Assembly (NCBI GenBank): GCA_965112735.1
Contig: OZ218958.1
Coordinates: forward strand, 3,100,001 to 3,164,000
Length of the DNA stretch: 64,000 bases
Direction of reading: 5' to 3'
Source: Phaeosaccion multiseriatum
Taxonomy: Eukaryota > Protista > Ochrophyta, other classes
The notes under the pieces were generated by a model. It was given only the letters and a program-made list of their open reading frames with translations. It ran no database searches and was not told the DNA's origin. The translations under genes were made by a program, and so were the position numbers. Below, piece by piece: positions 1 through 64,000 of this stretch; within the stretch, counting starts at the first letter, position 1, and every line of letters begins with the position of its first letter.

Positions 1-112
1 TGCGCTCTGGCAAGTTCCCCCCCGCTCCATCGGTCTTTTGATGACTTTGACTTTCTTCCATGACGCCGTCCCCCTCCTTCTTTTCACCTCCCTTCGACGT
101 GGTGCCCCCCAT
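1..112 (-). CDS. 5' end of an upstream paralog of the FNIP-repeat gene (truncated by the window edge)
   Basis: Bases 1-160 align with 6497-6650, the start of the 4704..6602 FNIP gene; the matching ATG is CAT at 110-112. Confidence 0.7.
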   Translation of the reverse strand, partial: MGGTTSKGGEKKEGDGVMEESQSHQKTDGAGGNLPER

Positions 113-331
113 TGTACTCTCCCTCCTTCCCCCTTCCCAGCGTCACTGTGATACACGTGGGGGGGGGGGGGGAGACCGACTGATCGGGAATCGGGGGGGG
201 ACGGACGATCCGATCCATCCAAGGACCTGACTTGACGTGTTGGTGCTAGATTCGTTGAGGGCTCACAGCTCCGAGGAGGGCTGGAAGCAGGGGGGTGGGC
301 AACAATCGGCCTGTTTTCTTACGATTCCAAC

Positions 332-1816
332 ATGGAGGACATACATGCAAGTATTGCAGCAGTGAGCAGGAAGGAGGAGGTAGTGGAGCAGGCGTTGAGC
401 GCGCACGGCAGCTACCTGGGGCTGAGCTTGGGAGGAGCAGCACCAGCAGCGGATGGTGAGAGGGAGGGGGTGAGGAAGGAGCTGTTGATGCACCTCCAAG
501 CTTTGAGAGAGGAGAAGAAGCAGCTGAGAGAGGAGAAGGCGAAAGAGAGGGACGAGAAGGCGAAAGAGAAGGCTCACGAGAGGGACGAGAAGACGAAAGA
601 GAAGGCTCACGAGCGGGACGATAAGGTACGCGAGATGGAGAAGGAGGCAAAGTTATTGGACGAGAGGACAAAAGAGAGGGACATGGAGAGAGAGAAGGAA
701 CTGATCCTCCTCCGCCTCGAAGTACAACCCTCAGCAGCCCCCAGAGGCCGCAGCTCCCACAATCCGGACGCTGAGGTAGATGAGGGGAAGGCAGGGAGAG
801 ACAGGAAGGGGGGTAGAAAGCGGCGACGTTCGACCTCCGGAAGAAAGGGTGGAGATGGCGGACGTGCTGCCTCTCATCGACTTCGCCTTCCTGGCTCGGG
901 CGCCTGTGCCAGCGCCTTTGGTACGGAGGGGGTGTATGGAAAGGTGATGGAGCTCGTGGGAAAGGAGGAGTACGCTTTCGTGGCGACGGTGTGCAAGGAG
1001 TGGAGGGGGTACTACATTGTGGAACACGCAGCCACGACGAGCCAAAAGAGTGTGGTAGCGTCCATCGAGCGTGTCTACTGGGCCAGGAGGCACGGCTTCG
1101 AGCTTACAGTCGAAACGTTCAGGGCCGCTGCTCAGTATGGAGATGTGAGCATGTGCAAGGCCCTTCATCACATGGGCTGTCCCTGGAGTGAGGCGGTGTG
1201 CGAATCGGCATCGAGAAATGAGCGGCACAGCCTGCGTGTGCTCAAGTGGCTGCGCTCAGAGGACTCGGCTGACGCTAAGGAGGGGAAATGCCCGTGGAAT
1301 GTGGAGGTCTGCAATGTTGCTGCGGGGAGGGGGGACTTGCAACTGCTGGAGTGGCTTCTGTCGGATGACGTGAACGCCCCCTTTGATGAGTATGTGTGGC
1401 TCTGTGCTATTGAGTATGGGCACATCTCTACGCTGGCATGGCTGCTGAACAATCCCAAGGTCAGGGCTGAGCTGGACGAAGCGGGGGAGGGCAGTTTGTG
1501 GAGGAGGGGAGCTTGGACTGCTGCGTCTGACAGTCACCTGGACACTTTGCGGTGGCTGCATGCCAATGCGAGTGAGCTTTGTGATTGGGCCCCTGACGTA
1601 TGCCAATGTGCGGTTCAATACAGCAAGAGTCTAGAAATGCTGCAGTGGCTCCGCTCCGAAGAGGTGGGCTGTCCGTGGGACAAGCATGCGTGTCCAGAGA
1701 TCATCAAGACAATGCGCAGCACGCTTTGCCTTACTTGGGACATGGACGAGAACGTCTTTGAGGAGATTAAGCAGTGGGTGCATGCCAATAGGCACCCCTG
1801 CGACTGCGAGGACTGA
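332..1816 (+). CDS. Coiled-coil + F-box-like + divergent ankyrin-repeat protein (algal/giant-virus type), copy 1
   Basis: Intronless 494 aa. E/K/R coiled coil; F-box-like VMELVGKEEYAFVATVCKEWR; repeated AA..G.L..L.WL...GCPW units. Confidence 0.8.
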   Translation: MEDIHASIAAVSRKEEVVEQALSAHGSYLGLSLGGAAPAADGEREGVRKELLMHLQALREEKKQLREEKAKERDEKAKEKAHERDEKTKEKAHERDDKVREMEKEAKLLDERTKERDMEREKELILLRLEVQPSAAPRGRSSHNPDAEVDEGKAGRDRKGGRKRRRSTSGRKGGDGGRAASHRLRLPGSGACASAFGTEGVYGKVMELVGKEEYAFVATVCKEWRGYYIVEHAATTSQKSVVASIERVYWARRHGFELTVETFRAAAQYGDVSMCKALHHMGCPWSEAVCESASRNERHSLRVLKWLRSEDSADAKEGKCPWNVEVCNVAAGRGDLQLLEWLLSDDVNAPFDEYVWLCAIEYGHISTLAWLLNNPKVRAELDEAGEGSLWRRGAWTAASDSHLDTLRWLHANASELCDWAPDVCQCAVQYSKSLEMLQWLRSEEVGCPWDKHACPEIIKTMRSTLCLTWDMDENVFEEIKQWVHANRHPCDCED

Positions 1817-1849
1817 GGAGCCAGAAGCAGTGTATGTGTATGGCCTCTC

Positions 1850-2763
1850 ATGGTCGGAGAGCGAGGTGGAGGACTCAGCGGCGAACGTTCAATGTGGAGC
1901 AGTTGGTGCTATGTTTTCATGTCCGTACACAGCGCCAAATCGACTTCATTGTGGGGGAGAGGCGTGCATGGAGCTCCTGCAGCGGAAAGCTCGGGAGGGC
2001 CCCACTCATTGTACGGGAGCGGCTGGGACACCTCACAGAGAGCATGGATAGGCCCTTTCACGCCCCGAAGGGCGGCGGAGCGGAACCGCCCTCGACTGTT
2101 GGACGTGGTGCGGTCGTCGGACCAGCGCTTCCTCCACGCCTTGTACCTCGGCCTGAGGAACACCAAAGTGTCCAAGGACCTCGATGCCCCGGCAACCGTG
2201 GCGTGCAGGGGAGGCAGGCCGGGCAGGGGTCAGGCTTGCAGATGAAGCCTCCGAGGCGCTCTGGGCAGCGTGTGGGAGCACAGCGGCGGATGGTGAGGTC
2301 AGTAGGCTGGGGCAGAGGCAGACGCAGCTGACTACGCTGATACCCACGCTGCAGCTGCTGCTGGGAGGGGTGGACACTTCGGAGGGGGTAGAACGAATAC
2401 CAATGCCCAAGTTACCATCCGTCATCCCTTGTCTTCGGTGCAGAGAATGAGGAGGAGGGCGAGCAGGTAAAGGAGGGGGAATGAGAGCGAGCAGAGTTTG
2501 GTGTGTGTGTGTGCGTTGGGGGGGGGCGAGGTTGGAAGGAGTTGAGTAGGATCGGAGGGCGTGAACATGCTGGCCCTCCCTCCAGCTCCAGCTGCAGCCA
2601 GCTCACTCACTTCCTCACTCCCTCACTCCCCCCCCTGACCTTCTCAGGTGGCAGGAAGACGCCACCAAGCCCAACCGGGTGCGCGCCGAGATCAGGCCGA
2701 CGCAGGCAGGGGCGGACAAGACGCTCGCGGGACTCGAGCGGATCGAGAAGAAGGTGCGTGCGC

Positions 2764-2800
<37 letters not shown>

Positions 2801-4497
2801 CCCTTCTCTCTTGACGGCCATCGATGGTCGATGTTCTTCTGGTTTGCTCTCTGATGCTGTACGCCGGTCCTCGCCTATCCTCTGCCGTCCCCTCCCCCCG
2901 CTAAACTCCTCTCCTCCCTCCTTCTCTCCTCTCCCGTCCTCTCCTCCCCCGTCCTGTCCTCTCCTATCCTCTTCTTACCTGTCCTCTCCTCTCCTTTCTT
3001 CTCCTCTCTTCTCCTTTCCTCTCCTCTCTTCTCCTCTCCTCTCCTCTGTCTCCCCCTCCTCTCCCCTTCCGCCCCTCAGATGGCAGTTCAGACTACCACG
3101 ACTGCCGGCGTGTGCTGGAGTGCTTGCCATGCTCTCTCAACATCGCCGACGTGTGCGCTCAGCGGAGTCCACGCACAGCTCTTTACGGAGATCATCAACC
3201 AATACGTGTACTTCGACAAGCGGGAGATGCCCAAGGTACATACAGATAGGTGTGTGTGTGAGAGAGTGTGTATGTGTATGTGCGTGCGTGTGTGTGCAAG
3301 GAGCGGCGGCGGCGGGTGGCAGTGGATGGGGGGTTAGACTGAAAGCTGTAAAGCTCATTCATTCGTGCACTCTTTGTTGTGGCCCCTCAGAGTCGAGGCT
3401 CTCTCTCCAGGGGGGTACGTTACTTGACGGGTTGGTTGTGCATTGGCTGTGCGTCCATTTGTTTGGTCTTGTGTTTGGCTGTTGCCGCTCTTTCCCGCTC
3501 CCTCGCGGCAGGGAGAAAGGTGGAGAGAGCCTGGTGCAGAATTGACCGGATTTGAACCAGGTGGATGAGGGAGAGGGAATGATGGATGGGGGGAGGGGGT
3601 AGCAGCAGCAGTGGAAGAGGGACAGGTGAGGAAGCAGCACAGACACCAGCTGGGGTGGAGAAGACCAACGGAGAGGAGGAGGAGGAGGAGGAGGAGGGAG
3701 GAGAAGGAGATTGGAAGAATGTCAGTAGCGACGATAGTTGCACCAGTGGTGACAGTGGCTTCGAGGGCGGCTTGACGCTGGACAATGTTGTCGCCAACCC
3801 CTCCTTCTCCTCCTTCTCCTCCTCCATGAGCCAGCAGGAGCTGGAGTTGCTCAAGTCTCTCTCCGTGCTTGTGCTGCTGGAGAAGCTTGATCCTCGCCTC
3901 CAAGTGCTCCTGCACACCGACGTTGGGCTGGATTGGAGGACGTGGTTCAAACACGTGGCCCAGGGGGGCACGGCTCACTCGGCTCTGAGGGTGGGCTCTC
4001 ACCAACTGCTGGTGCTGCCCCGGGTCCAAGGGGAGGAGGTGGGGGCGGGCGGTCTGGCAGGGGCGGAGCACATGGGGCCATGGCGGCGGTTTGAAGGGGA
4101 GCATCCCGCGGCTTCGGGAGGGGACGATGGTGCCGGTGCACGTGGCCCTGATGCTGGTGCGGGCAATGGCGAGGCTGAGGGAGGCCCGGACGGGGACGGC
4201 GAGCAAGACGAGGACGATGCCGCCCCTATTCTGCTGCTGGTGACACTCCTCTCCGTCGCTCCGTCTGCTGCCACTGAGGGCACGGCTGCGGCAAACAGCC
4301 TCCAGCACAGTCAGCCCCGGCTCCAGCAGCGACAGTTGGTGGTACAGCAGCGGCGTCAAGCTTCGAGCGTGGAGATTGCCCTTGTGCTCAAGGAAGAGAG
4401 GGCGCGCCTCACGTGGCGGCAGCGGCAGGCGGTGGCAGCCTTCGTGGACTCTCTCTTGGCGTGGGCGAGTCGAGGCCTGGGCCTGCAGACACTCTGA
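1850..4497 (+). pseudogene. Degenerate multi-exon gene fragment, unknown function
   Basis: Plausible exons 2648-2753 and 3080-3235 (AG/GT bounded, polypyrimidine introns) plus coding-like segments 2050-2430 and 3586-4497, but the frames do not join cleanly. Confidence 0.3.
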
Positions 4498-4703
4498 GAG
4501 CAGGCAAGCAGTGAGGATGAGAGAGATAGTCCAAGAGGGCACTGGGTTGTCGCACCGCTGCCGAAGGGAGGAGTGGAGGGGGTGGGGGGGGGCGGGTAAG
4601 ATGGCAGGGCTCACTTTCGCCTCCGCTCCCGCGGACCCATGCGGTTGGTACACTGTCGAAATCTGCACGGGACATTCTAGTAGGCTTGAAAAGTAGTGAT
4701 TAA

Positions 4704-6602
4704 TCATTCAAAGTTATGGTGGTGTACCTGAAGCCCCTCGGGTAGATCTGCAGGCAGAGGGAACCCCATCCCCACGATAAGCATCTTCAGGCCAGCAGGT
4801 AGGCTCTCCAGAGGGCAGGAGTATTGAGGACTCAGTATAAGAGTCCGCAGAGAGGGAGGGAGGTCCAGGGGGAGGTTAAAGTTACGCCCCATTTCCACCT
4901 CCTCTACACCATTGGGAAGGACCACATGCTGATTGAAGCAGTCGCTAAAAGTGACCTTCTTCAGCGAGGAAGGGAGAACGATTGGCCTGTTGAACTCTGA
5001 GTCCTCTGAAAAGCCCAGCTCCTCCAGAGAGCTTGGTAGCACCAAATCAGCCTGATCGAAGAGGAATCCAAAAGTGACCTTCTTCAGTGAGGAAGGGAGA
5101 TCGATTGGCCTGTTGAAGTTTGAGCCCCTTGGAAACTTCAGCACCTCCAGAGAGCTTGGTAGCACCAAATCAGCCTGATTGAAGGCAAAACCAAAAGTGA
5201 CCTTCTTCAGCGAGGAAGGGAGAACGATTGGCATGTTGAACCTTGAATCCCATAAATCCAGCTCCTCCAGAGAGCTTGGTAGCACCAAATCAGCCTGATT
5301 GAAGGCAAAACCAAAAGTGACCTTCTTCAGCGAGGAAGGGAGAACGATTGGCCTGTTGAACCTTGAGTACTCCTCAAACACCAGCTCCTCCAGAGAGCTT
5401 GGTAACACCAAGTCAGCCTGATCGAAGCGATTTCCAAAAGTGACCTTCTTCAGCGAGGAAGGGAGATCGATTGGCCTGTTGAACTCTGAGCCCCATGAAA
5501 ACTCCAACTCCTCCAGAGAGCTTGGTAGCACCAAATCAGCCTGATCGAAGTGGTGTCCAAAAGTGACCTTCTTCAGCGAGGAAGGGAGAACGATTGGCAT
5601 GTTGAACCTTGAGTCCCATAAATCCAGCTCCTTCAGAGAGCTTGGTAGCACCAAATCAGCCTGATCGAAGTGTTGTCCAAAAGTGACCTTCTTCAGCGAG
5701 GAAGGGAGAACGATTGGCCTGTTGAGCACTGACATCCATGAAAACTCCAGCTCCTCCAAAGAGCTTGGTAGCACCAAATCAGCCTGATCGAAGCGTTTTC
5801 CAAAAGTGACCTTCTTCAGCGAGGAAGGGAGATCGATTGGCCTGTTGAACACGGAGAACACTGAAAACTCCAGCTCCTCCAGAGAGCTTGGTAGCACCAA
5901 ATCAGCCTGATTGAAGTGTTCTCCAAAATTCACCTTCTTCAGCGAGGAAGGGAGAACGATTGGCCTGTTGAACCTTGAGTCCCGTGCAAACTCCACCTCC
6001 TCCACGGCGCTCGGTACAACAACGCGGCACGCATCGAAGAACTCCGAAAACCCCACACGCTTGACCAAGAGTGGCAGCAGTGCCAACACTTTGACAGCAA
6101 GAGCCCCATCAGCAGGAGTCAGCTCGTCAGCGTCTTCACGTTGGATGCCGAGGCGCACCGCCTTGACGCGAAAGGAGCCGGCCATACCATGGTCCGGCTG
6201 CCTCGCCCTAATCCTCCCCGACCTTCGAAGCCCTTCCAGGGCATGTCTTCCCCGCATGGAGGCGGGAGGAGGAGAGGAAGCCGCAGCAAGGCGTTGAGAC
6301 TCCTCGCGCTCCCGCTGCTGCTGCTGCTTCAGCATGCTCAGCACACGCGACTGGATAGCTTGGGGCATGTCGGCGTTGATCACCAAAGCACGTGAGGTTG
6401 ACTTGTCGACCTCCTTGCATACGCCCCACAGAGCCTTGTTTGAAACACGGCCAGCAACCACCCTCAATGCCGCCGGCCCGCTGCTGCTGAGACTGGTGCG
6501 CTCTGGCAAATTTCCCCCCGCTCCTTCGGTCTCTTGACGACTTTCTTCCATCACGCCGTCCCCCCCCTTCGTTTTACCTCCCTTCGACGTGATGCCCTTC
6601 AT
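4704..6602 (-). CDS. FNIP-repeat (LRR-like) protein with weak N-terminal F-box-like motif
   Basis: Intronless 632 aa; about 8 double units FNRPIxLPSSLKKVTFGxx-FxQADLVLPSSLEELxFxxxS; upstream LWGVCKEV motif. Confidence 0.9.
   Translation of the reverse strand: MKGITSKGGKTKGGDGVMEESRQETEGAGGNLPERTSLSSSGPAALRVVAGRVSNKALWGVCKEVDKSTSRALVINADMPQAIQSRVLSMLKQQQQREREESQRLAAASSPPPASMRGRHALEGLRRSGRIRARQPDHGMAGSFRVKAVRLGIQREDADELTPADGALAVKVLALLPLLVKRVGFSEFFDACRVVVPSAVEEVEFARDSRFNRPIVLPSSLKKVNFGEHFNQADLVLPSSLEELEFSVFSVFNRPIDLPSSLKKVTFGKRFDQADLVLPSSLEELEFSWMSVLNRPIVLPSSLKKVTFGQHFDQADLVLPSSLKELDLWDSRFNMPIVLPSSLKKVTFGHHFDQADLVLPSSLEELEFSWGSEFNRPIDLPSSLKKVTFGNRFDQADLVLPSSLEELVFEEYSRFNRPIVLPSSLKKVTFGFAFNQADLVLPSSLEELDLWDSRFNMPIVLPSSLKKVTFGFAFNQADLVLPSSLEVLKFPRGSNFNRPIDLPSSLKKVTFGFLFDQADLVLPSSLEELGFSEDSEFNRPIVLPSSLKKVTFSDCFNQHVVLPNGVEEVEMGRNFNLPLDLPPSLRTLILSPQYSCPLESLPAGLKMLIVGMGFPLPADLPEGLQVHHHNFE
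4940..5975 (-). repeat. Coding minisatellite of 120/123-bp units (FNIP array)
   Basis: gagcttggtagcaccaaatcagcctgat and aaagtgaccttcttcagcgaggaagggaga recur every 120-123 bp. Confidence 0.95.
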
Positions 6603-6825
6603 TGTACTCCCTCTTCTTCCCCCTTTCCAGCGTCACTGCGATACGGGGGGGGGGGGGGGGTAGACCGACTGATCGGGAAGGGGGAAGGAAAGGACGATTG
6701 ACGATTGATCCGATCCAAGGGCCTGACTTGACGTGTTGGTGCTAGACTCGTTGAGGGCTCACAGCTCCGAGGGCTGGAAGGAAGGGGGGGGGAAACAATC
6801 AGGCCTTTTTTCTTACGATTCCAAC

Positions 6826-8331
6826 ATGGAGGACGTACATGCAAGTATCGCAGCAGTGAACAAGAAGGAGGAGGCAGTGGAGCAGGCGTTGAGCGCGCAG
6901 GGCAGCTACCTGGGGCTGAGCTTGGGAGGAGCAGCACCAGCAGCGGATGGTGAGAGGGAGGGTGTGAGGAAGGAGCTGCTAATGCACCTCCAAGCTTTGA
7001 GAGAGGAGAGCAAGCAACTGAGAGAGGAGAAGAGGAGAAGGCGCAAGAGAGGGATGAGAAGGTGAAGAAGAAGTCTCAGAAAAGGGACGAGAAGGCGAAA
7101 GAGAAGGCTCACGAGAGGGACGATGATGGACGATAAAGTACGCGAGATGGAGAAAGAGGCAAAGTTACTAGACGAGAAGACAAAAGAATGGGCCCTGGAG
7201 AGAGAGAAGGAGCTGATCCTCCTCCGCCTCGAAGTACAACCCTCAGCAGCGCCCAGAAGCCGCGGCCCCCACAATCCGGACGCTGAGGTAGAGGAGGGGA
7301 AGGCAGGGAGAGACAGGAGGGGGTGTAGCAAGCGGCGACGTTCGACCTCCGGAGGAGAGAGTGGAGATAGTGGACGCGCTGCCTCTCATCGACTTCCCCT
7401 TCCTGGCTCGGGCGCCTGTGCAAGCGCCTTTGGTATGGAGGAAGGGTATGCAAAGGTGGTGGAGCTCGTGGGAAAGGGGGAGTACGCTTTCGTGGCGACG
7501 GTGTGCAAGGAGTGGAGAGGCTACTACATTGTAGAGCACGCAGCCACGACGAGCCAAGCAAGTGTAGTTGCCTCCATCGATCGTGTGTACTGGGCCAGGA
7601 GGCACGACTACGAGCTTACAGTCGAAACGTTCAGGGCCGCTGCTCAGTATGGAGATGTGAGCATCTGCAAGGCCCTCCATCACATGGGCTGTCCCTGGAG
7701 CGAGAAGGTATGCAAATCGGCAGCTTTGAGCAAGCGGCACAGCCTGCGTATGCTCAAGTGGCTGCGCTCAGAGGACTCGGTTGACGCCAAGGAGGGGAAA
7801 TGCCCGTGGAATACGAGCGTCTGCCATGGTGCTGCGCAGAGGGGGGACTTGCAGCTGCTGGAGTGGCTTCTGTCGGATGCCGTGAATGCGCCCTTTGATC
7901 ACCTCGTGTGGCTCTGTGCTATTCATTATGGGCACATCTCTGCGCTGGTATGGCTGCTGAACAATCCCAAGGTCAGGGCTGAGCTGGAGCGAGCGGAGGA
8001 GGGCAGTTTGTGGAGGAGGGGAGCTTGGACTGCTGCGTCTGACAGTCACCTGGACACTTTGCGGTGGCTGCACGCCAATGCGAGTGAGCTTTGTGATTGG
8101 ACCCCTGACGTATGCCAATGTGCGGTTCAATACAGCAAGAGTCTAGAAATGCTGCAGTGGCTCCGCTCTGAAGAGGTGGGCTGTCCGTGGGACAAGCATG
8201 CGTGTCCAGAGATCATCAAGACAATGCACGGCACGCTTTGTCGAACTTGGGACATGGACGAGAACGACTTTGAGGAGATTAAGCAGTGGGTGCATGCCAA
8301 TGGGCACCCCTGCTACTGTCCTCTGCTCTGA
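6826..8331 (+). pseudogene. Ankyrin-like gene copy 2, interrupted by an in-frame TGA (7063-7065); may express a 402-aa product from ATG 7123
   Basis: Paralog of 332..1816. ATG 6826 and ORF 7123 share a frame. An 8-nt and a 10-nt insertion shift and then restore the frame, leaving one TGA between them. Confidence 0.7.
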
Positions 8332-8779
8332 GAGAAATACACTCTTGCACACATTCGCTGACTTCTCTTGCTCTTCTTAAGGTTGGGTATTTTGTATTTC
8401 CCCTTCCCCCTTCACTGAGCCGTGTGGACTGGGCTGGATCCCTCTGGAGCACGACGTCTTTTTGCTCTTTAAACAAAAGCACTCAAGTTGTAATAAGACT
8501 GAGGGTCAATAGCAAGTAGTAAGGAAGGAATAATAGAAATCGAATTCTGCATCAATCTTGAAGGCTCTCTCTCTCTCTCTCTCTCTCTCTCAATCATCCA
8601 TCGTCCATCCGAGGGGCGGCAAGCATACAATCCTCCCCACCAACACCACGGAAGGAAGGAAGGAAGGAAGGCGTCTGTCTGCACGTTGCATATGGGCTCA
8701 TCGTACCGCATCTGCCGCCTTCTCAATAAAAGAATAGCGTGCGTGCGTGCGTGCGTGCGTGCGTGGAGTGTTGGTTCTT

Positions 8780-11417
8780 TTACTTGCGCACATTTGTGTC
8801 CGAAAGGCCCATCTCCATGATACAGTCAAGTGTGAGCTGAATCTTTGCGTCCAGAGACATGCTCTCCTCCAATGCGCCACACGCAAGCCTGGGAATGGTG
8901 GGGTAGGGCACCGTACATTGGAGGGAGGGAGGGAGGGAGGGAGGGAGGCAGGGAGGGGGGGGGGAGGGGAGGGAGGGAAGGAGGGAGGGAAGGAGAGAGG
9001 GAAGGAGAGAGGAAGTCGTGGGCATCGTAGTAAGCAGAAGACGAGCAGCAAGGAGACGAAGGTGAGAACCGGGGCCAAAGTGCTCAAAAGCTTAGCGAAC
9101 AGCACCCATGCCCCCCCTTTCACCCACTTTCTCCCTCTATCCGCTCTACTCACTCACACCCTTCCTTCCTCCCTCCCTCCCCCCCTCCCTCCCTCCCTCC
9201 CTCCCTCCCTCCCTCCCTCCCTCCCTCCCTCCCTCCCTCCCTCCCTCCCTCCCTCCCTCCCTCCCTCCCTCCCTCCCTCCCTCCCTCCCTCCCTCCCTCC
9301 CTCCCTCCTTCCTCCCTCCCTCCCTCTCTCCCTCCCTCCCTCTCGCCCTCCCTCCACTCCCAATCACCCACTTACTTGGCGCATGCATGGAGGAACTCTG
9401 CGTACACAAGCTCAGACAGCATGTTCTTGGGGGTGGGGTGCATTTGCGCTCCTTCGAAGGCCTGACCACCCATCGGAGAAGGACGAGGGCCGACAGCCCA
9501 CCAGCGGAGGAGAGAGAGGACAGCCCACCGGGGGAGACCAAGAGGCCAGACACGAGCAGGGGCAGGGTGGGGGGGAAGACAGAGGCAGAGGGGGTATGTC
9601 TGAGTTTAGTACACGGACTGCCTTGATGTGTTCCCCAGCCCACCCCCCAACCAACCCCACCCAATCAATCAGTATGGATGCCCGACATTGGCACACATAT
9701 TGAAATCAAGGAGGCCCTCACACCTTTCTCTCCTCTCCTCTCCTTACATCTTCCTCTCCTCTCTTCTCTTCCCCCCTCCCTTTACACCTCTCTCTCCTCT
9801 CCTCACATCTCTCTCACCTGGTCCGACAGCATCTCGAACTTCTTCCTCCCGCTTGCCGTGGCAGAGAGACTGCCCATCACGCTGCACTCCTGCACATGTC
9901 GAACACATCGATCGCACATGTCGAACACATCGCTTCATACGGTCAGTCGAATAAACAAACAGAAATTGAAACTGAAACGGGACTGAAACTAAAACTGGAA
10001 CTGGACCTGACGGACTGACTGACTGACCTGCATCAGAAGTGTGAAGGGCGACAGCTCAATGGTGGGACCATCTACGGCCGGCCTACCCAGCTTCACCGCC
10101 GACTGCCTCTCTGCCTCCTCTTGCGCGTCGTGTGCCCTCCCACCTCCCCCCCCCCCCTCGTCGTCGTCTTCCTCTTCTTCGTCGTCGTCATCCCCTCCTC
10201 CTCTTCCTCCTCCTCCTCCTCCTCCTCCTCCAGTGTGGTTGCTCGCGCGTCTGTTGCGGTTTTTTCTGGAGCGCGTGAGACTGGAGAAGAGTCCCCCCCC
10301 ACCCGCTCCCGCTTGGCTCAGGTCAATGTCCGCAAACATGAGAAACACTCCATGAAGGAGCGATCGATTCCGCTGTAGTACCTCCCTCATGGCCTTTGTG
10401 TGTTAGTAGTTGGTTTGTTTGTTCCGTTCAAGTTCAGAGCAAAGGGAGGCAGGGGGCGCGGGTGAGCGTCGGGACGGACGAAATGGAGCACTATCGGGGC
10501 TTCCACAGAAACCACCCAAAGCAGTTGCGGGTATTGATGTTTCTGCTGCTATTGTTTGGGTCAAGGGCGTGGCAGCTCGGCAACCTGCCAAACACTCTTC
10601 TGCAAAGACAAACTGCCATGGAGCTTTGACGCAAGCATTGACTGGATACGCACGCACACACAAACCCACACAAACAAACAAACACACATTCTTCCACTCT
10701 CCCTCTCTCTTCCTCTCTCGCTCTCGCTCTCTCTCTCTCCATCTCTACTACCTACAACTATTACGTCCCAAAGCCCAAAGGCCCAAACATGCACGTACCG
10801 GCTCACGAAGCTTCCTCATTACCTCGTCCTCACTCCCCTCCTCATACACCTGCGCCACTTGCTGCAGCACCTGTTGCAGTAAGTCAACCAGTCAGTCATA
10901 AGTCAGTGAGTAAGTCCTAGCGAGGGCTCCGACGGCGGGCACGGCTTGGTGAGCAAGCAGGTAACACAAGGGAACAACCAACCGTTCAAGGAACACTTCT
11001 TGGCTCTCAATCAACGCTTTGCTTTTGCTTGCTTTAGAAGTAAGTTCAAGACGGACGTAACAATCACACGTGGCAAGCAATTCAATTGGACTGGACTTTA
11101 CAGTGACGTGACACGATGTAAGAAGACGTCCTTTCGCTTTTCTGACACCTGTCCACTGAAATCTCACGTAGGGTAGGTGTCAGTCCAGCGAAAGGACGTC
11201 TTCTTACAAGCGTGTCAGTAACGTCGGTCCTCCCCCAACATGGCGCGGAGTACTACACAATTTCGGCTTAAAGCGTATCCAGTTTTCGCCCACGGACAAA
11301 CAATCTCAATACCGCCGTACACCACAACCGAACTCCGTCACAAACACACACACGCACAGAGAGAGAGAGAGAGACACACACGACACACCACACACACTCA
11401 CACACACGCACCCACAT

Positions 11418-11448
<31 letters not shown>

Positions 11449-11654
11449 GACACACACACGCACAGGCACAGACACAGACACACACACACACACAGAGAGA
11501 GAGACACACACACACACACAGAGAGAGAGACACACACACACACGCAGACACACACACACACACAGACACACACACACACACAGACACACACACACACACA
11601 CACACACAGACACACACACACACAGACACACACACACACACACAGACACAGACA

Positions 11655-11686
<32 letters not shown>

Positions 11687-11767
11687 CACACACACACGCA
11701 GACACACACACACACACACACAGACACACACACACACACACACACACAGACACACACACACACACAG

Positions 11768-11798
<31 letters not shown>

Positions 11799-12034
11799 CA
11801 CACACACGCAGACACACACACACACACACACACACTCACACACACACAGACACACACAGACTGACCTCCTCTAGCTCCTTGAGCAAGTCCTTTCCTCTGT
11901 AGTTGCTGATCCGCACCAAGCCGCACAGAAAGTCTGCCCGCGTCACGAGGGGGGGAGGACCTGTGGTGGGGGGGGACGTGTCTTTGCTCCCCGGGGGCGG
12001 CGCTGTGGGGGTCTGACCCTCCGGTAGAAGCTGT

Positions 12035-12066
<32 letters not shown>

Positions 12067-14313
12067 AATGTGTGTGTGCGTGGGTGAGAGTGAGTGAGTG
12101 AGTGGATGTATGTAGAGTTTTTTGGTAGCGGGAAGCGCGCAGAGGGGGAGGGGCTCAGCAACCAACCACTTTCCCAAGGTCGATGAACACCAACTTTCTT
12201 CTCCTCCAACAAAGGGTAACCACTCTTAAAGCACCCCCCACCGCCCCTCCCCAGCCCCTTCCTCCTCCTCCTTGGAGACTTGCCTTATCAAAGATTGAAT
12301 GCAGCACATCCCGATCGTCGTACGCGTGGCTGAGCCCTGCAAGGTGCAACACGTGTACAAAGTCGTTGTACGCCATCCCCGTAGCGCTCAGGCCCATCGG
12401 ACGGATACAAGGAATTGGCTCCCCACTACCCATATGTCAACCCAGGGGAGGAGGGAGGAGGGAGGAAGCAAGGGAAGGGAAGGAAGGCAAGCTCATCAGG
12501 TGTGGTGTGAGGCATGTGCTTCACAACAGCTCTCACGCTTTCTCTACCCTTCTCCCTCTCCCTCTCTCGCCCTCTCTCCCTCCTCCACTCCTCTCTATCT
12601 CTCTATCTATCTGTCTCTCTCTCCCTCCATCTCTCTCTCTGCCCTCCCTTCCTCACCAATACCACTCGTAGACTCTGGACAAGGTAGGGAGGTGTGTCTG
12701 TAGCAGCGCCTTGGCCCCGGCATGCTTGCCCTCCGGCACGACCTCTGCCATACCGCTTACTGCCCAATCGTTCTCCACAGCCGCTCTAAGCACGGCAGAC
12801 AGCAGGGGGGACGGAGGTGAGGTCAGGGGAAGGGAGGTGTCAGGAGGCAGGAATGGTAGTAGCACAACCAAGCAAAGATCAGTACCACGTAGACATGAGA
12901 AGAGGATTGAAACGGCTCAAGTGCCATTCCTTCCTTCCTTCCTTCCTTCCTTCCTTCCTTCCTTCCTTCCTTCCTTCCTTCCTTCCTTCCTTCCTTCCTT
13001 GCTTCCTTCCTTCCTTCCTTCCTCCCTTCCTTCCTTCCTTCCTTCCTTCCTTCCTTCCTTCCTTCCTTCCTTCCTTCCTTCCTTCCTTTCTTCCTTCCTT
13101 CCTTCCTTCCTTCCTCCCTCCCTCCCTCCCTCCCTCCCAGCACCTGATGTCCTCCTTGGTCTCCAGAGGCACCCCCACCACAACGACATTGCCAATGCTG
13201 ACGTCATATCCCCACGTTTGAGACTTCTCCCCCGCCCGTTCCCGCTCCGCCGCCGCCTCTGTGGGGGAGGGGTAAGAAAATGTCGAACGAAACGCGCACA
13301 TTTCATAAGCGGTTGTGGTATGCAGTATGACGGATATGATACGATGCTTGGGGCCTCAGGTGATTCAAAGACTCGGAGACGTTAGGAATCTTCGATGGCA
13401 AAGCCCCGTCCTTGGTTGGACCCCCAGCGACGGCAAGAAGGAAGCATTTAAATGCAGCCCCTCCCTGCCCCTTCCCCCCCGCCCTTGCCTCGTACCTCTC
13501 TCCGCAGCCTCTATGAGCTTCCTCCGCTCGAAGGCGACTCTGTTTCGAGCCGTGGCCTCTCCCGTCCCGAAGGCCGCTGTTTGCCACTCTGTGAAGATCG
13601 GGGCCCCAATGTCGTCGAGGCTCACCTGCAGCAGAGGAGCAGAGGGGCCATTCGTCAGTGACATACGCAGCACAGGAACGGGGACAGTCCGTGAGATCTC
13701 GCACATGGAGATGGAGGGATGACGCATGGGACAGGAGTGTGTGTGCGTGTGCGTGTGCTCTCCCCGTTTGGGTCAGCGACGTCGTCTTCGCCATGCTCCA
13801 CGAGTCTTGACTGACTCGACTCTCCTCCCACACTCATCACCCCTCTTTCCCGACCACCCCCTCCATACCCTTCCATTGGTGTACTTTCTGCACTTCCTTC
13901 GACTTCTCCGCCTTCCCCGCCATCGCTTTATTCTTGCCGTCTACCCCTCGCCCCCTTCCAATCCCGTCTCCCAGCCAGCTCCTCTCCCTTCGCCTCCACA
14001 AAAGGACCCGTACCTTCTCTTGGATCCCAACCGTGATGCTAGCTCCATCCTTCAGGACGTGTTTGATCTTGGCCTTGGGGTTCCCCAGCAAGCCGGCGTC
14101 CTCTGCCTTACCCTCACCCCCAGCTGCCGCCATCCCCAAGGGAAGCATCGCCCCTCTCAGAGCATGGGGGTCCTCTCGTAACCGGGCCCTGCCGTAGGGC
14201 TTGAAGAGCTGAAGCCGCTGGCACACCACCAGGCTTAGCCATTGCAGGCTCTGCTCGCCCTTGCCGCAGGGGATGACAAACGTGGTCCCTCGCACCTCGA
14301 CCTTCACTTTCAT
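8780..14313 (-). CDS. Multi-exon protein with Par3/HAL N-terminal-like domain and degenerate EF-hand-like helical motifs
   Basis: Starts [29 protein letters not shown]. Exon peptides: [67 protein letters not shown]|LACGAL...VRK* (stop at 8780). Some internal exon boundaries are approximate. Confidence 0.65.
9165..9345. repeat. (CCCT)n microsatellite in intron
   Basis: Direct observation. Confidence 0.95.
11105..11225. ncRNA. Intronic long hairpin, candidate pre-miRNA or MITE remnant
   Basis: 11117-11138 tgtaagaagacgtcctttcgct is the exact reverse complement of 11187-11208; extra stems ctgacacct/aggtgtcag and tgacacg/cgtgtca. Confidence 0.45.
11340..11860. repeat. Compound (CA)n/(GA)n microsatellite in intron
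   Basis: Direct observation. Confidence 0.97.
12927..13138. repeat. (TTCC)n microsatellite in intron
   Basis: Direct observation. Confidence 0.95.
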
Positions 14314-14676
14314 CGGTCCGTAGTGATGCCCAAAGCGCTACTGATGCCCTCCTCCAACCCCCCCCCCCGGGTGCGCTCTTCCTGTCTCTCTTTCCCACGT
14401 GGCTGCTCCTGCGATTGCTCCCCCCCTCCTCACTCCGCCCTCTCTCCTCGGGTGTGCAAATCTCGATCATCGTAACGGGTTTGCTGGAATCTGAAACTGA
14501 AACTGGAATTTTAGGATTTTGCGATATCATTTTGCCGTTTGGTGGGAACACGCTTTAAAAGAGGTGGGAGAGGAGAGACGAGGCAGAGAGAATGGCCCCT
14601 CGTATCGGCTTATAACCTAGCTTCTGTTCATGAGGGTATTCTCGCCTTGAGAGAAATCGAGAGAGAGAGAAAGAAG

Positions 14677-17600
14677 ATGCTACCTTCGAACGAGGAAGAT
14701 GGGGGCAGCTATCAATTGGACGTGCTGATCGAGTCCAATATCAGCAGGCGAAGTAGCAGCAGCGGTGGAAATGCAGGAAGCTACGGAGATGATGATGAGG
14801 GTGGCTTCGGGCAGCAGCATCAACAGGAAGAGGAGCAGGAGGAGGATAAAAGAACAGGAGGACAGAAGCAGGACTTCTCTTGTGTGTGTAGCAGGGCAGC
14901 AGAGGACGGCACTTTCGAGCGTGTGGCGGCATTACGAGGCTCCGCAGTACACATTACGACCCTCCCCTGTTCTGCCCCAAGCAACAGCAGCAACAGCAGT
15001 AGTAGCAGCAACGTGAGCAGACAACTGATCCAGCCGAGCACCTGTGTGCTGGAGCTGCAGGCAGAGGCCGAATGCGCCGCGTGGAACTCGTCTGCGTCTT
15101 GCCTGGTGGTGGGGGACTCCTCCGGCAAACTCCATTTTGTACTCGCGGACGGAACCCTCATGTTCTCGCAGCAGCTGGTCAAGCCACGCAGCCGACGACG
15201 GCAGCGGGAACAGGAGGACGATGTTGATGATGATGAGGAGGAGGAGGGAGAGAAGGGTCCGAAGGACGCCGGTGACCGCGAGGAGCAGAGTCTGGCCTTT
15301 CACTCCGTGGTGTTTGCTGTACCTCCATCTTCGGCCTCAGTCTCGTCGAGCACCGAGGGAGAGGAGATGGTTGTGGTGAGCACCTCACTGCAAATGTTCC
15401 ACTTCGCTCAGGTACGTAAGAAGCGCCACATCACTTATGGAGGAGGAGCGATCCTAACGTACATGTTGGAGGCAAGCAGGCTCGCTCCTCCAAAGCGGGA
15501 CCGGTACCCACCTTGTATCTGTTTAAACATCGTTTAGGTCCCTTCATCGGCATACTTCCCCCCCCCCCCCCCTCCCCTCACATAGATGGCACTTCAGGGT
15601 GTAATATGTCACTCAGTCACCTCCCGCTCTGTTCCACTCCACCTCCCGCCGTAGGTTTCCCTTGTGGGGCTGGAGGAAGCGGCTCTCGCCGGAGACACGT
15701 CGGCGCTAAAACGGCTCCGGGCAGCAATCTCCGTCACAACTGCCGGCATTGAGGCCCATCTCCCGCCATTACCCGACGCCGTATCACCAACTGCTGGTGC
15801 TGTTGCTCATTCGAGAAGAGTACAGGTGGTGCTTCGTTGGGAGCCCCTTGAGACCCTCATCTACGTTGCCACAGGCACTTCGCTGGGCATCTGGCGCAAG
15901 GAGAGAGCACCGGCGACGGGAGAAGGAGCAGCAGCAGCAGCAGCAGTAGGAGGGGGAGGGAGGCAACAGCACCCCCTAGAGGCCGTAGAGGCTCTACCCA
16001 TCTTCGCAGCATCCCCACAGAGGCAGAGGGTAGACAGCGACAACCCGGAGCCCGCCTCCGTCCCTAACGAGGCCGAGCCGGGGCTGGATCAAGGGCTGCT
16101 GGCAGGGGCCTACCCCACGGCTCTGGCTCTCTCTGAGGATGGTCTGGCGCTGGTGGTGGCGGACAGCAAGGGAGGTATCAGTTGGTGGGACAGCGAAGCG
16201 CTGTTGCTGCTGGGAAGGTGGAGTCTCCTGGAGGCTCCTGCCAAGGAGGGGGAAGCGGCAGATGAAGGAGGTGGAGATTGCTCTCGGCCCATTACCATCA
16301 CCAGTCTGGTTCTTCTCGGCGCCGGGCAGGAGGAGGGCAGGGAAGACACCACTCCTACAGGGAACTTCAGAGCCATGACGGCCGTTACGCCTTGCGTGGC
16401 ATGTACAACATCCGACGGGCAGGTACGTCCCTCACGGGCTTCCCCTCGCGCTCTGTCTGTCTGTCTGTCTCTCTCCGTCTCTCTCCCTCTCTTTGTCTTG
16501 TGCACCACTCCCGACGCTGGGGTGGAGTCTGTTCGGATTTTGAAATTGACGCACTCTCCTCTCCTCCTCCTCCTCCTCCTCCTCCTCCCCCTTCCCCTCC
16601 TCCTCAGGTGCGAGTCATCCAGCTAGGGATGAGCGGCGCAGAGTTGCTCCACAGCTCCACTTCCCCGCCCGGATCGGTCGTGGCGTGCCCCAACCCTCGC
16701 GACCACAGGTTTCTGCTTCTGCATGGCCACTCACAAGGGCAAGCAGGAGGACGAAGCGTGCTGCGGCTGCTGGCCGGCAGAGAGGCGGTGCCTGTGGCGC
16801 GGTTGAAGGTGCTGTTGCTGAGAGGTCTATTCGAGCAGGGCCTCAGACTGGCGAGGGAGCATGGCATGGATGAGACGGATATTCACGCCGCCAGGCTCAT
16901 CCACCTCATGGAGCAGCAGGAGCAGTTGGTGATACACCAGGAGCAGCAGTCGGAGGAGAAGGGGGGGGATGGCGTGGAGGGGAGGGAGGAAGACGCAGAT
17001 GACGAGGAGGAGGAGGACGATGACGACGAGGATGAGGGCGACGAGGCACCTTCCTCTCTGAAGAAGGGTGGAGGAGGTACGATGATGGTGCCTCCCCACG
17101 TGTGGAAGACGATGGACGCTCTCCTCGGCAGACTCCGGAGCGCCGATGCCCTCAAAAGGGTCGCTCTGAGAGCAGTGGAGGCGCGCTTCCCCTCCATGGC
17201 CGACACGCGAAGGGCGCTGCTTACCGTCCAAAGCTGCCTCATGCGCTGTTCAGGGGCCCTGAGGGCGGCACGAAGGGTTGCCCTGCCTGTTGTTGGAGAT
17301 GCCCTCGCCAGACTCACCACCTTCGAGCTGCTGTCCGGCAGCGGCGGAGGGGAAGGGGGAGGCGTCGCTGGTGCTGGTGCTGCCCTCTTCGGCGATACTG
17401 CTGCTGGTGGGGCTTTCGGGGAGGACCAAGACGCCGGGGGGGTATCGGTGGTGGGAGGAGGTGGTTTCGGGGAGCGGTGGCAGTGGTTTCGAACGGCCGA
17501 TTTGCCCGACTTTCTCGGGGAGTGCGTCGCCGGAGGGGCCCTGCACGCGGCGGCCACGCTCTGGCGCAGACACGCTGTGCTTGAGGAACCGCTCGAAGAT

Positions 17601-17957
17601 GACGACGAGTACGATCTGCTGGACCTGCAGAGGGTGGGGGGAGGTGGGGATGGCAGCAGATGGGGAGGGGGAGAAGGAGGAGGGGGAGGAGTGGGGAGTG
17701 GGAGCACTACGGAAGGTCGGCGCCTCGCACACGCTGTGGTGGAGGTGCTCCCCATGCTGCCCATCGGAGTGGCAGCGCTCCCGCTGGTGAGTGAGTGAGT
17801 TAGTGAGTGAGGGGGTCGAAGTCAGTTGTCATGGTGTGCGGGCGGCGGGCGGACGTGAGTGGGGGATTGATACACAACCTCCCTCTTCCCCGCGGCTTCC
17901 TTCCCCCCGCGGCCTCCACGACCACTTCTCTCTGTCGCACATAAAACGCAAACACAC

Positions 17958-17993
<36 letters not shown>

Positions 17994-18306
17994 CACAGGC
18001 AACGTGGCTGCGGGACGAGGTTCTTCCCTCACTGCCCCTCGCGGACGTGACCGCAGTCCGTCTGTGGGCAGATGTGTACGTGAGAGACCTCGAGACCGCC
18101 CAGAGGAAGCCGCATGACGCGTTGCTGGTGGCGGAGGCTGTGGTGAGGGGGTCGCGGAGGGTTTCCGGGGCGGGACAGGTGGCCATGGCACCTCATCTCG
18201 CTTGGAGACACGTGGCAACAGGAGGGCAGGGGCGGAGGGGCTCGGGGGACTTCTCCAGAGAGGTTACCGCGATGGAGTTGTTGGCCGCCACGAGCGGCTT
18301 GGGTAA

Positions 18307-18338
<32 letters not shown>

Positions 18339-21300
18339 ACAGCAGTCACAGCAGCGTCCGTAGTGATGACTCTGTCGCCAGCGTGGGCAGTGGCGGTACA
18401 ATGGCGACCACCGCCACCACCACCACCACCTCGTCATCGGGTAGAAGCAGCAACAGCAGCAACACGAGCCGCGGCTACGAGGACGGGAACCGCATGGCCA
18501 GCATCAGCGGGAGCACAGACGCCGCCCTAGAGTGTCTCACACGCCAGCTCAGAACCCTCGTGTATCTGTGGGACGCGCATCGGCTGCAGCTGTCCTTGCA
18601 GGAGTTCGAGTCCCTGCCGGTTTCCGCACTGGCGTTCCGGGTCATGGATCGCGTGCAGTCCCCGGAGCTGTTGCCGAGGGAGATCGAGCACCACCTTGTG
18701 CCCATGGCGAGGCGTCTCGGCCTGGCCTCTGCGGATGGCCTTCTGCTGACGTATGTGCGTGCGTGCGCGGACGCTATCATGAAGAAGCGCCGAGGCGTGA
18801 ACACCGTGGGCGGCCGCGGCATGGGCATGGGCGGCGGAGGTGGGGGTGGTGGAGGAGGAGGAGGTGGTGGAATGGCAACGAATGGTAGTGGGGCGGGTGG
18901 AGGCGGTGGCGGAGGGGGAGGAAGTAGTGGTGACTTTACTGTGGAACGTCGCGCCGTGCAAGCGGTTCGGTGCATGTCGTCGGGTGTAGTGGCGTCGATG
19001 GCAGTGGATGGGGGAGGAGGAGCAGGGAGAGGAGCAGCAGCGGGGGGTGGAGAGGACGCGCTGAGGGGCGAGAGTGAGGACGACGAAGGAGGACGAGGAC
19101 GAGGAGGAGGAGGGACAGAGGACTACCGTCAGCAGGCGGTGCTGAAGCTGGTGCGGGCGGTGTCCTTCCCCTTCTCGGAGGAGCTGTGGCACCTCGTACA
19201 GGAGTCTCTCACATGGGCAGGTGCGTGCGTGTGTGCGTGCGTTCGTGTCTGTCTCTGTGTCTGCGTATTTGATTGCTTTGGTCCATTGGCTCATGGACGG
19301 TTCATTCACGCATTCATTCTCGCCCGACAATGTCCCCCCTCCTTCATTTTGCTGCCACAAGTAACGCATACTGACATGGACTTACCTGTACGTCCCTACG
19401 CATGTGTGTGTTTGTGTGTGTGTGCGTGCGTGCGTGGCCGCAGGTGCACTGCAAGAGGAGCTGGCGGAGGGAGCCCGGATCCTTCGCTTGGCCCAGATCC
19501 TGCAGAGACACCATGTCAGCGGCTTCAGCCTCGTGGACCCTGCACACGCCACTCGACTCGTCAACCACGTCACTGCGCAGGTCGGGGAGGAGGGAGGGAA
19601 GGGAAGAGGAAGGGAGGGAGGAAGGAGAGGGGAAGGGGGGGAGCGAAGGAGTATCCTCTTGCACTCACGCCCTTCCTCCCCCCCTCTCCCTGTCGATGTG
19701 TGTTCTTTCCATCTCGTCCTTGTGCCGTACCGTACCGTGCCACCAACTCATGCAGGTCTATTGCCCCGGGGCGCTTGACGATGCCCTGCAGGTGGCGTCT
19801 GCCTACAGCCACTTGAGTCCGCGTAGAGTCTACGTAGACTTTCTCGAGAACCTTGCCGTGCTGAGCCCACCCCCTCCAACGCCGCTGTCGTCGTCCGCCA
19901 CAACCCCCTCGGGTCTACCCCCCTCGGATCTGGACAGCTCTCGAGGCGAAGAGGAGGACGGATCTGAGGCAGAGGCAGGTACCGTGCGTCGCGACCTCGC
20001 TTCTAGTAGCGCTGACGTTGATGGGGAGCGCAACGATGCAGGGGAGGCCTACCCCGAGAAGCAGAGGGACGGCGGCCTGTTGCGGCAGAGAGGCAGCAGC
20101 GTGTCGACTGCCATCTCTGTGGCGGAGGCGAGAAGGGTGTGGCTGGAAGCTCACAGTAGACGGGTCAGCGCGGTGCTCGCACGGCTGCCTCAGGCCGAGG
20201 CGTGGGTCATCGCGCAAGAGGCGTTGCTCTTCTGCCTACGCACGTTGGAGGATTTGGAACTCGATGCGCGCGACATGGGCCTGCCGTTGGGGCAGCTGAG
20301 CAAGAGGGAAGGGGAAGGGGGAGCGTTGGCTGCCTTATCCCCAGAGGAGGCTGGAGGTGGTGGAGGAGGTGCTGCCTACGGGAGGGGGGAAGGCTTGGGT
20401 GTGCGTGAGGGAGAGCATCAGCAGCAGCAGCAGCAGCTTCTCCTGGAGAAGGAGGAGGAAGAGGCCATGCTGGTCACAGCCGCTGCCAGCGCTATTGCTT
20501 CCTTCCTTCTGGAGGAGCAGCAGCGCCCTGGAGGCTTGACGGGTGGCAGCCCGAGCGCCGGCACCTCCAAGGGAAGACCCCTTCACTTGGACGTGGACAA
20601 GCTTTTGCAAGACCTCCGTCGCTTGCAGTGCCTGCAGTGTGAGTTCACGCTGTCGCCAGCGGTGACGACTCTGCGTGAGAGTGTCGAGTCTTGCTGGGCG
20701 GTGCTGAAGCGGCAGCTTGCTGCCATTGATCGGGTGTGGGATCTCGCACAGCAGCAGCAGGAGCAGTTGGTGATACAGCAGACGACGACGAAAGGGATCA
20801 CAGGGCTGTACGGAGAGACCGAAAGGAGGGTAGGAGGCAGCAGCAAGAGGAGGAAGAAGGGCGAAGGGCGAGGACCACACTCATCCCATTCTTCCTCCTC
20901 TTTTATTGACCGCAGAGGCAGAGTCGGAGGAGTTGGGGGGGGGGGATTGGAATTGGAATTGGACGACGCTGTGGTACGAGCAGTGCAGCAGCTCCCGGTG
21001 CTGCTCCGGCGTGCACGTCGACTCGCAGAGCTGCTGCGCATCCCCTGGCCCAGTGTCATTGGCAAAGTGGCCCTGGCTGCAGCCCAACGGGGTCGAGTGT
21101 CGGATGCCCTCTCTCTGTGCCACGGTCTCTTTCGAGACAAGGCCGCTATGGACGAGCACGAGGCGGCGATTGCGCTGCGGGACACCGCCGTGGCGTTGTC
21201 TACGTACGTTGCTCAGCAGGCCAGGCAGGGGAGGCTGGAGGGCGACGGAGGGGCAGGAGGGGACATGATGATGTATCATGGGAGTGGGGGAGACGGAGGC

Positions 21301-23138
21301 GTCGATGAGGACGCCATTGCTGCTGCGGTAGCCTCGGTGGTGGAGGTGAGGAACGTGGGGCGGGGGGGGGATTTTGTACACTTTCCTCTGGGTCGGTCTT
21401 TACCAGCTGTGCATTGGAGGGAGTCTGGCATGCTGGCATGCCCTTTGCTTCTGCCCCCCCCCCCCCCGTCGGGTCTGAGTCAAGTCTCTGTGCCCCTCTG
21501 CAAACCCTCTCCTTCCCTCTACCCACAACCACCACTTACGTACCACCCCACTACCACTCCACTCCGCTACCCTCCACCATTCCCCTGTCTGCACGTGCAG
21601 GCGACTGCCCACTCCGTGCGAGGCCTGCAGCAAAGCGCTACCCTGTGCAGCCCGGCCTCTCTGGGACACACCTTGGATATCCTCGCAGGAGCAGAGCTCA
21701 TGGCCTGCGTGCTGTCTCGAACCGCGGTGGGCGACGACATCGACCGCCTCCTGCGGCAGAGGGGGGTGACCGGGGAGGGAGGCAGCAGCAGCAGCAACAT
21801 CGGCAACAGCAGCGGCAGTGGCGGTGTGGAGAGCCGCACCAAGTCCAAAGGGAAGGGCAAGAGCAGGGATGGGAACGGCAACAGTGGAGGTGCTGGTGGA
21901 GTTGATGCCTCCGCTGCTGCTGCTGCTGCTGCTGCTGCCGCCGCTACTTCTCCTGCTGCCGCCGCTGTTGGTAGCCTTGGAACCGCGTCGCCAGTTGCTG
22001 TTGGTGCTATTGGCGTGGGCTCTTGTTTGAGCTCGAGGACGCTCCACCGCTGGTACCGAGGCGGGGGGCTGGTGCTGCCCCTGCAGGAGGGCCTGCAACT
22101 GTGTAGCCTCTTTGTTGTACAGGAGCTGCTCTCACGCAGGGCCGGAGCAGGGGGAGAGGCGGGAGGGCAGGGCGACGATGCGGTGGCTGGGGGCGGTGGG
22201 GGTGGTGAAGTAGGAGGAGGAGGAGAAGGAGGAGGAGGAGGAGGAGGAGGGGTGGTGAGCGCCGGTCTGAGTACCGCCACGGAGCGATTGGTTGACTTCC
22301 TGAGCCACTATGGCGCACAGCAGCTCTGCGTACGGAGCCTGAGCGGCATGCGGGTGCTTCCCCAGGACGCCCTCCCCGCGCTTGAGGCCGCCAAGGAGTC
22401 TCTCTGTGGGCGCGTGCTGTCTTCGCGCGACATTGACTGCCCCTTGGCCATGGGCTACCTCCTCTCGCTGCCCATCAAGACCGCTTTTGCCACTTTCAAG
22501 GCCAACATCGCCGTGGTCGGTGCGGACTTTGCCCGCCTACAGAGGCTCGCGTGTGTGGGTATGGATGCGGCTCGGGCGTGGGAACAGCCCGACCTACTCC
22601 ATCAGTGCACGCTGCTGGAGAGGCAAGGCCACTGGTGGCATGTGCTGACTCGGCTCCGTGTGGTGTTTGATCAGCGGCGCTACCGGCAGGAGAGCGAGAA
22701 CAACGAGTACAAGCGAGAGCTCGTTCCTCTCTTGCTGGAGCGATCGGGGGGCGATCTCAGCCTCACGCTTGAGTTCTGCGAACATTACCACATCGAAGAG
22801 GCCTTCCCGTGCCTCCTCTTTATGGAGCAGCAGCTCTCCCAGCCTGCCACGGCCCCCTCGGACACGAGCTATCAAGGGAAAGTGTTATCCGTTATGTCCT
22901 CTGTGCACGGTACCTACCTTGTGCGTGTGATGCGGCACCTGTTGAGCCCCGACAACACTCGAGTTGGGCAGCGCGATTACGAGAGGCTTGCCTTTATGTT
23001 CAGCCTCCTCAAGGCCAAGCTCGAAGAAGCGGCCGAAGAGGAGCGAGAGAACGAGGCGGAGGAGGAGGGGGGTGAGGCGGTGGAGACGGAGGGTGCGAAT
23101 GACGCCGACTCGGAAAACGCCCCGAAGCGATCCTCCAA

Positions 23139-23172
<34 letters not shown>

Positions 23173-24575
23173 GAGAGCAATGAGGAGGATATTCTGGAGT
23201 GCGAGCGGTCGTTACTGGCCCTCAGTGTGCTCAGCGGCTACCACAGCGCCCGCCCTGTCCCCGCGGCGGAGGGCGAGGTACTTCCCACGCACCCCCAGGC
23301 CGTGACGTATCAGTACCGCCTGCCCTTCCACGCCCTGCACGCAGATCCTTGGGCAGTGTTGGGACCCCAACTAACGCAGGACTCAGTGGCCAAGCTCGTG
23401 GCCCTGGCTGGGCCGTTACGTCTTGCCGTGGGAGACTTTTACGCCCGTTTGGTGAGGGGCATTGTGGAGCCGTCGTCGTCGGCGGCTACTCCTGCGGTAA
23501 CCTCGAGCAGCTTGAGCGGCAGCAGCAGCAGCAGCAGCAGCAGCGACACAGCCACTCTCAGCAGTGGCGCGGGTGGAAGCACCAGCAGCAGCGGTGGCAG
23601 CTGTGCGAGGGTTTGGCAGCAGGCCTCGCCCTGGCTGGAGAAGATTCGCTGCCCGGTGTTGGCGTGCCGGACCTCGCAGTGGGTGGTGCAGAGACTGCAG
23701 CAGAGAGACGAGCGGTGCGGGCGCATGAGTCCCGCCACGGCAGCGGCACTGGAGCGGGCCATTCGCCATGCAAAGCAGGCGGAAGAGGCTGGCGTGTCCG
23801 CGCTCGCCCTCCTGCTGCTTGGGGGCGACAAGGGCGAGGGGGTTGGTGGGCAGCGGAAAGAGAGCAATAACGGGACGCCGAGAGAGGGCGAGAGCGAGAG
23901 GGAGAGGGAGAGGGGAAGGGAGGAGGGGGAGACTGACACCGATACCGAGGCAATTGTCATGCTGCCTGCTCGTGAGGTGCGTGAGGCGTTGGAGCAGCGT
24001 CTGTTGCGCTTGCATCACGAGCGCGTGCTGAAAGAGAAGCTCGGCTCGGCCTTTGCCGCGGCGATGGCGCCCCTCCTGTCGGCCCCTGCCGAGGAGCTGC
24101 TACGAGCAGTCATGAGCAAGACGGCCCTGAGAGCTGCGCAGAGGGCCGCACCCGCCTGTCTCGCTGCTGACGACCTCCTCCTGCCGGGGGGGCGGGACTC
24201 CTACGGCAGCGATGGCGATGGGGTTGGGATGGCACCTAATGGCAGGGACGTGAGGTCAGGATCAACGAGAGGAAGAGGAGGGGCAGGCACCACAGGTCTT
24301 AGTCTCGGTGGTGGTGGTGGTCGCGAAGGAGGGGAAGGGGCTCCGGGTTGTCGTGTTGGTGTTGCCGAGCCGCCATTCTCATTGGCGGCTTTCCGAGCCG
24401 CTGCACGGAGGTCAGCAGAGGCGGTACAGAGTCTGGCGCAGCAGAGAGGGCTGAGCGTGGCCGCTGTGGAGAAGCTGAGGAGGCGAATGGCTACTTCCTG
24501 GCTCAACCAGGGCCGACAGGGAGGAGGGGGTGGCGGCAGCAGCAGCAGCAGCAGCGGTGGAAGCGGTAGTGGCAG

Positions 24576-24616
<41 letters not shown>

Positions 24617-26425
24617 GCGGCGGCGGCAGCAGTGTAGGAGGGGTGGATGACGGGTGGGTGGGCATGAGTCTCTCCTCGGGGAGCGGGGACTTGCTGGGAG
24701 ACAGCTTCGGCGACAGCGTCTTTACGCCCACCAAGCAGGAAGTGAGGCAGAGGGATAACGTTATAGCGTCGCTGCATGTGGGCTTTCTCTGCTACGGCTG
24801 CCCCGAGGACGCACAAGAGGACGGCGATAGTGCCGATAGTGCCGATAGTGGCGATGGTGGCGCCGCCCACAGAGACAAGAGTGATGGCCCTGCTCCGGGT
24901 AAGACGAAGACGACGACGACTACTGCTGCTGCTGCTGCTGTACCACCAACTGGTGCTGCTACTGGTGGTAGACTATGGGGGCAGCTGGAGTTCCTGCTTT
25001 CGCGTGCGCTGGATGAAAGCGGGCGTCTCGGCTACACCTCGAGGCTGCGAGCGCTCGGCGCCGCGGCGGTCATGGCGGCCCCGCCTCTCGTGCATGCCGT
25101 CTATCGCAGCACTCAGCGCTACGGCCCCAGCCTGTCCAGCCTGGCGAGGCATGTCACCTACCTGGCCAGCGTGGAAGAGCTCCGTTTGCCTCTGCAGCTG
25201 GACTCGATGGTGTCGTGTGACAAGGCGGACTTGGTCAGGGCTCTGTGGCGCGACCATCGCGAGGAAGCTTCTTTGCTTCCCCTCTTGTGCGACATGCTGT
25301 TGGACTGTGCGTGCGGTGACTTGACCCTGTGGGAGCCCATTCTCTCGCGTATGGCCGGGCGGTATGGTCAGCACCGCACCCTCCTGCTGCGCGTGCTTCC
25401 TCGCCTCGTGCGCTCCCCTGCCCTTGCTGCACTGGTCCGAGCCGACGGCGGCGGATCACCAAGCGGCGTCGGAGGAACTGGGGGAGTGGCTAGGCGTAAC
25501 CGTCGTAACGGCAGCAGCAGCAGCGGCGGCGGCGGCGGTAGTGGTAGTGGTAGCAGTAGTTGTGGTGGGCACACGTACAGCGAAGGCAGTGGCGGAGGTG
25601 GGGGAGGGAGACTCGCTACGCTTTGGGAAGCAGTGCTCCGTAAGCCGCTGGAGGAGCTTCAGCAGCGGTTGGAGCGACAGAAGAAGGCGCAGGGCTTGAC
25701 CTCTGCAGCGGTAGCGGCTAAAACGGCAGCGGCGGCGGCAGCGGCAGAGGCCACGACGAGCAGCACCGGTAGCTCCTCTCTCTCCTTCAGTGCCTCGCTC
25801 TTTATGGGAGGCGGAGGAGGGGAGGGAGGAGGAGGGCTGCGTGTAGGTAAGGGCATACAGCAGCACAAACAGGAGCAGCAGCACAACAAGGAGAACTTGG
25901 GGGGCGGTAATCAGGCCCAACCAGCCCAAGTTGTTGCAGAGGCAGGCGAGTCCCCAGGGGTGCTTGGTGTCGAGGGCAGCAGCAGCAGCAGAAGCGGCGA
26001 CCCCAAGACGAGGGAAAGAGAGCAACAGGAACAGCAGTTGGTGGTACAGCAGCAGACGACGACGATTGCAGGGCTGCCCAAGGCGTCCGTACTTCCCGTC
26101 TTGGAGAGCGTTGTGCAGCTCCTGCGCTGCAGTCCCTTCCTGGCCGGGATGGCAGCCAATGGTGTGGAGTGGTTCACCACCGCCCTTATGCAGTTGGGCA
26201 GCCCCTGCGTTCACAGCCTGGCGACTGCAGCGGCGCTGAGTGTGCCCTCACCCCGAGGGCGACTGTCGGTGCTGGTGCAGCGGGTGGTGAAGGGCGGGGC
26301 GGGGCTTGTTGCGGTCATGGATCTGCTTGCAGGGGCGGAGCTCGTGGAGCCCCCAGCGCCGCAGGAAGTGTCTCAACAGGTGCGTGTGGGCGGGCAGGTG
26401 TGTGTGTGTGTGCGTGCGTGTGTCG

Positions 26426-26461
<36 letters not shown>

Positions 26462-26942
26462 GTAGGGGGAGACACGTCGCCTTTATACTCAAGCTGTTCG
26501 TCTGCTGTTGTCCGCACCCTGTTCCACCCCACACCATCCACACAACAACCCCCAGGCGGCCGTGGATCTACTCGGAGGGGCCAAGAGCAGTGAGGCGCTC
26601 CTCCAGGGTCTGTTTGAGTACGTTGACTCGCACAAGCTGTGGCTTGAGCTGCGGCCCGCACCTCGGCACTTTGACTCGCTGGTCAAGTGGCTGGTGCGGC
26701 GGCGCGGACGGGTGTCAGGACTGGTGAAGTTGTGCCTGGACATGGGGAGGGTGGCAGAGGCGCAGGGCCTCGTCAGGCTGCATTGCAAGCACCACCATGG
26801 CAGGGGGGCGATGCAGCAGTTGGTGATACAGCAGAATGGCGGCGCTGCTGCTGGTCCAGAGGGGAGTGGGGGCGGTGATGATGAGGTGATGATGGCAGCG
26901 TTTTGCGCAGAGTTTGGCATCCACCGCGTACAAGAGGCCTGA
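14677..26942 (+). CDS. KNTC1: Kinetochore-associated protein 1 / Rough deal (RZZ complex), 8 exons, ~3,598 aa
   Basis: Exons 14677-15411, 15655-16422, 16608-17786, 17999-19220, 19444-19580, 19756-21345, 21601-26379, 26556-26942 join in frame through GT-AG introns. Motifs: propeller-like LVVGDSSGKLHF; RLKVLLLRGLFEQGLRLAREHGMD; LAFRVMDRVQSPELLP; IDCPLAMGYLLSLP; Rod_C-like YRLPFHAL..DPWAVLGPQL. Confidence 0.85.
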
Positions 26943-28161
26943 AGTGACGTGACTGAAGCAGAAGGGCAAGAGGCAGGAGGGCAGACGTCCAAGTGGGCCC
27001 TGCTGCATGACAGAAGACGGAGGAGGACACATTGCTTAAACAGTAATTTGCGTATGTACATTTCTCATTCTTAAAAAGCAAGCCTCGGTGTGGTGGGGCA
27101 GCGTCAGCGAGTGAGCTGTGTTGGCCGAAGCGAATGATGCGAATTGCCGAACAGGAGGTGTGTGTGACGTTTCAGCGCCCCACCGAGTGCCTCTCCGTCC
27201 GCAGCGACGTCCCCACTACACCGGTCCTCCTCCTCCTCCTCCTCCTCCTCCTCCTCCTCCTCCTCCTCCTCCTCCTCCTCCCACTGCCCACTGCTGCTCC
27301 TCCTGCTGCTGATACCGCGTGTGCCATTCACTCGCACAAGCGGTAAGTGCGGCAATCGGCCGCTCTTTGTGTGTGTGCGTGGAGTGGGGGGTGGAGGGGG
27401 GCGTCAATCCTCGTGACCGCATCAACAAGACAAACAGCTACCACTGCTGACCTGCCCAGGGAGTCGCCCTTGCTTGCCCACTCCCCCCGTAACCCCCCCC
27501 CCCTCCTTCCCCCCGGGTACACGGCAATAGCGAACAGGTCCTTGTTCTGACGTCCTTCCTTGCGGTTGAAATTGGAACATCCATTGCCACCGAGCTCGTG
27601 GATGGAAGAAAGCTCAGCCTCAGCTCAGCGAGGGGAAGGGAGTGCCCCGTGCACCCCCTTCTCCTCGACGCCAAGAACGCTCCAAGAACGCTCCGAAGGA
27701 AGGGTGTCCTTACTGCTGCTGCTGCTCTGCTGCTGCTGCGCTGGCCGCCCCCTCCTTGGCCAAGGACCCCCCCTTTGTGTGAGTTGTGACCGGAACTGGG
27801 GGTCAGTGGGAGGCCGTGTCTGGGCCCGTGGGGCTGCTGCTGCTGCTGCTGCTGCTGCTGTATCACCAACTGCTGCTGTACAGTCGCCGAGAAACAAGCG
27901 CAAGCTTCTCTGAAGCGCAAACCAGACCGTTATCAACACCGGCTGGCTCATCCTCCCGCAGATGCAGACACGCCCCAAGAAAACAGACCGGACAGGAGCC
28001 CTGTCCCTTCTGGCTCCTCCGCGACGCTTCCTTCCTTCACTTGTATGCGCATGCGTACACATCGTACTGTTCGCTTGCTGTTTGCTCTCCTTCACCCGTG
28101 ACCCACCACCGCCATACAAATCATCGTCACTGACCGTCCTCAATCCGTCCTTAGTCCGTCG

Positions 28162-29373
28162 TCATCGGCCGTCATCAATTCGGTTGAGCCACTTCTTGGC
28201 CACTTCATAGGCTGTCCAGGACACCGCCACGGAGGGACTGCTCACCAAGAGCCGCGGCACCACGCCCCTCATAAATCCCCTCGCCCCCTCCTTGGCATAG
28301 ATCTGCTTGGCCGCATCCGCCAGCCCTGCGTACTGAAAGTGTAACGGCTGCTGTGCCGCCGCCTCCTTGGGACACGTGGCTGCCCTACACCACGCCACCT
28401 TGCCCCCTGCGGCGGCCACTGCCGCAGAAGAGCTGTGCATACTTGCCAGGGTGGCATGCTGAATGGCGGGTTGTTTCAGCATGCCTCCCACCACCCCTAC
28501 CTTCTTGGCAGCTGCTGAAGCGGCCGTCCCTGCCGCCCCTGCCACCTGCGCCGCAGTGCCCGTGGGGGGACCGACGGTTCTCCTCCCCGCCACAACGTCC
28601 CTCACGACCCGAAAGTCGCCCAACGCCCCCGACCTTCCTCCGACGACGCCCCCGACCCCTGAGGTTTGAAAGTGGTGTGCCTGGGCATAAAGGGCCTGTG
28701 TCTGCAGCCGTGTTTTGATGACATCGAGGGGGTTGGTCACGCCCGCCGCCACCGCCCCGGCCCCAGAGCCTGCGATCATGAAGTGGTGTGTCTTCAAGTC
28801 GCTGCCATCTGCAGGCCGGAGCACCTGCTTGAGGCTCTCGTTGACCGCCACCATGACGCACCCGTAGGGGATGTTCATAAAAAGCGTGGTGGGGAAGGAG
28901 AGGAAGAAGGCGCCAAGGCCTTCACTGCGGTACACATTCCTGGCACAATCGGCAATACCCGTGTAGTAGCCAAGCTGCAGCCGCTGCTTGATGACATCCA
29001 TTGGAGTCATTATGGCATCGTGCAGTACCGTAGCCACGGCCCCTGCCGCGGCAGCTCCCAATGGGTGATGGCCCGGGTGATTCACGCCGAACTGAATCTT
29101 GCACTGCTCTAGTGCGCTAAAGTAGAGGGCGTGGGCCGGGATGCACCCTGTCAACATGGTGCTCACGCCCCTCCACAGCCGAATCATGCCCGAGTTGCGC
29201 ACCATGTCGAGTAAGTGGCGCTCGGGGCATGTGACACACTGCACGTGCGTCTTGATGGTGTCGATGGGGAACATGACAGTGTGCTCGCTGATGCCCGCGA
29301 TACTGCCCGCGATGCAGTGGTGAAGGAAGTGCCCCTGCTCGGGGTCCCAGTCCTCCCAATCAAGGTCCCCCAT
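28162..29373 (-). CDS. Mitoferrin (MRS3/4, SLC25A28/37-type mitochondrial iron carrier)
   Basis: Three PxDxxKxR-type carrier signatures (PIDTIKTH, PMDVIKQR, PLDVIKTR); mitoferrin-type AGISEHTVMFP, PAHALYF, LHDAIMTP, MNIPY; intronless. Confidence 0.92.
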   Translation of the reverse strand: MGDLDWEDWDPEQGHFLHHCIAGSIAGISEHTVMFPIDTIKTHVQCVTCPERHLLDMVRNSGMIRLWRGVSTMLTGCIPAHALYFSALEQCKIQFGVNHPGHHPLGAAAAGAVATVLHDAIMTPMDVIKQRLQLGYYTGIADCARNVYRSEGLGAFFLSFPTTLFMNIPYGCVMVAVNESLKQVLRPADGSDLKTHHFMIAGSGAGAVAAGVTNPLDVIKTRLQTQALYAQAHHFQTSGVGGVVGGRSGALGDFRVVRDVVAGRRTVGPPTGTAAQVAGAAGTAASAAAKKVGVVGGMLKQPAIQHATLASMHSSSAAVAAAGGKVAWCRAATCPKEAAAQQPLHFQYAGLADAAKQIYAKEGARGFMRGVVPRLLVSSPSVAVSWTAYEVAKKWLNRIDDGR

Positions 29374-30537
29374 CCTCCCCCCCCCCTTCCTCCTCTCTCT
29401 TTCCCTTCTCTTCCTTTCCTATTGTTTCCTTTCTGCTAGTGTTCGCGGGGGGGAAGCCCCCCTGCGGGGCCCCTACTCTGTTGGCAGGGTCGGCAGCGAG
29501 AGGTACTTCTGCTCCTCCTGTTCGCGGAAGTGCACGCCTTTCCCTGTCTGCAGAAATCATAAAAGGGTTTGGTAGAAGGGGGGGAGAGAGGCGGAGTAGA
29601 GTAAAGCAGCCAGCATACCAACATACGCGTATAGGATGGGGTAAGGCAGGCGTGAGAAGAAGATTTTTTGGTTCTGCTCCGGATCACATCATCGGGTTGA
29701 GAGTAGACGGGGAGCAAGCAGGAGCAATCAGCGAAGGGACAGCCCAGGAGCAAACAGGGCTGAGGAAATGCTGCGCCTTTGCAGAGGGTTAGTTAGTAGA
29801 GTGAAGGACAGCGAGCAGGGCGGGAAGGAAAGGAAGGGGGGGAAAGGGGCGGTGGGTGATACGAGTTTTCATGAGGACGGGATTGATCCGGAAGCCCAGT
29901 AGACCGAGGGCAGGTCATCAGTCTCGCCGCTCGGCAGCAGCGTCACAACCACAGTTCTGGCCACGATTCACTGATAGTAGAGACATGGCTAAGCCTCCAT
30001 ATGTCGCTCGTCAACAAAAGTCTTTCAAACCAAAGTAAGTCGGCGGCGGGGAAATGACATGGCGGGATGAAAGGAGAGAATCGCAGGCACAGGTACTGCA
30101 CCACTTACCTCCTAGCAGGCGTCCTTCGGTGCGTCCCAGCACTAGGGGGTTCCAAAAGAGACACACGGTGTTTTGGGTGAGAGAGAAAGAGAGCTTTGCT
30201 GAAAAGACGGGCGGTCCGGCCGCAAAGGCTGTTCACTACGTAAGATTAGTCGAAGTTTACGTAACTATGGGAGCTCACCTCCCCAAAATTGCAAAATTGT
30301 TATTACGTTTATTACCCTCCTCCTCCTTGTGCAGGAGCGGTAGGTCTTCTCAGGCGACAGGATCCCCTACTTTGAGCTGACTACGATTAGTTGGCTTGAG
30401 GCACAGGAGCGAGAAGACGGGAGAGAGGAGAGAAAAACGAAGGAGGAAAAAAAAAATTCTTCAACCCGAGAAGTCCTCGAGAGCAAGGGCCAGAGAGCTT
30501 CCATCACGCCCCTTTGGGTAGGGTCAGGGTTGGGGAG

Positions 30538-33500
30538 ATGAGCTCGCTACTGCGGCAGGCGGTGGGCACGAGGGCGGCAAACGCGGACCTCGAGCAGCAC
30601 CTCTGCGAAGGTGGTGACGACGACGACGACGGGGATGAGCAGGCACACGTCTTTCAGAGCTTGGCCACAAAGGGGCGGTCCCCGACGGAGATGCTGGACA
30701 CCATCACGCCTATCCAGAAGCGGCGTCTGAGCGTCAGTGGCAGTAGCGCCCTGATGCACTTTAACTTGGTGGAGCGGCTCCTGGAGAAGCGCCGGCTCAT
30801 CTTGCTGCTGGACTACGATGGCACACTGACCCCCATTGTGAACGATCCAAGCAAGGTGAGGGAGCGCTGTAGTGTGTATGGTCTCTCGTGTCGAGACTCT
30901 CGTCTCGAGAGGGGAGAACGGACTGCAGGAAGGTGGGGCTTGTCGAGGCTTCTCAGGGAGGGAAGTGCACTTCAGAGGAGAGGAGAGAGAATCGCTCTTC
31001 CTCCCCGTAGTGATATCTCATCCTCTCCCTCCGCCCCCACCCTCGTGCCCCACCCACCCCTCACCCCTGCCTCCCCCCGGAACCCCACTCTGGCCGTCCT
31101 CTTCCTCCCTCCACCCCCCCCGACGCCCCCTATTGTACCCCACTTAGGCTGTGCTCTCCGACGACATGAGGAGCATCATTCAGCAACTTGCAAGGCACTT
31201 CACCACGGGGGTGGTGAGCGGGAGGAGTCTGGCCAAGATTAGGAACTTCGTAGGTGTCGATGGCATCTTCTATGCCGGCAGGTGGGGTGGGTAGTAAGGC
31301 AAAGGGTTGGTGGATGGAGGATGGCTCGGGAAGGAGCGGAAAGGAGAGGAGGCAAGAGGGATGGACAAGAGGATGAATGTCATCTATTGAGGCTCGGAAC
31401 GAGCTTGGTGAGGATGGAGCTGACCTCCATTTCGCTCTCGCCTTCTCCTCTTGGCGATGCCACTGCTGCTCGCGCCCCACCTCCCCTCCCTGCCCTCTTG
31501 GACTGCTCCGCACTTCACATGTGTCGATCCCTCCCCTCCGAATACCCACCATGTCAGCCACGGCTTTGACATTCTCACACCGCCTATTGAGCGGCGCTCC
31601 AGCAAGGTTGTGTCCGCAGAGCTGGAGGACGGCTCGCTGAGATTCGAGGTGAGACATACAGGCAACAGCAGGGGGAGGAGCAGGATGAGCAGCGGAGGGG
31701 GCGGGGGAGGAGATGCAATGGGAAAGGAAATCGTTGCATGCGTTGTGTGTGCGTGTGTGTGTGTTTTTTTGTCGTTGTGTGTGCTTGGCAGTGCTTTACT
31801 GGTGAAAAGAGGGAAGAACGTTTGGTTCCTCCTCCTGCTCCTGCCTGCTCCTGCTCCTGCTACTGCTGTTGGTGTACGAAATCGAGGATATTCATTCCAC
31901 CCAAGAGCTACGAAACCAAAGACCATATCGAAATGGCACTACACTACCACCCCTCTTCCCTCTGTTGTCCTTTGCTCAGGTGGCGAGTGAGTTCCTCCCC
32001 ATGCTTCAAAAGGTGCGGGAGAGGGCCGAGAGGGAGCTCAAGGCCGTTCCAAACTCGGAGGTTGAAGACAACAAATTCTCCATCAGCATGTGAGTGAGGG
32101 AGTGAGGGAGTGAGGGAGTGAGTGTGACTAGGGGAAATAGTACCACCACGGGGGGGGGAGGTGCTTAGATAGACCTGTGAGGTGTAGCACGCCACATTGT
32201 CGTGTGTGAATGCAAGTCTGAATATTGAGTCTCCTTGTCGACTCCGACTTCTGAATCTGTCTATCGACACGATCGACACTCAAAATCGACACGATCGACA
32301 CTAAAATCGTCGACTCAGGGCCTTGAAATGACAAGCTTCTCCCCCGCTCGTGACTGTCTTGTCTACCTACCCCCCACCCCGCCCATACCCGCACCCACAC
32401 CCCTTCACACACACCCATCCACCCATCAACACACACACACGCACACACACACGCACTCACACAAACACACACGCGTGCTTATGCCATGTGCTTGCTCATC
32501 GTCCTAGACACTACCGCAACTGCCTGCGCTCCGACTTGCCAGCGGTGGAGAAGATAGCGCAGGATATCCTCACAGAGCACGATGGACTTCGGCTCAAGAG
32601 GGGCAAGGAGGTGTTAGAGTTGCAGCCGGACTTTGACTGGAACAAGGGAAGGGCGGTGGTGTGGCTGTTGGACATGCTGGGCCTCACCAAGGCGAGGAAG
32701 AAGAGGCCGAGGGCACAGGGGGAGGAAGGAGAGGAAGGGGAGGGAGGGGCACAGGGGGAGGAAGGAGAGGAGGGGCAGGGCAAGGAAGGGGAGGAGGGGG
32801 AGGGGGAGGGGGACAGAGGGGAGGGGGAGGGGGACGGGGAATGGGAGGCTGGTGGGGGGGAGGGAAGGGGGAGTTACGATGCAGCGTTAGCGCCACTCGT
32901 AGAGGTGGAGGTATTAGACCCGTTTGGAGAGTCCGTGCGAATAGACGAAGGCGGGCGCTGGGAGCAGGGGGGGCGGGGAGGGCAGGGGGGAGGGGCGGAG
33001 AACGACATGTCGGTGTTCACCATCTTTATTGGTGACGACAAGACGGATGAAGACGCTTTTCAGGTGTTTGGGCCCGAGGGGGATGATCAGCCCGGTATAG
33101 GTGAGAGAGACATGAGGAGGGAGACACGCGTGCACACTTGTGTACACTTGGGGGCTCACTTTTGGGAGGGGTGTAAGGGAAGGGGTATGCATACCCTCGT
33201 CCTTCCCCTTCCTTCCATCCTTCTTTCCTTGCTGCTTGCTTGCTTCCTTCCTTCCTTCCTTCCTTCCTTCCTTCCTTCCTTCCTTCCTTCCTTCCTTCCT
33301 TCTGTCCTTCCTTCCTTCGCTATGTGCCGTTCAATACTCACTCCTAGGAAGTGTAGCTGTTGTACCCCTCCGCTCCCTCCTCCTGGCCCGGACTGCTGAA
33401 CCTAATGATCCCCCCTGCCTCTGTCTCTCTCTCCTTCACCCTCTCTTCTCTTTCACGTCTATCTCTCCGTTCCTCTCTCCCCTGTCTCCCACTCTCCTCC

Positions 33501-33934
33501 TTCCCCCCCCCTCTCTCCGTCACCCTCCCCCCGCCCCCCCCCTTCTCTCTCCCCTTCCCTCCCCCTCTCCCTCACCCTCTCCCCCCCTCCCTCTGATAGG
33601 AATCCTGGTGAGTGACAGCGCCCGAGACACGCACGCCACCTTCACACTACAAGACCCATCGGAGGTTGCCCAGTTCCTCAGTAAGCTAGTGGAAGTGGGC
33701 AAGGAGAAGGGACTGCGACCCTCGGACGTGAAGATGACCGACGATGAAGAGATGCGAGAGCAGGAGGTCTTGTCCAACTCGAAGAAGATAGGCACCTTCC
33801 ATCTGAGGATGAGCGTTTCGTGCACAAAGCTGGATGTAGGGGGGGAGGACGGCGATGGTGATGGTGAGGGTGATAGTGATGGTGATGGCGGTGCACCAGA
33901 TGGAAGAGAGGCGAGGCAGTATTCCTCAGCTTGA
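30538..33934 (+). CDS. Trehalose-6-phosphate phosphatase (HAD IIB), 6 exons
   Basis: LLLDYDGTLTPIVNDP, VVSGRS, YAGSHG, VEDNKFSISIHYRN, GKEVLELQP..WNKG, IGDDKTDEDAF. Exons 30538-30855, 31148-31281, 31558-31648, 31980-32089, 32508-33100, 33600-33934. Confidence 0.93.
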
Positions 33935-34977
33935 CAGGACCTACAACACCTGGCCAGGGAGGGAGAGATGGATGGATGGAGGGAGGGAGAGAGGGGTGGA
34001 GGGGTGGAGGGAGGGGGGAGAGAGAGCTTTGTCCATCACCCCCAGCCTATCCAAGCGCCCTGCCTGGGAGAGCGGTGCCCTCTTCCAATGAAGTCGATCC
34101 CTCTCAATATAGCAGTAGGCTATATATATATCACATACAATAGAGGCCCAATCATACTTCGAAGTACAATAGAGAGGCCAAAGCGTTGCGTGTGGAAGGG
34201 AGAATCAAGGCCGGTGGGCAGAGAGCGTTGTTCTCCAAGCCGGCGCGAGACGAGAGACAAAAAAGGCAGGCCTCATCTCCTGTCCAAGGTAAGAGGAAGG
34301 AAGGAACGGCCAGGGTCAGGGTCAGGGTCAGGGTCAGGGTCGGGTGGCGGGATCTCGTGCCTGGTGGAGAAGAGAACTTTCCCGTGGATCTTTCCCGTGG
34401 AACTTTCCGCAGGCCTCTGGAGGACTTCTTTGCGCCCAAGCTAGGGCCTTCAGAAGCCCACTCTGTGGCGCCACTCTGGAAGGCGTTCTTTCCCACCAGG
34501 AACGAAACGTCCGGAGGGGGGGGGGGCTCCTCTGATGAGAGGATCGTGTCGTCAGTCAACGAGCGGCACGGGCAACGCACTCAGCGGAGAGAGAGAGAGA
34601 GAGAGAGGAGTAGTATGATGTGGTACCAGAAAAGGGGGCGAGGGAGAGAGATGGAAGGAAGTTATCAGGTTCATTTTAAGTTAAGAAATACATGCTGTGA
34701 GTAATAAGTAAGTTGGCAGTAAGACCTAGCAACGCAACGTCCATCGTATAGTTACACCGTTTGTTGCCATGGCAGGCTTGTTTGTTCGCTTGGCTCTCAC
34801 CAGGATCACACAGCCTTTAGCCCTTCCAATACGGCCCCGCGCTGGACACTCCGAGGAGACACACTCTCACCCCAACCACCCAGTGCCATCGCTTTCCCTC
34901 CTCCCTTTGTCTCGCTGATGCCCCACAGACATAATCAAATTCAAAGTCAAATCAATTCAAAACAAAAAAAAATCAAA

Positions 34978-35724
34978 TCAAGGCAGCACGGGCGGGAAGA
35001 CGAGCTCCCCACTACCCGGTGTCTTGGCCATCGTGAGTGGAGTGATGCCGTCCTTAGAGAGAGCGTTGAGATTGGCCCCTGCCTCAATCAGTAGCTTCGA
35101 CACTCCTGTGAAGCCGTATCCAGAGGCCACGTGCAATGGCGTGTACCCGTTGGTGGTACTGGGAGAGCCGTCCACGGCCGCGCCATTTGTGAGCAGCATG
35201 CCCACCAAGTCTGTGCTCCCTAGCTGGCAGGCAAGGTAGAGGGCTGTGTAGGTACCACAGGCTATTGCATCTGGAGAGGCACCCTTCCGTAAGAGCAATG
35301 TCCCAATGTCCGATCTCCCATACAAACACGTCAAGACGAGGAGAGTGAGGCGGTTCCGTGTCAAAGGCTCGTCAAGGGCCGCCTTCCCTCCCTTGATGAC
35401 CACCGCCTTAATTTTTTCCTCCGCGTCCGCCTCCGTTCCCCCTCCCTCGATGACCGCAACAATACCTTCTATCAGGGCGGCCTTCGTGGTGCTTGCCTTC
35501 GCCCCTGCCCCCCCACCCGCTTCACCGCTTCCCTCTTCCCCAACCTCCCCTGATCCTGCTCCCGCCTTGCCCTCCGCACCGCTGCTTTTCCTAATAATAC
35601 CACTACCGTTGCTGCCGCCACTGCTCCCGCTCACCGCCGTCCCTGCAGATCTTGCCTCTTCCACGCCTCTGCCCCGCTTTGCTCCACCCCGCCGCTGTGT
35701 CTGCTGTGCTTGCTGTGGCTCCAT
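34978..35724 (-). CDS. Short ankyrin-repeat protein (about 3 canonical repeats)
   Basis: TALYLACQLGSTDLVGMLLTNGA, GYTPLHVASGYGFTGVSKLLIEAGANLN, DGITPL; the 3' end may be spliced or truncated. Confidence 0.75.
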   Translation of the reverse strand: MEPQQAQQTQRRGGAKRGRGVEEARSAGTAVSGSSGGSNGSGIIRKSSGAEGKAGAGSGEVGEEGSGEAGGGAGAKASTTKAALIEGIVAVIEGGGTEADAEEKIKAVVIKGGKAALDEPLTRNRLTLLVLTCLYGRSDIGTLLLRKGASPDAIACGTYTALYLACQLGSTDLVGMLLTNGAAVDGSPSTTNGYTPLHVASGYGFTGVSKLLIEAGANLNALSKDGITPLTMAKTPGSGELVFPPVLP

Positions 35725-36462
35725 CCTGGCCTTCCCCGCCCGTCCCCCGGACAGGGGACAGACGCTCCGCTACAGACGCGAACGAATATCACAGCTGGTG
35801 CTACTGGAGCTCGGGTATCTCCCTTCCCCTTTCTTGTCCTTCCTCTGAAAGACGCGGTTGCAGTATACGTTACCGCTGTGTGGTCGACTCCTCCTGCTTC
35901 CGCCTGCCTGCGTCCGAAGAGCTGGTGAGGACAGAAGGGGGAAAGGAGCGCGAGAGCAAGAAGCAGCAGAAGCAAACTCGAGAAAGGGTTTCCCCACTCC
36001 AGCGATCCTCCAGCGATTCTTACGTAAGGGTCAGTTTCAGTTCCAGATATTGCCCCCTCGATTTGAATGCCTTTTGATCTCCTTTCCCTTGTTAGATGCT
36101 TTAGAAGCGTTGTGCTGCGTCAACAGAGCGAAGGTAGGAGATGACGGGCTCGCTGTGTCCCTTCTAATTGTGAGGGAAAGAACTGCGGGAAAGGGCGGAT
36201 GGGGAAATTGGACAAATGGGCCAGCAAGGCTTTGCGCCTTTTTACTTCATCCTCACCCAACGGATATCCCCAACGCCTACCTTATCGTCGCTAAATGGCC
36301 TTTGACGTCCCGTCTAGCTCGTTCGACACCCCAACCTCCCTCTCGCAGGAACATCGAAGTCTTCTTCTTTTCACTGATCCCCCGTTCTTGCCGCTCTCCC
36401 CCCCTTCGCCTCTCCTGCTTGCTCTCTCTCCCCCAACTTGCTCGTACCTGTCACCCTTCAGA

Positions 36463-39231
36463 ATGGTGCGTCGCTCCTCACGAGCAGCTTCCTCCCAGGA
36501 AGAGGATGTCGAGGAGGAGGTCGCCTACATGAAGGACGAGATGCAAGACGATGAGGAGAGCGAGGAAAGACCGGGACGCGGGAAGGGAAAGGGAAAGGCT
36601 AAGAAGCGCCCCCGACAAGACTACGGAGGAGAGGAGGAGGCAAGGAGCAGCAGAGGGAGGCGAGGTTCACACCGTGGAGGAGGGGAAAGCGACGACGAAG
36701 GAGAAGGGGAAGAAGAAGAAGATCAAAAACCCGGCCGAGGAAGAGGCGGAAGGCTCGGAGGTGAGGAGGAGGAGGAAGCCGACGGCGAGGAGTCCTTCTC
36801 GTTTACCCAAGAGGCGGAGGAGGGCTGGGTGGCCAGTCAGACTGTGTCGGGCATGGTCAAGGAGAAGGACAAGGCCAAGGCCACCAAGCTCACCGCAGAG
36901 ATCAGAGAGGACCTCGTGAGCCGCGCATGTCGCTTCCTCCTGTTCAAGGGGTCTCGCCAGGAGCCCATCAAGCGAACGGTGCGTTCGTTTTGGTTCGTTC
37001 GGTCGTTGTATATATGTCGGAAAGGTGTGCTTGCGTGTTTTGTGTTGCTTGCGTGACAGGGCTTGTGCACAAGGGATGCCCGTATGCCCGTATTGCACGG
37101 GGAACAAAGGCTCTGAAAGCGGCAAGCGGGGGTCGATTCAAATCGATGTTGACCTCGAGTGCCCCCCCCCCCCATCTTCTCCCTTCATCCTCCCTGTCTC
37201 CCACCCCCTTCTCACTCCCCTCTCCCTGCCTTCCTCCCTCCCTCCCTCCGGTTTCTCCCCTCCTCTCCTCCACCCTCCCCCTCTCCATCCCACCCCCCAC
37301 CACCCCCCCCTCCGTCTCCCCCTCTCCAGGACCTGATGAACGAGGTGATCAAGAAGGGCGGCGGCAGCGCTGTCCACACCAACATCATCTTGGCCATGGC
37401 CGATCAGCGCCTCGAAGACACCTTCGGCTTCAAGCTCAGGGACGTGCCCGAGCCCCTTGCCAAGAAGAACAAGTTCCCCGCCACGCTCAAGGACTCCTTG
37501 TAAGTGCTTGGGCCCGGGCTGAAGGGGTGGGGTCTGGGAGTGCTTCTGCTTAGGCTTGGGCTTATCTTGGGGTTCGTTGTCGAACCCTTTTTTGGGTTCG
37601 ATGCTCACATAAAACTGAACCCTGAAATCTGCTTGGGTCAGGTTTTGGGGTGAGGCTAGACTTTTGGCCAAGTGGGGTCGGTCGGGATTCGAGTGAAGCT
37701 TTGGCTTAGGCTTAAGCTCGATTCTGAAGGACTCCTTGTGATAGAGTGGGGCGAGTGCGGAGGGGAGTAGGCGCGAGGCAGGCAGGCAGGCAGGCAGGCA
37801 TGTTGGTTCTCTTCCTTGTCCCTCTCTCTTCTCTATGTCTATCCTCCTCATGGAATCATGTCCCAATTTGAGTCTCCTTCTCCTGAGCCCCACCTCTTGC
37901 AAGCCCCATCCACCAACCCATTGACATAGTACACCCACCCGCCCATTGACATATTCATGCACCCACCCACCCAAACGCCTCTAGTTGAGCCTAACCCCAC
38001 TGCCGCCCGTTTACACCCCTCCTCCTACCCCCCCCCCCCCCCCTCGACGCCACAGCTGGTTGGTCAACACCATCAAGAACGAGCGTAACATCAAGGCCAT
38101 CAACAGCAACCCCACCGCCCCTCACCGCGGCCTCCTGCTCATCGTGCTGACGCTCGTCTACTGCGCAAAGGGCAAGACCCTCGGCGACGAGGCGCTGTAC
38201 CGGGCCCTGCATAGAGTCGACCCTCGCGTGCCCGACTCGGCGCCTGAGAAGGGCAGGAAGGCGACCAGCAGGTGAAGGGGACATGGTGGAGTTGGAGTTG
38301 GAGTTTGGGGTGGGGTGGCATGGTGTGGTGTGGTGTGGTGTGGTGTGGTGTGGTGTATCACCAACTGGCGTGGTATGGTGTGGTGTGGTGTGACAGGTGT
38401 GGCAGGTGCTCTCAAGTGTTTGAAGTCATTTTTCATTTTCGAGTTCGTCATTTCCGTCACACCACATACTGTTCCTGGCATTAACGCACTGACTTAGGCC
38501 TGTGGAGCGAGGGCAGTAGACTCACCCCCCCCCCCCCCTTCTCTTGCCCATATGCCTCCCCTCTCGCCCCCGTATGCATACATATGCCCCCCTGTGCATA
38601 TATATATACTGTCCGTCCCTCTTGCCCATATGCCTCCTTCGTGGCCTCAAACAGACGCGACCTGGTGGAGGGCCTGGGGGACGTGTCTGAGCTTCTCACT
38701 CTCTTCGTCAAGCAACAGTACCTCTTCAAGAGGGAGGTGGAGGTGAGGCAGCAGAAAGCCTCGCTTGCTTTCTCTCTCTTGTCTCTCCCTCTTCGCTTTC
38801 CTCTTTTCTCTCTCCCCTCTCTCCCTCTCTTGCTGGATGTATTGCCTTTGGTGACCTTCCGCCCTTGCCATTCACACCTTCTCCGTCCCTCCGTCCCTCC
38901 GTCCTTGCTACTTGCCACCCATTCACCCCGCCTCCTCCCATCCCTTGTTCCTCTCCTTTCCCCTCCCACCCCCTTCCTCCCTTCCCCTCTCTCCCACCCT
39001 CCCCTCTCCTCGTCCTGACACCTCTCACAGCAAAACCCCGGCGCCGCAGCCTTTTCCAACCGCAAGGTGTACGTGTACACATGGGGCCCGAGAGCCTTTT
39101 TGGAGATTGGTCGCCTCCAGATCCGATCCTTCATATCTCGCGTCACCGGCCTGCCGCTCGACCCCGCCGATGAGAGCGAGGACGAGGGTGAGTTGGTGGA
39201 GGAGGAGGACGAGGACGAAGAGGAGGAGTGA
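36463..39231 (+). CDS. NSE3: Smc5/6 non-SMC element 3 (MAGE domain), 5 exons
   Basis: Exons 36463-36978, 37330-37499, 38056-38271, 38655-38742, 39031-39231. MAGE motifs CRFLLFK...PIKRTDL, LEDTFGFKLRDV, GLLLIVLTLVY, FVKQQYL, YTWGPRAFLEI. Confidence 0.88.
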
Positions 39232-39888
39232 GGGAGAGGAGGGGAAAGAGAGGAGGAGAGAGGGGGTTAAGTGAAGGAGAGAGAAGAGGACAGAAGAAGA
39301 GAAGGGTTGAGTAAAGGAGGGGTGCAGCTCTCCGTCTCTCTCTGTAGCTCCGCCTTGCACAAGAGAGCAGCGCTGCGCTTATCGATCGGCGATGAAATCG
39401 GACTCGTCTGGTACCATCGACCGAAGAACGCAGCGAATGCGGCGGGTAGGCGGGTAGGTGGGAGGGGGGAGGGAGGAAGTTGGCTGAGGAAGTGGGCTGG
39501 CAACGAGGTTCGTGCTGCTGAGGAAGATGAGGAAGGCTAGAGAGGGAGTGGGGCAAAGGCAAGGGAAGGTGTGGCGAAGGTGGCAGGAGGACGTCCTCGA
39601 CGCTAAGAAGAATAGACAAAACAGTCTTTCAACTGTCTAAGATATAACACGTTCATTCTCTTCCAATTTCTCAATATTCTCCGTTCCTACTGTGATTTCG
39701 CGGTTGAGCGGCACTTTTGACGCCCCGTGAATTTTTTATGACGCCAAATGACGATTACTTTGACGACGTTTGACGACTTTTTGAACTTTTTGAACCCCTT
39801 TTTTACCCACTTTAAAGCCCTATTTGACGCACTTTGACGCCCTTTGAAGCCGTCATCTGGCAGCATCGGCTCGTCGTCGTCGTCGTCG

Positions 39889-40839
39889 TCCTCCTCCTCC
39901 TCCTCCTCCTCCTCCTCCTCCTCCTCCTCCTCCTCCTCCTCCTCCTCCTCCTCCTCCTCCTCCTCCTCCTCCTCCTCCTCCTCCTCCTCCTCCTCCTCCT
40001 CCTCCTCCTCCTCCTCCTCCTCCTCCTCCTCCTCCTCCTCCTCCTCCTCCTCCTCCTCCTCCTCCTCCTCCTCCTCCTCCTCCTCCTCCTCCTCCTCCTC
40101 CTCCTCCTCCTCCTCCTCCTCCTCCTCCTCCTCCTCCTCCTCCTCCTCCTCCTCCTCCTCCTCCTCCTCCTCCTCCTCCTCCTCCTCCTCCTCCTCCTCC
40201 TCCTCCTCCTCCTCCTCCTCCTCCTCCTCCTCCTCCTCCTCCTCCTCCTCCTCCTCCTCCTCCTCCTCCTCCTCCTCCTCCTCCTCCTCCTCCTCCTCCT
40301 CCTCCTCCTCCTCCTCCTCCTCCTCCTCCTCCTCCTCCTCCTCCTCCTCCTCCTCCTCCTCCTCCTCCTCCTCCTCCTCCTCCTCCTCCTCCTCCTCCTC
40401 CTCCTCCTCCTCCTCCTCCTCCTCCTCCTCCTCCTCCTCCTCCTCCTCCTCCTCCTCCTCCTCCTCCTCCTCCTCCTCCTCCTCCTCCTCCTCCTCCTCC
40501 TCCTCCTCCTCCTCCTCCTCCTCCTCCTCCTCCTCCTCCTCCTCCTCCTCCTCCTCCTCCTCCTCCTCCTCCTCCTCCTCCTCCTCCTCCTCCTCCTCCT
40601 CCTCCTCCTCCTCCTCCTCCTCCTCCTCCTCCTCCTCCTCCTCCTCCTCCTCCTCCTCCTCCTCCTCCTCCTCCTCCTCCTCCTCCTCCTCCTCCTCCTC
40701 CTCCTCCTCCTCCTCCTCCTCCTCCTCCTCCTCCTCCTCCTCCTCCTCCTCCTCCTCCTCCTCCTCCTCCTCCTCCTCCTCCTCCTCCTCCTCCTCCTCC
40801 TCCTCCTCCTCCTCCTCCTCCTCCTCCTCCTCCTCCTCC
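39889..40839. repeat. Perfect (TCC)n/(GGA)n tract, ~950 bp
   Basis: Direct observation; preceded by about six TCG units. Confidence 0.97.
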
Positions 40840-41693
40840 TCATCCTCCTCATCCTCCTCCTCGAGCGACTAATCTTATCCATGACTTGACACATATATGA
40901 AACCTAAGACCACCTTTTAGCTTGCTTCCCATGCTCCACTGGATTCATAGCTGGAAAGCAGAGGGACAATGCCCTTTTCCGTTGTGGCTGTGAGATGCAT
41001 ACTCACATAGCTACTACCGTCCGCCGTCGGTTGCTTCCACAAAATACCGCCATAACCACAGCAGCAACCAACGCATCCCATCCATGTGGATCTGCAGGCC
41101 GATGACCATGGAAGGGGAGGGTGGGCCGAGGGACAGGAGCCCGGGTACGACAGCAGCGAGGAGGCCGCCGGCACCACTACCCCCTCGCCACCCCGACGAG
41201 CAGCTGAGGCTGTTGCCCTTTCCGACTCCGGCATCATCAGCGCCAATGGGAGCGGCGACGAGGGCGACAGCAAGCGAGCATCTCCGCCAAAGAAGCAGGG
41301 TGCGGGCGTGGGCGGCTCGTCTGCTCCTGCTGGCCCCCACTCGCTGCAGGAGCTCGAGCTACCTCAAATCGATATCGATACCTTCGATATCGATACCTTC
41401 AATTATTATTAATTACTTCGAAGTATTATACTGAAACAGGTGTGAGTGTGGAGACGACGTTGCGGCCCTCCTCCCTAGCTCGCATTGAGCGGTGGGACCG
41501 TATAGCCTCTTGACGGCGATGGAGGGGGCTGCAGCAGGGTTTCGACCTATTGGCCAAGAGTTGGAGGCCTCGTGTTATGTCTGGTTTAATAGTTGCTTAA
41601 CTTAATCAAATTATATGTCTTCCTGAGACACAATAGAGGCAGACTAAGGACCATTTCAATCTAGTTAGGTCCACTGAAGAAAAAGAGGACGAA

Positions 41694-41924
41694 TGTAAAA
41701 GCGACCTAAGCCGCTTAGACAAGTGGTAACCCTTGATATATTATACGGGATGGAACCCGTTTGCAAGCCCTGCTGCTAGGCTCTCCTTATACCAAGATCA
41801 CCGTTCTGACGTCCTCCTCCACTCAGAATCTACGTAATATAGGACACACCGACCATTGACTTATGGTCCTTCTCACTCTGAGGCCTTCCAACATCCCCAA
41901 TGCCTATCCCGTAACCTTCCAACA
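41694..41924 (-). repeat. 3' LTR (231 bp)
   Basis: Minus strand TGTTGGAAGG...GGTCGCTTTTACA, preceded by purine-rich GGGATAGGCATTGGGGA (PPT-like, 41925-41941). Confidence 0.9.
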
Positions 41925-41969
41925 TCCCCAATGCCTATCCCGTCTCTGCGACCACCACCACCGCAAGGT

Positions 41970-44900
41970 CTAGAACCCCAAATGTTGCGCCGTCTCCGCA
42001 GCGATGCCCATCCCCCACTTCTCGTGCAACATGGCGCGCACGGTGCGCTCTCGTTTAGACCGCTGCCCACGCTTGCGCTGCACGCTCGGGTCCAACGCCC
42101 CTGGCGCCAAAGAGTCCTCGAATGCCTCTATTGCCGCCCTCTCCCCGCGCCGCAAGAGCCAATCGTCCCACTCCCACGTCTGATAACTGCCACCCTCCCG
42201 TACAGCCCAACGTACACAGTACTCACGCCGTAGGGGCTGCCCTGTGGCCTTACGCCACCTCATCTTCACTATCCGCGCCAGCTCGGGCGCCCGCCCTATC
42301 CCAACCTCGTCATCGGTCACGCTCCGCTTCTCCTGCAGTGCACTAGTACCCCAGTGGGCTGAGCAGTACCGGATGTGGTATCGAGCGAACCCATCTGGTA
42401 GTCCTTGCGGCTGGCCACTCACCCCATCAACGAACGGCTTGGTGAGGTCCCTATGGTACGCCCCTTGCTTGAACTCCACTCCCCCGCCTCTGACCCTCGG
42501 CACATCCAGATACACCGTGCTACGGCGCATCACCGCGTAGTGCTCGTCGTTGAGTATGCCACCATGTCGCGCCTGGAAGGCCTGCTGTGTGGGCCAAGCC
42601 AGGACTTGGAACGGTCCGTCCCAAGCATGACTCAGCGCTTTGAGCGTCAGTGCCTTCTGCTCCTCCATGGCCTCACCCTCCTCCTGCGCCACCCCCCCTG
42701 GACGGTACAACCACACCTTAGTGCCAGGAGGCATCGGCGCTGGCCAGCGACGCTCACGGTTCTTGAGCTGTAGCCTGCTGCGGTACTCCTCGCGCCTGCC
42801 CGTCACCACCTGCGCCGCCGCTGCCATCCGCGCCCTCAGCTCGTGCACCCATGCCGAAGGCGTCTCGAACGAGCCGTCCTCCTCGAGGGCAGGCAGCATC
42901 GTTTGAAGTGGAATCGGGGGGTGTCGACCGAAGAGAGTGTAGTACGGGGAGAGGCCTGTGGTCTTGTGAGCTCTGCAGTTGTACGCGTACGTGAGCGCGG
43001 GAACATACTCAGGCCACTGCTGCATCTGGGCCTCCACTGTCGTCGCCAGCATGTCCTTCATCGTGGCCATGAAGCGCTCCACTTGCCCATTGGCTTGCTG
43101 ATGCATCGGCGTAGTGAAGACTTGTGATGTCTGGAGTACGCGCAGCACATCGGCCATGAGCGTGCTCGTGAACTGCGACCCTTGGTCACTGACCAGCACC
43201 TTGGGCGCCCCCAGCACCGTCACTACGTGCCGCACGAATGCCCGAGCAATGCCCTCCGCTGTATAGTCCTTGGCGCACAATGGCACCACCACTGTCCATT
43301 TGGTGAACCAATCTTGAAACACCAAAATGTACTCCTCCCCCCCCATGGCCATGGGGAAAGGTCCTGCCACGTCAGCACCCATAACCGCCCATGGCCCATT
43401 CACAGCCGCCGATGATATGGACGAGAGCGGAACCTGTGGAGGTCGCCTCCGTGGTGTCTTGCGTGTCTGGCACGCAAGACATGAACGGGCCCAGTACAGC
43501 GCATGCCCGTTCATGGAGGGCCACCACACTCGCTCCTGCAGCGCATCCAGCATCCGCCCTGGCCCGTGATGGCCGCCTGAGACCGCATCGCCGTGCGTGG
43601 CATGCAGTAGGGCCGGCCTGAGCGCCTTGGGGACGCAGAGCTGCAACCTCGTTCGCTCTACCCGCCACCGTCGCCCCCCGGGGGCCCACTTGCGGCGAAG
43701 GACGCCATCGCCATCGAGAGAGAACTCTCCCCCGCCCGCATCGAACACCCCCTCGCCCGGGGAGGCTGCCAAGACCTTCTGACGCCACCCCTCCAACTCA
43801 GCGTCCTGCTGCTGCGCCTTCACCCACCACGCGGGCTGGTAAGTCCGAGCCCCATGCAAGATGCGGGCTGCGCACGACTGCTCACCCACTGCCGGGGGAA
43901 CACCAGGGAGGGACCACCCAAATTGCCGCGTAGCAGCCTGCCTTGCGGCCTCCACGTCTGCCAGCGCTGCTGCCTCGCTCGCCGCAGCCGCATGGGCATC
44001 GGTGTCAGCCGCTGGAGTCGCTCCAGCCTCTCGTCCCTCCACCCCCGTGGCCGAGCCGCCAACTGTGAGTCCGCCGCCTCCTCCTCCTCCTCCTCCGCCT
44101 CCTCCTCCTCCTCCTCCTCCTCCTCCTCCTCCTCCTCCTCCACCTCCGCCGCTGCCGCTGCCGCCGCCTTCAACCCCTCCTCCGCCGCCTGCACCACCCG
44201 CACCGTCACCGCCGCCGGCTGTGGCGGCTGCTGGGGCCGCGGTCGGTGTGCGCTCCGCCTCCACCGTCGATGCACCCACCACGCCCGCGGCCTCGACGGC
44301 GGCAGGGATGTCCCACGCCACACCTTGGGTTTGCCACTGCTGCTGGGCCTCTGTGGGGGTCACCATGGTGTAGTAGCCGCCCGTATCTGCGGCGATGGCA
44401 CTCCACGTCTTCTCAATCATAACCGCTCGAGGTAGTGACAGCTTGCCACGCCTCCGCGCCGCGGCCGGCCGATAGCGCGCCCTGAACTGCTCCACTGCGT
44501 CCATGAGCTCCGTCCAGGTCCACTGGGGATGTCGGTAAGAAAGAAGGATCAGGTCAATCATCTCCACTGACTTAGCGGTCGCTGAGAAAATGAAGAGTGG
44601 ACTGGCGTGCTCCCGATCGGCCCAATACCCCACCCCGGCAGAGACGAACTGTCCTGCGCGCATCTCAGCACGCGTCACACCCGCCACCCCGCTATCCACC
44701 GCGCTCACTTCCATCGCAGACGGCACCGGAACTGCACAAGCCCGCATCTTCGGCAGCAGCTGTAGTAATGCGGCCACATCGTCGAAGGCATAGCTGAGCT
44801 GGGCCGCAGTGAGCTCCCGCTGAGTCCAATCCGTCTTCTGCTCCTCCTTGCTCATAAAACGCTGCAGGAACATACTAACCAGGTCTGCTAAGCCAATGGG

Positions 44901-47033
44901 ACGGCAGTGCTCAGGCCACACCTCCTTGAATAAATGCGTCGTGTCGACCAAGTTGGCGATGGTCCACACATGCGGCGCCAACGCCGGCCACTTCCCTAGG
45001 GCACGCTGGTCGTGACTCCAGTGATGCGCCAGCTTCATAATCCCCCCGTCGCCCCACAGCTCACTCAGCACCGCCGCCAGCGCCTCCATACCACCATTGC
45101 CACTCAAACTGTCCAAATCCACCCAAAACCCACAATCACGCTCCGAATTGGCGACGCCGCTATACTGAACACCCAATTGCAGCAGAGACGCCGGCCGAGG
45201 AGGAGTGCGTATAGCCCACTCCGAGTCCATGGCCACCACTGTCGCCTCCCGCAGTGCCGCTCGCATGTCCCACACCTGCTCCTCCGTGCGTATGTACGTG
45301 CACCGCGCTGCTGGCACGTGGCTGAGAAACAGCGGCAGCTGAGACCACTCCTCTATCACCCGTTTCTTCTCGTTGATGTGGGACAGGGTCACTGGAGCCC
45401 AGCCACATTGCCGCATCTGCTCCACGTGCTGCAGCCGAGCCGACCCGAAGCCGCCTGGCGCCTCGACCGCCACACTGTCCACGCACAGCGCCTCCAAACC
45501 TGCCGACGCCTGCTGTCTCGCCGTGACCGACGAGAGTCCCTCCATAGGCACTGACTGAGCCGCCACCGCCTCCCCTTGCAACTGCTGCGCCGCGGCAGCA
45601 AACCGCAGCACCGCACCTTCCACCGGATCCTCCCACCCTAACGCGAGGGTGTCACCCACCACATCCACCAACGCCACCTCCACTCCCACCGCATCACACC
45701 ACTCAGTCACTGGCAAGGGGTCGCGTGACAAGCAGTCAGGCACCACAAGCTCCCGCCCCGGTTTGTGGACAAACTTGAGATGATGAGCAGAGAGCCGTTC
45801 ATACCACCGAAAGAGCTTGGAGTTGGTGTCCTTGTGAGTCGCCAGCCACAGCAAGGGTTGGTGGTCCGTCACCACCGTGCAGGGATGGTGGCAAATGTAC
45901 ATGCTCAACTTGCGCACACACCAAACCACCGCCAAGAGCTCGAGCTCCGTACTGCCTAGCCGAGCCTCCGTGGGGGTAGTGGCACGACTGATGAACGTCA
46001 CGACTCGCTCCACCCCCTCGGCATCCCGCTGCGACAGCACACCCCCTAACCCGTCTGCTGAAGCGTCGGTGCTGAGCGTGAACACCGATTCCGAGCCATA
46101 GTGAGGGAAGGCCAACGCGGGCGAGCGGAGCAGGTCCTCGATGAGCCCCTCCCACGCCGCGTCGTGCCTCGGCCCCCACGCTGACCGCACATCCACCCCT
46201 TTGCGCAAGAGCTCATTGAGCGGCCGCACCTTCATGGCAAACGCCGGAATGAATTTGCGGAAGTAGCTGAGCATGCCTACAAAGCGCCTGACCTGTCGCA
46301 CCTGATTGCCTGACTGCGCAGTGGGCTTGGCCAGCGCTCGAACTGCTGCATACTTGGCTGGATCGGCCCGCACCCCCTCACTATCCACCAAATGCCCACA
46401 GAAGCGCACCTGAGATGCCCCCAACACCACCTTGCTCGGCGCCAGCTTGAGCTTGTGCTGCACCATCCTGCCGAGAACTTGGTCTAACTGGCCAATGTGC
46501 TGATCCACCGTGGCGGAGAAAACTGCAATGTCGTCCACGAAGCACGCCACGAATGCCTGTAGGCCCTGCAACACCGTGTTCATAAGGCGTACGAACGTGG
46601 CGGGTGCATTCTTCGCTCCTTGTGGCATGACTCTCCAGGCGTACGTGCCACTGTGGCAGACAAATGTAGAGATGTCCTCATCCTCCGTGGTGGCCATGGG
46701 CACATTGAAGTAGCCAGACATGATGTCCATCACCGAAAAGACCGTAGACCCCTGCATTTCCGCCAGCAAATCATCCACCACTGGCATGGCGGGCGCCTCC
46801 GTGCGGCACGCGTCATTGAGCTGCGACAGGTCACACGTCATCCGCACGATCGGAGTGCCGTCCTCGTGGCACTTGGTGTTGCCGTGCTCGTCCGTCTTCA
46901 ACACGGCCATGAGTGGAGTGGCCCAGGCTGCTGTGCTGGGCCGGATGATCTCTGCTGCTAGCATCTTGTTCAACTCAATCTCAATACCGCGCCGGACCGG
47001 AGGAGGGACACACGACCTAAGCCGCTTAGACAA
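41970..47033 (-). CDS. pol: Pol: reverse transcriptase, RNase H, DEDDy 3'-5' exonuclease, unknown domain, integrase, chromodomain
   Basis: RT: DIMSGY, MPQGAKNAPATF, FVDD. RH: TDASADGLG, ELELLAV, TDHQPL, PDCLSR. Exonuclease: DSEW, HDQRAL, YAFDD. IN: H..H..CLAC, DVAGP, SDQGSQF, NGQVERF, WDGPFQV. Chromo: EYCVRW...TWE. Confidence 0.92.
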   Translation of the reverse strand: MSKRLRSCVPPPVRRGIEIELNKMLAAEIIRPSTAAWATPLMAVLKTDEHGNTKCHEDGTPIVRMTCDLSQLNDACRTEAPAMPVVDDLLAEMQGSTVFSVMDIMSGYFNVPMATTEDEDISTFVCHSGTYAWRVMPQGAKNAPATFVRLMNTVLQGLQAFVACFVDDIAVFSATVDQHIGQLDQVLGRMVQHKLKLAPSKVVLGASQVRFCGHLVDSEGVRADPAKYAAVRALAKPTAQSGNQVRQVRRFVGMLSYFRKFIPAFAMKVRPLNELLRKGVDVRSAWGPRHDAAWEGLIEDLLRSPALAFPHYGSESVFTLSTDASADGLGGVLSQRDAEGVERVVTFISRATTPTEARLGSTELELLAVVWCVRKLSMYICHHPCTVVTDHQPLLWLATHKDTNSKLFRWYERLSAHHLKFVHKPGRELVVPDCLSRDPLPVTEWCDAVGVEVALVDVVGDTLALGWEDPVEGAVLRFAAAAQQLQGEAVAAQSVPMEGLSSVTARQQASAGLEALCVDSVAVEAPGGFGSARLQHVEQMRQCGWAPVTLSHINEKKRVIEEWSQLPLFLSHVPAARCTYIRTEEQVWDMRAALREATVVAMDSEWAIRTPPRPASLLQLGVQYSGVANSERDCGFWVDLDSLSGNGGMEALAAVLSELWGDGGIMKLAHHWSHDQRALGKWPALAPHVWTIANLVDTTHLFKEVWPEHCRPIGLADLVSMFLQRFMSKEEQKTDWTQRELTAAQLSYAFDDVAALLQLLPKMRACAVPVPSAMEVSAVDSGVAGVTRAEMRAGQFVSAGVGYWADREHASPLFIFSATAKSVEMIDLILLSYRHPQWTWTELMDAVEQFRARYRPAAARRRGKLSLPRAVMIEKTWSAIAADTGGYYTMVTPTEAQQQWQTQGVAWDIPAAVEAAGVVGASTVEAERTPTAAPAAATAGGGDGAGGAGGGGGVEGGGSGSGGGGGGGGGGGGGGGGGGGGGGGGGGGLTVGGSATGVEGREAGATPAADTDAHAAAASEAAALADVEAARQAATRQFGWSLPGVPPAVGEQSCAARILHGARTYQPAWWVKAQQQDAELEGWRQKVLAASPGEGVFDAGGGEFSLDGDGVLRRKWAPGGRRWRVERTRLQLCVPKALRPALLHATHGDAVSGGHHGPGRMLDALQERVWWPSMNGHALYWARSCLACQTRKTPRRRPPQVPLSSISSAAVNGPWAVMGADVAGPFPMAMGGEEYILVFQDWFTKWTVVVPLCAKDYTAEGIARAFVRHVVTVLGAPKVLVSDQGSQFTSTLMADVLRVLQTSQVFTTPMHQQANGQVERFMATMKDMLATTVEAQMQQWPEYVPALTYAYNCRAHKTTGLSPYYTLFGRHPPIPLQTMLPALEEDGSFETPSAWVHELRARMAAAAQVVTGRREEYRSRLQLKNRERRWPAPMPPGTKVWLYRPGGVAQEEGEAMEEQKALTLKALSHAWDGPFQVLAWPTQQAFQARHGGILNDEHYAVMRRSTVYLDVPRVRGGGVEFKQGAYHRDLTKPFVDGVSGQPQGLPDGFARYHIRYCSAHWGTSALQEKRSVTDDEVGIGRAPELARIVKMRWRKATGQPLRREYCVRWAVREGGSYQTWEWDDWLLRRGERAAIEAFEDSLAPGALDPSVQRKRGQRSKRERTVRAMLHEKWGMGIAAETAQHLGF

Positions 47034-47235
47034 GTGGTAACCCTTGATATATTATACGGGATGGAACCCGTTTGCAAGCCCTGCTGCTAGGCTCTCCTTA
47101 TACCAAGATCACCGTTCTGACGTCCTCCTCCACTCAGAATCTACGTAATATAGGACACACCGACCATTGACTTATGGTCCTTCTCACTCTGAGGCCTTCC
47201 AACATCCCCAATGCCTATCCCGTAACCTTCCAACA
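47013..47235 (-). repeat. 5' LTR (223 bp, lacking the last 8 nt of U5)
   Basis: Appears identical to 41702-41924 and is fused directly to RT-coding sequence. Confidence 0.9.
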
Positions 47236-47309
47236 CGAAGGACGCATCGTTTGGTGGGAGGCAAGCACCATTTCCTCCCGTGTGTTCGTGTGGGACTTAT
47301 GACAGGCGA

Positions 47310-47452
47310 TCAGACTTGCACGAAGCCATCTGCCATCTGACTGTCTCCATCGTCGTCTTCCTCGTTGGCAGCTAGGGCCGGGTCTCCTATAGCACCACCA
47401 CCACCACCACCACCACCACCACCACCACCACCACCACCACCACCACCACCAC

Positions 47453-47506
<54 letters not shown>

Positions 47507-49095
47507 TGTTGTTGGCTTCTTGCGCCGAAGAGGGCAGTAAAACAAGTCCGGGCGGGAACGGGTTGAGGTCCGGCACGTTGATGTTGCTCATCCTGCAGAC
47601 CTTGTGGAGGAACTTGAAGAAGAAGCTCTGGAAGGAAACCACGCGGTCGCCGAAGCCCGGCGATGACTTCGATGCTGGCTTGGGATACTTCCTCCACAAT
47701 TCCACTCCCCTCTTTGGCCTCATCTGGTCTTCTTCTTTGTTGAAAGTACAGAGAAGTTGGTCTCCAAGTGAAAAGACCGGCAACCCCTGTTTGGAGGCGG
47801 CAACGAACATTCCGATGGACACAGCCAGCACAAGGAAGGGAGGGCGGGGTCAACATTGAAGGTGACGGAATCCGAATCATGCTTACTTGACTTACATAGA
47901 ATTGCGTGCTTGCAACGAGCTGTGTGAAGTCCGGAATAGACGCCAGCACTTGCAGACCTTCTGTAGGTACCATGTCGGCGAGCTGGGCATCCTCCCGAAG
48001 AAGCTGTGTTGCTTGCTGAAGCATCCCCTGGATTCGCTGTATCCAAAAGTTGAAATTGGCCGCCGGTGTCAGGCCCGAGTGTGTGTACCGCAGGATCGTG
48101 ATGCCCAAGATTTTGGGTTTTCCTGCATTTGTGATGCGGAAATCCTCCGGAATGGCCCGTGTATCGGCCGACATTCGGACCGCCCTGTCATGATCCGTCT
48201 TCCAGGACTTAATGAGACTCGGTAGACCAAAGAGGGCGTTGTAGCAGTAGAAGTCCGGAGAGCAGGGGAGGATGACAAAGTCGCTGTGCATGATAATGTG
48301 CCTGTTCATCCAACCAGTGGACGGATTGCAGTCTAGGACGACTACATCGGCCTTGACACTCTTGGCTGTGAGATCGATCAGATAGTTCCAGGCACCCGGG
48401 GCGTTCGTTTCAATATGGAATCCGGAGCCATACGCCAGTCCGACTTTCTCCTCGAATTTGATGATGCCTTCGTGACCAGGGAGAAGAAAGAGGGCACCGT
48501 CCTCGTGTCCCGAAGGCTCCCCGTTATGGATCATGATTTGGGTCACGTCTGCAGCTTGGATCCCGACGCCCGGAGTGCCACTCGCTTGCACCACCGGCTC
48601 AAGACAATCCCTTAAGTTGTTCTTTAGATTGAGATCCGTGCCACTCTTGTAGAACATGTTGAATCCAAGTCCGGTGAACTTGAAGGGCGGAGGATTTTGT
48701 TCACCGGCATGCTCAAGCGCCCACGCCTGTCGCTCCAGCTCCTCACAGTGGGTACGAAGAAGCATGAAGCTCAAATCGCACTGCGGGTCAGCATCCACTA
48801 AAAGGACGCGAAGTCCTTTAGATGCCAAACCTACGGCAAGGCCATGGGCCAACGTGGTCTTGGATGTACCGCCCTTGCGCTGATACATGGACATGATCTT
48901 GGCCTTGTGACCAGGGGGTCGATCAACATGTACTCCCTCCACCGGGTTCTGTACTGGGAACACTGCAGTTGCAGGTTGATCGCTTCGGGGGAAAACAAAC
49001 GTCTCGGCGCGCGGTGGAAAACCACCACCTGCACGACCAGGCTCCTCCAGCAGCTCTTGGATGTTCCTTACACCCCCATCTTGCATTGCCGCCAT
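47310..49095 (-). CDS. ParA/Soj/MinD-family ATPase (bacterial type) with one spliceosomal intron
   Basis: Deviant Walker A RKGGTSKTT, VLLVDADPQCDLS, VVLDCNPS, SDFVILPCSPDFY. Removing intron 47787-47895 (GTAAGT...CAG) gives IPDFTQLVASTQFY|GLPVFSL; stop at 47310. Confidence 0.85.
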
Positions 49096-51587
49096 GACAG
49101 CACAACTAGCCTGCTGAGGAAAGGAGGGGCACAGGAAACGTTGGAGCAGGCAAGTGAACTTGTTCTTGCTCTGAGGGAAGGGAGAACAAGCAACAAGGAG
49201 CGACAAGGAAATTTAGGCAGCATTGGCTGATAACAAACCTCCTCGTCCACTTCCTTCAACCTCTTCTTTCAAGCTTCGCCTCTCCCTGTCCCTGTGTGTG
49301 CTTGAGTTCTCTCTTTTGTTGCTGCGCTGACTTCCGCGGCATCTTTTTCTCCGGGGAGTTTCGTCAAGTTGGTTTCGTTGTCGGGACAACCAAAATGTAG
49401 ATGGAAGGATTCGCAAAGCGAAACGTTTAATTGACTTACTATTAGGGGTTTAAAGTTTAAAGTTGAATCTGTTAGAACGTAGGAGCTTGATAAGCTCATC
49501 TTCTACACTCCTTGCAGCTCCTGCAGACAACTGTCCAGTGTGGCGGCGTGGCCGGCTGCTCTATGAGCTACAAGGAATCTCTTTTGACGAAGTTCGAGCC
49601 GGAACAGCAGGGGGGGGGGAGCCGAACTGGGGAGGTACTGCGCGCGGCGGAGGACTCCAGCTGCTCAGTAATGGCGCGGTACGATGCAGGAACGTCGCGA
49701 CGACGCTTGGGACATGGCCGTTCTCCCCATTTCCGGCTGTGTGTACCATCTGCTGACTGCTGACTGTACTGTCGCTGACGCTCATGGTTTGGACCCCTAC
49801 TTCTCGTCTGTACTGCGAGTATGCAGACGCACTTGATGCAGTCTGCGACAGGGCTGTTTGAATACCTGTGGAGCGTGGCGAATGGAGACCGTGTGCCTTT
49901 GCCAGGGTCGTGATACGAGGCTAAGGACTTTTCGCGGCAGAGAAGGTGGAAGCAAGATAAAGAAGAGAAGAGAGAGGAAGAGAAAGGGTAGTGTTGCGCA
50001 GAGAAGGGCCAGGAGATTGACCATCGGGACGGGCATGTCAGCGCTACTGGTGGGCGTGGAGAATCCGCGCCGGACCAGGTCGTCGGCCGGGGGGGGCAGT
50101 GAGCTGGGATGGCGAAGAGAAATCGGCAGGAGGACGACGTAACAGGGGACCAAGCGCCTCGCGCGACCAGTGGAGGCCTCATAATACATTGTAATGCGAA
50201 AAATATCCAGTTGCTGTTCACGCCGTCCTCTGACTTGACCCTCTTGATAGGGGCCAAAGTATCACCCACTTCGGGTCGAATGAGCTCAACCACTATCGCG
50301 AGCTCGACCTTCCAAGCAAGAGCAAAATTGAAGTGGTGGGGTCCGTCAGCAGAAGCAATTAAACTGCACAAACAATACAGAGGGTGATGGCTTGCTTCTC
50401 CCGCTTGGCAGGCTCGCTCGCCTGCTGCCCCCTCCATCTCGCCCCCCGCTTCTCACTAAGAGGAGTGGGTATTCGAGGCGACAGACAGAGACACTTGCGC
50501 TTGAGCACGGAGGCCGTTGCCTAGGGGCGGTGTATGTCAGAGCTTATGATCTCGGAGTACGGGAATTGAAGCAACTGGAGAATGTGATGGTTAGGGGGAA
50601 GGCTAGGTGAGATGCTCGCATCGAAACGGCCCCTCGGCCTCATGGAACGAGAGTCAAGCTTCCGCCCGGCGAGAGGCCTTAGAGTACATAGGACACACAC
50701 GGAGAGTGAGGATCTTTGTACGCCTTGTCTCCCCATCGCCATCTTCATCTGGCTTCGCTCTTCGCTCTGAAGAACCGCGCGTACGTGCTTTGTGTCTCTC
50801 CCCATTCATTTCGGCTCCTCAAGTCGTCGTCTCCAGCTCTACTCCTCCCCTCTGTCTCCGGCACCAACCTCGCTCATCTTGCGCGGGACTTGTGGGGGGC
50901 CTTGCAAGAGCGCCTTGACGCCGACCTGACACCAGCAGCCACCAGCAGCAGTTCTGGTGACGTGTCTTACTACGATGGCTCAGGCACGTGGTACGGTGGC
51001 TCCAGTTCCAGTGTTGTGATGGATGGGAAAAGTCACCGCGACACGAACTGGCCCTTTTCAAATATCATCGGAGTAGTCATCAGTCAAGTATCAAGTTGAG
51101 GATCAAACAGGCCGCACACGTGGTCACGCAGTACGGGCGGAGGGAGGGGAGAGACCGGGGGGGGGGTGAGTCGGGCGGTGGCGGCAGAGGCAGCCGACGA
51201 GAGCCTCAGACCATGAAGCAAGGCCCAATATATAGCACTTCGAAGACTATGTAGGCAGATGAAGTCACGAAGGCAGGAAGAGCACCAGCGTACGAGCGTG
51301 ACGAGGGAGTTGGGAGGAGCTTCGAAAATTGGAATGCTTCGGGCGGGTGTGATCATTGATTTGATGCTGCCCACATGGTGCCCCAAAAGGAAAGCATTTG
51401 ATGGAGAAACGCGTCGCCGGGGCAAGCTCGGCAGGAGCGAGGGACTGCCCTCTCTACGACCACACAACAAAGAGGGCGAAGAGCCTAGGTACCCAAGGGG
51501 GAAGTGAGGATGGAGACTGGACAGATGGCAGAAGATCGGGGTTGGCTATCCCGCGCTACCACCATTGGCTGCCCTCGCCCCCCTTCC

Positions 51588-53740
51588 TCATGAGATGGCC
51601 TCCTCCATGGCCAGAAGCATGTCCAGGTCCTCCTCCTCCTCTCCTTCGTCAACTCGGACCCCCCCTCCCTGGCCAGGCAAGGGCTGTAGCGGCTGTTGCT
51701 GGCCTTGACCCGTGCCGCCGTGCTGCTGGGGTAAGAGCTGCTCCACACTGCTCACCACCCGCCCCAATGCTCCTCCTCCTCCTCCTCCTCCTCCTCCTCC
51801 TCCTCCTCCTCCTCCTCCTCCTCCTCCTCCTCCTCCTCCTCCTCCTCCTCCTCCTCCTCCTGCTGCTGCTGCGGCCTTCACCACCTCCCTCCACAGCGGA
51901 GACGTGGCCAGGGCAGACCGCTCTCCCACCACGACAAGGTGGTGCTTCGCCCTGAGGTCACAGATGGCGTAACAGCGCGACAAAGCACATGCGCATTCAG
52001 TGGCGGGATGAGTGAGTGAGTGAGTGAGTGAGTGAGCGAGTGAGTGAGTGCGTGAGTGCGTGAGTGAGTCAGTGAGTGAGTCAGTGTCAAGCGAGAACCT
52101 TTCTCTTCCCGAGCTCCAGCACTACAGAGAGAGCATCAGATCAGCATTGAGGCAGCGATCTTTCCCGGGCAGAGGAGGCTGTGGGCTTCAGCACACACCT
52201 GGAAATGGCCACATTCATCCTGTTTGGGTTCACGATGAAGCCCAAGCTGCTTGACGTTCGTGTGGCTTCTCCCGGGGGGTTTGTCGAGGACGGCACAAGG
52301 CAAAAGCACAGGCACAAGAGACGTACGTAAGCGTAAGGACGTAAGCGTAGGCAGAAGAGAGGCACAAATGTGGCTTCTGCTGGTCTCGCACACGCCCTCA
52401 TGCACTACACAGATACGCACCGCCCTACCCACCCACCCACCCACTCGCACGCACCCCCCCCCCCCCCCACCACCACCAAACACCCGCACACACAGCTCCA
52501 CGTACTTGCAAGTACAATGACGTCGCGCTCGGCACCCTGAAAGGCATCGACGGTGCTCAACTTGACCTCCTGTAGCTGTGGCTGAGCATGCACGTGGGCT
52601 GCCATCTCCTTCCGCACGAGGTGGCTCTGCGTCTTGTAGAGGCAAATCACCCCGATCTGTGCAGGGGAAAGGCCCGCACCACCGTTGCCATGCTGCACGC
52701 ACGCACGCACGCACGCACGCACGCGCAGCGCACATGGGGTTGCGTGATGCCATGGCAGACACCCAGTCACGCGTGAGAGGTTCGGGTCAGCGCTGCGTGT
52801 GAACGGAGTGGGAAGAGGTGCTACTATTCGTCTCCCTTGCTCCATCTCCCCCTCTCTCTCTCTCTCTGCTCTCCATATCTGCCTCTCCTCTCTCTGCCTG
52901 CGCCCCCTCACACGCCCCCCAACCTCCCTTCCTGCGGCCGCGTACCTGCAGCAATCGCCGCACCAGCGCTGCCACTGTGCGTGCCTCAAAGGCGTTGCTG
53001 ACGCTCCCTGAGGACGCATCTACACTCTCCTGCCCTCTCCCCGCAGTGTCCAGTAGCACCAGTGGGGGCGCCCCTCCGGGCAGGAGAGACGGCCTGTCTC
53101 CAGCGCCGATCCCGTCGCTGAGCCTATGTGTGTGTGCGTGCGTGAGGGTGATTTTGTGTGTGTGCGTGTGCGTGTGCGTGAGGGTGTGAAACCTGGGTAT
53201 GTGATTTATTCTTCTTGTACAAAACGTAAAAACAGGCGAGTGATTCATTCTCCGTTATGGAGAGGTTGCGTACGAGGCGGGTTGACAAATCAGGAAACAA
53301 GCAAAGCGCGTAGCGGACACACACACACACAGAGAGAGAGAGGGAGTAAAAAAGGGGTCTACTTTCCAACTCTCCACCTTCGCAGCTTGTCACACCACAT
53401 GCATCTCAGTCTCCTCACCTCCCTCCGTAGAAGAGCGAGTTGCTCAGAGCCGATAGCGCAGGGTGAGAGCGGTACTGACAGCCCAGCAGGAGGGGCTTCA
53501 GCGAGCCCCGAGCCCCAGCGAGGCGCAAGAACAAAGTCTTCTCCAGCGTGTCACGCGCACCGAAGCGCCGTTGCTTGTTGGCAGACAGCAGCGCCGTTTC
53601 GCGGAGGGGCAGTGGCAGCGGTTGTGATGGCGGGGGCTCTTTGCTTGTCATCTCTCGGGTGGCTCTAGCCTCTCCTCCTCCTCCTCCTCCTCCTCCTCCT
53701 CCTCCTCCTCCTCCTCCTCCTCCTCCTCCTCCTCCTCCTC

Positions 53741-53777
<37 letters not shown>

Positions 53778-53791
53778 TCCTCCTCCTCCTC

Positions 53792-53829
<38 letters not shown>

Positions 53830-55264
53830 CCACCATCCCCCACGCGACGACTCTGCTGCGTATCACCAACTGTGCTGCTTGCCCCGGCCATGCTGAGCAG
53901 GGTCCTACACACCGCCGCGGAATCGCCCCCCACCCCGCCGCCCCCTCCCCTTTCGCTCTTGGCGTTGGTGATGGTGTGGGCGTAGGCCAGGGTGGGTGGG
54001 AGTTGCATGGGATCGCCGACAAGCACGAGCCTCGACGCCTGGGCCATGGCTATGGGGAGGAGGGTCAGGGGCTCAATCTATAGGGGATGCACAGGGGAGA
54101 GGGAAAAGGGGAGGGAGGGGAGAGGGAGAGAGGGAGAGAGGGAGAGAGGACAGGAGGGACGGAAGAGGGGAGAGGGGGTGAGGCCAATCCCCGGGTAGTG
54201 GGTCGTACGCTTCGAGCGCTGTTCGATGGTTGGTTATGAAGTGCGCACCGCTGCCCCCCCCGATGCTAACAGCGCAGCTCTCACCTGCTGGCTGCACTCG
54301 TCGAGCACCAGTATTGGGTACCCGCCACCCCCACTCGTGCGCAACAGAGGCAGCGTGCTGGAAGCACACGTCACCCCCGTCACTCGGCTGCACCGGAGCA
54401 GATTGGCCTGGTGCTGCGCAAAGCGGGGGTCCTTTATCTTCGCCAGCAGCACCTCCAGCCCCTCCTCGCCTTCCCCTGAGCCTGGCCCCGACGCTGATGC
54501 TGACACGGGGGCTGAGGACGAGGAAGAGGGAGCTGTACGACCACTTCCACTGTCCTTGCCTTTGCCGCTGTTGTTGCTGCTGTTGCTGCTGCTGTTGCTG
54601 CTGCCGCCTCCCGTCATGAGACTCCGAAGCTCACGCTCCGCCGACGCCCTGACGTCTCCCGCGCTCCCACCTGCGCTGAAGGCCATCCACGGCAGCAGAG
54701 CCCTCGCCACACTCCGCACGCTTCCCACCCGACACAGCCGAGAGGCGTAGCCCTGACGCACCAGCCCGGTCAACACTCCGTCTACGGCAACGTTGGTGCT
54801 CGCACACACGAGGATGCGAGCCTCCTCCTCCCGCCTCTTGGGCCGCAGTCTGAGCGCCGCTCGAGCCTTGGCGTCCAGCTCCACGAGGGAGTCCACGAGG
54901 ATGCACAGAGCAACGAGAGTGTGCGATTTGCCGGCGCCGAACACGCCATGCACGAGGAGGACATCGTCTCGCTCACTGCCTCCTCCTCGCCCTCCTCCTC
55001 CTCCTCCTCCTCCTCCTCCTCCTCCTCCTCCTCCTCCTACCCCCCCTCCTCCTCCTTCTCCTCTTTCTTGCTGCTGCTCCTGATCCACGCAATGCTGTCC
55101 CTTCTGGCCTCGGCAAGTGAACCACAACGCCGCCCTCCTCAGCACGGCACTCTGACCCGTGTTGAGGCGGAAGCGCCCAATGATGCTCTCCAAGGCGGCG
55201 TCTCTCTCCGCCGTGGTCAAACTCAGGGTAAACACGCGGTCCCCCTCCCCCTCCTGTATCACCA

Positions 55265-55301
<37 letters not shown>

Positions 55302-57747
55302 CTCCATGCCATGCTGTAGGCCCACCTCTGGTCTCGACGCTCCCGCCAGCACAGTCCGCATGACCGGGACGGAGTGCAACCACCGGGCAGTGGTGCTGCC
55401 CTCGTCGCTGAGCATGCCACGGCTCCGTCCCATCAAGGCCGAGCCGCGGGGGGGCTGTGGTGAAGGTGGGGCAACCTCTTCCTCATCGTTCGCCCCTGTT
55501 CCACGGGGAATGTAGCCTTGGCGCAACAAATCCATCATGGCGAGTTCCGTCTTTAGAAAGGGAAGAGGGCAGACACAAGAAAGAGAAGGGGGGGCTGGGT
55601 GCCATGAGTTTTCGAGGAGGAAGAAGGGAAGGCTGGCTCAGTGGGACGCGTAGAAGGAGTACTTGGCACTATCTTCCTCTATCGCCGAGGAAAATGGGAA
55701 GGGCCATTCTTGAGGAGCTACGACAGAGGCAGAGGAAGCGTGCAGGGGCAGGCAAGACCCAAACACCCCCAAGAGCAAGCACGAAACTCAGAGCAAGTCT
55801 AAATCCGGCCCCTCCCCCTCCACCACCACCACCACCACCAAGACGTACCCTAGCGTTCAGCAGCCTCACCGCACAGCCGCTCTTCTTCCAGCCCCCTCGG
55901 CCACCACCCCCCTGCTGCTGCGCCCCTCCGCCCCTGAGCAGCACAGAGTCCGCCGGACCGTCGCACAAGAGCTCGACTCCGAGGAGCCCTTCTTTGGTGG
56001 GGGAGTGCCACAGCGATCGCACAAAGGTGGTGGCGCCCTCCTCCTCCTGCTGCTGCTGCCGCTGCCATGGACGGTGGTTGGGCGCTACCCCTCGCCTCCC
56101 TCCCACCCCGGCCCCACCGTCGCAGCAAGAGAAGCCGTCGCCACGCTCCCAGCTGAGCGCCCACACGTCTCCTGCAGCGTACCCGTTCGCGCGACTGTCC
56201 CGATGGTACTCCTTGTTCTCCTGGAAGTCGGGAATCTTCAGAAACAAGCGAGGCCGGTCCTTCCCGGTAGCAGCAGCTGCAGCGTCCTTATCTTGGTCGT
56301 CGTCCTCCTCTTGGTCCTCCTCTTGGTCCTCCCACCCTCGGCGCCTCTTCTTTCCCCACCCCGAGCTGCCCTTACTGCTCTTCTTGCCCTTCCACCTCCC
56401 ACCGCCCCATTCCCCGCTGCCTCCACCCCCGCCCTCGCGCTTGCCATTGGCTCGGAAGAGAACAATGTCAGCGTAAAAGTTCACCCCCCTCCTTCGTAGA
56501 AAGGCCTGTCGACCGCTGGCGTCCCGTAGCTGCCGCTGCTGCTGCCGCTGGCGCTGCTCCAAGGCGGCCTGGATGGCCTTCCTCCCCTGCCGCAACTTGG
56601 ACACTTGCTCATCCACCGCCAACTGCAACTCCTCTGTCAAGGCCACGGCGTACGAGAGGCGATAGGCGTCCAGCGAGGAGTAACTCTGAAGCAGGAGTGC
56701 ACGCCGTTCGGCCATGGGTTGCTGTTGTTGTTGTTGTTGTTGCTGCGGCTGCTGCGGCTGAAGGCCCGGTGGGCGCTCCTTCAGCGGAGTCTGCTGTGCC
56801 ACTTGCTGCGACACCGGTCCTTCGCCGCCCGGAGGAGAGAGAGGGGCGGGTGCAGGAGGAGGTCTAAGGCACAGGCGAAGTGGGGGCCGAAACGGGGCTC
56901 CTGAGACTGAGAACAGGGACGCGTTGGTCGACAGTCCGACGCCGCCCCCGTTCGGCCCCGCCGCAGCAGCAGGCGTAGCGTGACGAAGGGAGCGCTGGGG
57001 TGTAGGCGCATTGAAGCGAGAGCTGGAGCCCAGGCCAGAAGCGCGAGGCCTCGTAAAGCCCTTCCTGGGAGGAGGCTCCTGGTGGTTCTGCGACCCTTTT
57101 CCGAGAGCGGGGGGTGGCTGCTGGAATCCTGCTGCTGCCCCTGCTACTGCTCCACCTTGGCTTCCTCTTAACATCCCTATGGAAGTGGATGTAGCCGCGG
57201 GTGAAGAAGAGGCTGTGGCTGAGCGTTGAGGCGGTTTGAAGGCGCCCACACGTCGAAGCCCCACGGGCCGCGCCGCAGCGAAGGGAGCAGCGGAGGGGCG
57301 GGGCGTGGTCACTGCCGCCCTTCCCCTCGCTGGTGCTGCCAACAAGCCCCCACCTACTCCCGTTACCGTTGTTGCTGCTCCCCCTCCTCCTCCTGCTCCT
57401 GATCCTGCTGCTGCTGTTGCGTTGGGTGCTCCTGGGAGGGAGCTCGTGATCCCTGCGGCATCCACCTCGACGGTGTACCGGGCTAGCTTCAGGGTAACGT
57501 CAGAGGAAGCTCTTCTCTGTGAAGCTGCGATCAGATCTTGCACTTGCTCGGATGTGGCCTTCTCATCCTTGCCTCTGTACAGCTGAGCTCCGCTCTCTTC
57601 CAGCAGGGTCAGGCGGAAGGCCCCCCTTCCCTCTGCCCCTGCGATGGGGTCAAGTCGGAGCAGGCCGTCCGTCCACTTCTTCCTCTTCTTCGAGGCACTG
57701 TCCGTAGTGAATACACACTGAAAGTGGTGCTCCTGCTGCTGCTGCAT
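51588..57747 (-). CDS. ZGRF1: ZGRF1/Mte1-like protein: DUF2439 N-terminus + Upf1/DNA2-like SF1 helicase, multi-exon
   Basis: N-terminal FQCVFTT...KKRKKWTDGLL; helicase motifs LVHGVFGAGKS, CASTNVAVD, LDECSQQ|IEP, LVGDPMQLPP, QYRSHP, IGVICLYKTQ, STVDAFQGAERDVIV, RMNVAISR|AKHHL. Confidence 0.85.
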
Positions 57748-58020
57748 CCCTCCCGCCAACTCACAACTTTCAAACCTCTCTTACCACCCGGCCAAGAAGA
57801 CTAAAGACATTTCTCCCTCCTCCCCCGCGCTTCCCTCGACTCTTCCCCTCTTCAAACACGCCCCCAGATAGTAGCAAAGGAACCAGGAAGGCTGAAGCAA
57901 GGTAGATAACAGCACAGAAGGGAGAAAGAAGAAAAAAGGGTTTGGAGAACCAACACCAACACAAGTACTTCACAGATGGTGGGCATTTTGGCGCGTTAAT
58001 TTTTTTTTCCCTGCCAAAAA

Positions 58021-60618
58021 ATGATGGGCAAGACGGGGACCAGGAGGAGGCAAGAGAGAGGGGATGAAACAGAAATTTCCGAGAAGTTGACTCAGAAGAA
58101 GCTGCTTCCTTCCCGTCGTCATCGTCATCGTGGTTGGGCGTGCAAACTTTTCTCGTGGCTCTTTCTGCCAATATACTTTTCCTGCTCCCTTGGGCCCTGG
58201 CGCACTGGGAGCTTGGACCTTCGAGTTCCTACAAAGAGCGAGAGAGCTGCAGTGACGGCACGAGCTTGGTGGAGAGACTTGGAAGCAGCTTCACTGCTGC
58301 TGCCAGCAGCAGCAACTGCAGCACATGACGAAGGACCCCGCGCAGGAGTGGACGGCGTTTCAGCGCCAGTCCCAGGGCGGAGGGGGGGGGAGAGAGAGAA
58401 CAAAACAGACGATGAAGAAGACCGTGAGTCTGCGGCAGGGAAAGCTCTACTAGATACCACTAGGGCTACTGAGCAGCAGCAGCGCCCCAGAATGGCGGTG
58501 CTCGACTGCCGCGCGGTGCAGCACGGCGAGGGCAGAGATCGCATCCGAAACATCGCCTACTGGCAAGAAAGCTCTGCGGATAGGGAGCGCCTGCGCCATA
58601 GGCATCCCCACGGCCGTCCTCTTCGGTTTGCGACGTTCAGACCTGACCGAGCGGGGTGGAACAATGCCAGGTAAGAGGACCGGCTCGTGCCATAGCGCCA
58701 AGGGCTCGGGCACATCGCACGCACTACCCCGAGGGCCCCACAGGCGGAGATGTTCGATCCGTATCGACTCGTACATCCATCCATCTCTCTCTGTGTGTGT
58801 CTCGTCTACCTCTCTGCCTCTCCCTCTGCTGTTTCTTTGTCTGTCTGTATCTCTCTGCCTCGGCTCTCTCTCATTGCTCTCACTCGCTCTGCCTCTCGTC
58901 CTCTCTGCCTCTCCCCCATCTCTCTTCCCCTCCCTCGTTTTGCATCCCTCCCCCGCAGGATGGTCCTGGAGACTGTCATCTACTTCGCGCTACACACGGG
59001 GAGAGCCGTGGTCCTTCCCTCCTCCATGCCCATCTGGCACCTCCCCGGCGTGGACTGGCAGGATATCTACCCCACCGACAAGCTCAACCGCACAATGGAG
59101 GTCCTCTCTCTGCAGGAGTACATGCGGGAGATGGACCACTTTCCAGAGCTCATCTCCCTGGGACCGTCCTTCAGTCAGCAGACAAAGCAGGTGTGTGTGT
59201 CTCTCTGTGTGTGTGTGTGTGTGTGTGTGTTGTGTGTCGTGTGTGTGCATGTGTGTGTGCATGTGTGTGTGTGTGTGTGTGCATGTGTGTGTTTGTATGT
59301 GTGTGTATGTGTGTGTGTGTGCATGTGTGTGTGTGTGTGTTGTGTGTGTCGTGTGTGTGCATGTGTGTGTGCATGTGTGTGTGCATGTGTGTGTCCATGT
59401 GTGTGATGTTTTGGCATCACGCCTAAGCCAGCAGGACGACTTCTTCACCTGCTGTGGCACAGTCAACCCTCCTCGGATGAAACTGTCACTGGCATTGTGT
59501 CCTTCTTACTGACTGCATGTACCTTCTCCCCCTCCTCTTCGTTCGCTTCGCTCTCCCTCTTTCGGTCGATGACTGACTTATGACTGGACCCTGCTGCTGC
59601 TGCTGCCTCATGATGCCGATACTGGGCGCCCACCGGGGTATCCGTGGCCGACTTTCCCTCCCTTCACGCTCAGGCCCTGCGGGAGGGGAGGCTTGAAGAA
59701 GCCCACATGATGGAGAGGGTCGCGAGTGCGTCTGGACGGTACGTACACACGGTGCTTGTGTGTGGGAATACTGTCATTGAATCGATCACATCTGCACGCC
59801 CTCTCCCTCGCTGCACGTGGCCGTGACTTGGCCGTTTACCCTCTGTTACAGATTGGCTGACCCAACCCCTGCCACGCTTGCCTGCCATGCTTGCCTGCCA
59901 CCCGTGCCTGCCTGTCTGCCTATCGTACACGCAGGGCCGGAATCCCTCGCTTCCAAGCAAATGACATGGCCTTGCTCATGCCCGCAGAAAGCCATCTCCA
60001 GGGCGATGAACATTCCGCCATGGACACCGAATGGTGCGTGCGTGCGTGCCGAGTGAGTGTGCGTTTGGGGTGGGCGCGTGCGTGGCTGAGGGTATGACCG
60101 ACCGCCACGGACGATAAGCAATTGATCGGACCGTGTCCGTTTGGCTGCAGGGACCCCAACGCCCTCCTGGACTGCGAAAGTGCCAAACCTTTATGGTCTT
60201 CAAGCAGGTCATACCTGATCACCCCCGCTGCATTCACTCTCCTCTCCTCCTCATCTGCCTGCCCTGCCTTGGGTCATTCTGTGCCTGCACAAAAACCTCC
60301 GTTTCATTCCTCACAACCCCCCCCCTTAGGCTAAATGGCTGGGTGGGAGGCCGGGAGCGAAGGCCCTACACTGCTACCATGCAGAATGCCAGGTCCATCT
60401 TCTTCCCCAACGAAAACAACCCCGTGCGGCTGCTCACACACTACTACACGTTCGTGCTCCACCCCGACCGGCACGTCAACAACCTCATGCTCCGCACCAT
60501 GCGGGACAATCTGCACTACGACGAGAAGTTCTTCTGCAAAGCCAGTCAGGTGAGTACGTGCGTGAGTGCGTGAGTGCGTGCGTGACATGCTTGCCAGTGG
60601 GTGGGCGTGCGCGCTCGA

Positions 60619-60685
<67 letters not shown>

Positions 60686-62535
60686 GGTGGGCGTGGGTGG
60701 GTGGGTGGGTGGGCGTGGGTGGGCGTGTGCGTGTGTGTGCATGTGAGCGAATCGCGGGGTCAAAGGGTGTGGTGCTACCGTCTTCGCTGGCGGGGCAGCT
60801 CGCCTGGCCGTCCTTTCGTTCTTCGTGCGCATTGGCGGGCGCCTGCCCACCTTCCAGCTTTGGTCACACTCGATTGCCGCCCCGCGTCCGCAGGTGATGC
60901 ATCTGCTCCGGGAAGAGTCGGAGTCTGGCGAGTTTAGTACCTTCCACGTGCGGAGAGGAGACTTTGCCAAGACCTTCAAAGCAGAGCAATGGACTGCTGA
61001 GGACATGCTCAATAATACCAGCGCCTACCTTCAGGCAAGTGCCACACGGAAACAGAGGCAGATGGAGCGAGAGAGAGAGAGAGGGACAAAGAGAGGGAGA
61101 CGCAAGGAGAGAGACGGAGAGAGATGAGAGAGACAGAAAGAGATGGAGCGAGAGAGAAAGTGACTGAGCGAGGGAGAGAAAAGGGGGCAGAGAGAAGAGA
61201 GAGAGAGAGCGAGAGAGAGAGAGAGCGAGAGAGAGAGAGAGATTGAGATAGAGAACGGAGCAGAGGAAGAAAGACGTAAAGGGAGAGAGGGAGAGAAAGA
61301 CGAGAGGGGGGCAGAGAGAAGAGAGAGAGCGCGAGAGACGGATCGAGATGGACAGAGGCATATGGACAGAAAGAGAGAGATGAAGGGAGAGAGAGCGGCG
61401 TCTGGGGGTCAGGGGGCGGGCGTTGATGCGCGACACGTTCGGATTGGGCCGTCTGCTACCGCCTCCCCACGTGGAATAGATGCGTAGCTTCATTTCTGCC
61501 TCGACTCATTGAGCTTCATGAGCTGTGCACGCCCGATGGCGCTCACTCACGAAACAAATCACGCGCCCGCATTGGTGTGTGTGCGTGTGTGCGCCTCGGC
61601 ACCCTTTCCCCCTCCCTCCCGCCTCCCCCTGCTTCTTTTACCTCGTCGCACCCTCCTCCCTTCCTCTGAATTTCTCTTCCACAATTGGCAGGAGAACGAG
61701 GTCCTGTACATTGCCACCGACGAGCCAGACCTTAGCTTCTTCGACCCTCTAAAGCAGCGCTACAATGTACGCTTCCTACACGACTACGCGGAAAGAGCCG
61801 GATTGGACGGGGACGTGCCTTCCAAGCTGCTATGGTCCGTGCTAGATAGTATCATCGCCGCTCACGGGAGGACCTTCACTGGCACCCGCTACAGCACCTT
61901 CTCGGGCTACATCCACCGCCTCAGAGGGTTCTACGGACACCCCCGGGAACGCACATGGTGCGTGTGGCGGCACAGCACCGGTGGGGTCTCTGTCTAGGTG
62001 CCGTGCGTCTTGTTGAGGCTGGCTGGCTGGCTGGCTGGGTGGGTGGTTGGGTGACTGGGTGGCTTGGGAGGACTCTCCCATTGCCCTCACTCGCTCGCTC
62101 GCTTGCTTGACATGGTCATGGTGTTCTCTCACTCAGTTTGACTCCGGGAGGAATGCGGATAGGTCTTTTGGTTTGGCTTTTGTGTGGGCCCTATCTGGTA
62201 CCATGTGTCCTCACGACGTCAGAGACAGACATTGCCTGCAACCTCTCAGCCTCACTTATCGTCTACTGCACTGCACGCACGCACTCACGCACCGGGTGGC
62301 TCGTTCGACCCCATGACTCACTCCACAATTGAATCATTCCCACGGTACCATGTCCAATCCATCAATATCACTCGTGCTGCGACACAGGTTCTTCCACAAG
62401 GGCCAGGCCAGACCCTCGCACACTTCCGAGTACCCGCACCCCCCGTACTGGAAGCAGGAGTGGCCCTTCGCTTGGGAGGGGATTGACGACGTTCCGCCCG
62501 ACCCCGCTCTCTCGGAATACGCCCGCATAGAATAG
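58021..62535 (+). CDS. GDP-fucose protein O-fucosyltransferase-like glycosyltransferase, multi-exon
   Basis: FRPDRAGWNNAR|MVLETVIYFALHTGRAVVLP, RLLTHYY, MRDNLHY, HVRRGDF, LYIATDE, GRTFTGTRYSTFSGYIHRLRG, PYWKQEWPFAWEGID. Start codon uncertain. Confidence 0.85.
59191..59405. repeat. (GT)n-rich intronic microsatellite
   Basis: Direct observation. Confidence 0.9.
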
Positions 62536-63585
62536 CCCCCCTGGGCGAGGTACGCACAAGCACAAGTTGGCAGCCGGTGCGTGTGCCAACAGGCCCGAGA
62601 AGAGGCGGCCAGGCCCGTCACGTTGCCACGGAGGAGCGAGGAGCGAGGAGCGAGGAGCGGGCGCGGGGAGGACGGAGATGGCCGGTGCTCAGCAGCAATG
62701 GCTGTACGACGCAAGCGTACCTTCACACATGCTTGACCGCCACAGCTCACTTCACTTCACTAGCACCAGAGATTGCTGTCACTTTCACTCATCCACCTTG
62801 ACATTTTCGAGCGCATGCACCTCTATGACACCTTGGTCGCATAGGGGTCGTGCTTCGAGGAGCAAGGGAGGAATGATAGTTCTTTTTTTGTCTTTCTTTG
62901 GGGGGAAATTGGTCGCTGCAATTTGCTTACATGTGCAATAAATAGCGCTCGGAAAACTTCGTCACTCGCTCTACTCGATCGAGGACTACCGTGAGCGCAC
63001 TCGCCAACAAGAGAAGCCGTGGGTAGGAAGCTCTCCGGTGGGCGGTGCCAACGACAGGCGAATGCCATCATTCTGCCTTCCTTTCGATTCCTTGTTGGTG
63101 GTGGGGGTGGTGCTTTGTCTTTGTCTCCAACAAATCTGTGACTGGTGAATATTTGGCGCTAAAAAGCGAATATGGCTAATTTATTTTCTGCCACAAACCT
63201 CCCTCTCTCTCTGAAGAGTTTTAAGGTAAGAGCTGGGGTAGGGAGGAAGAGGGGGCTTTGATGGTCTGTGATGCCTGTGTGCCCCTGGCTGTGTCCACTG
63301 TCTATGGGGGGGTGGGTTGCGCTGTAGAGGCTTTGCGTCTCTTGCCAATGTTTTTGTTGGCGCTGCTGCGTCAGATTCGTAGACTGAGGGATGATGGAGC
63401 CGCTAGTCTAGCCTCCCTCGCATTCGCACCTACTGAGCGACTACGGCCTCCCTTTCGTCCATATCTGCGCTCTCCTCCTCGCGCTGTACGGCGCTTTGTC
63501 TTGTCTCGGTTCTTGACTTGCTGCATGCATGTGCCTGTCTCCAGGCGTTTGATTCTGTGTAGCGCCCAAGGGAGCAACAAGCGCC

Positions 63586-63881
63586 ATGAAGGTCAAGGCC
63601 GCTACTGTCGCGGCCTTCCTGGCCTTCATCTCCCCCTTCGCCGGCCGCGTCACCGCCATCGATGCCTTCGAACAACCGTCCACGCCTCAGCCTGTTCCCC
63701 CGCCTACGGAGGGGTCTCCAAGTGTGGACAAGCCTGTCTGGATAGAGCCGCCCACCGCCCCGGCGCCTGTCTGGACCGAGCCCGCGCCCCCCACCGCCTC
63801 ACCTGTCAAGAGCAAGAACAAGAAGAGCAAGAAGGAGGACAGCAAGAAGGATAGCGAACCCTGGACAGACCCTACCGTGCA
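63586..63881 (+). CDS. First exon of a putative secreted Pro-rich protein (continues beyond the window)
   Basis: Signal-peptide-like MKVKAATVAAFLAFISPFAGRVTA; PVWxEP repeats; donor CAG|GTAAGC at 63882. Confidence 0.6.
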
Positions 63882-64000
63882 GGTAAGCACTTGCAGCGAA
63901 CGGCCTGGGAGCATCGTGCCTGCCCGCGCCCGCCAAGCTCTAGTTCAAGTCCCGCTTCCGCATGCTCGCTGCTAAGCCTCTCTCTCTCTCTCTCTCTCTC

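What the first reader, a model, noticed from the sequence alone, without database searches (positions are those of the whole stretch)
44750..45320. Ty3/gypsy Pol with an in-frame DEDDy 3'-5' exonuclease (Mut-7/EXD/WRN-exo type) between RNase H and integrase
Seen: in the uninterrupted 1,687-aa pol ORF, RNase H (PDCLSR) is followed by VVAMDSEW...ASLLQLG...KLAHHWSHDQRAL...LVDT...GLADLVSMFLQRFMSKEEQKTDWTQRELTAAQLSYAFDDV, and only later by the HHCC-integrase. ExoI (D,E), ExoII (D) and ExoIII (Y,D) residues are all present. Established: this is the DNA_pol_A_exo1/DEDDy family (Mut-7/Nibbler, EXD1-3, WRN exo, RNase D); standard gypsy Pol has no such domain and LTR-element RTs lack proofreading; Mut-7/Nibbler/EXD1 act in small-RNA silencing of transposons. 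Inference: a captured nuclease that may proofread or trim cDNA ends, or trim/degrade host small RNAs as a counter-defence. I know of no described lineage with this layout but cannot search for one.
Basis: partly seen in the sequence, partly recalled or inferred. Interest (0 to 1): 0.9.

Follow-up and report, generated by a model that had tools for sequence, protein, structure and literature searches.

The report
Gypsy retrotransposon with built-in exonuclease
A recently active, unusually large jumping gene of a brown-alga-related microalga carries, fused inside its replication protein, an extra and apparently working 3'-to-5' nuclease that selection has preserved. This raises the testable idea that a reverse-transcribing element trims or edits its own nucleic-acid ends.

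Summary
The 1,687-aa minus-strand ORF (window 41970-47033) reads RT, RNase H, DEDDy 3'-5' exonuclease (Pfam PF01612, E 6e-15, Pol aa 579-764 = window 44742-45299), then integrase. All five catalytic residues are present: D603, E605, D675, Y748, D752. The AlphaFold model (pLDDT 92) best matches Nibbler/Mut-7, then WRN-exo, Rrp6 and RNase D.

The window copy is defective. Its 5' LTR is joined straight to RT, deleting about 8.4 kb (gag, protease). Intact copies are 12.5-13.9 kb, with identical LTRs, 4-bp target duplications and polyproteins up to 3,195 aa.

Two families (RT 80% identical, exonuclease 57%) share the layout, about 30 copies in all. The exonuclease is under purifying selection (dN/dS about 0.1; P about 1e-8).

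No Pol with this layout turned up among the best-scoring proteins listed from searches of 5.8 and 1.84 billion proteins, or in the paper library. DEDDy exonucleases are, however, already known as separate ORF3s in bdelloid rotifer LTR elements and Terminons (Rodriguez et al. 2017). I therefore call it a new variant of a known kind.

Function is inferred: most likely 3'-end trimming or editing of the element's own replication intermediates. The scan found the same thing on other copies in this genome (s1-343230, s1-336280).

The parts
41970..47033 (-). Open reading frame of 1,687 aa: RT, RNase H, DEDDy exonuclease, poly-Gly spacer, integrase and a C-terminal tail. It is the truncated Pol of a family-1 element.
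46392..46814 (-). Reverse transcriptase core (Pfam RVT_1, Pol aa 74-214)
   Evidence: E 3e-25
45789..46178 (-). Ty3/gypsy-type RNase H (RT_RNaseH_2 / RT_RNaseH, aa 286-415)
   Evidence: E 4e-29
44742..45299 (-). DEDDy 3'-5' exonuclease domain (PF01612, aa 579-764). ExoI is D603/E605, ExoII is D675, ExoIII is Y748/D752.
44070..44150 (-). GGN repeat coding a poly-Gly run (aa 962-988) in the spacer between exonuclease and integrase. The spacer is poorly conserved between the families.
43455..43634 (-). Integrase HHCC zinc-binding domain (aa 1134-1193)
   Evidence: E 9e-15
43104..43376 (-). Integrase catalytic core (rve, aa 1220-1310; 31.3 bits, just under the Pfam cut-off of 32.6)
41694..41924 (-). 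3' LTR, TG...CA. The canonical 200 bp is 41893 to 41694. In this copy it is preceded by a 31-nt duplicated extension that is also present in the 5' LTR.
47013..47235 (-). 5' LTR, 100% identical to the 3' LTR over 223 nt but lacking its last 8 nt. Five filler bases (47008-47012) join it directly to the start of RT. The primer-binding region, gag and protease are deleted.
47236..47239 (-). Target-site duplication TTCG (upstream copy)
41690..41693 (-). Target-site duplication TTCG (downstream copy)

Best explanation
The finding is a genuine, selectively maintained DEDDy 3'-5' exonuclease domain built into the Pol polyprotein of a young, giant (12.5-13.9 kb) Ty3/gypsy-order LTR retrotransposon lineage of an ochrophyte (brown-alga-related) alga. 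It is translated as part of PR-(spacer)-RT-RNaseH-Exo-(spacer)-IN, so it should be packaged with RT and integrase in the replication particle. The two-metal carboxylates (D, E, D, D) and the general-base Tyr are intact. It should therefore hydrolyse single-stranded 3' ends.

My preferred mechanism is that it works on the element's own replication intermediates. It could remove mispaired or non-templated 3' nucleotides from nascent cDNA or primers. It could also clear short RNA oligonucleotides left by RNase H, so that strand transfers and integration of a very long cDNA succeed.

Shown: the domain's identity, its position, its catalytic motifs, its fold, multi-copy conservation in two families, purifying selection, and recent activity of the elements. 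Inferred: that it is catalytically active, that it is packaged, and what its substrate is.
For: Pfam PF01612 hit well above cut-off in family 1, family 2 (E 1e-20) and a full-length 3,195-aa polyprotein.

All five DEDDy residues are invariant between the families at 57% identity, and invariant or nearly invariant (D675 in at least 90% of rows) in a 40-sequence alignment.

The AF2 model has pLDDT 92. Foldseek's best match is the Nibbler EXO domain (E 1e-11, TM 0.7), followed by Rrp6, RNase D and WRN exo.

About 30 element copies carry the domain without stops, inside open frames of up to 3,303 aa.

Unsaturated dN/dS in the exonuclease between family-1 sublineages is 0.11 (23 synonymous vs 9 nonsynonymous changes) and 0.08 (24 vs 7), with binomial P of 8e-9 and 3e-10 against neutrality. 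Between the families, omega is 0.20 for the exonuclease, 0.37-0.45 for the flanking linkers and 0.04-0.10 for RT/RH/IN.

Full-length copies have 0-1 LTR mismatches and 4-bp target duplications, so the lineage was active very recently with the domain in place.

No present-day host gene is a close donor.

Phmmer's best solved relatives are RNase D, diDNase and NanoRNase C, enzymes that trim or degrade short 3' ends and oligonucleotides.
Against: No biochemical or expression data exist. The public runs that hold the element are contigs with no RNA record.

Nothing computed here separates DNA from RNA substrates.

The best structural neighbour (Nibbler/Mut-7) is a small-RNA trimmer, which fits the counter-defence rival as well.

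The exonuclease evolves faster than RT or IN (96% vs 98.6-99.6% identity between sublineages).

Large LTR elements without any exonuclease exist (plant Ogre; own knowledge), so size does not require editing.

The flanking linkers could not be modelled, so the geometry relative to the RT active site is unknown.
Confidence: 0.5

Rival explanations
1. Counter-defence. The exonuclease trims or degrades host small RNAs (siRNA-like guides or their precursors) that target the element. It would act like a hijacked Mut-7/Nibbler-type RNA trimmer.
For: The best structural match is the Nibbler EXO domain. In the tree, the element clade lies inside a well-supported set that contains all Mut7-C-bearing proteins among the hits. 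The host genome has an Argonaute/Piwi gene, so small-RNA silencing is possible. The host has no Mut7-C domain protein of its own.
Against: The domain is locked inside Pol between RNase H and IN, so it is expected to be confined to particles with the element's own nucleic acids. It has no Mut7-C or other small-RNA-pathway partner domain. Subfamily placement is weak: the stem is long, and the best sequence hits in the PDB are RNase D, diDNase and NrnC rather than Mut-7. There are no small-RNA data.
Confidence: 0.15
2. True proofreading. The exonuclease edits RT misincorporations in cis, as nidovirus ExoN or Pol I exo do. This lowers the error rate and permits the unusually long 12.5-14 kb genome.
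For: The domain sits directly downstream of RT-RNase H in one polypeptide. The elements are about twice the usual Ty3/gypsy size. The PF01612 family includes the Pol A proofreading domains. DEDDy ORFs also occur in giant Terminons (PMC6431247).
Against: Much of the extra length is low-complexity poly-E and poly-G spacer. No structural model of an RT-Exo interface could be obtained. No LTR-element RT is known to proofread (own knowledge). No measure of fidelity is available from the sequence.
Confidence: 0.15
3. A catalytically dead or irrelevant passenger. The domain would be retained only as a structural or RNA-binding spacer (like EXD1, Maelstrom or Egalitarian), or not yet lost.
For: The bdelloid DEDDy ORF3s showed no significant departure from neutrality and have DEED rather than DEDD (PMC5408684). 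The exonuclease evolves faster than RT or IN here.
Against: All five catalytic residues are kept in two families whose synonymous sites are saturated. dN/dS of about 0.1 is highly significant. The flanking linkers, not the exonuclease, are the fast-evolving parts.
Confidence: 0.07
4. Artefact. The domain would be a host exon, or a nested insertion of another element, mis-joined into pol by assembly or by chance.
For: None found. The only oddity is that the window copy is rearranged at its 5' end.
Against: The same uninterrupted frame occurs in about 30 copies on at least ten contigs and in two families. Contigs from runs of two separate studies cover the region. The 5' rearrangement lies about 1.7 kb from the domain.
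Confidence: 0.01

Closest known systems
DEDDy-type exonuclease ORF3 of bdelloid rotifer LTR retrotransposons (Juno, Vesta) and of Athena/Terminon Penelope-like elements (Rodriguez, Kenefick & Arkhipova 2017, PMC5408684; Arkhipova & Yushenova 2019, PMC6431247)
   Same: In both cases a retroelement has acquired an RNase D/WRN/Mut-7-type DEDDy 3'-5' exonuclease. Both are associated with large or complex retroelements. Function is unproven in both.
   Different: In bdelloids it is a separate ORF3 downstream of pol; here it is an in-frame Pol domain between RNase H and integrase. In bdelloids the motif reads DEED and neutrality was not rejected; here DEDD-Y is intact and dN/dS is about 0.1. The host is a rotifer there and an ochrophyte alga here. 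Common ancestry of the two exonuclease sets was not tested, because no bdelloid sequences were on hand.
Mut-7 / Nibbler / EXD3, WRN exonuclease, RNase D and Rrp6 (cellular PF01612 DEDDy enzymes)
   Same: Same Pfam family, same five catalytic residues and same fold (Foldseek E 1e-11 to 1e-9, TM 0.6-0.7). The element clade sits in the part of the tree that holds the Mut7-C proteins.
   Different: There is no Mut7-C, HRDC or helicase partner domain. Identity to any cellular protein is only 20-30%. The clade sits on a long stem. The domain is embedded in a retroelement polyprotein.
dUTPase encoded in pol between RNase H and integrase in non-primate lentiviruses (own knowledge), and dUTPase in some LTR elements
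   Same: An accessory nucleic-acid or nucleotide-metabolism enzyme is inserted at the same RH-IN junction of Pol and delivered with the replication machinery.
   Different: The enzyme is different (nucleotide hydrolase vs exonuclease), and there is no sequence relationship.
Nidovirus nsp14 ExoN and arenavirus NP exonuclease (DEDDh), cited in bioRxiv 10.1101/2021.02.01.429129 (abstract seen)
   Same: A replicating RNA-templated genetic element has captured a DEDD-superfamily 3'-5' exonuclease. There is a possible link to large genome size or to evasion of host sensing.
   Different: Those are DEDDh rather than DEDDy. They belong to RNA viruses with an RdRp rather than to a reverse-transcribing element. 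Their function is experimentally shown; here it is not.
Tf1/sushi group of Ty3/gypsy elements (self-priming; own knowledge)
   Same: There is no tRNA-type primer-binding site. The 8-9 nt right after the 5' LTR are complementary to a site inside the LTR about 30 nt downstream of a TATA-like box, and the pairing covaries between the two families.
   Different: The pairing is only 8-9 nt. In family 1 the minimum-energy fold prefers a local hairpin. The transcription start is unknown. No chromodomain was detected. Tf1/sushi elements have no exonuclease.

Membership tests
DEDDy 3'-5' exonuclease (Pfam PF01612, DnaQ-like/RNase D-WRN-Mut-7 group) | Profile match above the curated threshold | tested here: met
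   55.9 bits against a cut-off of 23.6, E 6e-15. Family 2 scores 74.7-75.1 bits.
DEDDy 3'-5' exonuclease (Pfam PF01612, DnaQ-like/RNase D-WRN-Mut-7 group) | ExoI D-x-E, ExoII D and ExoIII Y-x3-D catalytic residues | tested here: met
   D603, E605, D675, Y748 and D752 are present. They are invariant between the families; in the 40-sequence alignment four are invariant and D675 nearly so, at 90% or more of rows.
DEDDy 3'-5' exonuclease (Pfam PF01612, DnaQ-like/RNase D-WRN-Mut-7 group) | RNase H-like alpha/beta fold superposable on solved DEDDy domains | tested here: met
   AF2 pLDDT 92 and pTM 0.87. Foldseek matches Nibbler 7jw2, WRN 2fbx, RNase D 1yt3 and Rrp6, all at probability 1.00.
DEDDy 3'-5' exonuclease (Pfam PF01612, DnaQ-like/RNase D-WRN-Mut-7 group) | Metal-dependent 3'-5' exonuclease activity | not testable with these tools
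   This needs a biochemical assay.
Mut-7 / EXD3 / Nibbler subfamily | Exonuclease domain accompanied by a Mut7-C (PF01927) domain, or robust placement inside that clade | tested here: inconclusive
   There is no PF01927 in Pol. The element clade lies within a 97%-supported set of 42 rows that contains all 8 Mut7-C proteins in the tree, but on a long stem and without a resolved sister. The host genome has no PF01927 match.
Ty3/gypsy (Metaviridae) LTR retrotransposon | Domain order PR-RT-RNase H-IN with gypsy-type RT_RNaseH and Integrase_H2C2 profiles | tested here: met
   PR is supported only by a weak Pfam hit and D-T/S-G motifs.
Ty3/gypsy (Metaviridae) LTR retrotransposon | Direct LTRs ending TG...CA, a polypurine tract, and short target-site duplications | tested here: met
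   LTRs are 200 bp (family 1) and 196 bp (family 2), TG..CA. 4-bp TSDs are TTCG, ATGC, ACGC and GCAG. A purine run lies before the 3' LTR. The one family-2 copy examined showed no TSD.
Ty3/gypsy (Metaviridae) LTR retrotransposon | Gag with a capsid or zinc-knuckle signature | tested here: inconclusive
   The upstream ORFs have no significant Pfam match. The only signal is a CCHC knuckle at E 0.44.
Chromovirus branch of Ty3/gypsy | Chromodomain at the C-terminus of integrase | tested here: not met
   The C-terminal tail looks chromodomain-like by eye. However, Pfam gives no hit even at E up to 1, and a PDB sequence search finds no chromodomain.
Bdelloid-type retroelement DEDDy module (Juno/Vesta/Athena ORF3) | Separate ORF3 downstream of pol | tested here: not met
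   Here the domain is in-frame inside Pol, between RH and IN, in every intact copy.
Bdelloid-type retroelement DEDDy module (Juno/Vesta/Athena ORF3) | Shared ancestry of the exonuclease sequences | not tested
   No bdelloid ORF3 sequences were available through the tools.
Tf1/sushi-type self-priming elements | A primer-binding site adjacent to the LTR and complementary to the 5' end of the transcript | tested here: inconclusive
   Complementarity of 8 nt (family 1) and 9 nt (family 2), with covarying flanks and the right distance from a TATA-like box. The fold supports the pairing in family 2 only. The transcription start is unknown.

The most novel reading that the evidence does not exclude
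A reverse-transcribing element with genuine editing. The Pol-embedded DEDDy exonuclease would remove RT errors or non-templated 3' nucleotides in cis. That would make this the first LTR retrotransposon lineage with a proofreading-like replicase, and would help explain how 12.5-14 kb elements with 3,200-aa polyproteins stay intact. It would be a retroelement counterpart of nidovirus ExoN.
Probability: 0.15. Interest if true: 0.9.

Novelty: new variant of a known kind. Interest (0 to 1): 0.65.

Why it matters
Reverse transcriptases of retroviruses and LTR elements are textbook examples of polymerases without proofreading. A lineage that has fused an intact, selected 3'-5' exonuclease next to RT-RNase H offers a natural system for three questions. 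Can retroelements edit or trim their cDNA? Does such an activity relax the size limits on retroelement genomes? Or have transposons turned a Mut-7-like nuclease against host small-RNA defence? It also shows that capture of DEDDy exonucleases by retroelements is not confined to bdelloid rotifers. It has happened in a distant eukaryotic lineage and with a different gene architecture, which argues for a recurrent selective benefit. The domain is compact (about 190 aa), models confidently, and has clear active-site residues to mutate, so the question is directly testable.

Tried and rejected
1. A word-indexed search of 5.8 billion proteins, restricted to the exonuclease region with Pol-length candidates, found nothing. 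With the whole Pol as query, the 120 best Pols were at most 39% identical and none carried PF01612.

2. An HMMER profile search of 1.84 billion representatives found one close relative only, P0001. It is 186 aa at 41% identity, on a 917-bp metagenome contig with no informative flanks. Of the hits longer than 800 aa among the best 150 listed, I scanned 14 with Pfam (nine, five). All were cellular architectures: Mut7-C, tRNA_edit, ankyrin or exonuclease alone. None had RT or IN. At least seven further hits of that length in the list were left unscanned (among them P0057, P0060, P0091, P0122, P0123, P0134, P0149). Of 1,268 significant hits, only 150 were visible.

3. The metagenome contig scan gave two loci at 30% identity, which I did not pursue.

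4. A feature search of the ESM Atlas with RT-RH-Exo returned only ordinary RT/RNase H clusters.

5. Folding the RH-linker-Exo-linker segment (496 aa) gave low confidence outside the exonuclease core, so no extra domain such as HRDC could be called.

6. A chromodomain was suspected by eye at the C-terminus but is not supported.

7. No host donor gene was found. No cellular gene of this genome matches the element's exonuclease at E 0.01 or better.

8. Public runs gave contigs only, with no RNA record. They therefore say nothing about expression, and short-read contigs break at repeat borders.

9. Between-family dS is saturated. I therefore relied on within-family sublineage comparisons. The family-2 comparisons had too few changes in the exonuclease, and uneven dS across domains suggests recombination.

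10. A tRNA-type primer-binding site was rejected: no TGG motif follows the LTR.
Full report
**Observation**

The window holds one long minus-strand ORF, 41970..47033, of 1,687 aa. Pfam places the following along it:
- RVT_1 at aa 74-214
- gypsy-type RNase H at aa 286-415
- DNA_pol_A_exo1 (PF01612) at aa 579-764, with 55.9 bits against a cut-off of 23.6 and E 6.2e-15
- Integrase_H2C2 at aa 1134-1193
- rve at aa 1220-1310

The five DEDDy residues were checked codon by codon: D603 and E605 (ExoI, VVAMDSEW), D675 (ExoII, HHWSHDQRAL), and Y748 and D752 (ExoIII, SYAFDDV).

**The copy in the window is defective**

A 223-bp direct repeat, 100% identical, lies at 47013-47235 and 41702-41924. It is the LTR. 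The canonical LTR is 200 bp with TG...CA ends, and runs from 41893 to 41694. In this copy it carries a 31-nt extension that is present in both LTRs. The insertion is flanked by a 4-bp target duplication, TTCG.

The 5' LTR lacks its last 8 nt. Five filler bases join it directly to the first residues of RT.

Other copies in the genome share about 8.4 kb more between the 5' LTR and this point. The window copy has therefore lost the primer-binding region, gag and protease by an internal deletion. The deletion most probably happened after integration, because both LTRs carry the same extension yet the 5' U5 end is missing. The '1,687-aa pol ORF' is thus an intact RT-to-IN frame in a non-autonomous copy.

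**The intact element**

The genome is 67 Mb in 22 contigs; the window is contig 9, 3,100,001-3,164,000.

Family 1 has full-length copies of 13.9 kb. One is contig 3, 4,756,862-4,770,747. Three copies have LTR pairs with 0, 0 and 1 mismatches in 200 bp, and 4-bp duplications ATGC, ACGC and GCAG. One copy encodes a single 3,195-aa frame (L029:124-9711). It reads: a poly-Glu region, an aspartic protease (DTGA motif, weak Pfam hit), long poly-Gly spacers, then RT, RNase H, Exo (aa 2084-2269) and IN.

Family 2 has the same layout and a stronger PF01612 hit (E 1e-20). Against family 1 it is 71-73% identical in nucleotides across RT and IN, 80% in RT protein and 57% in exonuclease protein. One copy is 12.45 kb with identical 196-bp LTRs. 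Its protease motif is visible as LMDSGCTG.

A PF01612 scan of the whole genome finds about 30 element copies with the domain, free of stops, inside open frames of up to 3,303 aa. It also finds about 15 unrelated cellular genes.

The next nearest gypsy RTs in the genome are only 37% identical. The exonuclease-bearing lineage is therefore isolated, and the domain was acquired before the two families split.

**Is the domain functional?**

Three lines of evidence say it is maintained.

1. All five catalytic residues are invariant between the families. In a 40-sequence alignment with cellular homologues, four are invariant and D675 is nearly so, at 90% or more of rows.

2. An AlphaFold model built on that alignment is confident (pLDDT 92.2, pTM 0.87). 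Foldseek's best PDB match is the Nibbler (Mut-7 homologue) EXO domain (E 1.2e-11, TM about 0.7). It is followed by Rrp6, E. coli RNase D, WRN exonuclease and EXD2. By sequence, the best solved relatives are diDNase, RNase D and NanoRNase C (E 5e-7 to 1e-3).

3. Selection acts on it.
   - Between the families, synonymous sites are saturated. The order of constraint is still clear: omega is 0.04-0.10 for RT, RH and IN, 0.20 for Exo, and 0.37-0.45 for the flanking linkers.
   - Between family-1 sublineages (dS about 0.19) the exonuclease shows 23 synonymous against 9 nonsynonymous changes, and 24 against 7. That gives omega 0.11 and 0.08. The binomial P against neutrality is 8e-9 and 3e-10.

The domain does evolve somewhat faster than RT and IN.

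**Where did it come from?**

No cellular gene of this genome resembles the element's exonuclease at E 0.01 or better. The genome also has no Mut7-C domain.

In an HMMER search of 1.84 billion representative proteins, the only close relative is a 186-aa fragment on a 917-bp metagenome contig (E 4e-41, 41% identity). The next hits are at E 5e-18 or weaker. They are cellular PF01612 proteins, several with Mut7-C or tRNA-editing domains and none with RT or IN. I scanned 14 of the hits longer than 800 aa among the 150 listed and left at least seven such hits unscanned.

In a maximum-likelihood tree, the two families plus the fragment form a clade (SH-aLRT 99) on a long stem. That clade sits inside a 97%-supported set that holds all eight Mut7-C proteins in the tree, with no resolved sister. 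'Mut-7/RNase D/WRN-type' is therefore right at superfamily level, but the subfamily is unresolved.

**Host**

A mitoferrin gene in the window has its best named relatives in Tribonema, Chrysoparadoxa, Ectocarpus and other brown algae, and Nannochloropsis. The host is therefore an ochrophyte stramenopile alga. It has an Argonaute/Piwi gene.

**Comparison with what is known**

The paper library holds a clear precedent for the general phenomenon. Rodriguez, Kenefick and Arkhipova (2017, PMC5408684) described RNase D-like DEDDy exonucleases as ORF3 of the bdelloid rotifer LTR elements Juno and Vesta, and in Athena/Terminon Penelope-like elements (also PMC6431247). A 2019 opinion paper lists the 'DnaQ-like 3'-5' exonuclease' among accessory domains of LTR elements on that basis (PMC6338049).

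The bdelloid modules differ from this one in four ways:
- They are separate ORFs downstream of pol.
- They read DEED rather than DEDD.
- They did not depart from neutrality.
- They occur in an animal.

I found no paper and no protein cluster with an in-frame RT-RH-Exo-IN Pol. Because gene predictions usually mask transposons, absence from protein databases is weak evidence of rarity.

The same RH-IN junction hosts dUTPase in non-primate lentiviruses (own knowledge), so that junction is a known site for accessory enzymes. I therefore rate this a new variant of a known kind.

**Mechanism**

Shown here:
- an intact two-metal DEDDy active site
- a position in the polyprotein immediately after RT-RNase H
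- purifying selection
- recent activity of the elements

Inferred:
- The domain is packaged with RT and IN, and hydrolyses single-stranded 3' ends of the element's own replication intermediates.
- Within that reading, possible roles are trimming non-templated or mispaired cDNA 3' ends, maturing a primer, or clearing RNase H oligonucleotide products. I give this family of explanations about 0.5.
- Strict proofreading gets about 0.15. Counter-defence against small RNAs gets about 0.15; Nibbler is the best fold match and the host has an Argonaute, but the domain is confined within Pol and has no partner domain. An inactive passenger gets about 0.07, and an artefact about 0.01.
- Nothing computed here distinguishes RNA from DNA substrates.

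**Side observation on priming**

Neither family has a tRNA-type primer-binding site. Instead, the 8-9 nt immediately after the 5' LTR are complementary to a site inside the LTR, about 30 nt downstream of a TATA-like box:
- Family 1: ACCCGTTT pairs with AAACGGGT at LTR position 132.
- Family 2: ACCCGGAAG pairs with CTTCCGGGT at LTR position 125.

The core CGGGT is shared and the flanks covary.

An RNA fold of the family-2 leader pairs these two sites in the minimum-energy structure. In family 1 a local hairpin competes. This resembles Tf1/sushi self-priming and is a lead only. A link to the exonuclease, such as primer 3'-end maturation, is speculation.

**Earlier notes of this scan**

The same architecture was noted on other copies in this genome, and two notes were followed up with concordant conclusions (s1-343230, s1-336280). 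I re-derived their claims independently. I add the 2017 bdelloid precedent, the defective nature of this copy, the unsaturated dN/dS test and the priming observation.

**Limits**

- There is no expression or biochemical evidence. The public runs are contigs with no RNA record.
- The linkers could not be modelled.
- Related eukaryotic genomes could not be searched at the DNA level.

Noticed in passing
L017:994-1001 with 1063-1070 (family 1); L032:2522-2530 with 2594-2602 (family 2); in the window the LTR site is about 41755-41763, minus strand: There is no tRNA-type primer-binding site. The 8-9 nt right after the 5' LTR are complementary to an LTR-internal site about 30 nt downstream of a TATA-like box, and the flanks covary between the two families. 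This resembles Tf1/sushi self-priming. The fold supports it in family 2 only.
   Followed up: partly
window 47215-49206 (minus strand): An ORF upstream of the element has a ParA/MinD-type P-loop ATPase domain (Pfam AAA_31 E 2e-19, CbiA E 3e-12) at aa 103-202. Its C-terminal part is a read-through of (TGC)n(TGG)n microsatellite into the LTR.
   Followed up: partly
window 39834-40890: A long tandem array with a 9-bp period (about 160 registers reported at 94% identity) lies about 800 bp downstream of the element's 3' LTR. It creates spurious ORFs on both strands.
   Followed up: no
G000 contig 14, about 2.30-2.75 Mb: Dozens of full and fragmentary copies of both exonuclease-bearing families pile up in one 450-kb region. 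This could be a centromere-like or heterochromatic TE graveyard, or a preferred target.
   Followed up: no
G000:C10:8220-9431 and G000:C9:3265443-3266570: Other gypsy-type RTs are only 37% identical to this lineage. One lies in an open frame of 4,622 aa and is another giant element that was not examined for accessory domains.
   Followed up: no
window 41894-41924 and 47205-47235: In this copy both LTRs start with a 31-nt duplication of the polypurine-tract end plus the LTR start (TGTTGGAAGGTTACGGGATAGGCATTGGGGA). This suggests an aberrant plus-strand priming or strand-transfer event in the cycle that made this insertion.
   Followed up: partly
window 16278-26727 (plus strand): A KNTC1/Rod kinetochore protein is encoded by intron-poor ORFs, including one of 2,441 aa (ARM_KNTC1_3rd E 3e-25, Rod_C E 5e-9). 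Ankyrin and FNIP-repeat genes lie at 332-8331, and a mitoferrin-like carrier at 28162-29373.
   Followed up: partly
G000:C12:590620-590805 and G000:C1:3715570-3717316: Isolated fragments resemble the element's exonuclease (61% and 91-100% identity) outside full elements. They are probably decayed copies. A domesticated piece was not excluded.
   Followed up: no
L022:7652-7848 / L032:2397-2593: The family-2 copy on contig 10 has identical LTRs but no matching target-site duplication (flanks AACA vs TCCT). This may be a product of recombination between two copies.
   Followed up: no
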